A stretch of DNA of 64,000 nt from Acidimicrobiia bacterium (GCA_041577335.1 JBFGJH010000008.1:1-64000), one strand, 5' to 3'. Shown: positions 1-64,000, counted from the first letter of the stretch. Numbers and translations are program-made. The notes: generated by a model from the sequence alone, not told the origin.

Positions 1-1
1 C

Positions 2-1951
2 GACACTGTCGCTGACCTGGTAGGCGAACTCGTACGACTTTCAGACAGGATTTCTATTCTGGCAACCAGCCGCGAGCGACTCGGTGTGCCCGGCGAATAT
101 GTCTTCCAAGTGCCTGGACTGGCCACACCGGGTGGTAGCCAGCTGGCCGATGTCGAGTCCCTGGCCAGGTCCGATTCTGTGGCTCTCTTCGTGGCGCGAG
201 CACAGGCAGTGCGATCGGACTACCGGCTGGCAGAGAAGGACGCCTCCGCAGTAGCCACCCTGTGCACTCGGCTCGACGGAATACCGCTGGCCATCGAGTT
301 GGCTGCGTCTCGCCTGGACGCTATGACGCCTGCCGAGGTGGTGGCACGCCTCGACGATAGGTTCAAGCTCCTCGTGACGAGATCCCGCAGCATTCCTCCT
401 CGCCAGCAGACGCTGGAGGCGGTGGTCGACTGGTCGCACGATCTTCTCGACAGCGACGAGCGAATTCTGATCCGACGGCTCGCCGTCTTCGACGGAGCAT
501 TCGACCTGACGGCCGCCGAAGCGATTTGCTCCGGTTCGGGCCTCGCCGAGGCGGACGTGCTCGATGTGCTCGCCGCTCTGGTAGCCAAGAATCTCGTAAC
601 GGCGAAAGCGGTCGACAATGCGACCCGGTACGGCATGCTCGAGACGATCCACGCCTATGCGCTGCGGCTGCTCGTCGCATCGGGCGAGCACGAACGGGTT
701 TCCGCTCAACATGCCGATCACTTCCGCGAGCTGGCCAGGCATTGGGCAGAGAATGAGCCTCCGGTGGTGAATGAGTGGTGGCACCGCCTGGTAGCCCAGC
801 CAGACAATGTGAGAGCAGCGCTGGACTGGGTAGCGACGAACCGGCCGGCATCCCAGCTCCACGAGATGGTGGCCGACCTCCAGTGGTTCTGGGTTTTCCG
901 AAGCATGACCGGATATGGGCTGGCATGGTCGAGGCGGGTCCTGAACGGCGACGGACCTTCGGGCCACCTGCGGGTCCGACTGGCTCGGGGGGCGGGGCCG
1001 CTCGCTGCGGAGGAGCAATGCTACGACGAAGCCGAGCATTGGATTCGCGAAGCCCTCACCTACTGGCAAGGTCAGGGCGATGCGTGGGAAGCAGCTTCCG
1101 ACGTCGCCAACCTCTCCAAGACCGCCCGCCTGCAGGGAAGGCTGGTCGAGGCACTGGACCTGGCGACCCAGTCGATTGCTCTCGTCGAGGCTTCCCAGAA
1201 GAACTCGTACCGCGGCCTCCACAAGCTGTCAGGAATAACGTCGAACCGCGCCGAGATCCTGTGTGACCTTGGGCGCCTCGAGGAGGCACACGCCGATGCC
1301 CTCGGCGCATTGTCCGTGGCCGAGCTCGAAGATGGCGATACCTACCTGTACCACGATGCCGTGAGGGTGATGGGTCGAATCTCGCTGGCGCTCGAGCGTG
1401 TCGACGAGGCCGCCGAATGGTTCGAGCGAGCATCTCGGGTTGGATCACGCCTCGGCTCGGACTTCAAGGGACGAGCGCTCAACGGGTTGGCCACCGTCGC
1501 TCTCATTCGTGGACGGTGGGCGGAAGCCGAGACGCTTCTGCGGCAGTCGTTGGAGGTGCTCGAGGATAAAGCCCTCGACCGGCTCGAATCGATGCGATTG
1601 ATGAGTCTGGTGTTGCTCTTTCTCCAACGCCCCAGTGAAGCCACGGATCTGGCCCGACACACGGTCGCTCGAGCGGCCGGCGGCGCAGGAGACCGGAATC
1701 TCGCCGCGACGCTAGAAATCGCCGGGGTGTGCGATGTCATCGCCGGCGATGCCGTACGGGGATGGACCCTCATCGAGGCCGGGCGGGAATCGTTGCGGAC
1801 GGCGGGCATCCAGGAGCCCCCCTGGCACACATCGCTGCTCTCGCAACTCGCCGAGCTATACGAAATCGACCTGCGTGAAGCTCCACCCGGCACGTCGGTG
1901 CCGGCGCTCTCCACGAGCGACGCTGGACGATTGGTCTTGACGCACCGTTGA
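2..1951 (+). CDS. STAND-type (NB-ARC-like) ATPase with C-terminal TPR repeats, AfsR/LuxR-regulator-like; 5'-truncated by the window edge
   Basis: Frame is open from base 2 (ILATSRERLGVPGE). Contains LDGIPLAIELAASRL and RQQTLEAVVDWSHDLL motifs typical of actinobacterial predicted-ATPase regulators, followed by TPR-like helices. Confidence 0.8.
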   Translation, partial: DTVADLVGELVRLSDRISILATSRERLGVPGEYVFQVPGLATPGGSQLADVESLARSDSVALFVARAQAVRSDYRLAEKDASAVATLCTRLDGIPLAIELAASRLDAMTPAEVVARLDDRFKLLVTRSRSIPPRQQTLEAVVDWSHDLLDSDERILIRRLAVFDGAFDLTAAEAICSGSGLAEADVLDVLAALVAKNLVTAKAVDNATRYGMLETIHAYALRLLVASGEHERVSAQHADHFRELARHWAENEPPVVNEWWHRLVAQPDNVRAALDWVATNRPASQLHEMVADLQWFWVFRSMTGYGLAWSRRVLNGDGPSGHLRVRLARGAGPLAAEEQCYDEAEHWIREALTYWQGQGDAWEAASDVANLSKTARLQGRLVEALDLATQSIALVEASQKNSYRGLHKLSGITSNRAEILCDLGRLEEAHADALGALSVAELEDGDTYLYHDAVRVMGRISLALERVDEAAEWFERASRVGSRLGSDFKGRALNGLATVALIRGRWAEAETLLRQSLEVLEDKALDRLESMRLMSLVLLFLQRPSEATDLARHTVARAAGGAGDRNLAATLEIAGVCDVIAGDAVRGWTLIEAGRESLRTAGIQEPPWHTSLLSQLAELYEIDLREAPPGTSVPALSTSDAGRLVLTHR

Positions 1952-1986
1952 GCAGGCCGGTCGGCCAACGCGTGCAGGGCCGTCGA

Positions 1987-2931
1987 CTACATCGGAGGTT
2001 TGAGCGGTTCGTTTCGAATCCGTGGGTCGATCTTCGGCAATATCAGATCAGCTGTGGCGCTGCACACGACGCTGAAGACGACGGCGATCATCAGCACTCC
2101 CACGATGACGTTGTGATCCTTGGTGACGACGGCGTCGATGACCAGAGACCCCAACCCGGGAAGATCGAAGATGACTTCGATCACGATGAGACCGCCGACG
2201 ATCTGGGATGCGCTGGCTGCCAGGAAGGTGACCACCGGGGCCACTGACGCCTTCAAGGCATGGATCGACACGATGCGCCGTTGCGGTAGACCCATCGAGT
2301 GGGCGAAGTTGATGAATGGCTCACGAAGCGTCTCCCGCAGACCCGTATGAGTCATCCTGACCGTGAGCGCGGTTGAACCGGCAGCCAGCGCCGTCGCAGG
2401 AAGGACATAGCTGCCTGCGCCGTGGAGCCCCCTTGGTTGCAGCCAGCTGGCCCCGTATCCGATCCAACCCAGGAGCAGATAGGCGACGATGAAGATCGGG
2501 ATTGAGACCACGATCACGGCCAGGGTGCGAACCAGCCAACTGACCACCGGGGCCTGACGCAGTGCACCTATCACTCCCAAGGATACCCCCAAGACCGTCT
2601 GAATCACCAATGCCCCCGCCACAATGCGGGCCGAGACGGGAAGGCGCTCTGCGATGAGGTCGCCAACCGCGGCACCCCTGATGCTGTATCCGAGGTTTCC
2701 CTCGAAGGCGTTTCTCACGAACTTGAAGTATTGGACGTAGAACGGGTCGTCGAGGCCGTAGCGGGCCCGAAGCTCGGCGAGCAATTCAGGGGGAGGAGGC
2801 TGGAAGCCAAAGAGACCTCGGATCGGGTCACCGGGAATCACATGGGTGAGTCCGTAGAGAAGCAGTGAGGCTGCAAAGAGCACAAGCGCCATCGAGAACA
2901 AGGTTTGACGCACGTGTGCTCCGTATCTCAT
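1987..2931 (-). CDS. ABC peptide/nickel transporter permease (DppB/OppB family)
   Basis: N-terminal PGDP...LRARYGLDDPFYVQY, GNLGYS, EAA-loop variant (FAHSMGLPQRRIVSIHALK), IEVIFDLPGLG, terminal DPRIR. Confidence 0.9.
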   Translation of the reverse strand: MRYGAHVRQTLFSMALVLFAASLLLYGLTHVIPGDPIRGLFGFQPPPPELLAELRARYGLDDPFYVQYFKFVRNAFEGNLGYSIRGAAVGDLIAERLPVSARIVAGALVIQTVLGVSLGVIGALRQAPVVSWLVRTLAVIVVSIPIFIVAYLLLGWIGYGASWLQPRGLHGAGSYVLPATALAAGSTALTVRMTHTGLRETLREPFINFAHSMGLPQRRIVSIHALKASVAPVVTFLAASASQIVGGLIVIEVIFDLPGLGSLVIDAVVTKDHNVIVGVLMIAVVFSVVCSATADLILPKIDPRIRNEPLKPPM

Positions 2932-3100
2932 GGAGATGGCACCGTAACCGGCTCGGTTGTCTCCCGGAGCATCACCGGGGGACCGCGTCGGCGAGCGGCG
3001 CCCGACACAACCCGATACGATGCGGGCGCTGTCCCCCAGAACAGCCCTGGTCCGAACGGGCTCTCTGTATTTCCATCAACCATCTGATCTGAGCTTTGGC

Positions 3101-5275
3101 ATGACAGAAAAGGCCCAACCGACGACTCGCCCGGGACTTGGGACATTTGGAGGCGTCTTCACGCCTTCGATTCTCACCATCCTCGGCGTCATCATGTACC
3201 TGCGGTTCGGCTGGGTCGTTGGAAACGCCGGACTCACCGGGACATTCTTGATCGTCGTCATCGCGACTGCCATCACATTCCTCACCGGGCTGTCGATCTC
3301 GCAGATTGCCACCGACCAGCGAGTTCGAACCGGCGGCGCCTATTACATGATCAGCCGGGCTTTGGGCATCGAAATCGGCGGCGCCATCGGTATTCCGCTC
3401 TACCTCGCCCAAGCCCTATCGGTCGCTCTCTACACGATCGGTTTTGCAGAGAGCCTGGGCGCCGTGCTCCCGCAGTTCGACCAGCGCATCGTCGCCGGCG
3501 TCACAACCGTGGCAGTGACCGCCCTTGCTTTGAAGTCGGCGAGGACGGCAATACGAGCCCAGTATTTCATCATGGCCGGCATCGCCATTTCCTTGCTGTC
3601 CTTCTTCCTCGGGTCTCCCATCGAAGCCGCTCAGCAAACCACTGCGGTCGAAACCGTGAGTTTTTGGCAGGTGTTTGCGGTGTTCTTCCCGGCCGTCACG
3701 GGCATCATGGCCGGCGTGAACATGAGCGGGGATCTCACCGATGCGCGTCGTTCGATCCCGCGCGGCACGATGGCGGCGATTGGCGTGAGCTTTGTGATCT
3801 ACATGATCATCCCGCCGTTTCTCGCCAGCAGGGCCGACCAGGCAACATTGATCAACGATCCGCTCGTGATGCGCCAGATCGCTTTTTGGGGCGACGCCAT
3901 CCTCATCGGTGTGTGGGGAGCCACCCTGTCGAGCGCGTTGGGGAGCATCCTCGGTGCACCCCGGATCCTCCAAGCTCTGGCAAGGGACAACATCCTCCCT
4001 CGTCCGCTTCGAATTCTCGGGCGGGGCACTGGGCCAGAAGACGAGCCACGGATCGGAACCTACGTCTCATTGGGCCTGGCATTGACGGCCGTCACGCTCG
4101 GGGACCTGAACATCATTGCCCCGATCCTCACCATGTTCTTTCTCGCTACGTACGCCGTGGTGAACATCGTCTCGGCGGTTGAGCGGTTCTTGGGCAGCCC
4201 ATCGTTTCGGCCGACATTCCGGGTGCATTGGGCTCTCTCGTTTCTGGGCGCCGTCGGATGTACCGCCGTCATGGTTCTCATCAATCCGGTCGCCACCGTC
4301 GTGGCCGGAGTCGTCGTGGTGGCCATCTACCTGTGGCTGCAGAGGAGGGGGATCGAAACCACTTGGGGAGACCTCCGGCAGGGCGCCTGGCAGACACTGA
4401 TCCGGTGGGGTTTGCTCAACCTCAGCGGAGCGAGCGACGCCAAGAGCTGGCGTCCCAATTTCTTGGTGCTCGCCGGCAGCCCCGCCAAGCGGTGGTATCT
4501 CATCGAGCTGGCGAATGCCATCTCCCACAACCGCGGGCTCCTCAGCATTGCCACCATCCTCCCCGACCCGGTGAGCGCCGATCGCAAACAAGCGTTGGCG
4601 GCGACGATCCGCGACCGTCTCGGCGAGCGAGGTGTCCAGGCTCTGGTACGCGTGGTATCCGCAGAGACGCCGTATCGAGGAGCGGCGTTGCTGGTCGAGG
4701 GCTACGGCCTGGGGACGCTGGTTCCCAACACCGTGCTTCTCGGCGACGGAGAGACAACGAGTGACCCCACCGAGTACGCCGCCATGGTGGCCGGGATACA
4801 CCACGCCAACCGCAACATCATGGTGGTGCGCGCTGACGACGAGGTGGGATTCGGCAAGAACTCCACCATCGATGTCTGGCTCCACGGAGTACGCAAGAAC
4901 GGCGCACTGATACTGACCCTCGCTCATCTTCTCGCCACCAGTCTTGGATGGCGAGGAGCGGTGATCAACGTTCGAATGATTGTGCGCAACCGGGACGGCG
5001 CCGGCGAGGCCGCCGACAACTTGAATCGCCTCATCGCGACGGCCCGCATCGAAGCCACGGTCGAGGTGATCGTCGACGAACGGCCGCCGCTCGAGGTCAT
5101 CGCCGACCGGTCCCGGCGAGCAGACATCACCTTCTTGGGATTGCCGACACCGGGGGTCGACACCGATGATTTCGCCGGGCAGCTCAGATTCCTCCTCGAC
5201 CAGACCGAAAGCCTCTCCTCAGCTGTGTTTGTGCTCGCCGCAGGCGAGACCGACCACGAGGTCATCCTCAATTAG
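3101..5275 (+). CDS. Cation-chloride cotransporter (SLC12-like, APC superfamily)
   Basis: LGTFGGVFTPSILTILGVIMYLRFGWVVG, GGAYYMISRALG, FFPAVTGIMAGVNMSGDL, and cytoplasmic C-domain WRPNFLVL / GLGTLVPNTV. Start set at ATG 3101 (ORF track begins 2957). Confidence 0.85.
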   Translation: MTEKAQPTTRPGLGTFGGVFTPSILTILGVIMYLRFGWVVGNAGLTGTFLIVVIATAITFLTGLSISQIATDQRVRTGGAYYMISRALGIEIGGAIGIPLYLAQALSVALYTIGFAESLGAVLPQFDQRIVAGVTTVAVTALALKSARTAIRAQYFIMAGIAISLLSFFLGSPIEAAQQTTAVETVSFWQVFAVFFPAVTGIMAGVNMSGDLTDARRSIPRGTMAAIGVSFVIYMIIPPFLASRADQATLINDPLVMRQIAFWGDAILIGVWGATLSSALGSILGAPRILQALARDNILPRPLRILGRGTGPEDEPRIGTYVSLGLALTAVTLGDLNIIAPILTMFFLATYAVVNIVSAVERFLGSPSFRPTFRVHWALSFLGAVGCTAVMVLINPVATVVAGVVVVAIYLWLQRRGIETTWGDLRQGAWQTLIRWGLLNLSGASDAKSWRPNFLVLAGSPAKRWYLIELANAISHNRGLLSIATILPDPVSADRKQALAATIRDRLGERGVQALVRVVSAETPYRGAALLVEGYGLGTLVPNTVLLGDGETTSDPTEYAAMVAGIHHANRNIMVVRADDEVGFGKNSTIDVWLHGVRKNGALILTLAHLLATSLGWRGAVINVRMIVRNRDGAGEAADNLNRLIATARIEATVEVIVDERPPLEVIADRSRRADITFLGLPTPGVDTDDFAGQLRFLLDQTESLSSAVFVLAAGETDHEVILN

Positions 5276-5427
5276 GCGGCATCTCCATCCACCAACGCTC
5301 GCACCAGGGCAAGGGGTGAATGGCCCGGCTGGGAAGGGCAACAAGACCCGGACTGCTCGGGCCGGTCGGCAGGGCGTGGGTGGAGTAGTGTGCCTCCGAG
5401 TAGGGAACTACACATGGAGGAATCACT

Positions 5428-6891
5428 TTGACTTATCGATTTATGTCCTTGCTGATCGCGCTTTTGCTGGTGGCAGCCGCCTGCGGAAGTAGCGACTCAA
5501 CAGACACAACGGTGGCGCCGGACGGCGACACTCCCGCAACCGAAGCACCAGCAGCAACCGAAGCACCAGCGGCAACCGACGCCCCCGCGGCAACGGACGC
5601 ACCGGCGACTTCGGACGTAATACCCATCGACTTCTGGGTTGCGTTCTCCGACGAGGCCCGCCTCGGATTCGCCGAAGACGCCGCCGCTGCGTTCAACGCT
5701 GCGCATCCGGAGTACGACATCCAGGTGACCTCGTTCGCGTCGTACAACGACGCGTTCGACGCCGCAGTGCTCGCAGTCGACAGCGGCGATCCTCCCGGGA
5801 TCATCCACTTCTTCGAGGCGGCGACTCGCCAGGCCCTCGACGCAGTGGATGCAAGCGGAAACCCGATCTTCAAGTCGGTGACCGAAGCCATCGACGGCCG
5901 CACCGAGATCCTCGGTGAGCCCGTCGTGCTCGACAACGTCGTCTCGGCGGCCCGCGACTACTACACGGTCGACGGTTCGTTCTATTCGATGCCCTGGAAC
6001 ACCTCAACGACGGTGATGTTCAACAACATGGACATTCTCAACGAGGCAGGCATAACCGAGCCACCCGCCACGTGGGCAGAAGTAGAAGAGACGTGCGCCG
6101 CGGTCATGGCGCTGCCAGACGCGCCCAGCGGGTGTATCACCTGGCCGAACCATTCGTGGTTCGTCGAGCAGAGCCTCGGCCAGCAGGGCGAGCTGCTCGG
6201 CAACAACGACAACGGACGCAGCGGACGGGCAACCGAGGTATTCCTCGAGTCTGACGGCATGCTCGACTACCTCGAGTGGTGGAAGGGTCTCTCGGACGAC
6301 GGGTACTACACCTACACCGGCCTCCAGCGCGACTGGGACGGCACGTCCAATGCCTATCTGGCCGGAGACGTCGCCATGCTGATCTACTCGAGCTCGGACA
6401 CCACGTTCTTCGACGAGAACGCGACGTTCACCAACCAGGCCAGCTTCATGCCGCGCAACCAGGACACCGAGTATGTGGGCAACCTGATCGGTGGAGCCAC
6501 ACTGTGGATGTTGAATGGCATGGATCCGGCCACCGAAGACGGAGCCCTGGCATTCATGAACTTCTTCTCGAACCCAGAGAATGCCGCCGCCTGGCACCAG
6601 CTGACCGGCTACGTCCCGATCACCGAGGACGCAGTGAACCTTCTCGATGGCGAAGGCTGGTACGACGCGAGTCCCAACAGCAGGGTTGCTTCCGACCAGT
6701 TGGCAGCAGCTCAGAACACGCCTGCCTCGCTGGGAGCGTTGCTTGGCAACTTCGTCGGAATTCGTGACATCATCACGCTCGCGATCGAGGACATCCTCGT
6801 GAACGATCTCGACGTCGCCACCCGAATGGCACAAGCCAACGAAGAAGCGAACAAGTCGCTCTCCGAATACGAAGCACTGTTCGGCAACTAG
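5428..6891 (+). CDS. ugpB: ABC transporter substrate-binding lipoprotein, UgpB-like (glycerol-3-phosphate/glycerophosphodiester class)
   Basis: Lipobox LLVAAAC, (APAATE/D)n linker, YSMPWNTST, IGGATLW, AAAWHQLTGYVPIT. RBS GGAGG before the TTG start. Confidence 0.75.
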   Translation: MTYRFMSLLIALLLVAAACGSSDSTDTTVAPDGDTPATEAPAATEAPAATDAPAATDAPATSDVIPIDFWVAFSDEARLGFAEDAAAAFNAAHPEYDIQVTSFASYNDAFDAAVLAVDSGDPPGIIHFFEAATRQALDAVDASGNPIFKSVTEAIDGRTEILGEPVVLDNVVSAARDYYTVDGSFYSMPWNTSTTVMFNNMDILNEAGITEPPATWAEVEETCAAVMALPDAPSGCITWPNHSWFVEQSLGQQGELLGNNDNGRSGRATEVFLESDGMLDYLEWWKGLSDDGYYTYTGLQRDWDGTSNAYLAGDVAMLIYSSSDTTFFDENATFTNQASFMPRNQDTEYVGNLIGGATLWMLNGMDPATEDGALAFMNFFSNPENAAAWHQLTGYVPITEDAVNLLDGEGWYDASPNSRVASDQLAAAQNTPASLGALLGNFVGIRDIITLAIEDILVNDLDVATRMAQANEEANKSLSEYEALFGN

Positions 6892-6909
6892 ACGAATAAA
6901 AGAAAGATG

Positions 6910-6937
6910 CGGGGGCGAGGCGAATGCCTCGCCCCCG
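6910..6937. terminator. Intergenic stem-loop between SBP and permease (mRNA-stabilising hairpin or terminator)
   Basis: Perfect 12-bp stem CGGGGGCGAGGC-gaat-GCCTCGCCCCCG. The A-rich tract upstream would be the U-tract on the minus strand. Confidence 0.7.
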
Positions 6938-6981
6938 TGTCGTATTGTCGTAACCGTGCCACATACACAAGACGCTGATTC

Positions 6982-8361
6982 GTGCTGATCCTCGGCCTGA
7001 TTGTCGCTGCCGTTCTCGGCCCGTTGTACGTGTGGTGGAAGATCGACAATGCCACGGTGCCTCGTTACGGGATCGCCTCGGCCACCGCGGTCGCCGGGGC
7101 CGCCGTCCCCATCATCGCCCTCGGCCAGTGCGGGTTCGCAGCGGAGTCGACGAGTGTTGACCAACTCCTCACCTTCGGCCTGATGTTGGGTGGCGCCTGG
7201 CTCGGGTTGATCGGCCTGCACGCCCTCTTGGATCGAGCAGACGGCGTCGAGAAGGAGTCCTCGGCGATGGCGGGCGAAATCCGAGGGGGCGGCTACCGGA
7301 TGGGATGGTGGGTGCCATGGGTGTTGCTCTCACCAACCCTGATCATCCTGCTCGTCTTCCTCTACACGCCGGCGGCGCAGACCTTCAAACTGTCTACTCA
7401 GCTCGCCCGGCTCGGAGCACCTCGATCGGTCGACGTGTGCCTCACCAACTTCAGCGAGCTACTCATCACCGACCCCTTCAAGTTGGTTGCGTACCCACTG
7501 CTGGCCATTGCCGCCGTGTACGGAGCCCGCTTCTGGGTCTCGCATTCCACGGTCGGGACCCTCAGCCGCCGCGGAGCCGACATCGCCGCGGTGATCGCGG
7601 TGCTGTCGGTATTCGTCGCCTTGTATGGCATATTCTCTCCGGGCGGCGCAGGCCAGGTCGCCTATCGCCCGGTGTATGTCAACACCGTGATCATCTCGGT
7701 CGGCATCGTCGCATTGGGCATGATGGGCGGCTTGGCGGTCGCCTATTTGGCTTTCCGTAACATACGGGGCGGGAGCGTCTACCGCACGTTGTTGATCTGG
7801 CCATATGCGATCTCGCCGGCCGTGGCAGGCGTGCTCTTCTTCATGATCTTCGACCCAACGGCCGGCATCTTCACCTATTCCATGGAGACCTGGTTTGGCA
7901 TCGACGTGCCCAACTATCGTGAGTCGGCGGTTCTGGCTCAGACCGCCATCATCGTGGCGAGCGGCTGGAAGATCCTCGGGTACAACATTCTCTTCTACCT
8001 TGCCGGCCTGCAGACGGTTCCCATCGAGCAGGTCGAGGCGGCTCTCATCGACGGAGCTACGAGCCGGCAGCGGTTTCAACGAATCGTGCTGCCTGCGTTG
8101 TCGCCCATCACATTCTTTCTGCTCGTAACCAACGTGACCTACGCCTTCTTCGAGGTGTACGCCACGATCGACTTCATGACCAAAGGCGCTCCGGCCGGCA
8201 AGACATCGGTCGCTATCTACGAAATCATCCGGGTCGGCGTGAACAACGGCGACCTCGGGCGGGGCGCCGCCCAATCGGTGCTGCTCTTCATCGCTGTGAT
8301 CGGCATCACCCTGTGGCAATTCCGTACCAGCGGTAGCCGCGTGAGCTACGGAGGATCCTGA
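6982..8361 (+). CDS. ugpA: Carbohydrate ABC permease, UgpA-like, with extra membrane segments
   Basis: YRTLLIWPYAISPAVAG, WKILGYNILFYLAGLQTVP, EAALIDGA, LSPITFFLLVTN. Confidence 0.8.
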   Translation: MLILGLIVAAVLGPLYVWWKIDNATVPRYGIASATAVAGAAVPIIALGQCGFAAESTSVDQLLTFGLMLGGAWLGLIGLHALLDRADGVEKESSAMAGEIRGGGYRMGWWVPWVLLSPTLIILLVFLYTPAAQTFKLSTQLARLGAPRSVDVCLTNFSELLITDPFKLVAYPLLAIAAVYGARFWVSHSTVGTLSRRGADIAAVIAVLSVFVALYGIFSPGGAGQVAYRPVYVNTVIISVGIVALGMMGGLAVAYLAFRNIRGGSVYRTLLIWPYAISPAVAGVLFFMIFDPTAGIFTYSMETWFGIDVPNYRESAVLAQTAIIVASGWKILGYNILFYLAGLQTVPIEQVEAALIDGATSRQRFQRIVLPALSPITFFLLVTNVTYAFFEVYATIDFMTKGAPAGKTSVAIYEIIRVGVNNGDLGRGAAQSVLLFIAVIGITLWQFRTSGSRVSYGGS

Positions 8362-9209
8362 TGATCGGTTTGACCCCAGGAGTTCAGCGAAAAGGCCTCA
8401 TCAGAGGCCGAAAGTGGCCGTTCCATATCGGCCTCACCGTCACCGCCCTCGTCATTGCGTTCCCGTTGCTCTACGCCTCCCTCATCGCGACGCAAAGCAA
8501 CCCAGAGATCTTCTCGTTCCAACTCACACCCGGAAGCGCCTTGAGGGAGAATTTCGAGGCCGTATGGGTGAGGCGCGACTTCTCCGGCGCCATGTGGAAC
8601 TCAATGCTCATGTCCATTCTCATCACTACGGGCAAGACGGTGCTTTCTCTGCTCGCCGGGCTGGCGTTCGTCTACTTCAAATTCCGTGGCAAATGGATCG
8701 TCTTCTTCTTCGTGCTGGTGACCCTGATGATGCCGACCGAGGTCATGATCCTGGCGATGTTCCGCATGGTGTCTGGTTTCGGCTGGCAGGACACCATGAC
8801 TGCTCTCGTGGTCCCCTTCTTGGCGTCGGCAACGGGCGCCTTCCTCTTCCGACAGCATTTCGCCAACCTGCCGGGCGATTTGCTCGAAGCGTCTCAGATC
8901 GACGGCGCCTCACCGGTTCAGTTCCTGACCAGGGTCCTCGTCCCTGTTTCGTGGAACGTCATCGCCGCGCTGTTCGTGATTCAGTTCGTCTACTCGTGGA
9001 ACATGTTCCTGTGGCCAAGCCTCATCGTGAGAGATGAGTCGCGGTCGGTGGTGCAGGTGGCTCTTCAGACCCTCACCAACATCGAAGGCGCTACCACGTA
9101 TGGGCCGCTGATGTTGGCAGCCATCATGGCTTCCATCCCCCCTGCGATCGTCTTCGTGCTCATGCAGAAGCCCTTCATGAGCGGATTCGCCGTCGGCCAG
9201 GACAAGTAG
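8361..9209 (+). CDS. ugpE: Carbohydrate ABC permease, UgpE-like
   Basis: TLMMPTEV, ASATGAFLFRQHF, EASQIDGA, WNMFLWP. TGATG coupling to the upstream gene. Confidence 0.8.
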   Translation: MIGLTPGVQRKGLIRGRKWPFHIGLTVTALVIAFPLLYASLIATQSNPEIFSFQLTPGSALRENFEAVWVRRDFSGAMWNSMLMSILITTGKTVLSLLAGLAFVYFKFRGKWIVFFFVLVTLMMPTEVMILAMFRMVSGFGWQDTMTALVVPFLASATGAFLFRQHFANLPGDLLEASQIDGASPVQFLTRVLVPVSWNVIAALFVIQFVYSWNMFLWPSLIVRDESRSVVQVALQTLTNIEGATTYGPLMLAAIMASIPPAIVFVLMQKPFMSGFAVGQDK

Positions 9210-9223
9210 GGGTAGGCCCAGAC

Positions 9224-10558
9224 TCAGAGACTGTCGGCCGTGACCTGGCCACCCACCTGCGAAATCGCCGGAACGGCGGGAGTCACACAGGCATGCTCCG
9301 GAGTCGATCCCACGAAGAAGTCAGCGTCGTCGGCCTCGCGTCGCAGCAAGCTGAGCAGGGGAATTGCGAGGAGGGTGACTGCACCGCCGACGATGTAGCC
9401 CGCTGAGAACCCTCGCCGATCCGAGAGTGCCCCGAGTCCCGACTGACCGACCACACCGCCACCACCCGCGACCATGGAGTCGAACGACACGACCGTCGCT
9501 CGCTGTTCGCTGGGCACGATATGGTGAATGAAGGCCTGGCGAACCGGCATCTGCACTCCCATGGCCACGCCCCCGAGGAAGAGCAAGGCCAGGGCAGGCG
9601 CAAACCCGTCTACGACACCCACGCCGACGAGCGCAGCCGAGAACACGCCTCCGGCACCGATGAAGAGGGTGCTGCGCCGGCCGCACCATCGGGTGACGAT
9701 CTCGACGATCCCATTGCCCACCATCATCGAAATGGCCAAGAGGGCGGCCACGACTCCGGCCACCCATACCGCATCGCGACCGAGCAGCTCCAGGAAATAG
9801 GGCTGCCAGGCGTACCACGCCCACGCAAAGAACCCCGATTGAACAGCGGTTGCCACCATCAGCAGCCGAAGTGATCGATGGCGCCAGCCGAATCGGATGC
9901 CGGCACGACCCACCTGGGCGGCCTCGGTCGGCAGTTGTCGCACGGAGACAGCGCGGGGTTCGAAACCGAGATCGTGCATCCCGACCATGGCCAACCCCAG
10001 GAGCGCTACCAGCAGGGCCGATCGCACCATGAATGGGATTGCGAGGTTGATCTGGCCGAGCGCTCCGCCTCCCACCGTCCCGACGAGCATCGCCACTCCC
10101 CCGACGATGTGTCCACGGCTGAACACCCCGTCGAGCCCTCCTTCATATTCGTGGAACCTCAACCCGTCAACGAGCCATGCCTCCATGGCCCCCGAGTAGA
10201 AGGTGAATCCGAGCCCCATGACGACGGAGACCGCGCAGAACGCGAGGACACCTGCCTCGATTTGGGCCAGACCGACATAGGCCAGCGTGGTTGCCGCCAA
10301 AATGCCCACCGAAAGCAAGAAGGAGACTCGTCGCCCAAGGGTGTCTGCCACGACGCCGGTTGGTATCTCGAAGATCATCATGCCAGCCGAGAATGCCGAG
10401 TTGGCCACAAAGACCTCTCCGATCGACAATCCGGCATCCAGCAAAAAGAGCGTGTTGATGCCCCAGATGATCGAGGCGGCGAGGGTGTAGAGCCCGCCGT
10501 AGAGGTAGTAACGCCTGACGAGCTGCTCGGCCGGCGCCGACATGCTGTGAACTGTCAT
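9224..10558 (-). CDS. MFS transporter
   Basis: FEIPTGVVADTLGRR (motif A), FYSGAMEAW, about 12 hydrophobic segments. Confidence 0.9.
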   Translation of the reverse strand: MTVHSMSAPAEQLVRRYYLYGGLYTLAASIIWGINTLFLLDAGLSIGEVFVANSAFSAGMMIFEIPTGVVADTLGRRVSFLLSVGILAATTLAYVGLAQIEAGVLAFCAVSVVMGLGFTFYSGAMEAWLVDGLRFHEYEGGLDGVFSRGHIVGGVAMLVGTVGGGALGQINLAIPFMVRSALLVALLGLAMVGMHDLGFEPRAVSVRQLPTEAAQVGRAGIRFGWRHRSLRLLMVATAVQSGFFAWAWYAWQPYFLELLGRDAVWVAGVVAALLAISMMVGNGIVEIVTRWCGRRSTLFIGAGGVFSAALVGVGVVDGFAPALALLFLGGVAMGVQMPVRQAFIHHIVPSEQRATVVSFDSMVAGGGGVVGQSGLGALSDRRGFSAGYIVGGAVTLLAIPLLSLLRREADDADFFVGSTPEHACVTPAVPAISQVGGQVTADSL

Positions 10559-10595
10559 GTGCCGACCCTAACCAGCCTGGGAATACTCCCGAGGA

Positions 10596-11414
10596 CTAAC
10601 CCTCGGTGACCTCGATGATCTCGAGAGTCAGTGGATCTACCTTCGCCATTCCCGCCAACCCCGAGATCCTCACCAAGCCATCACTGATGATGAGGCGTTG
10701 CCACAAAGCCAGGTTCGTCGGCTCGTCGATGATCCACGTTGAGGGAATGTGATGGCCGCTCCCCGGGCCGACCGCCGTGTCGATGGTCGACGGGAACACG
10801 CGAACCGCGGCATCGAGTGTGGCCCGATCGATGCGGCACAGCATTGAATCGGGCAGGGCTCCATCGCCTTGGCGAATGCAGTACACGGCGTCGTCGGTCA
10901 GCTCCAACGCCTGGGGGCCAATCGAAGAGAATGGATAGGCCCTGAGGATTCTGCCGCTACCAGGCTCGAGCAGCAAGATCTCCGCGTACTCGGAAATGCA
11001 GATCACATCGAGACCGAAGGTCCCGTTGCTGTTGCCCAGCAAACAGCTACGGATGAGGTTGGGGATCTCTGGCTTGGGGGAAGAGATCATCCACGTTCCT
11101 TCGGGAGTTTCGATGCGACTAACACCAAAATCCTCAGGGATCTGCGCCACTCTGAGATCCACCGGCAGAGCTGCCAGGGCAGGCACGACCCCGTCGCGAG
11201 CAGCATCCTCGGGGGTCTGACTTTCGTCGTCCCTGCTTTGGGGGGTGGTGATGACCAATGGCGGGACGGTGGTCAGGTCCACGGGAAGTGTCGACAAGTC
11301 GATCGTGGCAGGCGCCTGGCTGGTTGTGGGTGCCACGACCGGTGATCGAGCGTCGGCGCCGCAAGCGGCGAGCACCAGGCTCGCAACCAGGCTGAGTACC
11401 AGGAGGGCTGGCAT
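10596..11414 (-). CDS. Hypothetical lipoprotein
   Basis: Lipobox LVLAAC then a Pro/Thr linker and a beta-rich domain with Cys pairs. Start trimmed to ATG 11414 to avoid overlap with ldhA. Confidence 0.6.
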   Translation of the reverse strand: MPALLVLSLVASLVLAACGADARSPVVAPTTSQAPATIDLSTLPVDLTTVPPLVITTPQSRDDESQTPEDAARDGVVPALAALPVDLRVAQIPEDFGVSRIETPEGTWMISSPKPEIPNLIRSCLLGNSNGTFGLDVICISEYAEILLLEPGSGRILRAYPFSSIGPQALELTDDAVYCIRQGDGALPDSMLCRIDRATLDAAVRVFPSTIDTAVGPGSGHHIPSTWIIDEPTNLALWQRLIISDGLVRISGLAGMAKVDPLTLEIIEVTEG

Positions 11415-11490
11415 CTCGAAGAGCTGACGCTCTCGGTGTCTCACACGGTTCCTGTCATTCGGCCACCTCCACGCCCCCGGACACTGCCCG

Positions 11491-12477
11491 TCAAAGCTCA
11501 TTCCCAGTCGTTCGTCCTTCTGCGAAAGCGGTGACGTTGCCAATGGTGGTATCGGCGATGGCGTCCATCGCTTCTTCGGTGAAGAACGCCTGATGACCCG
11601 TGATGAGAACATTCGGGAACGTCAGTAGCCGCGAGAAGACATCGTCCTTGATGACGGTGCCAGACAAGTCCTCGAAGAAAAGGTCTCCCTCCTCCTCGTA
11701 GACGTCGAGGCCGAGGTGGCCGATCTTGCCCGACTTCAGACCTTCGATGACTGCGTGGGTATCGATGAGAGCCCCGCGGCTGGTATTGATGATCATCACG
11801 CCATCTCGCATCATGGCGATAGCGAAGGCGTCGATCATGTGATGCGTATCGGGAGTCAACGGAGCATGGAGCGTGATGACGTCGGATTCTTCCCACACCT
11901 GTCGCAGCGGCAGGTATTCGACGCCGAGGGCAACCGCCTCAGAGTTTTCCCGGACGTCGTAGCCGACCAGGCGGCAGCCAAACCCAGCGAGCAACTTGGC
12001 CACCGAGACACCGATCTGACCGGTTCCGACGATTCCCACCGTCTTGGCGCCGAGGTCGAAACCGAGCAATCCGTCGAGAGCGAAATTCCCCTCACGGACC
12101 CGTGCATAGGCGCGATGGATCTTCCGGTCGAGGGCCAGCATGAGAGCCAGCGTGTGCTCGGCCACCGAGCGAGGCGAGTACGCGGGCACACGCACGACGG
12201 CCAGACCAACCCGCCGAGCCGCGTCGAGATCAACGTGGTTGAACCCGGCGCTGCGGAGCGCGATCAGCTTCACTCCTGCGTCGGCCAGCCGGAGGAGCAC
12301 TGCCGCCCCCACGTCGTCGTTGACGAACGGGCTGACGACCTCGAATCCCTCGGCGAGAGCCGCGGTCGACGGCGTCAGGCGCGCTTCGAAGAACTCGACC
12401 TCGTGCCCGCTCGACGCGGCGGCCGCCCCGAGGAAACGCTCGTCATACGGTTTGGAACTGAACACTGCAATACGCAT
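11491..12477 (-). CDS. ldhA: D-lactate dehydrogenase / D-2-hydroxyacid dehydrogenase
   Basis: [56 protein letters not shown]. Confidence 0.9.
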
Positions 12478-12526
12478 CGCCGTGAGTGTACGGAGCCGAT
12501 TGGGATAACCGATCGCACGTGTTCGG

Positions 12527-13468
12527 TCACACCGACACGTCGAGCTCCTCCGCCTCTATGACGGCGTCGACGACCATTTGCACGACGGTTTGGATCGTCT
12601 CATCTGGGAGATCCATATCGAGTTGGGGCACGCCGTGCGATTCGGCGACCATCGAGATGTAGCGATGGATCCGGCGGACCTCCGGGAAGGCGTCCAGATA
12701 CCTGTGCGGGCGCCGGCTTGGCGACCTCTCCAGACGGGTGAGAAAGTGCGCCCGATGCTGTTCGGGGTCCGGGACCGCCAGGACTGCGTGACACACCACT
12801 GCGTGGCGGCGCCATTCCTCGAGGTCGGCTCCAAAGACGCCGGGCAAAACATGGACACCTTCCACGATGAGGTCGCTGCCTTCGACAATCGCCCGATTGA
12901 CGAGACCACGGACCCCGGATGCCACGACTTCAGCCTGCTGTTGGAAGCCGATGACCACTTCATCGTGGTCTTCGGGTACGGGGGCACGCATCACCCGATA
13001 CGCCTCGAACGAAGACACATGGAGGATGGGGGACAGGGTCTCGGAGACGAGCTGGCGCATCACCTCACGGACGGCGTCGGTCGGCATCACTGCCGTGATT
13101 CGTAGCCGTGATCCGACACCGCCGGCAACGGTCGACTTCCCGGTTCCGGGGCTGCCTCCCAACAGCACGACGATGGGGCGCTGCACACGTCGCGCAGCCA
13201 CCCACTTGGCGTACCGCTCACCCATCGGACCGCCCGCGTGATCGGCGGCACATGCCGTAGCTATCTCGATGAGGTCCTCGACGCCCACCATCGGGGTGGT
13301 GCGTTGGACCAACAGGTCCTCGACCTCTTCCGCGATGAGGTATGCCTGTTCTGGCTCGATCCCGATCACCATCATCGACGACGCCATGGCGTCCCGGGAA
13401 TAGGGCAGACGCGTCGCCTTACGATCCTCCACCAAGATGTATCGGCCGGCCACACCGCCAGGCGTCAT
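12527..13468 (-). CDS. pgk2: 2-phosphoglycerate kinase (ATP-cone-like N-terminus plus P-loop)
   Basis: LPYSR..MASSM N-terminus, [50 protein letters not shown]. Lies next to the cDPG synthetase gene. Confidence 0.85.
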
Positions 13469-13527
13469 CGCAAACCTTCGAGATTGAGTGTCGTAAACAC
13501 TACGCAGCCCAGTAGATTGGTGGGCCT

Positions 13528-14364
13528 ATGGCGGCGCTCACCATCGCCCAGATCTCAGACATCCATTGTGGCTCGCCCTTCTACGACCCAGAGCTCCTCG
13601 ACGCAGCTGTCCACGAGATTCTCGATCTGCAGCCCGAGATAGTGGTCGTGGCAGGGGATCTCACCCAGGAGGGCTATGCACCGGAGTTCGAGATGGCGCG
13701 CGATGCGTTGCGCCCGCTCCAAGAGCAGCTCACGACGCTGATCGTTCCCGGCAACCACGATTCCAAGAACGTCGGCTACGTGCATTTCGAAGATCACTTC
13801 GGCAAGGGCGAAGCCGGGGGAAAGGCCGACCGGAGCCTTCACCTCTCACGCGCCAGCGCACCAAAAGGAGTCACGTTTGTCGGCGCCGATTCGTCAAAGC
13901 CTGACTTGGCGGAGGGCGAGATCGGCCGGGAGCGCTATGCCTGGATACGCGAGAAATTCGACTCGGACGCCGACCTCCGAGTGTTCGTGCTCCATCACCA
14001 CCTCGTCTCCGTCCCGGGCACGGGCCGGGAAAGGAACATCGTGTGGGATGCCGGCGATGTACTGGCTCTCCTCGAGGAATGTCAGGTCGACCTCGTGCTC
14101 GCCGGCCATAAGCACGTGCCACACATCTGGGAGGTGGGTGGCATGCTCATCATCAACAGTGGCACCGTGTCCTCATATCGTCTCCGGGGCTATACGCGCC
14201 CTTCGTACAACGTGGTTCGCGTATCCGACACGGCCATCGATGTGACCTTGATGTACCCCGGCTCAGGACAGCAGGCGGCCGCTCACTACGATCGAGCAAC
14301 CCGCCGCATCGACCGCAATCCCGAGCTGGCCGGTATGTTCTCCAAGGCAGCCTGGAGCTGGTGA
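13528..14364 (+). CDS. Calcineurin-like metallophosphoesterase (CpdA/Icc-like)
   Basis: All five motifs present: DIH (SDIHCG), GD (AGDLT), GNHD, HHH, GHKH. Confidence 0.9.
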   Translation: MAALTIAQISDIHCGSPFYDPELLDAAVHEILDLQPEIVVVAGDLTQEGYAPEFEMARDALRPLQEQLTTLIVPGNHDSKNVGYVHFEDHFGKGEAGGKADRSLHLSRASAPKGVTFVGADSSKPDLAEGEIGRERYAWIREKFDSDADLRVFVLHHHLVSVPGTGRERNIVWDAGDVLALLEECQVDLVLAGHKHVPHIWEVGGMLIINSGTVSSYRLRGYTRPSYNVVRVSDTAIDVTLMYPGSGQQAAAHYDRATRRIDRNPELAGMFSKAAWSW

Positions 14365-14666
14365 TGATCGTCCGGATGTTTCTGTCGGCAGTGTCGGAAA
14401 GTGACCTCGATGAGCTCATCGCTGTCTTTCGAGAGGATGTTGTCCCGGCTTTCACTGCTCACCCGGACTGCCTGAGCATCGAGCTCATTCGTGCCGACAA
14501 ACCCGGAGTGGGCGGCCTCATCGAAGGTGGAGCCCTCATCCGTTGGACTTCGGCGGAGGCAATGGATGCCGCCCTCGCCAGCGAAGAGATCATTGCCAGC
14601 CAGGAACGGATCCGCGGGCTGCTGCGCCGCCAACCGCTGCGGAAGGTCTACGAGATCATCGCCTAG
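14361..14666 (+). CDS. Antibiotic-biosynthesis-monooxygenase-like (dimeric alpha-beta barrel) protein
   Basis: 101 aa, MIVRM...PDCLSIEL...IRWTSAEAM...VYE pattern. Overlaps the stop codon of the upstream gene. Confidence 0.6.
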   Translation: MMIVRMFLSAVSESDLDELIAVFREDVVPAFTAHPDCLSIELIRADKPGVGGLIEGGALIRWTSAEAMDAALASEEIIASQERIRGLLRRQPLRKVYEIIA

Positions 14667-14681
14667 AGGCTGGTCGGGCCG

Positions 14682-15971
14682 TCACCCGCCGTTCATCAGC
14701 GTGGCCATTTCTTCAACCCCACCGGCGACGTCGACCCGGTTGTGGAGAAATCCCACCTCGAGATCGAGACTGCGTGCCCACGGAACCACGATGTCGATCG
14801 CAGCGGCCTTGACCTCTACCAAGACAACATCGACCGCCCCTCTGGCTTCAGCATCGGTGAGATCCCGGCGGAGAGCAGCCCGATCGGACAGCGTGTGGAC
14901 GACCTCCACTGCGTGGGCGCCCATCGTACGCAGCTGGGCGGAGATGTCGTCGGCCGCCCCGAGCGGAGCGGTCGTCGCGGCGAGGACACGCCGACCCGAA
15001 ACCGGCAGCGACGGCTCCGGGACGTATGCGCCAACGAAGACCGGCAGGTCGGGCCGCACACTGCGTATGACCGGCAGCAGCCGGCCGGCCGCGGCGAACA
15101 CGCCCGAGCCTCCCACGACGACGACGGCATCGGCCAACGCCAGGCGATATGGCCCCAGGTAGCCGGCCAGGTATTCGGCGGCGATATCCGGCGAGACCAC
15201 CAGCAGCGACGAGTCAACCGCGCAGGGCGGCAGGGCGGTGCCGCTGCCTTCGAGGATCAGCATGTCGGCGCTCGTGGACCCAGCAACATCCATCCCGGCG
15301 GCGAAGTTGTGCCAGTCGGTCTGTCCGGTGAGACCGGCTCCGCAGCGGAAGGTTCCCACCGTGTCTACGCCGGCGAACACAGCATCTTCGATGTAGTCCG
15401 AGGCAGCATGCAAGCCGGCTTCGGCAAGCGCCAACAGCCCGTCTGGTGTGGGTGTGAACGTGCCGGCGCGTAACAGGACTGGCTCCGCGGGTCCGCCCCT
15501 GCCCATTGTGACAATGCAGGGTCGCCGGCCCTGACTCGCCCAGTATCTGGCCAGCTCGATCGCCACCGCCGTCTTGCCGGTCCGCTTGCCGGTCCCCGTG
15601 ACCTCAGCCGTCGGCAGGGAGGTGAGGGGCGGCCGTGGCGGCGGGCTGAGGCGGTAGCCGGCGCCCTCATACCCGACGCCCGACATCAGTGCGACCGCAA
15701 TCAGTTCGAACCGGCGACGGTTGTCGAGCACCGGCTCGTCGCTGAGGTCGATCACCACGTCACACGGGTGGGCGGCGAGAGCTCGCCGGAGTGCATCGGC
15801 AGCCCCGATCTCCACCGGGATTCCGAGATCCGGCGGCGTCTCAGTCTTCTCCGACCCGCCCAAGAACACGGCGGCTCGGGGCACATCGCCCTGCGCACGG
15901 AGCGACGCCAGAGTTCGTTCCACCACTGCGGGATAGTGCTGACCGTCGACGAGCACAACACACGTTCGCAT
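14682..15971 (-). CDS. cpgS: Cyclic 2,3-diphosphoglycerate synthetase
   Basis: Family motifs over the full length: LVDG(Q)HY, FLGGSEK, DLSDEPV, GTGKRTGKTAV, MGRGGP.EP, HAASD..ED, LEGSG.A.PP, GPYRL.LAD, ATTAP, LS.R..LRRDL, EVKAAAID. Confidence 0.9.
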   Translation of the reverse strand: MRTCVVLVDGQHYPAVVERTLASLRAQGDVPRAAVFLGGSEKTETPPDLGIPVEIGAADALRRALAAHPCDVVIDLSDEPVLDNRRRFELIAVALMSGVGYEGAGYRLSPPPRPPLTSLPTAEVTGTGKRTGKTAVAIELARYWASQGRRPCIVTMGRGGPAEPVLLRAGTFTPTPDGLLALAEAGLHAASDYIEDAVFAGVDTVGTFRCGAGLTGQTDWHNFAAGMDVAGSTSADMLILEGSGTALPPCAVDSSLLVVSPDIAAEYLAGYLGPYRLALADAVVVVGGSGVFAAAGRLLPVIRSVRPDLPVFVGAYVPEPSLPVSGRRVLAATTAPLGAADDISAQLRTMGAHAVEVVHTLSDRAALRRDLTDAEARGAVDVVLVEVKAAAIDIVVPWARSLDLEVGFLHNRVDVAGGVEEMATLMNGG

Positions 15972-16149
15972 GCCGCACGCTACCCCGGAGGGCCCGAGTG
16001 ACGCCCGTTTCCAGCGAGATTCGAGACGGGCTCTCGGCGGACCGGCCAGGCGTGACTCTTAGAGGCAATGGGGCCGTCAAATTCGTCAGGCTCGACCGGT
16101 GGAACCGTTGAATCCGTCATGAACTGTCTTTCGGTGGTGTGATTTGATT

Positions 16150-16965
16150 CTATGGGCGGCCGGCGCCGGGTGGCCCGGCGCCGCGTGCAACGTCCACGAT
16201 CAGGGGAGCGTGGTCGGAGGGCTTCGACTCGCGCACCTTGGTGGGCTTGCGGTACTCACGATCCACTCGGGCCGCCTCGAGGCCATCTGCCAACGGGGTG
16301 CTGAGCAGTGCCAGGTCGATCCGCAGCCCGAAACCCTTGTGGAAGTGACCGGCCCGATAGTCCCACCACGTGAACCCGGGCTCTTTCGGTTCAACGGTTC
16401 GGAATGCGTCTACGTAGCCCGTATCGAGAATTGCCGAGAACCGAGATCGCTCCTCCGGAGTGATGTGCGTAGCGCCATGTATGTCGGCTGGGCTCCACAC
16501 ATCTTGATCGGTCGGACAGACGTTCATGTCTCCGGCAACGAAGGTCGGCCGGCCGGCGAGCTGTTGGGCACGTACTGCCATGGCTTCGAGAAACAGGAGC
16601 TTCTCACGGAAAGTCTCCGTTCCGACTTGACGCCCATTCGGCACGTAGACACTCACGACTTTCATGCCGCCGACGGTTGCTTCGACCCAGCGGGCCTCCT
16701 CTGGATTCGGTTGCCCAGGGAGGCCCATGGCGACATCGGCAATCCCGAGGTCGGCGCGGGCCAGCACTGCGACTCCTGCCCACCTGCCCCCAGAGTTGTC
16801 AGCTGATTCATACCCGGCCGCCTGAAGCTCCAAGTGCGGGAACTTCTCGGGAGCAGCCTTGGTTTCCTGTAGGCACACGACATCGGGCTGATGCTCCTCC
16901 AGCAGCGCCAGCAGTCGGGGCATGCGGGCGTTGAGTGAATTGACGTTGTAGGTGACAAAACGCAT
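16150..16965 (-). CDS. xth: Exodeoxyribonuclease III (AP endonuclease)
   Basis: TYNVNS, LQETK, SVYVPNG, GDMN, FTWWDYR, GLRID, SDHAP. Confidence 0.95.
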   Translation of the reverse strand: MRFVTYNVNSLNARMPRLLALLEEHQPDVVCLQETKAAPEKFPHLELQAAGYESADNSGGRWAGVAVLARADLGIADVAMGLPGQPNPEEARWVEATVGGMKVVSVYVPNGRQVGTETFREKLLFLEAMAVRAQQLAGRPTFVAGDMNVCPTDQDVWSPADIHGATHITPEERSRFSAILDTGYVDAFRTVEPKEPGFTWWDYRAGHFHKGFGLRIDLALLSTPLADGLEAARVDREYRKPTKVRESKPSDHAPLIVDVARGAGPPGAGRP

Positions 16966-17018
16966 GCGCCACTAGTCAAGCTTGGTTGCGAGCTCCGTGC
17001 CGAGGAGCCGGGCTGACG

Positions 17019-20000
17019 CTAGGCGCGTCTCTCGGTCAGGCGTTCGGTCATAACGAGCCCGGCGCCGGCCATTGCGAGGAGGACCGCAATCAGCGCCCAC
17101 CAGAAGACAGCGGTGCCGGTTGTAGGGAGTGCCTGCACGATCAACGTGAAGGTAACGGTTGAACAGGAGGGCGGATCGCCCGCGTCGCATACCTGCACCG
17201 TGAAGGTGAAATTGCCGAGCACGTTGGACGTTCCTGAGAATGAGCCGTCCGGATTCAGCGTGACGCCGGGCGGAAGCGCTCCACCTACCAATGAGAAGGT
17301 GAAGGTGGTCCCATCCGGATCGAACGCCAGGAGGGGCGGAATCGGTTCGCCGACTCCAATCGTGATCGGGTTGGCAGTGACGATCGTTGGCGGGTCGTTT
17401 ATAGGTAGAACGGTGACCGTCACGGACACAATGTCGCACGACTGGCCACCCCCTCCACCTGGCGAGCCGGGGTCAAAGTCACACGCCTCGTATGTGAACG
17501 TGTCTTCGCCCGAGAACTCGGGATCCGGGGTGTACGTGATCGTGCCTTCGACATTGACGACCACCATCCCATTGGCAGGCTGCGTTACGGCTCCGATGAA
17601 GAGTGCTTCGCCGGTCGGGTCGGAATCGTTGGCCAGAACGTTGATCGTCACCGCGGTATCTTCGTTGGTCACAGCGAAATCCGGCGCTCCGAGGGGCGGC
17701 GGGTTTCCGACTTCCACGCTCACGGTGGCACTGCTACAGGCACCGGCGTCATCACAAACCTCGTACACGAATGTGTCGGTTCCAAAGAAACCTTGGTCTG
17801 GCGAATAGGTGACGACACCCGTCATCGCGTCGACGGTGACCGAGCCATTCGACGGACCTGATATCACCATGACCGTCGCCGGATCGAGTGCCGACTCAGG
17901 ATCGATGTCGTTCAGCAAAACGTCGATGTCGACGGGCGTTTCCGGACTCGTGACAGCGGCATCGTTCACCGCAATCGGGAGGCCGTTCGTCGTCACGGAG
18001 ATGGAGGCCTCCGAGCAGGCGCCCTGGTCATCGCACACCTCGTATGTGAACGAATCGGTGCCAATGAACCCGGGATTGGGCGTGTAGGTAATCGTGCCGT
18101 CGGCCTCTATCACGACGGTCCCGTTGCTTGGGGCAACTGGGAATCCAACCACCGTCAGCGGATCGGCTTCCGGGTCACTGTCGTTGGCCAGGACATCGAT
18201 ATTGATGCTGCTGCCTTCGTCGACCGTTCCGGCATCAGGTATCGCCAGGGGAGCGCCGTTCACATCGACGACCACCGAGGCCAATGAGCAAGCACCGAGC
18301 AGGTCGCACACCTCGTAGGTGAATGCATCCGTGCCGAAGAAACCTGGGTCGGGAAGGTAGGTGACGGTGCCATCCGGATTGGCTGTGGCCGTGCCATTGG
18401 CAGGTTGCGTAGTCACGGAGACCGCGGCGAGGTCGAGCCCGTCGGGATCAGAGTCATTTGCCGTCACCGCGATTGTGACCGGCAGACCTTGATTGGTGGC
18501 GGCCGTGTCATCAACTGCAATCGGCGGGCCGTTGACCGTAACCTCGATTGTACCGATCGAACAACCACCGTCGTCATCACAGATCTCGTACGTGAACACA
18601 TCGATTCCGGAGAAACCGGGATCGGGGGTATAGGTGATCTGCCCGGTCACGGGATCAACGGCCACCGCCCCGTTGGCAGGCGGCATCACCACCGAAACAC
18701 TGGTGGGGTCGATCGACCCGTCCGGGTCCGTGGCCGCAGCAACGACATCGATGATGACGGGACTGCCATCACTCGTCACCGCAAGGGTGCCCGGCACCAC
18801 GGGGAGAGCATTGACATCGACCGTGACCGTGGCTGTTGCACAGCCTCCGAGATCGTCGCACACCTCGTACATGAACGAGTCGGTTCCAAAGAAACCTGGG
18901 TCAGGCGCATACGTGATGTCTCCGGTGTTTGGATCCACCGTTACCGTGCCGTCTGAGGGCAGACCGACAATCGTCACCGAGCTGGGCACGAGGAAGCCGT
19001 CGCCATCCGAGTCGTTGGCGAGGACCGGAATCGTCACTGCCACCCCTTCGTCGGTGGCCGCTCCGTCATCCGCGGCGACCGGCGGATCATTGACCGTGAT
19101 GGTCACGGTGGCTGTATCGCACGCCAATGGAGCACCGTCGTCGCAAACCTCGTACGTGTAGGTATCGACTCCTGTGAATCCGCTGGGAGGTGTGTACGTG
19201 ATCGTGTTGTCGCCGTTGATGACGACGGTGGCCCCGGCCGTCACATTGGAGACCGAGTTCACCGTCAGGATGCCGCTCTCAGGATCGAGGTCGTTGTCCA
19301 ACACCGCCGTCGTGACGGAGGCGTCGATCTGGGTGACGTCGCTGTCATCTACGGCGACTGGCGGGTCGTTGAGGACTGGATCGTCAACTCCAACCGTGAC
19401 GGTGGCAATGTCGCATTGCGGCGGGGTGGCGCCGTCGCAGACCTCGTAGGTGAACACGTCCGCTCCTACGAAGCCAGGGTCGGGGCTGTAGGTGATGGCG
19501 CCGGTTACCAGATCGACGGTTGTTGACCCATTGGTTGGCCCCGTTGTCACATTCACAGACGAGGGGTCGAGTGCCCCTTCGGGGTCCGTGTCGTTGGCCA
19601 GCACATCGATTGAGACCGGGATGTCAACGTCGGTCGTGGCGCCGTCATCGACGGCAGTGGGCGGCCCGTCGACCGTCACGGTGACGGTCTCGATGGAACA
19701 GGCACCCAGACTGTCACAGACCTCGTATGTGAACGTGTCGGTGCCGTAGAAGCCCGGATCGGGTGTGTAATCCACCTCTCCGGTACCGCCATTGATAACG
19801 GCCGTGCCAAATGTCGGCGCGGCGGGGATGTCCGTGACCGTCATCGGGTCCAATTCCGGATCGGTGTCGTTGGCCAGCACATCGATCGCCACGAGTGCGC
19901 CCGAGTTCGTCGTTGCCGTGTCGGGCGCGGTCTGCGGCGCTCCGTTGACGTCGATGGTGACAGTCGCCGAGCCGCACGACCCGGCGTCATCGCACACCTC

Positions 20001-23000
20001 ATAGGTGAAGGTGTCGGCACCAAAGAACCCTGGGTCAGGCGCATACGTGATCTCGCCGGTTACTGGATCGACCGAGACCGTGCCGTTGGTGGGCCCCGAG
20101 GTGACTGTGACCGAGGCAGGGTCGAGAACGCCGTCGGCGTCCGAGTCGTTCAAGAGCACATCCACCGTGACGGCTTGCTCCTGGTTGGTGGCGTCCGCGT
20201 CGTCATTCACGATGGGCGGCTCATTGACGAGGACGTCCAGAACGGCTGTATCGCATTCCCCTGCAAGGTCACAGACCTCGTAGGTGATCTGATCGTTCCC
20301 ACTGAATCCGGGATCGGGCGTATAGGTGATCTCGCCGGTCACGGCATCCACCGACACCGTGCCGTCGAAAGGTCCGAACACGACGGACACCGAGGTCGGA
20401 TCGATATTTGATTCGGCGTCCGTGTCGTTGGCGAGCACGTCGACCGTGACAGGAACGTCCACGTCGGTCACTGCCGCGTCATCCACGGCCACAGGCGGCG
20501 TGTTGAAGGCCGACACCGTTACCGTGACGACGGCGCTGTCACAGGCGCCGAGGTCGTCGCACACCTGGTACACAAAGGTGTCGTCACCGATGAAGCCAGG
20601 ATCGGGTGTGTACGTGACTGCACCCGTGACCGGATCGACGGCAACCGTCCCCGTGTTCGGCAGGGCGAGAATCGAGACCGACGTGGGATCGATGTTCCCG
20701 TCGGCGTCGGTGTCGTTGGCCAGCACGTCGATCACTACTGCGGTGTTGGCGAGTGTGCCGGCCGTGTCGTCGACGGCGACCGGGGTGGAATTGATGTCCA
20801 CGGAGACGGTCTCCACCGAGCACGCACCGCCGTCATCACACACCTCGTATGTGAAGACCTCGGTGCCGGTGAATCCGGCATCGGGGGTATACGTCACGGT
20901 GCCATCAGGTTCGATCACCGCTGTGCCGTTGATCGGCGGCGTCGGAAACCCGGTCACGGTGAGCGGGTCGCCTTCCGGATCGGTGTCATTGTCCAACACG
21001 TCGAGGTTGATAGGAGTGGCCTCGTTGGTGAGTCCGCTGTCGGGGGCGGTGACCGGGGCACCGTTGACCGTGACCGTGACCGTGGCCATGGCACAAGCGC
21101 CATCATCGTCGCACACTTCGTAATCGAACGTATCGGTGCCGAAGAAGCCCGGATCGGGCGTGTACGTCGCTTCCCCTGTGGCGGGATCGATGACCACGCT
21201 CCCGTCCGAAGGTCCGTTGGTGATCGTGACCGAACCCGGATCGAGGGTGCCGTCAGAATCGGAATCGTTGACAAGGAGGTCGATCGTCACCGCAGTGTCC
21301 TGGTTGGTCTCGGCCGAGTCGTCGCCAGCCACAGGCGGCAGGTTGACGAGCACCGTGACCGAGTCGCTCGCCGTGACTTGCTGGCCGAGCGAGTCGTCGG
21401 CCGTCACGCTTGCGACGTTGGCGACGTCGTTGGTCCCCGCCACCGTCGAGCAGTCAAAGATCCACGTCTCACCTACCTCCAGCACGCCCAGGGCGCCTCC
21501 GTCACCACTCACCAAGGTGAGCCCCGAGCACGTGTCGTCTGTGACCACGACATTCACGAGCGGGTCGTCACCGACGTTCTCCACCTCGATGGTGTACGTG
21601 ATCGACGTGCCTGGCGTGACCTGGGTGGCGTCGGCGGTCTTACGCAGATCGAGCGCCGGGTCGATCACATCGACCGAGGCCGTGTCGGTTGCTGAGACCA
21701 CTGATTGGCCTAGCTCGTCGAGGGCGGATGCAAACGCCGTGTTGGTGACATCACCCGTGACCGTCACGTCGCACGTGAACCGCCAGATCTCGCCGCCATC
21801 GAATATGGCGTCGCCGTTGCCGGATTGCTCCGAGTCAAACACGGGCGTCGGACATCGGTCATCGATGACAGAAACCGAGAACAGCGGCTCATCTCCCGTG
21901 TTCTCGACGTTGTATCGATAAGAGGCGGTGCCACCCGTGGTCACAACCGGTGTCAGCGTGCTCTTCGAGATACTGAGGCCGGTGATGAGTACATTGACAG
22001 ATTCGGTGTCGGTGTCGGTGACGTTGGCGAGGGTGGGGATATCCGTCCCGCCGGCGTCGACCGGGTTGGCGGTCACCACCGCCACATTGGTTGTGTCTAC
22101 GGTGACGCTGACGGTGATCGCGCACGTCACCGAGTCACCGGGAGCAACCGGCCAACTCCCTGAATCGCAAGCGAGGGTGACGTCGTCACCGGGCACGGCC
22201 GGCGTGCCGGCGTCGTCGACGATGGACACGTTCGATACGTGAACGTCCCCATCGTTCGTGACGACGTAGGTATAAGTGACCGGATCGCCCGGATTCACGG
22301 TGGTCGCATCGGCGGTCTTGTTCATCGACACGCTCGGGTTCACCACATCGACCGTATCGGTTGAGGTGCCAATCAGAAGGGTCTCGTCTGAGGTGACCTC
22401 GGCAGTGTTTGACACCGTTGCGCTCGGGCCGCCGGCCGCGTCGTAGGTGACAGTAACCGTGGCAGTGGCTCCGGCAGCCAGGACGGGAATGGTGCAACTG
22501 ATTGCGTTGGACGGCGGATCACAAGTTCCGCCCATGTCGGCGCCGACGGCTGTCACCGTGAGTGCGGTGTCGACCGCGTCGGTGACCACGACGTTGTCGG
22601 CATCGGATGCGCCACTGTTCCTGACAGCGATTGTGAAGGAGTAGGGCCCTGTGCCGGCCGCGACCGGGTCCTCGATGAAAGCCTTCGTGACAGCCAGGTC
22701 GACGTCCTCACTGATCTCGACCGAGGCGAAAGCGCTGCCGAAATTGCCGTTGGCGTCACCGACATTGGCGACGTTGGGCACAGTGGCCGCGTCCACCGTC
22801 TCGGCCACCGAATAGGTGACGAGCACTGTCACGGTGGCCCCGGCAACGAGCGGATCGAACGTGCAGTCGATGTCCTGACCCGAAGATCCATCCACCCCGC
22901 CGGTGCAGTCGACCGCGGTGACCTGCAGACGCGAGTCCACGGTGTCAGTGATGTTCACCGCTGACGTGTCGGACAGCCCATCGTTGGCGACGGTGATTGT

Positions 23001-26000
23001 GAACTGGTTGCCCACCGACCCCGCCACCGCTGTGGTCGGGCCGAAGGCCTTCGACGCCGAGAGCAAGATCGAACCGAACACATTGACCGACGAGAGGGAC
23101 GTGGCGGTGTTGCCGGCGAAGTCCACGACGTCGAACTGATTCCCGATCGTCGTGGGGGCCACCGATGACGAGATGTCATACGTGATCGTCACCACGGCCG
23201 AGGCGCCGGCAAGGATGGTGCCAAACGTACAAGTGACGTTCTGACCTGCTGTGGAATCCACCCCGCCACCGCAATCAACGGCGGTCACCGAGAGCCGGGC
23301 GTCGACCGAATCCGTGACCACCACCGTATTGGCATCGGAAATTCCGTTGTTTTCGACTGTGAGGGTCATCTGATTTCCCGTGGAACCGGCGGCCGCCGTG
23401 GCCGGTGTGAACTGCTTCACGGCGTCGAGATCGATGACGGTGACGACCTCGACCGAGCTCAGGCCCGAGGCGGCGTTCGCGTCGGCGTCGGTGGCGAGGG
23501 CGGTATTGGGGATCAAGGCGGCATTGACAGTCCCATCGACGTCATAGGTGACGAGGATGGTTGCTGAACCGCCGGGCGCCAGTGAGGCATATGTGCAATC
23601 GATGTCCTGACCGCTCGATGCGTCGACCCCACCTCCACAATCCACACCCGTCACGGTGAGCCGGGCGTCGAACGTGTCGGTGACGTTCACGGACTCGGCA
23701 TCCGAGGTGCCGATGTTCTCGACGAGAATCGAGAATTGGTGCCCGCCGGTTCCTGCGATCACCGAGGCGGGGCTGGGGAGCTTGGTGACAGCCAGCACGA
23801 CATTCTCAGAGATCGTGATCGATCCCGAGGCGGTGGCACTGTTGGCGTCGCCATCGACAACAGCGGCGTTGTTGACGATGGTCGCAGACTCCTCGGATGC
23901 GCCGACATCGTAGGTGACGGTGACCGTGGCACTGGCGCCCGCCGCCAAGACGGCAAACGTGCACGTCACGTCTTGGCCGGCCGACGTATTCACGCCACCG
24001 CCACAATCGACCGCGGCAACGACGAGGCGGGCGTCGACGGCGTCGGTTACCACCACTCCCGTGGCATCGGAGGTCCCGCTGTTCGTCACCGTGAGGGTGA
24101 ACTGATTTCCGGTCGTTCCGCCGTCCACGGCAGACGGCGTGAAGGCCTTGGCGAGTTGCAGCCCCACATCTTCGACGATGTCCATGCTGGCCGTATTGGA
24201 TGAGGTAGCCGCTTGTTCATCGGACGCCACCGTGGCCAGGTTGGAAATCGTTGCGCCGGCCTCAGAGCTGTCCACGGTGAAATCGACGGTGAGCGTCACC
24301 GATGTTCCCGCTCCCAACGAGGAGAACGAACAGTCGACGGCGTTGCCGACGGTGCCATCGGTACCGCCCTGCCCAGCGCAGTCAGTGCCGGTGACGGTGA
24401 GGGCCGGGTCGACGTTATCGACGATGGACACGTTCTCGGCGTCCGACGTCCCGGCGTTGGTGACGACCACGCTGAAGCTCGAGGCGGCTCCGCCGGCGAC
24501 GACGACCGGATCGGTGAAAAGCTTCGCGGCGGTGAGGTCAACGTCTTCGACGACACTGACCCCTGTTGTGTTGGAAGGGGTTGACGCTTGCTCGTCGGAA
24601 GAGACCTGGGCGGTATTTGAGATAGTCGACGTGTCGGTGGACTCGGGAACGTCGTAGGTGACGGTCAGAGTGGCGGTGGACCCGGCGGTCACGAGTGGGA
24701 GCGTGCAGGTGACAGCATTCCCTACCGTCGAGTCCGATCCTCCCAGCGCTGAGCAATCGGTGCCGGTGACGGTGAGGTCTGCGTTCACGGTGTCGGTTAT
24801 CACGACGTTCTCCGCGTCTGAAAGGCCTGCATTCGTAACGGCGACGGTGAAGCTGTTGCCGGAGGAACCGGCAGTCACAGGGTCAACGACGAACGTCTTC
24901 GCCGCCGACAGCTGCACGTCTTCTTGAACGCCAACGGTGGCAGTGTTGGAGTTGGTGGCTCCTTGCTCATCGGAAGAGACCTGAGCCGTGTTGGAGATCG
25001 TGCCGGGGCCGGCCGAGGCGAGGACATCGAACGTCACTGTGAGCGTGGCCGTCCCGCCTCCCACAACGTTCGGCAATGCACACGACACGTTGTTGCCAAT
25101 CGTGTTGTCAGTCCCTCCCAGGGCAGCACAGTTGGTGCCGGTCACGGTGAACGCCGGGTCAACCGTGTCGACGACCAGAACGTTGTCGGCGTCCGAGACG
25201 CCCGAGTTCAGGACGGCGACCGTAAATGTGTTGCCAGTCGATCCGGCGTCGATCGGGTCGGCGGTGAAGCTCTTGGTGGCCACCAAGGTCACCCCTTCTA
25301 CGACGTTGACAGAGGCAGTGTTCGAGTCGGTGGTTGCCTGCTCGTCTGATGACACCTGCGCCACGTTCGAGACGGTTTGTGTGTCTACGGTCGTCGCAAC
25401 CGTGAACGTGACTTGGAGGGTGAAACTTCCGCCCGGCGCCACCGTCAGGCCAGAGCAGTCAACCGAGTTGCCCACTGTGTTTTCGGTACCACCTTGGGCA
25501 CCACAATCGGTGCCGGTGACGGTGAGGGAAGCGTCAACGGCATCGACGATCGCAACGTTGTCGGCAGTCGTGGTTCCGCTGTTGGCGACGACGAGATCGA
25601 AGGTATGCGAGGTGCCGGCACCGGCCGTCACCGAAGCGTCGGCAAACGTCTTGGTGATGTCCAATACGACATTCTCCGTTACGTCGACCGTGTCGGACGC
25701 AGAAACCGGCCCGGCCTCGTCGGACTGGACGGTGGCGGAGTTCGAGATCGTGCCGACTGGGGTTGAGGCCGGTACGTCGTACGTCACAACGATTGAGGCG
25801 GCCGCCCCGCCCGCCAGGGTGAGGAAAGTACAGTCGACCGTGTTGCCCGTCGTGTTGTTGGTTCCGCCGTCGCAGTCAACCGACACCACCGTCAAGGCCG
25901 GGTCCACAGTGTCGGTCACGCTCACGTTGTCCGCGTCGCTGACGCCTCCGTTGGCGATGTCGATCGAGAAGGTGTAGGACCCGGTGCCTGCCGGAACATC

Positions 26001-27740
26001 GGCATCGGCAAAGGTCTTCGTTGTTGTCCAGCTGACATCTTTGACGATGGTGTTGGTGTCGGTGGCGGTATTCGATGCTGGACCGGGATCGGTTGTGTCA
26101 CTGGCTACGGTCACCGTATTGGCGACCGACCCGGCGATAGCACCGGCTGGGACGGTGTAGTCGACCGTCACGGTGGCGGTGGAGCCGGGATTGAGGTCCC
26201 CGAGAGTGCAGCTGAACGAAGGGCCGGCACCACAGCTGCCCTGCGAGGCAGTGACGGAGCCCTGGGCGAGGTCGGCCGGCCAGGTGTCGGTGAGCACCAC
26301 ATTCTCGGCCTGGGTGGGGCCGTTGTTGGTCACGGTGACGGTATAGGTGTGAGTTGCCGGGTCACCGGCCGTGACGGTGGAGAGGCCGTCGGTCTTGGTG
26401 ACTCCGAGATCCGCCTCGAGCGGCCCCACCGTCACGGCGGCGCCGGCCGGCACGTTATCCGACGTGTCATCGCGCGTGGAATCGATAGTGACCGGCACCG
26501 GACCGAGCTCGCCGACCGCGCTGTTCAGGTAGGTGCCGTTGATGTTGGGTACGTCGACGCCATACGTCAGCGTCGATGTCCCCCCGGCGGGAGTGGTGAA
26601 GACCCCGCTGAAAGTGAGCTGCTGGCCGCTGATCTGAGGATCGGGAATCGCCACTCCGTTGAACAACGGCGTAACGGATGCGTCGAAAGTCACGGTCGCC
26701 GGAGATGACGGAAGGGTGTCCACGATGGCGTCGAGAGAGGAACTGACTGCACCATCGTTGTGGATCGTGACGGTGTAGACCGCTTTGCCGCCCGTCGGAA
26801 GCGACGTGGGAGAGGCCGACTTCTCGAGCCAGAGCAAGCTGACGGGAGGATCAAGAGGAGGAATCGCCTGATACTCAGCCGTCCCGGTGCTGGTGTGCTT
26901 CACCGGGTTGCCGGAGTTGATGTTGTTGATGGGAGCCACCGTGGTCGGAGCGGTGGTGGTGCCCTGGGCCACGAAGGTATAGACGATGGTGTACGAGTAC
27001 TTCTGGTTGGCCAGCCCTGTGATGAAGAGGGTGTCGTTGTAGTCGATGCCCGTACCTGGGGGCGCGCCCTCGTCTCGTAACTCCATGGTGACGGCGACGA
27101 GCTGATATGCATTGGCAGGCCAGCCGAGAAGGCTGGCCGGGGTAAGGGCGAAACGGCCCGCTCCGCCCACCTGTCCGGTGTCTCCCGTGACGGTGATCGT
27201 CATCAACCCGCCCAGCTCCTGGGGGGTGGGCCCGTTGGTGACGGCCGTGACCTTGTTGGCATTGGCCGAGATCGTGTTCACGACCCGCGCGAGCGACTGC
27301 GCCGAGTCGCAGATCTCGTTGGCGGGTGATGGTGTCCCCGAGAACATGTTGACTGTGTGGGTTTGGGCGCTGTTGGAGGTCGACGTTGTCGTCACATAGA
27401 AGTAGGCATAGACGGTGGATCCGGCCGCGAGAGCGCCGAAATGCTGGATGCCATCTTCGTTGGTCGCCAGACCCACGACCCCGGCGAAGTTATCGACCGA
27501 TACCCAGAAGTCGTCGATTGGGGAGCCGGTGTTGTTGGTGATCTGGTAGCCGAGATACATGCCATTGATGGCGTCGCCGAAGTCCGAATAGAAGATCGGT
27601 GAGTGCACAGGTGTGACCGAGAACTGCCCGGCGGTACAAGGAGCGGCCAGCGCCGGAGCGGCGGGGATGATCGTCGCCGCCACGAACACCAGCGCCGCGA
27701 ATGACGCGACAGCGCGATGGCTCCGGCGTCTCGGCCTCAT
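17019..27740 (-). CDS. Giant (~3570 aa) sortase-anchored surface protein with DUF11-like Ig repeats, cadherin-like/Big_9 repeats and a putative Ig (He_PIG-like) domain
   Basis: Signal peptide ending APALA; about 15 DUF11-type repeats; 14 NxPPVAVDD...TYTPDPGF.G.D.F.YEVCD repeats; C-terminal LPTTG, TM helix and ERRA tail. Start at ATG 27740 (ORF track 27785). Confidence 0.9.
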   Translation of the reverse strand: MRPRRRSHRAVASFAALVFVAATIIPAAPALAAPCTAGQFSVTPVHSPIFYSDFGDAINGMYLGYQITNNTGSPIDDFWVSVDNFAGVVGLATNEDGIQHFGALAAGSTVYAYFYVTTTSTSNSAQTHTVNMFSGTPSPANEICDSAQSLARVVNTISANANKVTAVTNGPTPQELGGLMTITVTGDTGQVGGAGRFALTPASLLGWPANAYQLVAVTMELRDEGAPPGTGIDYNDTLFITGLANQKYSYTIVYTFVAQGTTTAPTTVAPINNINSGNPVKHTSTGTAEYQAIPPLDPPVSLLWLEKSASPTSLPTGGKAVYTVTIHNDGAVSSSLDAIVDTLPSSPATVTFDASVTPLFNGVAIPDPQISGQQLTFSGVFTTPAGGTSTLTYGVDVPNINGTYLNSAVGELGPVPVTIDSTRDDTSDNVPAGAAVTVGPLEADLGVTKTDGLSTVTAGDPATHTYTVTVTNNGPTQAENVVLTDTWPADLAQGSVTASQGSCGAGPSFSCTLGDLNPGSTATVTVDYTVPAGAIAGSVANTVTVASDTTDPGPASNTATDTNTIVKDVSWTTTKTFADADVPAGTGSYTFSIDIANGGVSDADNVSVTDTVDPALTVVSVDCDGGTNNTTGNTVDCTFLTLAGGAAASIVVTYDVPASTPVGTISNSATVQSDEAGPVSASDTVDVTENVVLDITKTFADASVTAGAGTSHTFDLVVANSGTTTADNVAIVDAVDASLTVTGTDCGAQGGTENTVGNSVDCSGLTVAPGGSFTLQVTFTVATTVDTQTVSNVAQVSSDEQATTDSNTASVNVVEGVTLVATKSFTADPIDAGSTGNTFTVAVLNSGVSDADNVLVVDTVDPAFTVTGTNCAALGGTDNTIGNNVSCALPNVVGGGTATLTVTFDVLASAGPGTISNTAQVSSDEQGATNSNTATVGVQEDVQLSAAKTFVVDPVTAGSSGNSFTVAVTNAGLSDAENVVITDTVNADLTVTGTDCSALGGSDSTVGNAVTCTLPLVTAGSTATLTVTYDVPESTDTSTISNTAQVSSDEQASTPSNTTGVSVVEDVDLTAAKLFTDPVVVAGGAASSFSVVVTNAGTSDAENVSIVDNVDPALTVTGTDCAGQGGTDGTVGNAVDCSFSSLGAGTSVTLTVDFTVDSSEAGATISNLATVASDEQAATSSNTASMDIVEDVGLQLAKAFTPSAVDGGTTGNQFTLTVTNSGTSDATGVVVTDAVDARLVVAAVDCGGGVNTSAGQDVTCTFAVLAAGASATVTVTYDVGASEESATIVNNAAVVDGDANSATASGSITISENVVLAVTKLPSPASVIAGTGGHQFSILVENIGTSDAESVNVTDTFDARLTVTGVDCGGGVDASSGQDIDCTYASLAPGGSATILVTYDVDGTVNAALIPNTALATDADANAASGLSSVEVVTVIDLDAVKQFTPATAAAGSTGNQMTLTVENNGISDANTVVVTDSVDARLSVTAVDCGGGVDSTAGQNVTCTFGTILAGASAVVTITYDISSSVAPTTIGNQFDVVDFAGNTATSLSSVNVFGSILLSASKAFGPTTAVAGSVGNQFTITVANDGLSDTSAVNITDTVDSRLQVTAVDCTGGVDGSSGQDIDCTFDPLVAGATVTVLVTYSVAETVDAATVPNVANVGDANGNFGSAFASVEISEDVDLAVTKAFIEDPVAAGTGPYSFTIAVRNSGASDADNVVVTDAVDTALTVTAVGADMGGTCDPPSNAISCTIPVLAAGATATVTVTYDAAGGPSATVSNTAEVTSDETLLIGTSTDTVDVVNPSVSMNKTADATTVNPGDPVTYTYVVTNDGDVHVSNVSIVDDAGTPAVPGDDVTLACDSGSWPVAPGDSVTCAITVSVTVDTTNVAVVTANPVDAGGTDIPTLANVTDTDTESVNVLITGLSISKSTLTPVVTTGGTASYRYNVENTGDEPLFSVSVIDDRCPTPVFDSEQSGNGDAIFDGGEIWRFTCDVTVTGDVTNTAFASALDELGQSVVSATDTASVDVIDPALDLRKTADATQVTPGTSITYTIEVENVGDDPLVNVVVTDDTCSGLTLVSGDGGALGVLEVGETWIFDCSTVAGTNDVANVASVTADDSLGQQVTASDSVTVLVNLPPVAGDDSAETNQDTAVTIDLLVNDSDSDGTLDPGSVTITNGPSDGSVVIDPATGEATYTPDPGFFGTDTFDYEVCDDDGACAMATVTVTVNGAPVTAPDSGLTNEATPINLDVLDNDTDPEGDPLTVTGFPTPPINGTAVIEPDGTVTYTPDAGFTGTEVFTYEVCDDGGACSVETVSVDINSTPVAVDDTAGTLANTAVVIDVLANDTDADGNIDPTSVSILALPNTGTVAVDPVTGAVTYTPDPGFIGDDTFVYQVCDDLGACDSAVVTVTVSAFNTPPVAVDDAAVTDVDVPVTVDVLANDTDAESNIDPTSVSVVFGPFDGTVSVDAVTGEITYTPDPGFSGNDQITYEVCDLAGECDTAVLDVLVNEPPIVNDDADATNQEQAVTVDVLLNDSDADGVLDPASVTVTSGPTNGTVSVDPVTGEITYAPDPGFFGADTFTYEVCDDAGSCGSATVTIDVNGAPQTAPDTATTNSGALVAIDVLANDTDPELDPMTVTDIPAAPTFGTAVINGGTGEVDYTPDPGFYGTDTFTYEVCDSLGACSIETVTVTVDGPPTAVDDGATTDVDIPVSIDVLANDTDPEGALDPSSVNVTTGPTNGSTTVDLVTGAITYSPDPGFVGADVFTYEVCDGATPPQCDIATVTVGVDDPVLNDPPVAVDDSDVTQIDASVTTAVLDNDLDPESGILTVNSVSNVTAGATVVINGDNTITYTPPSGFTGVDTYTYEVCDDGAPLACDTATVTITVNDPPVAADDGAATDEGVAVTIPVLANDSDGDGFLVPSSVTIVGLPSDGTVTVDPNTGDITYAPDPGFFGTDSFMYEVCDDLGGCATATVTVDVNALPVVPGTLAVTSDGSPVIIDVVAAATDPDGSIDPTSVSVVMPPANGAVAVDPVTGQITYTPDPGFSGIDVFTYEICDDDGGCSIGTIEVTVNGPPIAVDDTAATNQGLPVTIAVTANDSDPDGLDLAAVSVTTQPANGTATANPDGTVTYLPDPGFFGTDAFTYEVCDLLGACSLASVVVDVNGAPLAIPDAGTVDEGSSINIDVLANDSDPEADPLTVVGFPVAPSNGTVVIEADGTITYTPNPGFIGTDSFTYEVCDDQGACSEASISVTTNGLPIAVNDAAVTSPETPVDIDVLLNDIDPESALDPATVMVISGPSNGSVTVDAMTGVVTYSPDQGFFGTDTFVYEVCDDAGACSSATVSVEVGNPPPLGAPDFAVTNEDTAVTINVLANDSDPTGEALFIGAVTQPANGMVVVNVEGTITYTPDPEFSGEDTFTYEACDFDPGSPGGGGGQSCDIVSVTVTVLPINDPPTIVTANPITIGVGEPIPPLLAFDPDGTTFTFSLVGGALPPGVTLNPDGSFSGTSNVLGNFTFTVQVCDAGDPPSCSTVTFTLIVQALPTTGTAVFWWALIAVLLAMAGAGLVMTERLTERRA

Positions 27741-27987
27741 GCCGGACGACCATGCGGCTCGGCCCTGGATCCCACTTCGAAACACCCCATGGGGGTTGGC
27801 GATTCGCGGAGTATATGCAGCGTGATGCCCGGCTCAAAGGATGCGCGGCGGCCTCGACCTGGATCCGGGCTCAGGCGTGAAGACGGGCCACCGCGCTTCA
27901 TCGGACGCGTCGAACCAAAGCCCTAGGACCTCGCTAGCCCGGCATGCCCAAAGGGATCCGATCGGGGCGCGCGCGGAGCCGGCTGGA

Positions 27988-28416
27988 TCAGCTCAGCGCC
28001 GGGGCGGGCACACCGGTCTCGGCATACGCCTTGAGCGCCTGCAGCGTCATCGCCCACGTGAGCGCGACGGAACCCAGCTCTGCGTCGGCAACGCTGACGC
28101 TCCAGTCATCGTGGCGGAAAACAACCATGGTCCCGATGTCGCTCGGCATGGCCGCCCAGCTCACCCGAGTTCCGCCCCAGTTCGGCCATGGACCACGACA
28201 TTCCCACTCAACGAGATCGGCGCTCGACGAGCTGACGGTCATTTCCAGATCGACGGGCGCCTCGGCAAACCCGAACGCGAGCTCACCTCCGACCTCGGTG
28301 GAACCGGTCACAGACGGCGTCCAAAACGACGCCAGCCCGTCGGTCGTGGTCAATGCGGAAAGAATGATCGGCGCCGCTGCGGCGATATCAATGGCTAGGA
28401 CAATCGTGCGACTCAT
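27988..28416 (-). CDS. SRPBCC (AHSA1-like) domain protein
   Basis: ALTTTDGLASFW, VEWEC..PWPNWGGT, LKAYAETG. RBS GAAGGAG. Confidence 0.8.
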   Translation of the reverse strand: MSRTIVLAIDIAAAAPIILSALTTTDGLASFWTPSVTGSTEVGGELAFGFAEAPVDLEMTVSSSSADLVEWECRGPWPNWGGTRVSWAAMPSDIGTMVVFRHDDWSVSVADAELGSVALTWAMTLQALKAYAETGVPAPALS

Positions 28417-28434
28417 CGTGTCTCCTTCGATCTT

Positions 28435-28496
28435 TATTTAAGTAGCGACTTAAATAGTAACTCTGCTAACTTAAGCTCTGACTTAACTAATGTCAA
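28435..28496. promoter_or_regulatory. Divergent promoter region with two TTAAG-N6-CTTAA palindromes (putative ArsR operator) and a minus-strand TTGACA-N17-TAAGTT promoter
   Basis: TATTTAAGT-agcg-ACTTAAATA at 28435-28456 and TTAAG-ctctga-CTTAA at 28471-28486. Minus-strand TTGACA at 28496-28491 and TAAGTT at 28473-28468. Confidence 0.7.
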
Positions 28497-28508
28497 GCCC
28501 GGATCACC

Positions 28509-28826
28509 ATGACTGCACCAACAGCCGAAGCTCTTAGCGCCATCGCTTCTCCTCGGCGCCGCGACATGCTGCGACTGATGTGGGGCCGGGAGCTCAGTGC
28601 AGGTGAGCTCGCCTCGAACTTCGATATTTCCTGGCCGGCCGTGTCCCAGCACCTCACCACCCTCAAGCAGGCCGGTCTAGTGACAGAGCGGCGGGATGGT
28701 CGAAACCGCTACTACTCCTCCGACGAAACCATGGTGGGTTCTCTGGCCATGATCCTCGAACAGATGTGGGATAACGATCTCGATCGCTTGGCATCGCTCG
28801 CCGAGGAGGATGAACGCAATGGCTGA
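28509..28826 (+). CDS. ArsR/SmtB family transcriptional regulator
   Basis: AIASPRRRDMLRL, SAGELA..F.ISWPAVSQHL..LK.AGLV, RDGRNRYY. Confidence 0.9.
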   Translation: MTAPTAEALSAIASPRRRDMLRLMWGRELSAGELASNFDISWPAVSQHLTTLKQAGLVTERRDGRNRYYSSDETMVGSLAMILEQMWDNDLDRLASLAEEDERNG

Positions 28827-29256
28827 GGGCACGCGACAAATCGAGATGGAACGGCACATCAAGGCCACACCCGAGACGATATTCTCCTACTTCACCGACT
28901 CCGTTCGGTACGCCAAATGGATGGGCGTGAGTGCCACCCTCGACGCTCGGCCTGGTGGGATCTACCAGGTGCACACGCCGCAGGGCTATGTCGCGTTGGG
29001 GGAGTTCGTCGAGGTCGACCCACCCAAGCGGGTGGTTTTCACGTGGGGGTGGAAAGGCCATCCCACAATCCCGCCCGGGTCAAGCAGAGTGGAGATCACC
29101 CTGCAAACCAACGCCGACCACACCACGCTGAAGCTGATTCACAGTGGTCTGCCCATGGAGGAAATGGCCATCCACACCAGCGGCTGGGAACGATATCTCG
29201 GCAGGCTGACCGTCACCGCAGAGGGCGGCCAGGCCGGACCGGACGAGCCGCAGTGA
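28819..29256 (+). CDS. SRPBCC (AHSA1-like) domain protein
   Basis: LDARPGGIY, GEFVEVDPPKRVVFTWGW, HTSGW. Confidence 0.85.
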   Translation: MAEGTRQIEMERHIKATPETIFSYFTDSVRYAKWMGVSATLDARPGGIYQVHTPQGYVALGEFVEVDPPKRVVFTWGWKGHPTIPPGSSRVEITLQTNADHTTLKLIHSGLPMEEMAIHTSGWERYLGRLTVTAEGGQAGPDEPQ

Positions 29257-29681
29257 AGCTTCACGTGGAGCGAACCATCAACCGGCCCGCCCCCGAGGTC
29301 TTCGACTTCTACGCCAACGCATCCAACAACCCGATATGGCAGACGGGTATGAAGTCCTGTACGTGGACCAGCGAAGGAGCCATCGGTGTCGGTTCGACCT
29401 ACCGCCAAGAAGCCGAGTTCATGGGACGACCGATCGTATCGATATTCGAGGTGACAGAATTCGAGCCAGGACGGCGGATCCGGGTCGAGACAATCGAGAG
29501 CACGTTTCCCATTCAGGTCACCCGAACTGTCGATCCCATCGACGAATCATCATGCCTGGTTCGTGCCGACATCGCCGGCGGCCCGGGAGGAGTCATGAAA
29601 GTCTTCAGTCCGCTCACCGATCGGATGGCCACCAAGTCGATCAACGCCGACTATGACCGGCTGGTTGCTCACCTCAGCTGA
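29253..29681 (+). CDS. SRPBCC / polyketide-cyclase-like protein
   Basis: GTG start overlaps the previous TGA. INRPAPEVFDF, N.P.WQ, GVGSTY, VTEFEPGRRI. Confidence 0.8.
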   Translation: MKLHVERTINRPAPEVFDFYANASNNPIWQTGMKSCTWTSEGAIGVGSTYRQEAEFMGRPIVSIFEVTEFEPGRRIRVETIESTFPIQVTRTVDPIDESSCLVRADIAGGPGGVMKVFSPLTDRMATKSINADYDRLVAHLS

Positions 29682-29821
29682 ACGCCCAACCCGCCGAGAC
29701 GCCCGGACGGGGCCGTTGCGACCGAACTGCGGGCCCAGTCAAGAATGGGTGTCTGAAAAGTGGGTTCAACCCTGGGTCACCGATTTGGTTAGCGTTGCGC
29801 CGACCATTCAGGAAGGGCCAC

Positions 29822-30547
29822 ATGAGTATCGACGCACTCGTTACCCGGATGGAGGCGATAGGCAAGGACCTGTCACCGACGCAGAGGTTGTTCCACGACA
29901 CCTACCTTCGGACCACCCAAGCGGTCGCCGCCGAGATCCACGGCGGCGGGTTTCGAGACACTGGCTGGGTGGAGCATTGGGATGTCGAATTCGCTGGTCT
30001 GTACCTCGACGCCGTCACCTCGCTGCGAGCCGGCAACCGGGTTCCAGGGCCATGGCACGTGGCCTTTGCCGCTGCCGACGGGCCTCGGCTTCCGCCACTC
30101 CGACACGTTCTGCTGGGCATGAACGCTCACATCAACTATGACCTACCCCAAGCACTCATCGCCGTGATCACCGATCACGAGTTCGACGATCCGGCTCTCC
30201 TCGCTAGGCGGAGAGCAGACCATGAGCACATCGACGAGATCCTCGCCGCGCGAGTGGCCGAGGAGTCCGGCGTCCTCAAGTCGTTGGAATTACCCGGGGA
30301 CCGCACGCTGCTCGGCAGGCTTCTCGAGCCCTTCAACCGACGTGGCACCGAGCGATTCCTCAAAGAAGCCCGCGCCAAGGTTTGGCGTAACGCCCACGCC
30401 CTGGCCATCGCGCGCCAAAACGGGCGGCTCACCGGGCGCCTTGCCGAGCTCGAGCGGCTGTCTGAGGCTCGTGTGGCTGACCTCATCCGGCCGGGCCACG
30501 TGCTGCTCGACCTCGCCCGGAGGGGGTTCGGCGTGGAGCTCGACTAG
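29822..30547 (+). CDS. DUF5995-like hypothetical protein
   Basis: F...YLRTT.AV, F.D..WVE.WDV.FA.LY, LLGMNAHINYDLP. RBS GGAAGG. Confidence 0.7.
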   Translation: MSIDALVTRMEAIGKDLSPTQRLFHDTYLRTTQAVAAEIHGGGFRDTGWVEHWDVEFAGLYLDAVTSLRAGNRVPGPWHVAFAAADGPRLPPLRHVLLGMNAHINYDLPQALIAVITDHEFDDPALLARRRADHEHIDEILAARVAEESGVLKSLELPGDRTLLGRLLEPFNRRGTERFLKEARAKVWRNAHALAIARQNGRLTGRLAELERLSEARVADLIRPGHVLLDLARRGFGVELD

Positions 30548-30576
30548 GCAACAGTGCGATCTCACGCGAGCCAGCC

Positions 30577-31266
30577 TCAGGCGCCCGCGCCGGCGAAAAG
30601 AATGACGAGGATCCACCCGAGGACTTGGGCCCCTATCAAGGCCGCCCCCACGATCAGGAGCACATTGATCCATCGCGCCAAAGGTCGTCGATGCCACGTC
30701 GCCGTGAAAATCAGCCCAATGAAGGGCAAGACGACAACGGTCACCCCATGCAGTAGCCCCATCAGCAGCAACAAGCCGCCCATCCGGCCCAGTCCTGATT
30801 GGACTTGTTCGCCAAGCTTCAGGGTTGCCTCGATGGGCCGTTCGAACTGTGTTGTCAGCAGGACGTAGCCGCCAAAAGTGAGGTAGTAGGCAACATCGAG
30901 CAGCCTGATGAACCGCTCGCCTGTCTCGGGGTTTGCACGGAACACGATGCCGGCGTAGCCGTCTCCAAACCGACGAATGGCAGGACCGAGGGCAATCACC
31001 ATCATCACGAGTGCCACCGCTTCGATGACCTCCATTGCTCGCCAATCGACGGCAGTCGTACCCAACGTGGTCACGGTGCGGAAACCCCAACCGGCGGCGA
31101 CCAGGCAAGAAAGAACGACGGCCACTGCGATCAGCACCCGCCGCAGGCGGCGCCGGTGGGCTCGATCCTCTTCGATCGAACGGTTGACCCGTGCCCACAG
31201 GTCGATGCTCGGCTCCAACTCATCGACCGTTGTCAATGCGTCCGTGATTCGCTGTTCGAGCGTCAT
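30577..31266 (-). CDS. Membrane protein, putative anti-sigma factor
   Basis: ATGA-coupled to the ECF sigma stop. Cytoplasmic N-helix LEQRITDAL...PSIDLWARV...HRRR followed by about 5 TM segments. Confidence 0.6.
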   Translation of the reverse strand: MTLEQRITDALTTVDELEPSIDLWARVNRSIEEDRAHRRRLRRVLIAVAVVLSCLVAAGWGFRTVTTLGTTAVDWRAMEVIEAVALVMMVIALGPAIRRFGDGYAGIVFRANPETGERFIRLLDVAYYLTFGGYVLLTTQFERPIEATLKLGEQVQSGLGRMGGLLLLMGLLHGVTVVVLPFIGLIFTATWHRRPLARWINVLLIVGAALIGAQVLGWILVILFAGAGA

Positions 31267-31799
31267 GGCACCATCCCCAGTCGTTTCTCGAGGGCGGCGA
31301 GAGCCCGACGGCAATGTGTCTTCACGGAATTCGGAGATATGCCCATCGTCTCGGCGATCTCGCGTTCTGAGAGGTCGAGGTAGAACCGAAGAACCACGCA
31401 GTCCCGTTGGCGGGCTGGAAGTGCCAGCACGGCGCTCAGGACTTCTCTTCGGTCCTCAGAGGCCAGAGCCTGTTCCTCAACGGCGGCTTGTGGCGGGGGT
31501 TCTCTGGTCTCCCTGTGGCGTAGCGACATAAGGCCGCGCCGGTTGTGATCCCGAGCCAGGTTGAGGACGATCGATCGCATGTAGGGAGCTGCCTTGTCGG
31601 GGTCTTTGATTCGATCCACAGTTCTCTGAAATCTGATGAACGCTTCCTGCACGAGATCTTCGGCGGCGTTGCGATCATCGGTGAAGATCCGCGCCAAGCG
31701 CACCAGCGACGTTGCCTCGGTCCGATAGAGTTCAGCAACCACGTCAGCGGTTGCGCTGTGCCCAGCGCTCGCCTCTGCCGTCTCTGCCGCACCCGTCAC
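31263..31799 (-). CDS. ECF RNA polymerase sigma factor (SigE-like)
   Basis: LVRLA...D...AEDLVQEAF, YMRSIVLNLARD, LPARQRDCVVLRFY.DLSE.EIA..MGIS..SVKTH. Confidence 0.9.
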   Translation of the reverse strand: MTGAAETAEASAGHSATADVVAELYRTEATSLVRLARIFTDDRNAAEDLVQEAFIRFQRTVDRIKDPDKAAPYMRSIVLNLARDHNRRGLMSLRHRETREPPPQAAVEEQALASEDRREVLSAVLALPARQRDCVVLRFYLDLSEREIAETMGISPNSVKTHCRRALAALEKRLGMVP

Positions 31800-31821
31800 C
31801 TATCGGGCCCCTTTCGCTTCT

Positions 31822-31857
31822 CGAAGGAGAGACCGGCAGAGGCCGGCCTCTCCTTCG
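31822..31857 (-). terminator. Stem-loop between the sod-like gene and the ECF sigma
   Basis: 16-bp stem on the minus transcript (one G.U pair): CGAAGGAGAGGCCGGC-ctct-GCCGGTCTCTCCTTCG. Confidence 0.6.
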
Positions 31858-31869
31858 CGCTCGCCATCA

Positions 31870-32367
31870 TCAGCCGAGATCGACGCACGCCAACCTCACG
31901 CTCGAGTCGGCCGGCCAGTGAATCACAATCGACTGGGCGTCCGGCCGTGCCCACGCCTCATGTCGCGCGCTACCAACTCCGTCACCGGCGGCGTTGGTCG
32001 AGACGGTCGGCCATATCTCGTTGAACTCATCGACCGGCCCACCGACTTCGTTCTGGTAGTGCCCACCGCCGGGAGGCGAGTAGCTGCACGGCTGGTTGTG
32101 TACGTGCACTTTGTACGTCGTGGTGGGGTCGAGGCCGGCCACCGTGACCTTGACTCGAGTGACGCCGCCTTCGGCCCGGTTACGCGCCATGAAGGCCGTG
32201 CCCGAGATCGAGTACCCAAGATCCGTCCCTCCCGGCAGCGTGACGAACCGACCCTTGGTGACAACGGTGCCGGAGTGGGCCGCCGTAGCCGGTCCGAGCG
32301 AGGCCATCACCAACAGCAGTGCGACTACTGCGAACCATTGCATTCCTTTGCGATGACTCATCGTCAT
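31870..32367 (-). CDS. Secreted Cu/Zn-superoxide-dismutase-fold protein, probably Cu-only
   Basis: Signal peptide; HVH, C..GGHY, SIVIH, RLAC. The His/His/Asp zinc loop is replaced by QNEVGGPVDEFNEIW. Confidence 0.75.
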   Translation of the reverse strand: MTMSHRKGMQWFAVVALLLVMASLGPATAAHSGTVVTKGRFVTLPGGTDLGYSISGTAFMARNRAEGGVTRVKVTVAGLDPTTTYKVHVHNQPCSYSPPGGGHYQNEVGGPVDEFNEIWPTVSTNAAGDGVGSARHEAWARPDAQSIVIHWPADSSVRLACVDLG

Positions 32368-32419
32368 CCCTCCTCATTGAGCCGGCGGCGGGCCGGAGCC
32401 GTGGCGAGCGGCGATCCAA

Positions 32420-32821
32420 TCAGGCAGCTTCGACGTGGGTGGAATCCCCGTCGTCGAGGCGGCGGTTCATCGAGAACAGCCGCCCCACGATGGGCAGGCT
32501 GAGGACATTGAGGCCGTGGAGGAATCCCATCAAGATCAACAACCCCCCGATGCGGATAGCAGTGGCCTGAAGCTGGTTCCCGGTGACCGTATCGTCCCAT
32601 CCAGTGTCCTGTGTGAACCGGACTGCGAAGAGAATGTAGGCGCCAAAGATCAGGTAGTAGGCGAAGTCCATGAGGATCAAGTAGCTCTTGCCCGTCCGGG
32701 GATTCGCCCGAAACACATCACCGGCGTAGCTCTTGCCGAACCTCTTGATGAGTGGGCCGACGACCACGACGATGGCAATCAGGATGGCCGCGGTAATCAG
32801 CTCGAGTATCCACCATTGCAT
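32420..32821 (-). CDS. Small membrane protein, paralog of the C-terminal domain of 30577..31266
   Basis: Three TM segments. GPLIKRFGKSYAGDVFRANP is near-identical to the neighbouring paralog. RBS GAGAGG. Confidence 0.7.
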   Translation of the reverse strand: MQWWILELITAAILIAIVVVVGPLIKRFGKSYAGDVFRANPRTGKSYLILMDFAYYLIFGAYILFAVRFTQDTGWDDTVTGNQLQATAIRIGGLLILMGFLHGLNVLSLPIVGRLFSMNRRLDDGDSTHVEAA

Positions 32822-32915
32822 GAGTGACCTCTCATTGCAGACTGTACTCCCCTACAGACGAGCGAACAGCCCAGTTGGGTGACAAGAATCTGCGCCGTCG
32901 GCGGATGCTGGCTGG

Positions 32916-33090
32916 GTCATTGAACCCCGGGTTCAACCTGGGTGCCCACGGTTGCAAAGACGCGTCACTGAACCCCGGGTTCAACCTGGGTGCCCACGGT
33001 TGCAAAGACGCGTCACTGAACCCCGGGTACAACCTGGGTGCCCACCGTTGCAAAAACGCGTCACTGAACGCCGGGTTCAACCCCGGGTTC
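32916..33090. repeat. 48-bp tandem repeat, about 3.5 copies, with internal palindrome (REP/BIME-like)
   Basis: Units start at 32916, 32964, 33012 and 33060: GTCACTGAACCCCGGGTTCAACCTGGGTGCCCACGGTTGCAAAGACGC. Core TGAACCC-C-GGGTTCA. Confidence 0.9.
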
Positions 33091-33096
33091 GGCTAA

Positions 33097-33474
33097 CTAG
33101 CTCGTTGGCTCGCCGACGGTGAAGTGGATTTCGGGGTGGTTGCCGTTGGTGAGCTCAACGGCTCGGGCCACGGCGGTCAAGACCACGGCCTCGAGTGACT
33201 CATCCCAATCCTCGGGGGGCCAGTGATGACCGGCACCTCCCAGTGCCCTACCGACCACCGCGATCTCATGTTCACCGGCCACGAACTCGAACTCCATGGC
33301 ATCAACCAGCGGCGATTTCAAGAGCAGCGAATAGACCTCATCGATTGCCAGCCCCAAATCGTCGAGCTGGTCGACGGGCAGCGTCTCCGCCGCCGTAGCG
33401 TTGGCCACCATCCTCACGATGCGAGCGTACGGAGCGTGAGCCGGCGTCGACACCACGGTGTTGGCTGCGTTCAT
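33097..33474 (-). CDS. Anti-sigma factor, RsbW/UsfX-like degenerate HATPase
   Basis: PAHAPYARIVRMVA...DDLGLAIDE. Divergent from the rsbV-sigB operon. Confidence 0.7.
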   Translation of the reverse strand: MNAANTVVSTPAHAPYARIVRMVANATAAETLPVDQLDDLGLAIDEVYSLLLKSPLVDAMEFEFVAGEHEIAVVGRALGGAGHHWPPEDWDESLEAVVLTAVARAVELTNGNHPEIHFTVGEPTS

Positions 33475-33518
33475 CACACGCATACTATGACCCCTGCGCG
33501 CCGATTAGCATCCAGCTC

Positions 33519-33857
33519 GTGATGGATATCCTGACGCTGGACGTGGCAGAGAGAAGCGGCCGGCGCGTTCTGATGGCAAACGGGGAAATCGACCTCGCCA
33601 CCGCTCCGATGCTCGAAGAGCGGCTGGAAGAGCTGCTGAGCGACGGCGGGGTCGTGCTCGACCTCACTGCGGTAAGTTTCATCGACTCCACCGGCCTGCG
33701 AGTGATCCTCAACGCGCACCAGAACGCCGAGGATCAGGCGCAATCGTTCCCGATCGTCGCCGTTGACGGACCGGTGATGCGCCTCTTCGACATCACTGGC
33801 GTCGGCAATCGCCTCGCGCTGTTCAGCTCGATGGACGACGCCCTCGCCGATGAGTGA
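33519..33857 (+). CDS. rsbV: Anti-anti-sigma factor (STAS domain, RsbV-like)
   Basis: GEIDLATAP, DLTAVSFIDSTGL with the phospho-acceptor Ser, RLFDITG. Confidence 0.9.
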   Translation: MMDILTLDVAERSGRRVLMANGEIDLATAPMLEERLEELLSDGGVVLDLTAVSFIDSTGLRVILNAHQNAEDQAQSFPIVAVDGPVMRLFDITGVGNRLALFSSMDDALADE

Positions 33858-34233
33858 AGGCTCAGCGGCTGATAGCTTCCGACTGAGCCTCCCTGCCGAC
33901 CCGAAGCAAGTTGGGGCGGCCCGGCTCTTCGTGGCCACGACCTTCCGCATGCTGGGCGCCGACGAGGACCTCGTCGCCGATCTCAAGCTGGCAGTGTCCG
34001 AAGCAGCGTCAGCGATTGTTCGTGCCCAGGGCCTTGCCGGCCGCATACTCATCGAGATATCGTCGGTAGCAAGCGGCGAGACGGTCACCATCGGGCCACT
34101 CACAGCGGACGACATGGCTGCCGACGACGGAATCGCCCCTGGCGACGTGGTGGTTGCGGTCTTCCGCGATGCTCGCATCGATGAGCACAAACACGCCCTC
34201 GTCATCCCCGTCAACCGTCCGAGAGATTCGTGA
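33850..34233 (+). CDS. RsbW-like anti-sigma factor with degenerate ATP-binding boxes
   Basis: LSLPADP.QV..ARLF, DLKLAVSEA. Located between STAS and sigma with overlapping codons. Confidence 0.7.
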   Translation: MSEGSAADSFRLSLPADPKQVGAARLFVATTFRMLGADEDLVADLKLAVSEAASAIVRAQGLAGRILIEISSVASGETVTIGPLTADDMAADDGIAPGDVVVAVFRDARIDEHKHALVIPVNRPRDS

Positions 34234-35000
34234 GCTGGGACGCCACAGGCTCCGGCGACTCCGAGGCCGACCTCTTCGAACGGCGGCGAGAGCCGGCGGC
34301 GCTTCGGGAACTCGTCGACCGTTATACGCCGCTGGCTGACCGCCTGGCGCGCCGCTACCAGGGAAGGGGTGAGCCGCTCGACGACTTGAGGCAAGTCGCA
34401 GCCATCGGCCTCTTGAAATCGATCGAGCGGTTCGATGCCGATCGAGCGGTGAAGTTCGCCACCTTCGCAACGACCACGATCTTGGGCGAGCTTCGACGAC
34501 ACCTTCGCGACAAGACGTGGTCGGTCCGTGTGCCACGTTCGCTCCAGGAGCAGTGGATGAACGTTGCGAGGGCGTCTGCCGAGCTCACGCAGCGTCGTGG
34601 GCACGCGCCAACAGTCGCCGACATTGCCAAGGCACTGGACATCAGCCCGGACGAAGTCCTCGAAGCCATGGACGCCGGGAGCGCATACACGGCGGGCTCT
34701 CTCGATGCTCCCGTCACTTCGGACGAAGGCGCTGCGACCGTCGGTCAGCTCCTGCCTCATATCGACCGCAACCTCGACAACGCTCAAGATCGAGTCACGG
34801 TGGCGGCTCAGCTGCGGGCGCTGCCCGAGCGGCAGCGCGTCATCCTCTACCTCCGCTTCTTCGAAGGGCTCACCCAAGGAGAAATCGCCGATGAGATCGG
34901 CATCTCGCAAATGCACGTGTCCCGCCTGCTCCGCAAGGCAATCGCCGACCTGAAGCATCACCTGATCGACGATTCGCCATCTGACGCCGGGCCCTTCTAG
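34230..35000 (+). CDS. sigB: SigB/SigF/SigG family RNA polymerase sigma factor
   Basis: GEPLDDLRQVAAIGLLKSIERFD, FATTTILGELRRHLRDKTWSVRVPRSLQE, TQGEIADEIGISQMHVSRLL. Confidence 0.9.
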   Translation: MSWDATGSGDSEADLFERRREPAALRELVDRYTPLADRLARRYQGRGEPLDDLRQVAAIGLLKSIERFDADRAVKFATFATTTILGELRRHLRDKTWSVRVPRSLQEQWMNVARASAELTQRRGHAPTVADIAKALDISPDEVLEAMDAGSAYTAGSLDAPVTSDEGAATVGQLLPHIDRNLDNAQDRVTVAAQLRALPERQRVILYLRFFEGLTQGEIADEIGISQMHVSRLLRKAIADLKHHLIDDSPSDAGPF

Positions 35001-36214
35001 AACTCCCGCCGAGCAGGTCGAATCGCCAGAACCGCCAGCTTTCGCAATGGCGATCGAGCCGCCACCGCGGCGGGTGTGGCGGCAGTCGAGGCGGCGAGGT
35101 CTTCGTGGAAGTGCTGTTCCAGCTTGGCGGTCACCTCCGGATCGAACACCACCAGACCCACCTCTTCGTCCTTTTCGACCGACCTTCGATTTACGTTCAC
35201 CGAGCCAACCAGCGCTGCAGCTCCATCCACGAGAACAGCTTTCACGTGCATCATGGTGGGCTGATAGATCGCCACGCGAACGCCGTCTTCGAGGAGCCGC
35301 GCATATCGCTCTTCGGCGACCACCTCGCTGATCCTCTTGTCGATGTGTGGGCCGGGCAACAATATGTCGACCTCCACCCGCCGGCGCCGTGCCTCGATCA
35401 GCATGTCGATGAGCTCGTCCGTCGGATTGAAATACGGCGTCTGAATCATGATCCGATTCTCGGCTGCAGCGATGAGGGCTTCCAACACTCTCTCGGCATC
35501 GTTGAACCCGATCTGAGCAGATCCATCTATGACGGCCACTCGTGAGCTGCCCATGGCGGCAGGCTTGTCGACGTCGATGTCGGCGTGATCGATCGGCTGC
35601 CCCAGGTCCCGCCAGTCCGTGAGAAAGGCTGCTCGCAAGCCCATGACCGCGGGGCCTTCGACCCCGAAATGGGTATCGCGCCATTCAGAAGGGTTGCGCG
35701 CATCGCCCTGCCACTCCTCGGCAATCCCAACCCCACCGGTGAAGGCCACGCGGTCATCGCAGACGAGGACTTTTCGATGGGTTCGATGATCTGATTCCCA
35801 AATCTTCCAGCGCACCACCGGCCGGAACCGCTCAACCACGGCCCCGGCCATTCGCATTTCTTCGATCAACGAGGTGTCCATCGGTAAGGAGCCGAATCCG
35901 TCCAAGATCACCCGCACCCGAACACCCTGGCGAGCCTTGTCGGCGAGGGCGCTGCTGAAGCGGCGAGCGATGTCGCCTGTCCAGTACACGAAGGTGACGA
36001 AGTCGATTGAATGACGGGCGGCCTCGATGGACTCGAGCATGGCAGGAAAGATCTCGTCCCCGTTCCGAAGAATTCGAATGTCGTTTCCGGAAGTGACGAT
36101 CGGGCCGAGGACCGCCTGCACCGCTCGCTCGACGCGATCGGCCGCTGTTCTTGCCTCGCGTGACTCCATCAGGGGGGTGATATCGGCTGCCGCCAAGTCT
36201 TCGTGATCGATCAT
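34997..36214 (-). CDS. cls: Cardiolipin synthase / phospholipase D family (ClsB-like)
   Basis: Two HKD motifs (HRKVLVCD, HVKAVLVD), LRNGDEIFPAML, WRDTH, QTPYF. Confidence 0.85.
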   Translation of the reverse strand: MIDHEDLAAADITPLMESREARTAADRVERAVQAVLGPIVTSGNDIRILRNGDEIFPAMLESIEAARHSIDFVTFVYWTGDIARRFSSALADKARQGVRVRVILDGFGSLPMDTSLIEEMRMAGAVVERFRPVVRWKIWESDHRTHRKVLVCDDRVAFTGGVGIAEEWQGDARNPSEWRDTHFGVEGPAVMGLRAAFLTDWRDLGQPIDHADIDVDKPAAMGSSRVAVIDGSAQIGFNDAERVLEALIAAAENRIMIQTPYFNPTDELIDMLIEARRRRVEVDILLPGPHIDKRISEVVAEERYARLLEDGVRVAIYQPTMMHVKAVLVDGAAALVGSVNVNRRSVEKDEEVGLVVFDPEVTAKLEQHFHEDLAASTAATPAAVAARSPLRKLAVLAIRPARREF

Positions 36215-37044
36215 CCGGGCGGCTCCAGCATCTCACGAAGTGCGTCGAGATCGAGGTCTGGCTGCGGATAGGCGAGGTTGAGCGAGCGAAGCTGCTCCAC
36301 GAGCAGCGTGGCGATCGCCCAATTTCGGTACCACTTGTTGTCGGCGGGCACCACATACCAGGGCGCGATGTCCCAATTGGTCCGCGTGACCATCTCGCCG
36401 TACGCGTTTTGGAATTCGTCCCACATGCGCCGGGTCTCGATATCGGATTCGGCAAACTTCCATCGCTTGTCCGGGCGCCGCAGGCGGCGCAGGAAGCGTC
36501 GGCGTTGCTCGTCGTAGGAGATATTGAGCAGGCATTTGACAATCACGGTGCCGCTCTCGACGAGGCCTTCTTCGAACGCCATGATCTCCTTGGCCATGCG
36601 ATCGATTTCGCCCGCGTCCGCCGAATGATGGGCCAACGGAATGAGCAAGTCCTCGTAATGAGACCGGTCGAAGACCGCCAGGGAACCCGGTGCCGGGGCC
36701 GCCTTGCGGATCCTCCACAAGAAGTCATGCTCCTGTTCTTCTTCGGTCGGCTCCGTGAATGAACTCACCGAGAGACCGGCAGGATTCACGGCACTCACGA
36801 CGTGCTTGATGGTCCCGTTCTTTCCGGAAGCGTCGGTGCCTTGCAGCACGAGGAGAACGCTTCGCTCTTGTCCTGCCATCATCAGCTCGTGCAGATCAAA
36901 GAGCTCCTCCCTGAGCTCAGTGAGCGCCCGTTGGGCGTCCGATTTCGAAGAGACGCCCGGAGTGGCGCCGGCGTCGTACCCGGCCAGCGTGAACGATCCT
37001 TCGATCGGCGTGGCCTGAAGCTCGACATTGAGGCCTGTCTTCAT
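36211..37044 (-). CDS. ppk2: Polyphosphate kinase 2 family
   Basis: LQGTDASGK, PTEEEQEHDFLWR, FDRSHYED, KRWKF, APWYVVPADNKWYRN. Confidence 0.9.
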   Translation of the reverse strand: MKTGLNVELQATPIEGSFTLAGYDAGATPGVSSKSDAQRALTELREELFDLHELMMAGQERSVLLVLQGTDASGKNGTIKHVVSAVNPAGLSVSSFTEPTEEEQEHDFLWRIRKAAPAPGSLAVFDRSHYEDLLIPLAHHSADAGEIDRMAKEIMAFEEGLVESGTVIVKCLLNISYDEQRRRFLRRLRRPDKRWKFAESDIETRRMWDEFQNAYGEMVTRTNWDIAPWYVVPADNKWYRNWAIATLLVEQLRSLNLAYPQPDLDLDALREMLEPPG

Positions 37045-38000
37045 TTCACCATCTCCTCAAACGAAAGGTGGATGTCGAGCGGGGCCGCCGAGGGACGATC
37101 TGCCCGCGGCTCCTCGATTCCAGCCCTTTCAGCTTCCATCTGAGCCGCCACCGCCAAGCCGTACAGAATGGCGATTGCGGAGAGCTGAGCCCATAGCGCA
37201 AGGCCGATGACGCCCGCGAGAGGGCCGTACGTTTCGCCGAACGTGTTCGAAGCGTTGAGATACAGGGCCAAACCCATCGAAACCACGACCCACGCAACGG
37301 CCGCCACTGCTCCGCCCATCGCCAGCCACATCACGGATGGTTGGTTGCGATTCGGAGCGAATTTGAACACCGCGGCGAGCGCCAAGGTCAGAGCCAGGAT
37401 GCCGACTGGCCAGCGGGCAGCTGCCCAAATCGTTGCCGGCTCGGCGTCGAAGTATTCACGTATGGATCCGCCGAGGGCGACAAGGATGAATGCCACCGAC
37501 AGCAGCAGCCCTGCCGAAAGAGTGAGTGCAGTCGCCATGCCGTAGCGTCTGATCGTCGGGCGATCGGCGTCGATGCCGTAGATTCGCGAGGCACCGCGCT
37601 GAAGTTGAGCCATCGCGGTAACGGCCGACACAATCATCGCAATCCCGCCGAGAACGATCGCGATCTGATTACCCCGCGAACCGTTCTCGGCGCCCTGCGC
37701 GAATGCACCGAGCAGGACGTCGCCGGCGGGACCCGCCGCGAGAGATTCGATCATGGTGCGGAGGATTCCTTGAAGCCGGCCCTCGCCCAGGGCTGCGGCG
37801 ACGGCCACCACAAAGATCGTGCCTGGCACCAAGGTCAGAATGACTTGAAACGCCAGGGACCGGGCAAAGCTGAAACCGTCGGCGTACCGGAAGCGCACAA
37901 ATGCCCTTTGCGCGATCGTCGGCCGGGCCCGAGCAATTGTCGAGAGGACGTCATCGCTCTCGAGGTCGCGTGTTTCCGGGACAAAGGTCACCGTGCTCAT
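37041..38000 (-). CDS. YihY/virulence factor BrkB family membrane protein
   Basis: DGFSFARSLAF, RIYGI..DRP, TFGETYGPLAGVIG. Start at ATG 38000 overlaps the upstream stop. Confidence 0.8.
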   Translation of the reverse strand: MSTVTFVPETRDLESDDVLSTIARARPTIAQRAFVRFRYADGFSFARSLAFQVILTLVPGTIFVVAVAAALGEGRLQGILRTMIESLAAGPAGDVLLGAFAQGAENGSRGNQIAIVLGGIAMIVSAVTAMAQLQRGASRIYGIDADRPTIRRYGMATALTLSAGLLLSVAFILVALGGSIREYFDAEPATIWAAARWPVGILALTLALAAVFKFAPNRNQPSVMWLAMGGAVAAVAWVVVSMGLALYLNASNTFGETYGPLAGVIGLALWAQLSAIAILYGLAVAAQMEAERAGIEEPRADRPSAAPLDIHLSFEEMVK

Positions 38001-38887
38001 ACCGAGTCCTCCCGGGGCGCAATCACTGCTACTGCGTCCGGGACGACCCAGAACTTCACTTGCGTCGTCGGGTCCCGGTCTTCTCCGTCGATTTGGTAGG
38101 GCACCGGGTCGCTCATCGTCGCGATCAATGCGGCATCGCGGAAGCGTTCGACTCGGCCCGTCGCTGTCTCTTTGCGCAGCACCGCCCAGGCGGCCAGCGC
38201 CCACTCCCACGGACTACGCGCCGAGGCAACGAGCACATCCAACTGCCCATCGTGCGCCGAGGCATCGGGAAACAGTGTGAGCCCGCCCTGGAGGTCTCCG
38301 TGGTTGGCGACAACCACGGACGATGCGGCGCCTGTCCATGCCAGGGTGCCGCTGAGTGCGAGTGTTGCAGTGAAGCGATGATCACGAAGATGCCGCATGG
38401 TCGTGGCGACATATGCCAAAGCGCCGAACGCCTCCTTCGCGTCACGCTCGGTGTCCTGCATGATCCGGGCGTCCACACCCAATCCGGCCATAACGGCGAA
38501 CGCTTCTCCGTTTGCGTAGCCAAGGTCGATCGGAACGGGAGATTCGGACATGACCACGTCGAGTGCCCGCTCAGCCTCGAGAGGGATGCCCAGGTTGCGG
38601 GCAAGAAGATTCCCGGTACCGGCGGGAATGATCCCAACCGCAGCGCTGCTGCCGGCGGCCGCCTCGAGACAGGCGCGAACCGTGCCGTCTCCGCCGCAGG
38701 CGATGATCACACCGGCTCCACTGGAAATGGCCCGCTCAGTCTGGCCTTTGCCCGGATCATCAGCAGTTGTCTCGATCCAGTCCGCGCTCACGTTGCACTT
38801 GCTGAGCAGCTGTCGAAGCTCCTCTGCCTCGTCAGCGGCGCCAACGGGGTTGACGATCACTGCCAGTGGGGCGGCGTCCAAAGTCAT
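37997..38887 (-). CDS. Diacylglycerol kinase family lipid kinase (YegS/DgkB-like)
   Basis: IVNP, GGDGTV, PAGTGNLLARNLG, AG.GVDA, DGQLDV, QIDGE. Confidence 0.9.
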   Translation of the reverse strand: MTLDAAPLAVIVNPVGAADEAEELRQLLSKCNVSADWIETTADDPGKGQTERAISSGAGVIIACGGDGTVRACLEAAAGSSAAVGIIPAGTGNLLARNLGIPLEAERALDVVMSESPVPIDLGYANGEAFAVMAGLGVDARIMQDTERDAKEAFGALAYVATTMRHLRDHRFTATLALSGTLAWTGAASSVVVANHGDLQGGLTLFPDASAHDGQLDVLVASARSPWEWALAAWAVLRKETATGRVERFRDAALIATMSDPVPYQIDGEDRDPTTQVKFWVVPDAVAVIAPREDSV

Positions 38888-39627
38888 GACATCACCTCTT
38901 CTTGTTTTCCTTGTCTATTCACTACCCGAAGAACGACGACCAAACAAGCCGCTCCGAGCACAGCGCCGATCGTGACGTCGGTGAGGAAATGCATTCCCCG
39001 GTACATCCGCGACGCGGCGACGACAAGAGCAGCGATCGTGGCGCCGACGTACGCAACGACGGAGGCCCACCGACGGTCGGTTCTGCTCGCCACGATGGTG
39101 GCGAGGCCGAAGTACAGGGCGACCGCGGCGGCAGTATGACCTGACGGAAACCCAGCAGTTGGTGGCGACGGATCGAGGTGCTCCACCGGAGGGCGTTCGC
39201 GACCCACGACGTAGGCGATCGAAACGAAACTGGTCACCTCGAGCAGCAAAGCTGTCGCGAGGAGTGTGATCTCATCCCATCGCCGCCACGCGACCGCGAA
39301 GATCACGGAAAGCACGGCGATGATGACGACGACCGAAATGGTGTCGGAGAACCCTGAACCGATATCCGTCAGGAGGTTGAGCGTCGATGTGCGCCGTTCG
39401 GCCAGCCCTTCGCTGAGGCTCACGTCGGCGGTGATGAGCGGGTGGGCCGGCGCGAGACCCGTGATGAACGCACCGATGAGGGAGCCCACACCGACCAAGG
39501 AGGCATAGGCCACCAACAGCAGCCAAGCCTGCGTCCGACCGATGAGCCACTTGGCGCGTGCGCCATGCTGCTTTGAGCCGGTTTCGCTGGCCGTGTCTTG
39601 GGGCGCGGTCACCAACGTTGACATCAT
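38884..39627 (-). CDS. PAP2 family phosphatase
   Basis: RERP, FPSGH, SRMYRGMHFLTDV. Confidence 0.9.
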   Translation of the reverse strand: MMSTLVTAPQDTASETGSKQHGARAKWLIGRTQAWLLLVAYASLVGVGSLIGAFITGLAPAHPLITADVSLSEGLAERRTSTLNLLTDIGSGFSDTISVVVIIAVLSVIFAVAWRRWDEITLLATALLLEVTSFVSIAYVVGRERPPVEHLDPSPPTAGFPSGHTAAAVALYFGLATIVASRTDRRWASVVAYVGATIAALVVAASRMYRGMHFLTDVTIGAVLGAACLVVVLRVVNRQGKQEEVMS

Positions 39628-40505
39628 TCGCTCCTTCCATTCACACCCAGGGACGGGCGGGCCTCGACCACCACCTCGTCTCGCGGCTCACCGAACTGCA
39701 TGATCCGGCCTCCGAAGGCCACTGCACACACCGTGAACCACGCCCAGCCGACCGCCAGGCCAGCGACAACGTCGGAAAGCCAATGAACACCGAGGAGCGT
39801 TCTCGTAGCCGCGACCGCAGTAGCGAGGAGCGTCGCCGCACCGGCCAGGTAGGCGCGCCCGCGATGGCCAAAGGAAAGGCCGACGACGAGTGCCACCGCG
39901 GCCCACAGGGCAGCTGCGGCGGCGGAGTGCCCGGAAGGAAACGACGATCCCGCCCATCCCTGCAGCTGGAGAACACTGGGGCGGTCACGATCGACGAGCA
40001 ACTTGAGGCCGTTGTTCACCAGTGATTGACCTGCGATCACGGCGATCATGAAGTACAGAATGTGGACATTGCGATGCTTCAGCCAACCCCACACTCCGAC
40101 GGCCAACCCAACGACCACAACCACGGTCGTGCCGCCCAGGTCGGTGACGAGGTGGAGGATCGAAGTCGACATGGCAGTGGCGTTGGCCGCGCCGAATTCG
40201 GCGACGCTCTCGTCGAACTGCGCGAACCCCGATTGGTCATCGAGCGTGTTGAACACCCATCCGGCCAGGACGGCAAGAACGAACACGGTGACGAGACCAA
40301 CCGTCAGGAGCAGGCCACCTGCGCTCGTGCGATCCAGCCGGCGACGCACGAATGAAGCCAGCCGGCTCTGACCGGCCAGCTTGCGCACGAGCCATCGCTC
40401 CTCGGCGACGGGATCGATGGGATCCAGCGCGCCACTATTCAACGACCACACGGCCGTGGTGACGCCTGCCAGGAGTGCGGCTCCAATGATGATCACGAGT
40501 CTCAT
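39624..40505 (-). CDS. PAP2 family phosphatase
   Basis: K...DRDRP, SFPSGH, TR.LLGVHWLSDV. Start set at ATG 40505, downstream of the SigB-type promoter. Confidence 0.9.
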   Translation of the reverse strand: MRLVIIIGAALLAGVTTAVWSLNSGALDPIDPVAEERWLVRKLAGQSRLASFVRRRLDRTSAGGLLLTVGLVTVFVLAVLAGWVFNTLDDQSGFAQFDESVAEFGAANATAMSTSILHLVTDLGGTTVVVVVGLAVGVWGWLKHRNVHILYFMIAVIAGQSLVNNGLKLLVDRDRPSVLQLQGWAGSSFPSGHSAAAAALWAAVALVVGLSFGHRGRAYLAGAATLLATAVAATRTLLGVHWLSDVVAGLAVGWAWFTVCAVAFGGRIMQFGEPRDEVVVEARPSLGVNGRSE

Positions 40506-40515
40506 GCCGGCGCCC

Positions 40516-40541
40516 TTACCCACCTGGCCTGCGTTCGAAAC
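40516..40541 (-). promoter_or_regulatory. SigB/SigF-type promoter for the PAP2-PAP2-DAGK-yihY-ppk2-cls operon
   Basis: GTTT-cgaacgcaggccaggt(16)-GGGTAA. Confidence 0.75.
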
Positions 40542-40578
40542 CTCAGCCATCGGAAAGCGGGGAGCTCCACAGTGTGCG

Positions 40579-40604
40579 GTTTACAGAGCCGCCCCGATGG
40601 GTAC
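40579..40604 (+). promoter_or_regulatory. SigB/SigF-type promoter for the ABC transporter
   Basis: GTTT-acagagccgccccgat(16)-GGGTAC. Confidence 0.75.
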
Positions 40605-40633
40605 CTGTCGTTCACGACCAGCGAGGTGCTTTC

Positions 40634-41644
40634 TTGATCGAACAACAACGGCACGGCCACCCGAACGAACCGGCAATCAATGCCCGCCGGGCATCCAAGG
40701 TGTTCGCAACGGGTGACGGTGTGCACGACATGGACCTTGCCGTCCCTTCGGGATCGATCTTTGGATTCATCGGGCCTAGTGGGGCCGGTAAAACCACCGC
40801 AGTCCGGATGCTCACCGGCGCCATCGAGCCCACCGATGGCCAAGTCACCGTGCTCGGCCAGGCTCCGACCTCTTTCGATCACAGGACGCGGTCGCAGATC
40901 GGATACATGCCCCAGCTTTCGGTCCTGTATGACAATCTCTCAGTCGCTGACAACCTCAAATTCTTTGCGTCGCTGTACGGGATGACTCGCCGGCGCACCG
41001 AAGCGGCGCGCAACGAGATGTTGGAATTCGTGGACCTCGGCGATCACCGTGACAAGCGGGTCACAGAGCTCTCCGGTGGCATGCGGCGTCGGCTGAGCCT
41101 GGCAGCCACCCTGGTGCACGAGCCTCGCATGATCTTCCTGGATGAGCCGACCGCTGGTATCGACCCAGTGTTGCGCCGCCGGCTGTGGGACCACTTCACC
41201 GAAATGCGCGATGAAGGACGAACGCTGTTCATCACGACGCAATATGTCGGTGAAGCCGCCTACTGCGACCGGGTGGGAGTGATTGCCGATGGCCGCTTGA
41301 TCGCCGATGAAACGCCCGACGGTCTCCGCCGAGCCGCGTTTGGCGGCGACATCGTTCACCTCGAGCTCGAACAGCCTCTTTCGACAGACCTCATTCGAGA
41401 CATCAGCAACCTGGTGAGCGCCACGGCCTGCCAGCCCTACTCAATGCGAGGGCTGCGCATCGTGGTCGAGGAGGCAGCTCTGTCGCTGCCAGAACTGACG
41501 ACCTGGCTCGCTTCGCAAGGCGTCAGTGTGGCCCAAGCGGAGGAACACATGCCGCCGTTTGACGACGTGTTCGTCGAACTGGTCGAGGAGTACCGCGCAG
41601 CGACTACGGACACTTCGACCGAGGGAGAACGAGTTGTTGCATAG
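40634..41644 (+). CDS. ABC transporter ATP-binding protein (ABC-2 exporter type)
   Basis: GPSGAGKTT, LSGGMRRR, FLDEPTAG. TTG start after RBS GAGGTG and the promoter. Confidence 0.9.
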   Translation: MIEQQRHGHPNEPAINARRASKVFATGDGVHDMDLAVPSGSIFGFIGPSGAGKTTAVRMLTGAIEPTDGQVTVLGQAPTSFDHRTRSQIGYMPQLSVLYDNLSVADNLKFFASLYGMTRRRTEAARNEMLEFVDLGDHRDKRVTELSGGMRRRLSLAATLVHEPRMIFLDEPTAGIDPVLRRRLWDHFTEMRDEGRTLFITTQYVGEAAYCDRVGVIADGRLIADETPDGLRRAAFGGDIVHLELEQPLSTDLIRDISNLVSATACQPYSMRGLRIVVEEAALSLPELTTWLASQGVSVAQAEEHMPPFDDVFVELVEEYRAATTDTSTEGERVVA

Positions 41645-43142
41645 GGGCCGGACGGGGATCGTGAAGGTGGTGGCCTTTGCGCGAAAGGAGCTGGTCGACA
41701 TCGTCCGCCAGCCGCGTCTGCTGCTCACCCTCATTCTCGGACCATTCCTCATCCTTGCGCTATTCGCAGCGGGCTACCAACGGTCCGCCGGGGCCATGCG
41801 AGCCGTGCTCGTGGTCTCTGAACAGGACATGAAGTTGCTGAATGAGCTCGAGGACCGGTTGGCTGAGTTGAACCGGTCAATCGTCGTCCAGGAAACGACG
41901 GAGAGCCAAGAAGAGGCCCTCGAGATTCTCCGACGTGGCAACGCGGATGCCGTCGTCGTAGTGCCGCCCGATCCGTACGGGACCGTGCGAGGCGGCGACC
42001 AGGCCTTGTTCGTCCTCCTTCACGACACACAGGACCCTTTTGAGCAAGCAACCATCAGGCTGACCGCGCGCGCCGCCATCGACGAGATGAACCGTGAGCT
42101 CCTTGCCGAAGCGATATCGACCGGCCAACGTGAGACCGCAGATTTCAACCCATTTCTCACGGCGAGCCGGGAATCGGCGGTCGCACTGCGGACGGCGCTG
42201 GAAGCCGGCGATACTGCCGCTGCGGAAGCCGAGCGGAGTGTCCTCGAAACGCACCTCGCTTCCATCGACGAGCAGATCACGCCCGCCGACTCACTGGTGG
42301 CCGCGTTGGACGGAGATCGTCCGGAATCAAACCGACAAGTCACCGCGCTTCGCCAGCGCATCGCCGCGCTCGACCTGTCGACCACCGACGGAACACCGAC
42401 GAGCGCCGCCCAAGAGGTCCGGACAATCGAAGCCGAGATCGAAGACTTGGAGTCGACGCTGTCCCAGTTTCAGACAATCGCTCCCGATGTTCTCGTGAGC
42501 CCACTCGCCGTCGACACCGAACTGATTTCACCGGTCGAGGTCACGCTCACCGACTTCTACGCACCCGGGGTGATCGCGCTGCTACTCCAGCACCTGGCTA
42601 TCACCTTCGCGGCAATGTCGCTGGTACGCGAGCGGAGTTTGGGGGCGACCGAGGTCTTTGGAATCGCTCCAGTCGGGCCGTCACACATCCTCATCGGCAA
42701 ATACCTCGGGTACACCATCGGAGCGGGCGTGATTGCCTTGGGGCTCAATACTCTCCTTTTGACGGTGTTCGAGGTGCCGCTGGCAGGTTCTATGGCGGCC
42801 TTTGTCACAATTCAGCTCTTGCTCACGCTGGCTTCGCTGGGGGTCGGATTCGTGATCTCGTCAATCGTGTCCACCGATCATCAGGCAGTCAATGCCGCCA
42901 TGATCGTGCTCCTTCTGAGCATATTCTTCAGTGGGTTCTTTCTCTCGCTCGATCGTCTCTTGCCCGAAGTCCGGGTCGTATCGTGGATGCTGCCGATCAC
43001 GCATGCTCTCGACTCACTCCGTGACGTCATGTTCCGAGGGGCGCCAATCGACCTTCGCACCTGGATCGCTCTCGGCGGGGGCTCTCTCGTCCTTTACGCC
43101 GTTTCCTGGCTGCTGATGCGGCGTCGTGTGGGCGCCGCGTAA
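41634..43142 (+). CDS. ABC-2 type permease with a long helical extracytoplasmic domain
   Basis: ARKELVDIVRQPR, YAPGVIALLLQH, SLVRER..G, FFSGFF, LPITH. TTG after RBS GAGGGAG. Confidence 0.85.
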   Translation: MLHRGRTGIVKVVAFARKELVDIVRQPRLLLTLILGPFLILALFAAGYQRSAGAMRAVLVVSEQDMKLLNELEDRLAELNRSIVVQETTESQEEALEILRRGNADAVVVVPPDPYGTVRGGDQALFVLLHDTQDPFEQATIRLTARAAIDEMNRELLAEAISTGQRETADFNPFLTASRESAVALRTALEAGDTAAAEAERSVLETHLASIDEQITPADSLVAALDGDRPESNRQVTALRQRIAALDLSTTDGTPTSAAQEVRTIEAEIEDLESTLSQFQTIAPDVLVSPLAVDTELISPVEVTLTDFYAPGVIALLLQHLAITFAAMSLVRERSLGATEVFGIAPVGPSHILIGKYLGYTIGAGVIALGLNTLLLTVFEVPLAGSMAAFVTIQLLLTLASLGVGFVISSIVSTDHQAVNAAMIVLLLSIFFSGFFLSLDRLLPEVRVVSWMLPITHALDSLRDVMFRGAPIDLRTWIALGGGSLVLYAVSWLLMRRRVGAA

Positions 43143-43165
43143 ATCTGACCAACGTGGGCCGCGTG

Positions 43166-43191
43166 GTTTGGCCTCTCGTCGACCTGGGTAG
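43166..43191 (+). promoter_or_regulatory. SigB/SigF-type promoter
   Basis: GTTT-ggcctctcgtcgacct(16)-GGGTAG. Confidence 0.75.
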
Positions 43192-43229
43192 AGATACCAC
43201 CACCTACGAGAGAGACAAGTGAGACTGCT

Positions 43230-43850
43230 GTGAGCGTCGCCACGAAGCCAACCACGCGAGTGATCGGCGGCCAGGACCAGGCCGACTCGGACAGCCTCGA
43301 CAATGGTGACAACCGATTGGTCGATCTGCGCTTTGCGCTGGCGGGCGGGGCGATCGCTGCCGTCACACTGTTTGCGGGCGTAGCGGTCGTTGGAAGGGTG
43401 AGCCCGTACGAGGGCCTCGCCTTGCTCCAATCGGTGCAGCCATCCGTCAGATTCTTCGCTTCGAGCGTCATGGCCGCCAGCGCGACGGTGATGGCGTTGA
43501 TGCTGACGTTGCTGGGGTTCACGTACAACACCGAATGGAACTTTCGAGCAACCCACTTTCGCAGGATCCGCCAAATCTCCCTCTTGGCGAGCGCTTCCAT
43601 CAGCCTTTCGGTGGTCACCCTCATGTTCATGGGCCTGCCGGTCGACGAAGCCGACGGCCTCCGCCTCTACCACCACATCGTGTATTACGGCCTCACGGCT
43701 GCCGCGGCGCTACTGGGCGGGCTGATGATGTCGATTGTCATGATGCTCCAGCGAACGATCACCGGGTTGGTGTACATCGGCCACCCCTCCGCTCAGAGCG
43801 ACCTGATCGATTCCGAAGACGGAGCGTCCGAACCCCTAGAATCAAGCTGA
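43230..43850 (+). CDS. Hypothetical membrane protein (about 4 TM)
   Basis: Hydrophobic segments including SATVMALMLTLLG. TGATG-coupled to the next gene. Confidence 0.65.
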   Translation: MSVATKPTTRVIGGQDQADSDSLDNGDNRLVDLRFALAGGAIAAVTLFAGVAVVGRVSPYEGLALLQSVQPSVRFFASSVMAASATVMALMLTLLGFTYNTEWNFRATHFRRIRQISLLASASISLSVVTLMFMGLPVDEADGLRLYHHIVYYGLTAAAALLGGLMMSIVMMLQRTITGLVYIGHPSAQSDLIDSEDGASEPLESS

Positions 43851-44803
43851 TGGACTGGTTTGTGGCGGCGAGTGAGCCAACAGCAGCAACTCTTGTACGT
43901 CGGGAATTCACCGAGTATCTGAGTCGCCACGCCGCCGCTGATCAAGATATCGACGGTGCTGCGCTCGCCTTCGCCGAGCTGGTAAACAATGCCATCGAGC
44001 ATGGCGACGGGCCCGTCTGGGTATCGGTCGATTGGACAGCGGCCACGCCGACCGTGACAGTCACCGACATGGGGCCCGGCTTCGACCTGGCCGACGTGCC
44101 TGCCAGCGACCCCACCTCCGACCGCGGCAGGGGTCTGGCGATTGCCGCAAACGTCGCCCAAGCACTCGAAGTCCATGCACGCGGTTCGGGCGGAATGCGG
44201 ATCAACGCCGAATTGCCGGTACGGCGAGCGACAGAGGTGAGCCTCGACCCTCCTCGGCGTCGGGTGCAGAATCTGCCCGATCTCTCGGAAGCCGACGCCG
44301 ACGGCTTCGGTCGCGAAGCATTCCTCCGAGCTCTGGTAGTGCAGCTCGCTCAAGAAGCAGAGAGAATCGAGGGCCCGGCCGCTGCCGAGGCGTTGATTGC
44401 TCAAGTGGGGATTGACACAGGCGCTCAGATGGAGGCCGAGTTTCGTGTCGCTACCGGGGTAACCGGACCCCTGAATCCGGAGCAGTTGGCAGCCTGCTAC
44501 GTACGCCTCAAACATGCCATCGACGGGGACTTCTATCCGCTGGAGGTGACGAGCGATCGGATCGTGCTCGGCAACCGACGGTGCCCTTTCGGATTGGCAG
44601 TCCGCAACGCGCCGGCCCTCTGTCGCATGACGTCCAGTGTGTTCGGAGGCATCGCCGCCAACAACGGGGAGGGAGCGACGATCACCCTTGAAGAGCGGAT
44701 CGCCGTCGGCGACCATCAATGCCGGGTCGTCATCGAGCTTGGGAAACCAGATCTATCTGACGAAACCCATGGGCATCGCTATTTCCCGCCGGTCGGAGGC
44801 TGA
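43850..44803 (+). CDS. RsbW-like Ser/Thr kinase (HATPase) fused to a methanogen output domain 1 (MetOD1)
   Basis: N-box ELVNNAIEHG, G1 TDMGPGF, G2 GRGLAI. C-domain LGNRRCPFG...LCRMTSSVFGGIAA...IAVGD..CRV. Confidence 0.8.
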   Translation: MDWFVAASEPTAATLVRREFTEYLSRHAAADQDIDGAALAFAELVNNAIEHGDGPVWVSVDWTAATPTVTVTDMGPGFDLADVPASDPTSDRGRGLAIAANVAQALEVHARGSGGMRINAELPVRRATEVSLDPPRRRVQNLPDLSEADADGFGREAFLRALVVQLAQEAERIEGPAAAEALIAQVGIDTGAQMEAEFRVATGVTGPLNPEQLAACYVRLKHAIDGDFYPLEVTSDRIVLGNRRCPFGLAVRNAPALCRMTSSVFGGIAANNGEGATITLEERIAVGDHQCRVVIELGKPDLSDETHGHRYFPPVGG

Positions 44804-45777
44804 GCCCTTTCGACTTCGGCCCGCACGCGAGTCTTGGCCACCGTGAGCGTCTCGGGCAGGGCATGCAAGAGTGCCTCCAGCAGCCGGCTGACGGAAAGAC
44901 CGGTGATCGGAGCCCGACACGTGAACCAGTCAACGTCCTCTGACAGGATGTCGGAGTCGTCGAGAAGAAGCGACGCTGCCAACGCCTTCAGCAACCATAC
45001 AGCCGCATCGACCGCGCCACTGTGATCGTCCGGGCCCTCGAGAAGCGCCCTGACGCGGTCTGTCACCACACCTGCTTCCTGGCGAAGAGTTGCGTATTCG
45101 GCGGCTCCTGGATAGTCGAATCGTGCCGATGGCATCGAGAAACCGGCGGTCGCCTCGACGAGGTCCGCCAGCTCTACGACGTCTGCGGCCCAACCGTTCG
45201 CACCGAGCCTCTCGGCACGGCGGTCATCCGTTCCGAAGCCTCTGCCGCCGACGACCGCCGGCGTGCCGGCGTCTTGGGCGGCCACGACCATTCGCCGTGC
45301 GCCCGGTAGCAGTGCGGGCAGCGAACAGGAGACGACGACGCACTCCGGTCCCAGGTCGTGAATCACCCCCGCCACCTGGCCCGCCGCGGCGCCGAGAGGC
45401 ATGCGAATCGACCGCCTCCCATGATGGAGCAGCGCCGCATCGAGGATCGCAGGTCCGGTTCCGTGCCAATCACCCTCCGCGCTGGTCACCAAGACTTCCG
45501 GCGAGCGCTGAGTCAACGGCGGCGCAAGGCGCGCCAGATCCTCAATGACCAGCGAAGTCACGGCCGACGCCGTGTGCTCCTGCTGAACCGTCCACTCGCC
45601 CTCCGCCCAGCGACGGCCCACGAGGCCCTGCGATTTGCACACCAAATCGCGCAAAACAATCGTTACCGATGCTCCGTTGGTGACCGCCTTCTGGGCCAAC
45701 CGTGTCGCAGCCGGATAGTCGTTGGCGCCCGCAGCATCGGTATATCGATGGACGAGTTCGTCCGTGACCTCAGCCAC
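44779..45777 (-). CDS. Stand-alone cobalamin-binding protein (CarH/photocobilin-like, no DNA-binding domain)
   Basis: Helical cap with W-x9-EH (WAEGEWTVQQEH), Rossmann EGDWH..G, VSCS, VGGRGF, plus an ~110-aa helical C-domain. Confidence 0.8.
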   Translation of the reverse strand: MAEVTDELVHRYTDAAGANDYPAATRLAQKAVTNGASVTIVLRDLVCKSQGLVGRRWAEGEWTVQQEHTASAVTSLVIEDLARLAPPLTQRSPEVLVTSAEGDWHGTGPAILDAALLHHGRRSIRMPLGAAAGQVAGVIHDLGPECVVVSCSLPALLPGARRMVVAAQDAGTPAVVGGRGFGTDDRRAERLGANGWAADVVELADLVEATAGFSMPSARFDYPGAAEYATLRQEAGVVTDRVRALLEGPDDHSGAVDAAVWLLKALAASLLLDDSDILSEDVDWFTCRAPITGLSVSRLLEALLHALPETLTVAKTRVRAEVERAQPPTGGK

Positions 45778-47443
45778 CTTGGTCGACTTTCGCCACCAAC
45801 ATCACGATATCGTCAGCCATCGGCTCGGCGGTCCACGTATCCAAAGTCGCGCCGACCGCATCAACCATCGTCGACGGCTGAGAAGAAATGACGGTCGTCA
45901 AGGCCTCGATCAACCGCTCCGAGCCAAAGAACTCTTTACCGCGTCGCGTCTCAACCACACCATCGGAAAACATCGCGATCGCGTCCCCGGGGTCGAGACG
46001 AATCGGGACACTGCTGAACGACGGATCGGCATCGAAGCCCAGCATGGTCCCGGATGCGGGAATCGACTCGATCCGACCGTCTTTGCGTATCGCCAGGGGC
46101 ATTGGGTGGCCGGCGCAGCTCACCGTCGCCGTGCGGCTTCCGCCTTGCTCCGCCGGGCCAACCTCGACGACAACGGCTGTGATGAGTGGTCGCGTGGGAT
46201 CTGCGAGAAGCGTCCGGTTGAGCACACCCAGGGCTTCGGCGGGCGAACCTGTCGCCTGTGCCGCCGCCCGCAGCGCTGACCTCGCCAAGCCGGCATGCCC
46301 TGCGGCAACCACCCCTTTCCCGCACACATCGCCAACAACCAACATGCAGCCCCCGGCGGGGGTGGGGAAGACGTCGTAGAGATCGCCCCCGAGACGGATG
46401 AGCTCGGTCGCCGGCCGGTAGAGGACGCCGAGCGAAACGCCTGCCACCTCGGGAAGGGTGCTCGGGATCATGGCTCGCTGGAAGACATCGGCGACGGCCG
46501 ATCGGTCTCGGTACAACTCCGCCTGATCGAGCGCTACCGCTGCTCTCCGTGCCACCGCTTGAAGGATCTCGCGCGTCTCGGGTGCCCAGGCTCCGATGGT
46601 TCTACCAACGAGGAGTGAGCCGATCGTCCTTCCCCGAGACGTCAACGGCTCCACCAGGATGCTCGACACGGCATCGGGCACAATGCCACCGAGCTCTTCG
46701 GTGTCAAGAACGAGCCAAGCGGTTGGGTCATCCATGTGCGAGCCGACATCCGCCTGCTCGAGTCTTCGCCGGGCATTCAGCATGGCCGAAGGACCGCCCG
46801 CCTCGGACGCGTACTTGCTGCTTGCAGCGTTTCGAGCACCCGTCATCAACCAACCCACTGGCTCGTCGAGTTTCAAGTCGACGATGCAGAAATCGGCAAA
46901 GTCGTCGGTCATTACTGTGGCAAGCCGCTCCAACAACCGCTCGGTGTTGAGCGAGCCTGCCAGCGCGTCGCTGGCGTGGATGATGAAGTCGAGCGCCTCT
47001 CGATTGGCAGTGGATGATCTCACCGCAGCCGCTGCGCTCACACGCAATTGGTCGCGCTCGCGCTCGAGAGTCGCCCGATCCGTGACGTCGTACACGATGC
47101 CGTAGCCCCGCTGAGGGCCACCGTTCGAACCTGTCTCAATCCGACCTTGTCCTTCTACCCAACGAATCGTCCCGTCCGGCCATACGATTCGATGTTGCAC
47201 CGAGTACAGGCCACCCGTCCTGCCGACCTTGTCGAGCAGCTCGAGCACATCTTCGGCGTCGGCTGGGTGGATGAAGGAGACGAACGCCTCCATGGTCCCG
47301 TCAAATCCACCCTCCTCGAGCCCATAGATCCTCTCGGCTTCGGCGTCCCAGATGACAGTGTCGGACGCCGGATCCCACGTCCACACTCCAATGCCCGCCT
47401 GGGTGAGCAGCGAACCAAGCTCGGGTACCCGTTGGTCGGTCAT
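45770..47443 (-). CDS. PAS-GAF-SpoIIE (PP2C) Ser/Thr phosphatase, RsbU/RsbP-like
   Basis: PAS (GIGVWTWD, IHPAD, PDGTIRWV), GAF, then GGDLYD, VGDVCGKG, AGHP, FSDGVVE, DDIVML. Start uncertain (47443 or 47512). Confidence 0.9.
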   Translation of the reverse strand: MTDQRVPELGSLLTQAGIGVWTWDPASDTVIWDAEAERIYGLEEGGFDGTMEAFVSFIHPADAEDVLELLDKVGRTGGLYSVQHRIVWPDGTIRWVEGQGRIETGSNGGPQRGYGIVYDVTDRATLERERDQLRVSAAAAVRSSTANREALDFIIHASDALAGSLNTERLLERLATVMTDDFADFCIVDLKLDEPVGWLMTGARNAASSKYASEAGGPSAMLNARRRLEQADVGSHMDDPTAWLVLDTEELGGIVPDAVSSILVEPLTSRGRTIGSLLVGRTIGAWAPETREILQAVARRAAVALDQAELYRDRSAVADVFQRAMIPSTLPEVAGVSLGVLYRPATELIRLGGDLYDVFPTPAGGCMLVVGDVCGKGVVAAGHAGLARSALRAAAQATGSPAEALGVLNRTLLADPTRPLITAVVVEVGPAEQGGSRTATVSCAGHPMPLAIRKDGRIESIPASGTMLGFDADPSFSSVPIRLDPGDAIAMFSDGVVETRRGKEFFGSERLIEALTTVISSQPSTMVDAVGATLDTWTAEPMADDIVMLVAKVDQGG

Positions 47444-47535
47444 GGGCGGTGACAGTTGGTCATCCCCCAAGCCTAGGCGTGGGCGTTTTCGAGGAGTGTT
47501 GTGCTTCGGCACAGGCCCTCTTCTCGATGCCTACG

Positions 47536-47766
47536 CTAGACCTCGGAGTGGTGCTCCTCGACAACGTGGCGGCCGTCGGGGCTCACGAGCGTTTCGCTGT
47601 GCGAATGGATTCCCGGCCGGCGAACCAGATGAACGATCAGGCCGATGAGGCCGACCGATAGGAGCACGAAGCCAACGACATCGAGGTTGACACCGTCTAC
47701 GTCGACGTCGAGCGCAAACCACACAATCGCTCCTAATGCCATGAAGAACACACTGAGGGCAGCCAT
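47536..47766 (-). CDS. Small membrane protein, DUF6458-like
   Basis: GAIVWFAL..DVDGVNLDVVGFVL...G. RBS AGGAGG. Confidence 0.7.
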   Translation of the reverse strand: MAALSVFFMALGAIVWFALDVDVDGVNLDVVGFVLLSVGLIGLIVHLVRRPGIHSHSETLVSPDGRHVVEEHHSEV

Positions 47767-47799
47767 TGTCGTTTCCTCCTTGTTGCTGATCGGACCTAC

Positions 47800-47825
47800 C
47801 TACCCAGTCAGCGCGAGCCCAAAAC
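47800..47825 (-). promoter_or_regulatory. SigB/SigF-type promoter
   Basis: GTTT-tgggctcgcgctgact(16)-GGGTAG. Confidence 0.75.
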
Positions 47826-47860
47826 CCGCAGCGCGGCGCTCGGCGCGAAATCGCCGTCAT

Positions 47861-47886
47861 GTTTGAACGGTGAGCCGGCTGGGTAC
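47861..47886 (+). promoter_or_regulatory. SigB/SigF-type promoter
   Basis: GTTT-gaacggtgagccggct(16)-GGGTAC. Confidence 0.75.
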
Positions 47887-47917
47887 GTCAACCGGGCACA
47901 CGTATGGAGGAGGAACA

Positions 47918-48367
47918 ATGGTCACGACAGCTGAGCGGGCATCAGAGCAAGTTCAGAAGAAGGCCTCAGCAGTATCCGATTGGATCGCCGATACCGCGAG
48001 CCAGATCGCAGACCCTATCGCCGAGGCGACAGAGAAGATCGATCTCGAAGGCACCAAAGAGGCGATCGGTGACGCGGCCGGCAACACCGCCGATACTGTC
48101 GGCTCGGTTGCCAGCAGCCTGTTGGGGGTCGCTCCCGTCGCGGCACTTGCGACAAAGAGGGCACTGAGGCGGAGTACGTTCTTGGGGCTTGCAGTCAGCG
48201 CGGCGTTTGCCTGGTTCTTCGAGCCCAATCAGGGCAAGGAACGGCGGAACAAGGCCGTCGGGCTGGTCAAGGACGCCTGGTCTTCGATCACGAAGCGTTT
48301 CAGCTCACCGGAGGTCACAACAAACCCCTCCATGTCGAATCAGAATTTCAACGACACCCACGGCTGA
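47918..48367 (+). CDS. YtxH/LEA-like general stress protein
   Basis: Ala/Lys/Asp amphipathic N-half and AWFFEPNQGKERR motif. RBS GGAGGAGG. Confidence 0.55.
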   Translation: MVTTAERASEQVQKKASAVSDWIADTASQIADPIAEATEKIDLEGTKEAIGDAAGNTADTVGSVASSLLGVAPVAALATKRALRRSTFLGLAVSAAFAWFFEPNQGKERRNKAVGLVKDAWSSITKRFSSPEVTTNPSMSNQNFNDTHG

Positions 48368-48388
48368 TCCCCACAGCCCAACTCAACA

Positions 48389-48428
48389 GCCACAACGCCC
48401 CTCACACCGACCGGAGGGGCGTTGTGGC
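48389..48428 (+). terminator. Intrinsic terminator-like hairpin
   Basis: 15-bp stem GCCACAACGCCCCTC...GAGGGGCGTTGTGGC followed by GTTCTC. Confidence 0.7.
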
Positions 48429-48601
48429 GTTCTCATGTGATGAGGGATACTGCAGCCTCGATGGCACCGAACGCAGCGTGAGACGGACAGCAAACGCGGC
48501 TTGATTGGGTTGGGCTCCTGGTCCGGACGCCGGTCACCAAGTGCTCTGGCCGAGATCAAACTGTGTCCCCCATTGGACGCCGAGGCGTGCGCTTCCCTTC
48601 C

Positions 48602-49027
48602 TCAGCAGGCACTTGCCCGGGTGCGAGGCAGGAACGTGGCTGTCACCCTCCAGTGAGGGTGACGCTCGATCTTCCACCGGTCCGCCAGTTTCCGCATGAT
48701 CATCAACCCAAAGCCTTCGGAGGGGCTTTGAGCGGTCTTCCGTCCATCGTCGGCGACGGACACCGTCAACGAATCTCCCTGAGTGCACAAGTCGAGCGAG
48801 ACGACCCCTTCCGTGCCCGACCCGTGCCGAACTGCGTTCGTCACGAGCTCGCTCGTCACAAGCACCGCTCGATCGGTTACGTCGATCGGCAGATCGCGAG
48901 CAATGCGAGAGGCAAGTCGGCGCGCCCTCCGCGGTGCCTCTTTGTTGGCCGCCAAGCGGTGTTGCGACGCTCGCACACTGTCGGGAGTCGGCTCCCTGGG
49001 ATCTCGAACGTTGTCGGCGTCTTCCAT
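48602..49027 (-). CDS. RsbW-like ATP-binding protein (HATPase_c)
   Basis: APRRARR, TSELVTNAVRHG, VADDG, GFGLMI...LADRW. RBS GGAGG. Confidence 0.75.
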   Translation of the reverse strand: MEDADNVRDPREPTPDSVRASQHRLAANKEAPRRARRLASRIARDLPIDVTDRAVLVTSELVTNAVRHGSGTEGVVSLDLCTQGDSLTVSVADDGRKTAQSPSEGFGLMIMRKLADRWKIERHPHWRVTATFLPRTRASAC

Positions 49028-49039
49028 GGTCCTCCATCC

Positions 49040-49065
49040 TTACCCACTTTGCGTGACATCGAAAC
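49040..49065 (-). promoter_or_regulatory. SigB/SigF-type promoter
   Basis: GTTT-cgatgtcacgcaaagt(16)-GGGTAA. Confidence 0.75.
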
Positions 49066-49203
49066 GTCACATGGGCTGTCGACGTGGCGCCAGATCAGCC
49101 CGCTGCTGCCGTGGCACGGCGAACCCGTTCCCTCTGGGAATTGGTCCCGAGTGCAACCGGCGAGATGCGCCACGAGCACGCCTCGTAGTGGTCTTGGACA
49201 AAC

Positions 49204-49233
49204 GAAATCGCCCCTCCGAAGAGGGGCGATTTC
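49204..49233 (-). terminator. Intrinsic terminator downstream of the GlsB-family gene
   Basis: 13-bp stem GAAATCGCCCCTC-cgaa-GAGGGGCGATTTC, followed by GTTTGT on the minus strand. Confidence 0.75.
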
Positions 49234-49276
49234 ACCTTGATTGCGGGCCGCTGAGCGGTCCGGAGACTGAGCGGTC

Positions 49277-49537
49277 CTAGGCCGTGAGGCTCCTGCTGGT
49301 CGCGTAGCGATACACGATTAGCGCAACGACAGCGCCGACAATCGAGCCGACGATGCCGCTGGCTGAAATCTCGAAGTCGCCGGCGAAGACCAGCGCTGAG
49401 AGAAAGCCTCCGACGAATGACCCGATGACACCGAGCACCAGGGTGCCCAGCACGCCCATCGGGTCAGCGCCCGGCACGAGCAGTCGTGCGACGAAACCAG
49501 CGATCAGGCCGACGACTAGAAAGACAATGAATCCCAT
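49277..49537 (-). CDS. GlsB/YeaQ/YmgE family stress-response membrane protein
   Basis: GLIAGFVARLLVPG.DPMG..GT..LGVIGSFVGG, SIVGAVV. RBS GGAGGAG. Confidence 0.9.
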   Translation of the reverse strand: MGFIVFLVVGLIAGFVARLLVPGADPMGVLGTLVLGVIGSFVGGFLSALVFAGDFEISASGIVGSIVGAVVALIVYRYATSRSLTA

Positions 49538-49571
49538 TTCTCCTCCTTGGTGAGAGTTACGTGTGCTCCTC

Positions 49572-49597
49572 ATACCCGTGCCGTTCGAATCCCAAAC
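49572..49597 (-). promoter_or_regulatory. SigB/SigF-type promoter
   Basis: GTTT-gggattcgaacggcac(16)-GGGTAT. Confidence 0.75.
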
Positions 49598-49637
49598 CGA
49601 AAATCTCGGACAGCGTCCGGCCGTGGCCGTTCCGCGG

Positions 49638-50108
49638 TCAGCCTGTCGTGGCCGGTTGTTGTTGGGCGCCTAGCTGCGACGTGCAGTGTGGGCATCGAGA
49701 AGCGTCGACATCGATATGTGACTGGCAGAACGGGCAGGTCTTGGTGGTCGGCGCGGCGGGCGTATCCGTCCGGCGCAAACGGTTGATCCACCGGATCAGG
49801 AGAAACAGCACGAATGCGACAATCACGAAACTGACCACCTCATTGACGAGTCGGCCGTAGGCAAGCACAGTCGCCCCGGCCTCTTCCGCGGCTGCCGCGG
49901 TCGCGTAAGGGCCGCTGGGAGATCCGGCGTCGAGCAATACGAATCTGTCCGAGAAATCCAGATCGCCGGTGATCACGCCGATGAGTGGAGTGAGGACATC
50001 GCCGACGACCGAATTGACAACCGCAGTGAACGCGGCGCCGATGATGATCCCGACGGTCATGTCGACGACGCTGCCCTTTATGGCGAATTCGCGAAACTCT
50101 TTGAGCAC
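49638..50108 (-). CDS. mscL: Large-conductance mechanosensitive channel with C-terminal CxxC-x10-CxxC knuckle
   Basis: MLKEFREFAIKGSVVDMTVGIIIGAAF, LAYG, TKTCPFC...RCPHCTS. GTG start after GGAGGAG. Confidence 0.92.
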   Translation of the reverse strand: MLKEFREFAIKGSVVDMTVGIIIGAAFTAVVNSVVGDVLTPLIGVITGDLDFSDRFVLLDAGSPSGPYATAAAAEEAGATVLAYGRLVNEVVSFVIVAFVLFLLIRWINRLRRTDTPAAPTTKTCPFCQSHIDVDASRCPHCTSQLGAQQQPATTG

Positions 50109-50140
50109 AAAGCTCCTCCTCGCATCGATTTCCTCGTTCC

Positions 50141-50166
50141 CTACCCGCGGCTGATGTGCGGCAAAC
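50141..50166 (-). promoter_or_regulatory. SigB/SigF-type promoter for mscL
   Basis: GTTT-gccgcacatcagccgc(16)-GGGTAG. Confidence 0.75.
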
Positions 50167-50176
50167 GTCGATGAAT

Positions 50177-50202
50177 GTTTGCCCCATCCTTCAATCGGGT
50201 AG
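50177..50202 (+). promoter_or_regulatory. SigB/SigF-type promoter for dps
   Basis: GTTT-gccccatccttcaatc(16)-GGGTAG. Confidence 0.8.
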
Positions 50203-50244
50203 ATCTTCACCACGTTCACTTCGAAACACTGGAAGGGAAATACC

Positions 50245-50805
50245 ATGCAACAGCACTTCATGCCGTCAGGAATCAGCCAGGAGGCGGCTACGGAACTCGC
50301 TGACTCACTCCAGCAGCGCTTGATCGGCCTCGTCGACCTCTCGCTCACGCTCAAACACGCCCATTGGAATGTGATCGGACCCGGTTTCATCGCAGTGCAT
50401 GAAATGATCGACAAACAGGTGGAAGGCGTCCAGCAGATGTCTGATGCGGTCGCCGAGCGGATCGCCACGCTGGGCGGCATACCCAATGCGTTGCCGGGCA
50501 AGCTCGTGAGTGACCGGACGTGGGACGACTATGCGATCGGCAGGAGTGTTGTACCCGCTCACCTCGCCGCCCTCGACAAGGTTTATGACGGGGTCATCGC
50601 TGATCACCGCAACGCAATCGAAAGGGCTGCCAAACTCGATCCGATCACCGAAGATCTGCTCGTTGGCCAGACCGCCGAGTTGGAGCTGTATCAGTGGTTC
50701 GTACGGGCACACGTGGAGAACACATCTGGGGAGCTGTTGAGCGGAGACGCAGCCACCGAATTGGACGCGGCCGCCGCTGCTGCCACCGCAGACCCCCTGG
50801 AGTAA
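50245..50805 (+). CDS. dps: DNA starvation/stationary-phase protection protein Dps
   Basis: LTLKHAHWNVIGPGFIAVHEMID, DAVAERIATLGG, QWFVRAH. Confidence 0.95.
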   Translation: MQQHFMPSGISQEAATELADSLQQRLIGLVDLSLTLKHAHWNVIGPGFIAVHEMIDKQVEGVQQMSDAVAERIATLGGIPNALPGKLVSDRTWDDYAIGRSVVPAHLAALDKVYDGVIADHRNAIERAAKLDPITEDLLVGQTAELELYQWFVRAHVENTSGELLSGDAATELDAAAAAATADPLE

Positions 50806-50895
50806 TGCGTCCCGGCCAGAGACTCGGAAATCGAAATCGCCGCGATCTCGGCGAGCTGAAGCCGCAGTCTCTCCTAGGCGCGACGAGGTGGCCGG

Positions 50896-52350
50896 TCAGC
50901 CCTGAGCGGGTTGGAGGAGATAGTCGATGACGTCGCCGGCCGAGTAGAACGCAGTGCCATCCGGCACCCGTTGCATGAGGTCCTCGACAGCCCGGAAATC
51001 GGACCCGGCCGTGACGATCGGAGGCTCTTCGTATCCGGCCTTGGTCCGGAATTGGGGCAAACCTGCTGTGGCGAGCAGGCCGTTGCACAGGCAGGTGCGG
51101 CCTTCGGTGTTCTGTTCTCTACCGCCCTTCACCCGGCTGTACGCGGCCAGTGGTTCGGCAGGACACCGGTATCCAATCGCGCCGTTCTCAGTCACATACG
51201 GGGTGCGCAGCGCTCCCAGATCGCACACCCGGCGACGATCTTCGTAGACCTCCGGATCCGACAGCGAGCCTGATACGTCGACCACCCGGAACGGAAAGCC
51301 GGTCGGCGAGACCCGCCAGTTCGATCGAACCTGTACGCCGCCATGGGCGGCCTGAGAGAGGATCTCGCTCTTCACGTCGGAGACGAGTCCCGACTCGGCG
51401 CTGAAAGCGAACGCCGTTCCGACCTGGATGCCGGATGCACCCAAACTGACAGCATCTTGTAAGCCCTGCGGCGTGCCGAAAGACCCAGCGAGCCAGAACG
51501 GAAGCCCGAGCTCCCGCAGCGCGTCGAGGTCGACTTGATCCCGTTCGTCATACACCGGCTGGCCGAGGTCATCGGTCACCCGAGGACCACGGGGAGGAGC
51601 ATTGTGACCTCCCGCCGTCGGCGCCTCGACCACAAAGCCGTCAGGAGGCTCGGGCAAGGCTGCCAAACCTGCGGCGAGATCGACGGACGCAACGATGCCG
51701 AGGAAGTCCGGCCGTGAGATCTCGACCGGACGCCCTTGGTGGATGAGAACCGGATCGAACGAGATCGACACCTCAGCGTCCGACGACTTCAACCCCTGGA
51801 CCCGGACCGGCAAGGAGACGGACTCATGTCGGGCGAGCCGGGTGATCATGGGGGGAAGATCCATCGGGTTGCCCGCTCCGACGATCACATAGTCGACGCC
51901 GGCCAGCATCGCCCCGTAGAGGGAACATGGAATGGGCAGCTCGATCTTGCGAAGGAAGTTGATACCGACCGGGCCATCGTGGCCTTCCTTGGCGAGGAAG
52001 ACCTCGGCGAAGTTCGCCGCCACGGTCAGCTCCACGAGGGCGTCGTTTGGCTCGACGGTGAACGTCCTCACGTTCTTGAACGGCACATCCTGGGGCTTCC
52101 CGCCCGGTATGAAGTAAGTGTCGACGATCCGTTCGGCTATCGCTGGATACGGAAATGCTGCGAGTGCCCGGCGCACGTGTCCACCTTCGTCGCCGAGTTG
52201 GAGACGGCGGGCCATGACGACTTCGAGAATCGTGCCGGAAACAACGCCGAGTTGGCCGCGACCTGCAACGGCTCGGGCCAACGCCCATCCGGAGATGGCG
52301 ACGCCCATACCTCCCTGGATGATGCGCGGAAGCTGAGCGTGTGTATGCAT
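50896..52350 (-). CDS. Nitronate monooxygenase / FabK-FabX-like FMN oxidoreductase with Cys-rich C-terminus
   Basis: IIQGGMGV, AGGHN, GIQVGTAF, SPTGFPF, CDLG...CPAEP...CLCNGL. Confidence 0.75.
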   Translation of the reverse strand: MHTHAQLPRIIQGGMGVAISGWALARAVAGRGQLGVVSGTILEVVMARRLQLGDEGGHVRRALAAFPYPAIAERIVDTYFIPGGKPQDVPFKNVRTFTVEPNDALVELTVAANFAEVFLAKEGHDGPVGINFLRKIELPIPCSLYGAMLAGVDYVIVGAGNPMDLPPMITRLARHESVSLPVRVQGLKSSDAEVSISFDPVLIHQGRPVEISRPDFLGIVASVDLAAGLAALPEPPDGFVVEAPTAGGHNAPPRGPRVTDDLGQPVYDERDQVDLDALRELGLPFWLAGSFGTPQGLQDAVSLGASGIQVGTAFAFSAESGLVSDVKSEILSQAAHGGVQVRSNWRVSPTGFPFRVVDVSGSLSDPEVYEDRRRVCDLGALRTPYVTENGAIGYRCPAEPLAAYSRVKGGREQNTEGRTCLCNGLLATAGLPQFRTKAGYEEPPIVTAGSDFRAVEDLMQRVPDGTAFYSAGDVIDYLLQPAQG

Positions 52351-52688
52351 GGAGGATGATCCTCTGCCGACGGCCGAGAGAAGAACCCGGAGTCCCCTCC
52401 CCTGCCTATTCGACCTGGGTGACGCCGGTTGGATACCAATTGTAGGCGGATTCGCCGTGCGGAGTCGGAGAGGTCGTGCGATCGTACGGCGACGACCGAG
52501 CCCGCCTCGGAGTCACCGGCGAGAACGACGAGGATCGTCGCCCAGCACGACGGCTTGAGTCATGACTCGAAGCTTCGGATAGACAAGCCCGGCTGTGCGG
52601 GTGTCCGGAACCCGGTTACCCGCCCTGAGGAGGTTTCCCATCGAGCAGGGCCGGCGCAGGTCGCCATGTCGGGGATGCCATCAATACC

Positions 52689-53987
52689 ATGGTGTGGGCC
52701 ATGAAAGCCCTCAAGCCGTACGCATTGCTCGATCGGGTTCGGGACAGCCAATTTCTCGTGCCCGCTCTCTTCATCGTGGCGAGCATCGCGCTGGTCTTCG
52801 CCGCCAACTTGCTCAACGGGAATCTCACCGATGGCGACATCCCATATCTGGTGCCTGCAACGATCCCGTCGGCTCGGACGATGCTCGGCACCATTGCGGG
52901 TGCCATCATCACCGTCGCGGCAGTCGTCTTTTCTTTGACGGCGCTCACTGTGCAGATGGCGGCGAGCCAATACTCGCCGCGAGTCATTCAGGGATTTCTC
53001 CGAGACCGATTCCAGCAGGTCGTGCTGGGAGTCGTCATCGGCACATTCACGTTTGCTCTGGTAGGACTGGCCTCACTGGGAGCCGACCCCGCCGACGGCG
53101 CCCGCGCCGACTGGACGGCAACGATCGGCGTCGTTCTAGGGGTGGGCTCCGCCTTGCTGATCGTCGCCTACATCGATCATGTAACCCGTCGAATCCGAAT
53201 CGACGACACGATCAAGCGGTTGGCGGGCCAGACCGAGGCTGCGCTCCGGCAGATGCCGGAATCCGGTTCATCGCTTGCCAACCAATCCTGGCAAATCGGT
53301 GACGATATCGAATCGTCCGCCGTGCGATCGACGAGCGCCGGGTGGGTCCAGCGGATCGACTTGGCCGAGTTGGCGGAGGCACTCCCACCAGGCGCAATTG
53401 GGAGAATCGAGCAGCTCAGCGGCACGTATGCGGTTGCCGGGACCCGCCTGTTGACGGTCTGGCAGGAAGGCGGAGCGATCGAGCTCGATACAGACCGAGT
53501 TCGGAACGCTTTCACGATCGGGGGGACTCGGGCGATCGATCGAGACGATCCCGCGTTCGGGGTGCGGCTGCTCGTCGATATTGCGCTGCGAGCTCTCAGC
53601 CCTGGTATCAATGACCCGGCCACGGCGGCGGATGTTGTACGCCACCTCGCTGGGCCGATTCGGAGCGCCTACCTCGACACCGAGATTCACGGTTCGTACG
53701 TGCACGCGAACGGAACGCGTCTCGCCCAGCCCGGTGTCCTTCAGCCGAGCGACTACGTGCATCTCGCCTATTCGGAGATCCGTTTTGCCTCGTCTGGTCA
53801 AGCCACCGTGCTGATGGCGCTGGCCGAGTCGCTCACCGCCCTTCACGAATCGTTGACTGCAGCCGGCGTCGGCGCCACTGCGATCGAGAGAGAGCTCGAG
53901 TTGGTGCGTCATACCGTGGATGCCTCGCCGCTCGTCGAAGCAGACCGGCGGCCCATCCTGACGGTGCTCGATCGGACGCTGGACTGA
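52689..53987 (+). CDS. DUF2254 family membrane protein
   Basis: AR.MLGTIAG, FSLT...QMAASQYSPR, LVDIALRALSPGINDPATA. Confidence 0.85.
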   Translation: MVWAMKALKPYALLDRVRDSQFLVPALFIVASIALVFAANLLNGNLTDGDIPYLVPATIPSARTMLGTIAGAIITVAAVVFSLTALTVQMAASQYSPRVIQGFLRDRFQQVVLGVVIGTFTFALVGLASLGADPADGARADWTATIGVVLGVGSALLIVAYIDHVTRRIRIDDTIKRLAGQTEAALRQMPESGSSLANQSWQIGDDIESSAVRSTSAGWVQRIDLAELAEALPPGAIGRIEQLSGTYAVAGTRLLTVWQEGGAIELDTDRVRNAFTIGGTRAIDRDDPAFGVRLLVDIALRALSPGINDPATAADVVRHLAGPIRSAYLDTEIHGSYVHANGTRLAQPGVLQPSDYVHLAYSEIRFASSGQATVLMALAESLTALHESLTAAGVGATAIERELELVRHTVDASPLVEADRRPILTVLDRTLD

Positions 53988-53990
53988 GCC

Positions 53991-55499
53991 TCAACGCGGG
54001 AAGCGGCGTCGGCTCTCCAAGTCGTTGAGGTCGAGATGATTGCGCATGTAGCTGTCGGAAGCACCGCTCGGTGGCTCGTACTCCCACGGAACGAACGTTC
54101 CTTTCCGCAATGATCGGTCGACGAGCCGACGCCGGCGCTGGCTTTCCAGGACGGCGCCTTGGATGGCAACCGGATCCCAGCGACGTTCCAGCAGCGCATG
54201 CAACTCCTCGAGCTTCGCAGCCGAATGCGGATCGTCGGCGAGATTGACGAGTTCGTCGGCATCTGCCGACAGGTCGAAGAGCTGGGGAGGATCCTCTGAG
54301 CACCACACATATTTGTGCGACCCTTTGCGCACCATGAGCAGCGGGGCGACGGTGCCCTCGCCGAGATATTCGCCGTACACCACCCGGTCGGGCTCGGCCT
54401 CTCCGTTTATCAACGGCTCGAGGCTCGACCCCTCCAAATCGTCGGCGCTCGAGCTATTTGAAAAGCCGGCCAACGTTGGCGCCATGTCGAGCAGCGAAAC
54501 GGGCTCGCTCACCCGACGAGGCTCGATCCGCCCAGGGGCCCACACGATCAGCGGGATTCGTGCGGAGTGCTCGAAGAACGTCATCTTGTACCACAGACCC
54601 CGCTCCCCCAACATGTCACCATGGTCGGCGGTGAAGATCACGACCGTGTCATCGGCCATACCGAAGCCATCGAGTGTCTCCATGAGCTTGCCGACCCAAT
54701 CATCGATGTACGAGACGGCGGCGTAGTAGGCGTGGCGCGCATTTCGCACGTCGTCGTCGGTGATGTCGGCTGAGTCCATGTCTGACACGTGGCGCAGTCG
54801 CCGGCTGTGCGGATCGGTTTGCTCGCCCGAGATCGGGCCCACTGTGGGAAGGTCGATATCATCGTGGTTGTAGCGGTCCCAGTATTCCTGACGCACGGCA
54901 TAGGGATCATGGGGGTGCGTGAAAGAAGCCGTGAGCATCCATGGCCGCTCATCGTCGATCCGTGCCAGGTCGCGCAGCTTACGAACTGCCTGGTGGCCAA
55001 CCTCATCGTCGTAGTCGAGCTGATTCGTAGCTTCGGCCACTCCAGCGTTCGACACCGCATCCATGTTGTGGAACCACCACTCGAAACGGTTCTCAGGGTC
55101 GTCCCAACTCGGGGTCCAGCCGAAATCGGCCGGATATATGTCCGTGGTAACGCGCTCCTCGAAGCCGTGCAGCTGATCAGGACCGACAAAGTGCATCTTG
55201 CCCGCCAGGCAGGTGCGGTACCCGGCATCGCGCAGCCCGTGAGCAAAGGTCGGAATGGACGCCGGCCATTCGGCGGCGTTGTCGTAGACCCCGGTGCTCG
55301 ACCCGAGGCGTCCGGTCATCATGGCCGCTCGCGACGGGCCGCACAAAGGACTGTTGGTGTATGCCGCATCGAACACGACACCTTCGTTCGCGAGCCGATC
55401 GAGGTGGGGCGCCTGCACCACCCGATGCCCGTACGGCGGCAGGAACTGTGGGGCCAGTTGATCGGCCATGATGAGCAGGATGTTGGGACGCCGTTCCAC
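53991..55499 (-). CDS. betC: Choline sulfatase
   Basis: PNILLIMADQL, SPLCGPSR (formylglycine motif), GKMHFVGPDQLHGFEER, QLDYDDEV, YMRNHLDLNDLE. GTG start 55499. Confidence 0.9.
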   Translation of the reverse strand: MERRPNILLIMADQLAPQFLPPYGHRVVQAPHLDRLANEGVVFDAAYTNSPLCGPSRAAMMTGRLGSSTGVYDNAAEWPASIPTFAHGLRDAGYRTCLAGKMHFVGPDQLHGFEERVTTDIYPADFGWTPSWDDPENRFEWWFHNMDAVSNAGVAEATNQLDYDDEVGHQAVRKLRDLARIDDERPWMLTASFTHPHDPYAVRQEYWDRYNHDDIDLPTVGPISGEQTDPHSRRLRHVSDMDSADITDDDVRNARHAYYAAVSYIDDWVGKLMETLDGFGMADDTVVIFTADHGDMLGERGLWYKMTFFEHSARIPLIVWAPGRIEPRRVSEPVSLLDMAPTLAGFSNSSSADDLEGSSLEPLINGEAEPDRVVYGEYLGEGTVAPLLMVRKGSHKYVWCSEDPPQLFDLSADADELVNLADDPHSAAKLEELHALLERRWDPVAIQGAVLESQRRRRLVDRSLRKGTFVPWEYEPPSGASDSYMRNHLDLNDLESRRRFPR

Positions 55500-55740
55500 G
55501 GTGCCGACGTTAGCCCCGGCACGGCGCCAATCGCCGCCCCACGCCGCTTTCGGAGTCATCCGATTGAACGATGGCGAAGGTCCTCGCGGACGATCGGTGA
55601 AGCCGGGATTGCCGGGACCGAAATTCCGTCTCGGAGACCTGGCCTACGTCCTCCTCCTCGAAGCTGACGTAAAACCGACCGAGCATCCCCGGCTTGGGAA
55701 TTGAGATATGACCGGTGTCGGTCGCCGATATGCTCCTGGC

Positions 55741-56730
55741 ATGGATCGTGACAACCCGGGAGCTGTGACCTGGCGACCGCTCGGCGAAGGCGACCTCGAT
55801 GACCTGTTCGCTCTCTATCAGCGTTGGGAATCGGAAGTGGGCCAGTCCTATCGAACGTCACGAGCCGAGCTCGAGCACGAGATGGCCGAGCCAGATACCG
55901 ATCTGTCCAATGACACTCTCGTCGCCGTCGACACCCACGGAGCCATGGTGGCCTCGGTGTGGCTCAAGTTCCGATCGCGCCCTGGCCTGAAGCACCGTGT
56001 CGACGTCATGACCACCGCGATCGATGGCTACGGTCACTGCGAGATCGAGGCGCTGGAATGGGCCCACAAAGAGGCCCAGAAACGCCTTCGCGATGCGAAT
56101 GATCAACTCCCCCGCGTCATCAGGGGCTACGCCGAGACCACCGCAACGTCGAAACTTGCCCGCTACGAATCACTCGGCTTCGAAATCGTCCGGTACTTCG
56201 TGGACATGGCCCGTCCCGCTGACGCCCATGTCGGGACCGAGACGATCCCAGACGACGTAGAGATCGTCGCGTGGGACGATCAATGGGCACGTTCTACGTT
56301 CGACACCGAAGTCGAAGCGTTCGCCGATCACTGGGGGGTCTTGCCGCCTACGTGGGAAGAGTTCCAGCATCGACTCGCCTGGCCGGGATCCCGCCTCGAT
56401 CTATCGGTCCTGGCCATCGCCCACGGTCAGGTGGTTTCGTATTGCCTCAACGGGGTTTACCCCCAGGACTTCGAAGTTCGCGGCCGCAGCCAGGGGTGGA
56501 TCGAGACGCTCGGCACCCTGCGGCCGTGGCGTAGGCAGGGCCTGGCCTCGGCGTTGGTGAACGAGTCGATACGCCGATTCGCCACGGAAGGGCTGGAATA
56601 CGCGGCCATCGGGGTCGACGCGGCCAACCCCACCGGGGCGTTCGGGCTCTACGAACGACTTGGTTTCACCGAGGAGACGCGGTCGGTGGCGCTCATGAAG
56701 TCAATCGAAGTGGCCGGGTCAGCGAGCTGA
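55741..56730 (+). CDS. Tandem GNAT acetyltransferase
   Basis: EAFADHWG, LGT...WRRQGLASAL, VDAANPTGA.GLYERLGF. Confidence 0.85.
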   Translation: MDRDNPGAVTWRPLGEGDLDDLFALYQRWESEVGQSYRTSRAELEHEMAEPDTDLSNDTLVAVDTHGAMVASVWLKFRSRPGLKHRVDVMTTAIDGYGHCEIEALEWAHKEAQKRLRDANDQLPRVIRGYAETTATSKLARYESLGFEIVRYFVDMARPADAHVGTETIPDDVEIVAWDDQWARSTFDTEVEAFADHWGVLPPTWEEFQHRLAWPGSRLDLSVLAIAHGQVVSYCLNGVYPQDFEVRGRSQGWIETLGTLRPWRRQGLASALVNESIRRFATEGLEYAAIGVDAANPTGAFGLYERLGFTEETRSVALMKSIEVAGSAS

Positions 56731-56833
56731 CGAGATCGCTGACCCGAACTATTGCAGAGCCCGACAACGTTTGGGTTCGGCGCTCGACACGGGAACCTGA
56801 TAGAACGGGTCCCACCACTGCCGAGGGGACATT

Positions 56834-57670
56834 GTGAATCGAATTGTCGTGACAGGAGGGAGCGGAAAGGCTGGGCGTGCCGTCGTTGCGGACCTCGACG
56901 CGCATGGATATGACGTCGTCAATGTGGACGTGGCCGCCTCCAGAGACCCCGACGCTCCGACAATCATTGCCGACCTCACCGACCTCGGTCAGGTGTACGA
57001 CATCCTCGGCGGCGCCGATTCGGTGATTCATCTCGCCGCGATTCCCGCTCCCAACGTGCTCCCCGACGGTGAGACGTTCACCATCAACACGATCTCCACC
57101 TACAACGTCTTCTCGGCAGCCACCAAGCTGGGGTTGGAAAGAGTCGTGTGGGCCTCGTCGGAAACTCTGATCGGAATTCCGTTCGAACGCGAACAACCCC
57201 GGTACGCACCCATCGACGAGGCCCACGTGCGCCTCCCCGAGTTCCACTACGCCCTCTCCAAGCTCGTCGGCGAAGAAATGGCTTCGCAGTTTGCCCGCTG
57301 GTCCGAGATCCCGTTTGTCTCGCTCCGGTACTCCAACATCATGGAGCCGGCCGACTACCAACGCTTCCCTGGCTTCTGGGACCATCCGGCGATCCGGGCC
57401 TGGAACCTGTGGGGATACGTCGACGCCCGGGACGTCGCTCAAGCAACCCGTCTTGCCCTGGAGGCCGACACGGTGGGAAATGAGGCCTTTCTCGTAGCAG
57501 CAGCCGACACATGCATGACCACCTCGAGCGCCGACCTCATGGCAGCGGTCTATCCAAACGTGCCGCTACAACCGGTCGGAGACCACGAGACATTGCTGTC
57601 GATAGAAAAAGCCAGACAGATCCTGGGATATCAGCCGACCCACTCGTGGCGAGACCACATCTCGGCCTGA
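56834..57670 (+). CDS. NAD-dependent epimerase/dehydratase (extended SDR)
   Basis: VTGGSGKAG, HLAAIP, WASSE, YALSK, LWGYVDARD. Confidence 0.9.
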   Translation: MNRIVVTGGSGKAGRAVVADLDAHGYDVVNVDVAASRDPDAPTIIADLTDLGQVYDILGGADSVIHLAAIPAPNVLPDGETFTINTISTYNVFSAATKLGLERVVWASSETLIGIPFEREQPRYAPIDEAHVRLPEFHYALSKLVGEEMASQFARWSEIPFVSLRYSNIMEPADYQRFPGFWDHPAIRAWNLWGYVDARDVAQATRLALEADTVGNEAFLVAAADTCMTTSSADLMAAVYPNVPLQPVGDHETLLSIEKARQILGYQPTHSWRDHISA

Positions 57671-57697
57671 CACGGCGCCTTTGGGTAGCGTCCAGTC

Positions 57698-58068
57698 ATG
57701 CAAAAATCAACCTCTTCGGAATCAGCCCCGTCATCCCCGTTCCCGACGTGGCAGCCGCCGTCGACTGGTACGCCACGGCACTCGGGTTCAGAAGAGAACC
57801 GCTGAGGGGCGACCCGCCTACGCACGGTTCGGCCAATCGCGACCGGGTCGGAATCCATTTCACCAAAGCCTCGGACGACTGATCATCCGGTGATTGTCCA
57901 GGCTCGGTCTACATCTTCATCGATGACGCGGCGGCCCTCGCCGATGAACTAGCCGCCGGCGACGTCATGATCTCCGAGCCTGACGCGGCCAAGGACTACG
58001 GCATGATCGAATTCTCGATTCACGACCTCAACGGCTATCGGATCGTCTTCGGTCAATACGCGACCTGA
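57698..58068 (+). pseudogene. VOC/glyoxalase-bleomycin-resistance family pseudogene
   Basis: ISPVIPVPDVAAAVDWY...LGF, then an in-frame TGA at 57880-57882, then SVYIFIDDA...DYGMIEFSIHDLNGYRIVFGQ. The ATG at 57698 is one base out of frame with this sequence. Confidence 0.75.
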
Positions 58069-58083
58069 CGGCCGGAAGAGGCG

Positions 58084-58599
58084 TCACCCAGGGCCGGCGG
58101 ATGAGTCGGAATTCTGCCGTATCGGCTCGAGGCTGAACATCGTCCGCTCGCCCGTGTTGGCGTAGTGGTCGGCAAAGGAGGGCCACACTCTGATCATCTC
58201 GGGCCACCAATCGTCGATTTCTGGCTCATACAGCTCCCTGGAGCTCACTGCGAAAGATCGGCCATGGAGGCTGACACGACCGTGTCCGGCTGCGCGGAGA
58301 TTGAACACCCACGGGTTACGGCGCTCTCCCGCTGGACGAGCATTGGCCACGAGGAATCGCTCTCCATCGCGCACGAACACGAGGGGGGTGGTGCGCTCGA
58401 GGCCGGATCGCCGTCCTTCGACGGTGAGGAGCAGCGTTGGGACCACCAAACTCGAAGGGGGAGGAATACGGCCCCGTCCGACTTTCATCACGAGCCTGTC
58501 GATGGGGCTGACGATATGTTTCACCGCCCACACAAGAATCGGGCTGGACCCTCTCACGGATCTCGCCTCACGGATCTTGTTTGTGGGCGACACAGTCAC
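58084..58599 (-). CDS. Deazaflavin (F420)-dependent oxidoreductase, Ddn family
   Basis: LLLTVEGRRSGLERTTPL, PWVFNLRA, WPSF..HY...R. Confidence 0.8.
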   Translation of the reverse strand: MTVSPTNKIREARSVRGSSPILVWAVKHIVSPIDRLVMKVGRGRIPPPSSLVVPTLLLTVEGRRSGLERTTPLVFVRDGERFLVANARPAGERRNPWVFNLRAAGHGRVSLHGRSFAVSSRELYEPEIDDWWPEMIRVWPSFADHYANTGERTMFSLEPIRQNSDSSAGPG

Positions 58600-59246
58600 G
58601 GCACCAGCAGCTCTGCTGCATCTTGCCTTGTTCGCTCGGTCGATCCATCGTTTGGAGCTGCGATGAGCTCTGCGAGCGCCGAGCCGAGAGCGGCTCCGGT
58701 CAGGCCTCGGTCAATGAGCGAGAACTCGACAGGATCGGAGAGGGGGACGACCCGGAGATAGGCGAAACGAGCGTCGCCGACGATGGGCATGGTGATTTCC
58801 CAGAGCTCGGCGTCCTCGGACCCACCAGTCAGCTCCTCCGAGGATGTCTGCAGCGCCACATGACGCGTGATCGGGCGACGGCCGGCGAGCCGGTGACACA
58901 AATACAAATGGCCGTTGAGGTGGGCATCCTCAGGTTTGGCGTCGGGATAGCGTCCCCACATTTGGTTCCAGTTGTTGCCGAACTCGATCACATCGGGATT
59001 GGTTGCCAGCTCGGCAGCCGCCTCCAGGCTGGCCAAGCGCATGAAATCGACGTGCGTGAACGGGACCGCCGGAGTGGGAGCTCGTACCCGCCAGTTGGCA
59101 TAGTGCACGACGCCGGGAGCTTCGTTGAAAAAGGGGTTGTCTACTTCCCGCAGCCACCCTTCGTACCCGCGCGCCAAGGCATCCTCGCGCGGAGTGTGCG
59201 GCAACACCACCATGTGATCGGTATCCGGGTACCCAATTTTTCTCAT
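58596..59246 (-). CDS. Hypothetical protein, possibly EthD/RedY-like alpha-beta barrel
   Basis: YEGWLREVDNPFF...PGVVHY pattern. Overlaps the start of the F420 gene. Start uncertain (59246 or 59324). Confidence 0.5.
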   Translation of the reverse strand: MRKIGYPDTDHMVVLPHTPREDALARGYEGWLREVDNPFFNEAPGVVHYANWRVRAPTPAVPFTHVDFMRLASLEAAAELATNPDVIEFGNNWNQMWGRYPDAKPEDAHLNGHLYLCHRLAGRRPITRHVALQTSSEELTGGSEDAELWEITMPIVGDARFAYLRVVPLSDPVEFSLIDRGLTGAALGSALAELIAAPNDGSTERTRQDAAELLVP

Positions 59247-59333
59247 CTGCAAGTCCCTTCCGAGTCGAAGTTCATGTGACGGCTCTCTCGTCACCGGCGG
59301 TGGCGGCGACACTCGACCCGCCACGTGAGTGGC

Positions 59334-60515
59334 CTAGCCGTGTGCCGAGCGCCGCATAACGGTCTTGAGCCTCCAGATGGCCAGGGCATAGAACACCAGT
59401 GCATACCCGACCAGGATTGCGAGGAATAGAGCAACGTCCCCGAACCCGCCGCCGAATGCAGTCAGCTCCTCGAAGGCCTCCAACGCCCACGCGTGAGGCG
59501 TGACGTGAGCAACTCGATACACGGTGTCGGACAAGACCTCGAGCACGGCGAGGGGATACATGGCGCCGCCGAGGGCGGCCAGGCCTAGTCCGAGCACAAC
59601 TCCGATGCTGCCTGCCTGTTGGTCGTTGTTGACGAGCGCTCCCAAGAGCATGGCCGCTCCGCTCGAAACAACCGCGAAGATCACGACGATTGTCACTGCC
59701 GCCAAAGGGGCGCCCCAGGCCACGTCGAAGACGAGCCACGTTCCCAGGAAGATGAACGCGCCCTGGATGAGCCCGATGATGAAGCGGCTCAGCCCCTCGC
59801 CGAGGATCACGGTGCGCGCTGCAGTGGGCGTCGACAACATCCGTTGGGTCACCCCGAGACGGCGCGATTGAACAATGGCGCTGGCACCCAGCAACGTCGT
59901 CATGAACATGAACAGAATGAGCATGGTCTGCGCGGCGACGTCGAACTGCCCCAATCCCCCCAGCTTCCAGGGTTCACCGGTTGACGAAACCTCGATAGCG
60001 ACCGGAGGCATCGTCGTCTGGAGCTCTTCGGCTGCTAGGAGCGCAACGTCGAAAGTGGCGAAGCCTCGCTCCTCGGCGAAGCGTGCGGCTCGGAGCAGGG
60101 TCGCTTGCTGCGTGACGACGGACTCAACGATGGCACCGGCTCCGCCGAGCTGGTCGGAGGCTTTCCCCACGAACTCGAGTTCGGCATTGGCGCCGCTCCT
60201 CAGCGTCGCCTCGTAACCGTTCGGCACGATGAGCACACCCTGTAGCTCGCCTCGTTCGACCGCCCGCACCGCGTCGTCGCGGGAATCGAACTCCACGAGT
60301 TCGAAGGATCCGGTGCCCGCCAGTACCTCCTGCAGCTGAGCGACGAGCGCGTCGGGCTCGGCGGCGACGAAGCCCACTTTGGGGAGGCTGCTGCCACCCG
60401 ATGCGCCACCCAACAACAGGATGAGGACTACTGGCAGCACAAATGTCTGGAAGATGCTCGACCGATCTTTGAAGAAACGGATGAGATTGGTGCGGGCAAT
60501 GGCGAAGGCTTTCAT
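59334..60515 (-). CDS. ABC-2 exporter permease (LnrN/YfiN-like)
   Basis: N-terminal TM, extracytoplasmic domain, RRLGVTQRMLSTP, LGGAMYP, TPHAWA. Confidence 0.85.
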   Translation of the reverse strand: MKAFAIARTNLIRFFKDRSSIFQTFVLPVVLILLLGGASGGSSLPKVGFVAAEPDALVAQLQEVLAGTGSFELVEFDSRDDAVRAVERGELQGVLIVPNGYEATLRSGANAELEFVGKASDQLGGAGAIVESVVTQQATLLRAARFAEERGFATFDVALLAAEELQTTMPPVAIEVSSTGEPWKLGGLGQFDVAAQTMLILFMFMTTLLGASAIVQSRRLGVTQRMLSTPTAARTVILGEGLSRFIIGLIQGAFIFLGTWLVFDVAWGAPLAAVTIVVIFAVVSSGAAMLLGALVNNDQQAGSIGVVLGLGLAALGGAMYPLAVLEVLSDTVYRVAHVTPHAWALEAFEELTAFGGGFGDVALFLAILVGYALVFYALAIWRLKTVMRRSAHG

Positions 60516-61702
60516 GGCCGGAGTCCTTTCCTGAGGTTCGCCATTCCGATGGCTCCGGCGACCAAACCAAAGGCCAGCATGGCCAGAACGGGAACGACCA
60601 CCACTCCCACGTCACCACCGGAAAGATCAGCGAGGCCGCGCAGGAACCATGCGTGCGGGGACACGAATCGCACATCGGCGATCCATCCGCCCGCCTGGCT
60701 CAAGTCGAAGAAGGTCCCACCCAGGAAACCCAGGATGATGGCCACCAGGCTGGCGAACGCCCCGGCTTGTTCGGCCGTGCGGGCAAACGCACTCACCAGC
60801 GCGACGATTCCCATGGCGGCGATCACAGCCGCCAAGATCAGGGCGGCGACGCCGAGAGGCGAGCCCCATTCGGCGTCGACCAATAGCGCGGTGGCGATCA
60901 CGAGGACGGTGACGCTGACAACACCGACGATGAAGGCGCCGATCGACTTGCCGGCCAGAATCGTCCACTTGGGGATCGGCGCTACCAAGAGCCGTGACAA
61001 TGTGCCTGCGTGCCGTTCTTCCAAGAGGCTCGTCACGCCGAATTGGACCGTGAAGAACACGAAGAACACGGCCATACCAGCGGCGTAGAACGTGACCGGG
61101 TCCAGCTGCTTTGTGGCGGCGGTGACATCGACAATCGAGGCCGGGCTCTCAGTCCCCAGCACTTCCACTCCGGTGGCAAGACGATCCACCGGCGCTTGGA
61201 TGACCTCCTCGACCGTGGCAACTGCCACCCGAACCGAAGTCATTTGGCTGGCAAAGCCTTGGGCCATGGCGACTGCGACACCGGCTTCGACCTCGGAGCT
61301 CTCGTTGCCAATGACCTGGATGGTCACCGGCCGATCGCTCTGGACGTCGTCTGAGAAACCAGCCGGAATGATGAACACCGCTTCGGCGGTCACTTCATCG
61401 CTCCCGAACGGGGCAACCGCCCGATCCACCAATGGCATGGCGGACTCAACCGAGTCGCGGCGGAGCAGTTCTACGCCCTCGCTGCCCGCGAGCGTTCCCT
61501 CCACGAACAGCTCCGCAATTGGCCCCCCGTCGAGATCGACCACGCCAAAGGTGGCCTCGAACTGGTAATCCTGAACTGGGCTGAGAATGAATCCGAATAC
61601 CAGGGCCAGGGCGAGGGGCGCGACGATACCGATGATGTAGGCGGACCGATCTCGGAGACGCTCCTTGAGGTCCTTCGCGGCGATCGCCCATGCAGTACGC
61701 AT
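60512..61702 (-). CDS. ABC-2 exporter permease (LnrM/YfiM-like)
   Basis: AIAAKDLKERLRDR, YAAGMAVFF, EER..GTLSRL..AP, LGGTF, SPHAW. Confidence 0.85.
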   Translation of the reverse strand: MRTAWAIAAKDLKERLRDRSAYIIGIVAPLALALVFGFILSPVQDYQFEATFGVVDLDGGPIAELFVEGTLAGSEGVELLRRDSVESAMPLVDRAVAPFGSDEVTAEAVFIIPAGFSDDVQSDRPVTIQVIGNESSEVEAGVAVAMAQGFASQMTSVRVAVATVEEVIQAPVDRLATGVEVLGTESPASIVDVTAATKQLDPVTFYAAGMAVFFVFFTVQFGVTSLLEERHAGTLSRLLVAPIPKWTILAGKSIGAFIVGVVSVTVLVIATALLVDAEWGSPLGVAALILAAVIAAMGIVALVSAFARTAEQAGAFASLVAIILGFLGGTFFDLSQAGGWIADVRFVSPHAWFLRGLADLSGGDVGVVVVPVLAMLAFGLVAGAIGMANLRKGLRP

Positions 61703-61705
61703 GAT

Positions 61706-62662
61706 TCACTCCCTCAAAGCTCGACCCGTCAGCTGGAGAAAAACCGCCTCCAGGTTGGCCGAGTCGATATCTACGCTGCTCACCACCACCTCCATCTTCG
61801 AGGCAACCTCGAAGATCTCGGGCAGCAGGCCATGGGCGTCGCGGACGATGAGATCGATGCCGTCATCAGCGACGCCGGACTGCTCAACCCCAGTGATTTC
61901 CCGGAAAGCACCCGCGCAGGCGTTGAGCGGACCGGTCGCCGTGAGGCGAACCCGATCGTGCTCGCCCACGATCTGAACAAGGTCACGTTGGGTGCCTTCT
62001 GCCATCAACCTGCCCCGGTCGATGATCCCGAGCCGGTCACACAAGCGTTCTGCTTCTTCCATGTAGTGGGTCGTATACAGAACCGCCATGCCTGCCTCGC
62101 CGAGCCGCTCGACACTCTCGAGGATGGCGTTCCGGCTCTGCGGATCGACTCCGACCGTTGGTTCGTCGAGGATCAACAAATGGGGATGATGGAGCAGGCC
62201 GATACCGATGTTCAGGCGCCGTTTCATGCCGCCGGAGTATTGATCGGACCGGTCATCGGCCCGATCCCGAAGCTCGATGATGTCGAGCACCTCATCAACT
62301 CGGATGTCGAGCGCTTTGCCCGTGATGCCGTAAAGGCGGCCAAAGAACCGTAGATTCTCGCGAGCACCGAGATCGGGATAGATGGCCAGATCCTGCGGAA
62401 CATAGCCAATGTGGCGTTTTGCGTCAGTCGACTCGGTGCTCATGGGCTCGCCCATCACTCGAACGTCGCCGGAGTCTCGCTCGAGGAGACCGGAGATCAT
62501 GGCGATGGTGGTCGTCTTCCCGGCGCCATTGGGACCCAAAAGGCCATAGGTCTCTCCGGCGGCGATCTGGAAGCCAACGTCAGCGACCGCGGTGAGGTCG
62601 CCGAAGGCCTTGCGGAGCCCAAAACAGTCGAGAACCGGCCCTGATGTGGGACGAGAACCCAT
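61706..62662 (-). CDS. ABC exporter ATP-binding protein (LnrL/YfiL-like)
   Basis: GPNGAGKTT, YSGGMKRRLN, LDEPTVGVDPQSRN, YTTHYMEEAERLCDR. Confidence 0.92.
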   Translation of the reverse strand: MGSRPTSGPVLDCFGLRKAFGDLTAVADVGFQIAAGETYGLLGPNGAGKTTTIAMISGLLERDSGDVRVMGEPMSTESTDAKRHIGYVPQDLAIYPDLGARENLRFFGRLYGITGKALDIRVDEVLDIIELRDRADDRSDQYSGGMKRRLNIGIGLLHHPHLLILDEPTVGVDPQSRNAILESVERLGEAGMAVLYTTHYMEEAERLCDRLGIIDRGRLMAEGTQRDLVQIVGEHDRVRLTATGPLNACAGAFREITGVEQSGVADDGIDLIVRDAHGLLPEIFEVASKMEVVVSSVDIDSANLEAVFLQLTGRALRE

Positions 62663-63030
62663 GCTGCCCTCCTTTGGGACTTTCCGTTCAGAGTGTCGAC
62701 TACGCCCGACAGCGCATAGAGGCAGAAGTCACAAATCTCGCGCGATCGCTCTTCAGGACAGCGTCAGCACCGCGTTAGAACGCGCACCGTAGGGTGGCCG
62801 GCGCAACTGGTGAGATCTCGACCGAGTTCGAGGGACGTGAAGATCGGGTTCGGCCGCCGCTGCGACGATGTTCCAACCTTACGGGTTCTCCATGGCGACG
62901 CGGAGTGCGAGCTCGGCGGTTCGGTGCGGGTCAGCCAGGGCCTAGCAGCAGGTCGGGACGACCGGGAGATGTGCCAACCCAGCGGGGACGGTCCGCGGCT
63001 ACCACTGCAACGACCGGTACCATCGGTCAC

Positions 63031-63738
63031 GTGAAGAGGACCATTGCACTCATCGTTGCGATGGTGGTAGCCGCGTGTGGTTCTTCCACTTCGACCACCG
63101 TGGGCACGGTGCCTGCGCCGGCCACCACCTTCCCATCAACGACTGCGCCGACGGCCACCGAGCCGCCGCCGACAACATCCGCGGCCGCCGTGCCGGCGGG
63201 CTACGCGATACACGGTTCAACAGACCTCGGGTTCGAGGTGGCTCTTCCGGAGAGCTGGTTTGTGGCGGACCTGACCGCCGACGACATCGACGAGATCGCC
63301 GACGTTCTGGCCGCAGACAATCCCGAGCTCGTGGAGCTGCTGCGAACTGCAACGAGCGACGATGAGCTGGTGTTCCGGTTCTGGGCCTTTGATCTCGACG
63401 ACACCGTGGACGAGTTCCTCACGAACGTCAACGTGACGGCATTTCCCCGAGGGCCGTTCGATGACCCAGAGATATATCAGGAGGCTCTCGGCCCTCAGTT
63501 CGAGTCCGTGGGGGGGAGGCTGATCAGCAGCGAGCTGGTAGATCTCGGAGACGGGGGGCTCTTCGTCGCGATGGAGATCCCTCTCGTGAACGCCCAAGGC
63601 GCCGACGTGACATCGAACGGCTTCCAGTTGTTTGCGTTCACCGAGAATGAGGTCATCAACATCAGTTTCTCCACTGATACCCCTGAGGAGTATGCCGAGG
63701 CCATCGATGTCATGCGGGACACCTTCATACTGCGCTGA
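63031..63738 (+). CDS. Hypothetical lipoprotein
   Basis: MKRTIALIVAMVVAAC lipobox, Thr/Pro linker, GFEVALPESW and NVNV (PsbP/DcrB-like fold possible). Confidence 0.7.
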   Translation: MKRTIALIVAMVVAACGSSTSTTVGTVPAPATTFPSTTAPTATEPPPTTSAAAVPAGYAIHGSTDLGFEVALPESWFVADLTADDIDEIADVLAADNPELVELLRTATSDDELVFRFWAFDLDDTVDEFLTNVNVTAFPRGPFDDPEIYQEALGPQFESVGGRLISSELVDLGDGGLFVAMEIPLVNAQGADVTSNGFQLFAFTENEVINISFSTDTPEEYAEAIDVMRDTFILR

Positions 63739-63938
63739 CCCGGCCGACTTCTCGGTCCGCAACACCCCCAGGACGAGAGTCCGGGCGAACGCTCGAAACC
63801 CTGTTCCCGGCGGCGCGATCCATCAGCCCCAGTCCGGCTGATCACCTGCCAGGTCTTCCGCCCTGGAGATCCCAGTCCATTGGTCCCACGCGCTTGGGAC
63901 CTTTGCGGGTGGACTCCTGCCATACTCATGTCGATACT

Positions 63939-63956
63939 TTGTGAAACAATTCACAA
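63939..63956. promoter_or_regulatory. Rex operator (ROP)
   Basis: TTGTGAA-acaa-TTCACAA, a perfect match to the Rex consensus, 21 bp upstream of an ATG that has its own RBS. Confidence 0.8.
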
Positions 63957-63977
63957 ATAAGACGAGAGGAGATCGTC

Positions 63978-64000
63978 ATGATGAGCCAGAGGTTCAGAAC
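63978..64000 (+). CDS. Start of a CDS running off the window (MMSQRFR...)
   Basis: RBS GAGAGGAG, ATGATG, upstream Rex site. Confidence 0.5.

Follow-up and report, generated by a model that had tools for sequence, protein, structure and literature searches.

The closest described counterpart of the locus reported here is the cyclic 2,3-diphosphoglycerate (cDPG) pathway of Methanothermus fervidus, for which the cDPG synthetase (cDPGS) has been solved both as the apo form (PDB 8ORK) and with ADP/Mg/2,3-DPG (PDB 8ORU) (De Rose et al., 2023, PMC10690619). In that report, the ligand residues of the enzyme are E45/K46, K145/R146/K149/T150, D208, E305, P335, T353 and E404/K406; K145 and R146 contact the substrate, D208 is a Mg2+ ligand, E45/K46 form a trans-subunit pair, and P335, T353, E404 and K406 contact ATP (PMC10690619). 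A cDPG hydrolase activity of Methanothermobacter thermautotrophicus is described as membrane-bound and inhibited by K+ and phosphate (Roberts, 2005, PMC1224877). In the literature found, no gene is named for this archaeal hydrolase. We know of no such gene either, and the primary paper on the activity is reportedly that of Sastry et al. from 1992.

The window analysed here is a stretch of 64,000 nucleotides from an Acidimicrobiia bacterium (GCA_041577335.1, JBFGJH010000008.1:1-64000), and the features of interest within it are as follows.

12527-13468, minus strand: 2-phosphoglycerate kinase (2PGK) homologue (P0002, 313 aa), best match NCBIfam NF003259
13469-13527, no strand: divergent intergenic region of 59 bp separating the start codons of 2PGK and MPE, read from the sequence
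13528-14364, plus strand: calcineurin-like metallophosphoesterase, MPE (P0122, 278 aa), PF00149
14361-14666, plus strand: ABM-fold protein (P0123, 101 aa), PF03992 and an AlphaFold model
14682-15971, minus strand: cDPGS homologue (P0001, 429 aa), by similarity to solved cDPGS

The original prediction had placed a 2PGK and a cDPGS about 1.2 kb apart in an apparently actinobacterial host, and these points were upheld: both open reading frames lie on the minus strand at the coordinates listed, with family and structure matches to the named enzymes, and the nearest named homologues come from Acidimicrobiia MAGs. The 1213 bases between the two frames (13469-14681) are filled by the two plus-strand genes. 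The predicted four-gene layout is also real, with all four genes found together in 10 of the 12 relatives' loci. 2PGK points away from the MPE-ABM pair and cDPGS faces it from the far side; the locus is not one operon. The beginning of the ABM gene and the end of the MPE gene share 4 bp. In the 12 relatives' loci, the module was never accompanied by any of the five flanking genes; the MPE and ABM genes are part of the unit and are not passengers. A -10-like hexamer, TAGATT, occupies positions 13513-13518 with 9 nt between its end and the MPE ATG, and the relatives carry TAGTAT (TAGCAT in locus L009) ending 9-11 nt upstream of the annotated start codon. A two-hexamer promoter scan returned no match, so any promoter role of TAGATT is putative.

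The host is an uncultured, probably mesophilic member of the Acidimicrobiia from a marine or sediment habitat. The IVYWREL fraction of its proteome is 0.397, which by a conversion formula would correspond to about 37 C. Five DNA runs, belonging to two studies labelled marine and soil metagenome, each contained 50% or more of the words sampled, and the runs that matched more weakly were mostly from sediment.

The cDPGS homologue aligned with the solved sequence 9sxb_A at an E-value of 2e-69 over residues 3-412 of 429, and with 8oru and 8ork at 5.4e-69 each; all three entries are solved 'Cyclic 2,3-diphosphoglycerate synthetase' sequences. Its precomputed Pfam label in the protein collection is PF27272.1; the protein had no match in the copies of Pfam-A and NCBIfam that we scanned, and the PF27272 model did not appear in that scan. 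The P-loop reads G126-T-G-K129-R130-T-G-K133-T134, in which K129, R130, G132, K133 and T134 are invariant among 55 sequences and also throughout the 19-row clade to which the window protein belongs. The mapped counterparts of the M. fervidus ligand residues are identical in the window protein (E41/K42, K129/R130/K133/T134, D192, P318, T334 and E386/K388), the mapped set excluding E305, which lies in a variable stretch. Within the 19-row clade, E41, K42, K129, R130, K133, T134, D192, T334, E386 and K388 show no change in any row covering them; P318 is kept in the window protein, but 15 of the 19 rows carry L, V or M at that position.

The 2PGK homologue combines an N-terminal domain with a P-loop kinase domain whose Walker A sequence is G105-S-P-G-T-G-K111-S112 (GSPGTGKS, 105-112), and its match to NF003259 is nearly full-length (E 6.5e-74, 249.1 bits, residues 14-308 against positions 8-297 of the 306 in the model). 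This score does not reach the curated equivalog threshold (343 bits), nor does that for a second 2PGK model, NF008994 (234.6 bits against 603), and for this reason we class the protein as a homologue and not as an equivalog. In other genomes the cDPGS and 2PGK genes were adjacent in 77 of 80 loci, a pairing far beyond chance. At the level of the order, 2PGK was present in 18 of 18 genomes with cDPGS, and one extra genome had a weak partial match only. Purifying selection acts on all four genes of the module (dN/dS 0.016-0.15, from close pairs with dS below about 1.5), with values of 0.07-0.15 for cDPGS, 0.03-0.07 for 2PGK, 0.016-0.046 for MPE and 0.04-0.085 for the ABM protein. Homology, the conserved ligand residues and linkage together suggest that the 2PGK/cDPGS pair probably makes cDPG.

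The original prediction had described the pathway as archaeal-type in a high-GC bacterium, but it is no oddity there: of the 201 genomes sampled in the phylum, 120 have cDPGS, and the pathway is already annotated automatically in public databases. The prediction also knew of no characterised native bacterial cluster with this layout, which agrees with the literature searched, where we found no bacterial characterisation of the pathway enzymes or of such a cluster.

MPE scored 70.2 bits against PF00149 (cut-off 21.5) and carries the motifs D11-x-H13, G43-D44, G75-N-H-D78, H156-H-H158 and G193-H-x-H196; the metal-binding residues of these five blocks are identical in all 70 relatives. Beyond the generic motifs, the 70 MPEs have in common a signature comprising G166-R-E-R169, D174-A-G-D177 and R218/R220. 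MPE is the most conserved member of the module, at 73-76% identity across the relatives' loci compared with 54-59% for cDPGS. It belongs to an ABM-linked subclade, a single clade of 25 rows with an SH-aLRT of 97, in which 25 of 25 rows have a C-terminal tail that reads NP[ED]LAGMF..W or closely resembles it, a feature seen in none of the 45 other MPE rows.

In the order-level sample of 41 genomes, MPE and cDPGS had identical distributions, both occurring in the same 18. Among the 201 genomes of the phylum, 118 had both genes, two had cDPGS alone, one had MPE alone and 80 had neither, counts that span related genomes and are not independent. In 40 of the 80 loci, from bacteria as well as Thermoplasmatota, MPE was a direct neighbour or shared the operon; in 31 of the 80 it immediately preceded a cDPGS gene with the same orientation, and in four Thermoplasmatota loci a two-domain MPE lay downstream of 2PGK. 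When genomes without an adjacent MPE were searched, the gene was found elsewhere in five of the five tested. In the Methanobacteriales (61 genomes), 51 had both MPE and cDPGS, four had each gene alone and two had neither, and the genes were not adjacent; since both are near-universal in this order, an association between them cannot be read there. It is in the Methanobacteriales that the occurrence of cDPG itself is established. Judged from linkage and co-occurrence only, MPE is a candidate cDPG or 2,3-DPG hydrolase, an assignment to which we give about an even chance.

A different view of the same data is that the pair makes cDPG while MPE serves as a cyclic-nucleotide or general phosphodiesterase, or as a phosphatase of some other metabolite, with linkage explained by co-regulation or by some unsuspected step. 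The nearest solved sequences, by family profile, are phosphodiesterases: 2zo9/2dxl/3d03 (E 1.1e-11), which we take to be the GpdQ-type glycerophosphodiesterase (the entries read 'Phosphohydrolase'), and Rv0805/Icc (about 4e-8). Source annotations of the family are generic (CpdA, Icc or metallophosphoesterase), yet the CpdA equivalog NF008359 gave 25.9 bits against a cut-off of 225, and GpdQ lacks the arginine-rich signature where the two can be aligned. The synthesis pair occurs without MPE in three of three haloarchaeal genomes with cDPGS and 2PGK (none detected at E 1e-10) and in two actinobacterial genomes, G068 and G241 (none at E 1e-3), and genome G165 has MPE and lacks the pair. Set against these exceptions are the near-perfect phyletic match, in the phylum as in the order, and the physical linkage in half of the loci across bacteria and Thermoplasmatota, and we consider a function of MPE apart from cDPG unlikely.

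The ABM protein matched PF03992 at 25.5 bits, just above the cut-off of 23.1. Its AlphaFold model (pLDDT 95.7) has a ferredoxin-like alpha+beta fold, and a Foldseek search with it gave 163 PDB matches at E of 0.001 or below, led by ABM-fold entries, the top ones being Rv0793, LsrG, SnoaB and IsdG (E 3e-7 to 3e-5, TM 0.65-0.81). The ABM fold includes oxygen-independent isomerases of phosphorylated sugars, such as LsrG, and is thus no guide to chemistry. For none of the top Foldseek matches listed is a role as an MPE partner described, and no ABM-MPE pairing is known to us. The ABM gene directly follows MPE in 19 of 19 loci of the window's MPE subclade and in none of the 10 loci with other MPE types. 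That the ABM protein binds MPE is possible, though less likely than not.

Overall we lean towards a reading in which the module makes and turns over cDPG, with MPE hydrolysing it and the ABM protein assisting in this clade. By homology, the 2PGK homologue would convert 2-phosphoglycerate and ATP to 2,3-diphosphoglycerate; the cDPGS homologue, by homology and its ligand residues, would then spend another ATP on closing the ring through an intramolecular pyrophosphate, with cDPG, ADP and Pi as products. MPE, by its linkage and co-occurrence, may open the cyclic pyrophosphate or dephosphorylate 2,3-DPG, returning carbon and phosphate to glycolysis, and would be the counterpart of the Methanothermobacter cDPG hydrolase activity. 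More speculatively, the ABM protein, translationally coupled to MPE, might be its accessory or regulatory subunit in this clade, perhaps docking on the clade-specific C-terminal tail. What goes beyond homology and linkage in this scheme is inferred. A synthetase and a hydrolase encoded side by side would form a futile cycle unless regulated. Since 2PGK diverges from MPE-ABM and cDPGS has a separate transcript, synthesis and breakdown could be regulated separately. The product might serve this mesophile as an anionic osmolyte and/or as a reserve of phosphate, carbon and energy. The original prediction had offered heat protection among the roles of cDPG, which is unlikely: given a proteome composition that points to a mesophile and the marine and sediment DNA, an osmolyte or a phosphate/carbon reserve is the more probable role.

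The module could instead produce cDPG or 2,3-DPG as a low-abundance regulatory metabolite, with the synthetase as 'writer' and the class-III-PDE-like MPE as 'eraser'. A synthetase paired with an enzyme of a phosphodiesterase family is the usual layout of second-messenger systems, and an apparently mesophilic host would not be expected to hold a thermoprotectant at molar concentration. The genome has an OtsA-family trehalose-6-phosphate synthase gene, for the compatible solute trehalose, and many Actinomycetota have the operon embedded among housekeeping genes, with thrB on one side and rho on the other. However, the genes that recur near the module include no receptor or effector, being housekeeping genes and a TAL/FSA gene only, and the cost of two ATP per molecule suits a store equally well. 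Moreover, where cDPG has been measured, it is a bulk solute at 0.3-1.1 M (PMC10690619). A signalling role is accordingly one that we rate as improbable.

Equally improbable, in our judgement, is that the divergent enzymes of this clade act on another substrate, for example a related hydroxy-acid phosphate, so that the product is not cDPG. In the tree, a long stem (0.77 changes per column) leads to the cDPGS of this order, which departs from at least 90% of the other 74 sequences at several otherwise conserved positions, among them, in the window protein, E11Q, D105G, F106Y, R208F, G212A and T286V; an altered specificity is possible. The 2PGK homologue, besides falling short of its equivalog cut-offs, belongs to a family with kinases for other substrates and matches the mevalonate-3-phosphate 5-kinase model NF008996 at 74 bits. 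A D-2-hydroxyacid dehydrogenase gene lies 49 bp downstream of 2PGK in the window genome, but was not found in any of the 12 relatives' loci. Strong purifying selection and the retention in the covering clade rows of the mappable 2,3-DPG, Mg2+ and ATP contacts, P318 varying outside the window protein, also speak against a changed substrate.

That the genes are a non-functional remnant acquired horizontally from archaea, or a product of faulty assembly or binning, is strongly disfavoured: the genome is a MAG in 128 contigs, its contamination estimated at 2%, and cDPG itself is reported from archaea only (PMC10690619), but all four reading frames are intact, GC content is uniform across the window (0.61-0.66), dN/dS is well below 1, relatives in the order and throughout the phylum carry the genes in the numbers given above, and the cDPGS tree has deep actinobacterial clades that track taxonomy, with no recent import.

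If the favoured reading of a module that makes and turns over cDPG is extended to its full consequence, cDPG could be a common metabolite of mesophilic Actinomycetota, degraded by a dedicated MPE family in which a large subclade carries an ABM subunit on its tail, the whole acting as a regulated cyclic-pyrophosphate buffer or signal; we put this forward tentatively, at somewhat less than an even chance. Should it hold, cDPG would be no archaeal speciality for heat protection, the MPE family would supply the cDPG hydrolase whose gene has so far gone unnamed in the literature found, and a cyclic-pyrophosphate buffer would serve phosphate, carbon and energy.

Compared with the M. fervidus pathway, the window has the same two enzyme families, and its cDPGS aligns end to end, sharing the GTGKRxGKT P-loop, the Mg-ligand Asp, the partner-subunit E/K pair and the E-x-K ATP contacts. 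Unlike the 459-460 aa enzyme of that hyperthermophilic methanogen, it is 429 aa long, has about 35-40% identity and bears clade-specific substitutions; its host is a bacterium, apparently mesophilic and marine or sediment-dwelling, and its genes are interleaved with an MPE-ABM pair. The reaction proposed for MPE, cDPG to 2,3-DPG, would resemble that of the M. thermautotrophicus hydrolase by analogy, though the latter is membrane-bound and MPE shows no obvious hydrophobic segment by eye. Methanobacteriales have MPE homologues in 55 of 61 sampled genomes, without the physical linkage to cDPGS seen in the window. The ABM protein is predicted from its model to share the fold of Rv0793 (1Y0H), LsrG (3QMQ, 2GFF), SnoaB (3KG0), IsdG (1XBW) and YgiN (1TUV), at 7-20% sequence identity. 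MPE shares the binuclear fold and all metal-binding motifs with 2ZO9/2DXL/3D03 and with the Rv0805/Icc class III cyclic-nucleotide phosphodiesterases (2HY1, 3IB7), a likeness at superfamily level only; in contrast to both, the cDPGS-linked MPEs have a G-R-E-R loop after the HHH block and further conserved arginines, to which the ABM-linked subclade adds its conserved C-terminal tail.

Two genes of cyclic 2,3-diphosphoglycerate (cDPG) synthesis, a 2-phosphoglycerate kinase homologue (2PGK) and a cDPG synthetase homologue (cDPGS), had been claimed in the original prediction, and both ORFs are present at exactly the coordinates it gave, on the minus strand. The 1213-bp gap between them is occupied by two plus-strand genes, one for a calcineurin-like metallophosphoesterase (MPE) and one for a protein with an ABM domain; the layout is therefore 2PGK (leftward), MPE and ABM (rightward), cDPGS (leftward). 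GC content is ~63% along the whole window. The module and its flanking genes are the following:

9224–10558: flanking; MFS transporter
10596–11612, minus strand: flanking; putative lipoprotein ORF, 338 aa, no family match
11491–12477, minus strand: flanking; D-2-hydroxyacid dehydrogenase (D-isomer), 49 bp downstream of 2PGK and on the same strand
12527–13468, minus strand: 2PGK, 313 aa; best family NCBIfam NF003259, 2-phosphoglycerate kinase
13528–14364, plus strand: MPE, 278 aa, calcineurin-like metallophosphoesterase
14361–14666, plus strand: ABM-domain protein, 101 aa; 4-bp overlap between its start and the MPE stop
14682–15971, minus strand: cDPGS, 429 aa; PDB matches to solved cDPGS
16150–16965: flanking; exonuclease III
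17019–27785, minus strand: flanking; adhesin-like ORF, 3588 aa, with repeated Big_9 (15 stretches), cadherin-like and DUF11 domains

The gene identities originally proposed proved right, as evidenced by the PDB matches for cDPGS and by NF003259 for 2PGK. A PDB search with the cDPGS protein matched only three distinct sequences, each bearing the name 'Cyclic 2,3-diphosphoglycerate synthetase' (9sxb, E 2e-69; 8oru and 8ork, E 5.4e-69; residues 3–412 aligned). In HMM searches this protein had no match in either the Pfam or the NCBIfam local copy; its precomputed label in the protein collection is PF27272. The 2PGK protein matched NF003259 over nearly its full length (E 6.5e-74), with a score of 249 bits that lies below the curated cut-off of 343, and a sequence search of the PDB returned nothing meaningful for it (best E 0.46).

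According to the available part of PMC10690619, E45 and K46 of Methanothermus fervidus cDPGS are supplied by the partner subunit, K145, R146, K149 and T150 are P-loop residues, D208 is the Mg ligand, and E305, P335, T353, E404 and K406 contact ATP. Mapping through PDB pairwise alignments and a 55-sequence family alignment identified the window counterparts as E41/K42, K129/R130/K133/T134, D192, P318, T334 and E386/K388; the E305 position, which falls in a variable stretch, was the sole one that could not be mapped. Every metal-binding motif is present in MPE. Nei–Gojobori dN/dS values, from pairs with dS below about 1.5, were 0.07–0.15 for cDPGS, 0.03–0.07 for 2PGK, 0.016–0.046 for MPE and 0.04–0.085 for ABM. 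As judged from their sequences, all four are working protein-coding genes.

Twelve loci around cDPGS were fetched from relatives, and all four genes occur together in 10 of them; the unit is four genes rather than two. The interleaved order of the window was observed in eight of these 10 loci, and in the other two 2PGK -> cDPGS is followed by a convergent ABM <- MPE. The most conserved member in the relatives' loci is MPE, with 73–76% identity as opposed to 54–59% for cDPGS and 43–60% for 2PGK. The five flanking genes were ruled out as cluster members, since 0/12 of these loci have any of them beside the module. The dehydrogenase, whose best NCBIfam matches are VanH-like D-lactate dehydrogenase and PGDH (all under cut-off), is missing from all 12 and is therefore probably a local co-transcribed neighbour of 2PGK. 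The 338-aa ORF contains an internal Met and, after it, a hydrophobic stretch with A-A-C-G at its end, resembling the signal peptide of a lipoprotein; translation thus probably starts downstream of the listed position, and the apparent overlap with the dehydrogenase would then vanish. The 3588-aa ORF looks like a giant surface adhesin.

The starts of 2PGK and MPE are divergent, with a region of 59 bp between them. This region contains a -10-like hexamer whose end is 9 nt from the MPE ATG, and a similar hexamer in the relatives ends 9–11 nt upstream of the annotated start codon. Scans of positions 9000–17200 gave 0 promoter-like sites with a two-hexamer model and 3 terminator-like sites versus 3.7 expected, and Rfam at the gathering threshold gave 0 matches in the entire window. 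The sole PADLOC match was a 22.5-bit superfamily hit for MPE, with none for the other three module proteins, and this near-silence indicates no defence-system link for the module.

The pathway proved to be common, not exceptional, across the phylum: cDPGS is present in 120 of the 201 genomes sampled. A pattern scan built from 12 sequences and applied to one genome per species revealed at least 578 stretches encoding a cDPGS relative. The best 80 of these matches are mostly from Actinomycetota MAGs (Acidimicrobiia, Thermoleophilia, Gaiellaceae, Euzebyaceae, Aquicultor and Anoxymicrobiaceae among them), and nine are archaeal. Adjacent and co-directional cDPGS -> 2PGK was observed in 77 of the best 80 loci, two of the three misses being at contig ends; this synteny, together with the four-gene set of the relatives, bears out the clustering originally described. 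MPE lies directly upstream of cDPGS on the same strand in 31 of the best 80 loci, and the MPE–ABM pair is beside the genes in five of them, all of the window's own clade. In four Thermoplasmatota loci of the 80, an MPE of ~500 aa is found downstream of 2PGK, and from its two separate MPE matches it appears to have two MPE domains. Actinobacterial genomes that have no MPE at the locus carry one elsewhere in 5/5 cases tested, at 56–64% identity. In many Actinomycetota (loci L021–L100, e.g., L033, L043, L028, L096 and L037), an MPE-cDPGS-2PGK operon, often followed by a TAL/FSA-family gene (226 aa), is located between lysA-hom-thrC-thrB and rho...prfA-prmC; such a location, inside a housekeeping block, points to long-standing vertical inheritance within the phylum.

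Among the 41 genomes of the order-level sample, cDPGS was found in 18, and MPE (E <= 1e-20) in exactly the same 18. The match holds where the two genes are on different contigs (genomes G023, G025, G034 and G036), and leaving out G025 and G036, which are flagged as unpublished, it is 16/16 among 39 genomes. 2PGK was found in the 18 genomes with cDPGS, and one further genome gave a weak partial match. When genera of a family, or different families, are compared within this sample, cDPGS and MPE are present together or absent together. The phylum sample was evenly drawn, with an MPE threshold of E <= 1e-25; the genomes are related to one another, and the counts below are therefore not a statistical test.

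Table. Co-occurrence of cDPGS and MPE in the phylum sample (n = 201 genomes)
cDPGS present: 120
MPE present: 119
Both cDPGS and MPE: 118
cDPGS alone: 2 (G068, G241)
MPE alone: 1 (G165)
Neither: 80

Eight genomes with both genes are flagged as unpublished (G051, G067, G096, G130, G136, G167, G194 and G220), and without these both genes are present in 110/193. In Methanobacteriales (n = 61), where the two genes are not adjacent, 51 genomes have both, 4 have each alone and 2 have neither; both being near-universal, their co-occurrence there is uninformative. MPE was absent at E 1e-10 from three of three haloarchaeal genomes with cDPGS and 2PGK (those of loci L070, L094 and L097); these non-thermophilic archaea thus have the two synthesis genes but not the partner. 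In-frame stops were noted in an MPE (G079:C11:83551-84339; 3 TGA and 1 TAG), in a cDPGS (G184:C1:1448154-1449128; 1 TGA) and in eight Methanobacteriales MPE copies with 1–2 each; possible explanations are paralogues in decay, matches that run on beyond the end of the gene, and errors in assembly.

In a tree of 70 MPE sequences ('quick' method), the window protein falls in one clade of 25 rows (SH-aLRT 97). A C-terminal tail that reads NP[ED]LAGMF[SN][KR]..W, or closely resembles it, is present in 25/25 rows of this subclade versus 0/45 of the remainder. The ABM gene follows MPE in 19/19 loci with the window type of MPE and in 0/10 loci with other MPE types, and the few rows of the clade labelled as unlinked or next to cDPGS have an ABM gene as well. 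Common to all 70 sequences are the loop G166-R-E-R169 after the HHH motif, D174-A-G-D177 and R218/R220; in GpdQ, by contrast, the positions aligned to this loop and arginine signature hold unrelated residues. The conserved arginines would suit a polyanionic substrate. For the ABM protein, single-sequence PDB searching gave no match and a profile search gave YgiN only (E 0.076). Its structure model is confident (pLDDT 95.7) and matches the ABM-fold structures Rv0793, LsrG, SnoaB and IsdG at TM 0.65–0.81, a similarity that assigns the modelled protein to the fold, not to a chemistry. Public names for MPE are generic only. As the best-supported addition to the pathway, MPE, here with its ABM partner, would be a third functional member, most likely the breakdown enzyme.

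In the unrooted cDPGS tree (93 rows, quick method), the 19 rows from the window's order group as a separate clade (support 100, stem 0.77). For the nine archaeal rows, placement in one clade is compatible with the tree (support 78); they adjoin rows of Aquicultor, Subteraquimicrobiales and Thermoleophilia; with the tree unrooted and archaea under-sampled, no direction of transfer is inferred. At several positions the window's clade is unlike 90% or more of the remaining 74 sequences, departures in the window protein including E11Q, D105G, F106Y, R208F, G212A and T286V, with all mappable ligand residues retained. The haloarchaeal sequences (L070, L094 and L097; Natrialbaceae, Natronorubrum) nest inside Thermoplasmatota rows. 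The cDPGS of L039, a record labelled as uncultured Burkholderiales, is sister to that of an Actinomycetota MAG (support 99); this contig may be mis-binned or may represent a rare gene transfer outside the phylum.

Proteome composition was calculated from 2089 ORFs (200 aa or longer) in the window's genome. The IVYWREL fraction is 0.397, which we take to correspond to about 37 °C by the relation of Zeldovich and colleagues; (E+K)/(Q+H) is 1.46, with a median pI of 5.4. Five runs, from two studies labelled as marine and soil metagenomes, contain half or more of the words sampled from the locus; weaker holder runs are mostly sediment metagenomes, and no RNA runs are among the listed holders. The genome contains an OtsA-family (trehalose-6-phosphate synthase) gene and four PPK2 genes (window 36286–36948, minus strand, and contigs C2, C11 and C22); a PPK1 search gave no match at 90.75% completeness, and an ectoine synthase family search was silent in this genome and in the control genomes too. 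The thermoprotectant role originally suggested is unlikely here, and support for the original interpretation is partial, its gene identities being upheld.

It is very probable from the gene content that the organism makes cDPG, a compound under development as a commercial extremolyte. The primary report of cDPG hydrolase activity is reportedly that of Sastry et al. 1992. If the genes work as their sequences suggest, a substantial portion of an abundant bacterial phylum would produce cDPG, including marine and soil lineages that are mesophilic, and the view of cDPG as a heat protectant would have to be reconsidered. In public annotation, many bacterial homologues are already called '2,3-diphosphoglycerate synthetase', cultured Streptomyces strains included. 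Streptomyces sp. WAC 01529, S. anatolicus and sp. NRRL S-920 (P0139 cluster, some records of which bear that annotation) have a 451-aa homologue 42% identical to that of the window; since these are cultured, genetics is possible, and they offer potentially tractable hosts for tests. The linked MPE would be a concrete and cheaply testable candidate for the cDPG hydrolase, the gene for which is unnamed in the available parts of PMC10690619 and PMC1224877.

Literature searching for the cDPG pathway in bacteria, or for a gene assigned to the hydrolase, returned archaeal and review papers only, and the available part of 10.1101/2025.02.21.639460 has no word on bacterial homologues. In the parts available of the following sources, cDPG is stated to occur exclusively in hyperthermophilic methanogens, at 0.3–1.1 M (PMC10690619), cDPGS is treated as a marker of thermophily in ammonia-oxidising archaea (PMC7554672), and the cDPG hydrolase of M. 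thermautotrophicus is described as membrane-bound and inhibited by K+ and Pi (PMC1224877). Distinctive of the window are the interleaved gene order with divergent transcription, an MPE subclade that is linked to ABM and carries a C-terminal tail, and the divergent cDPGS clade.
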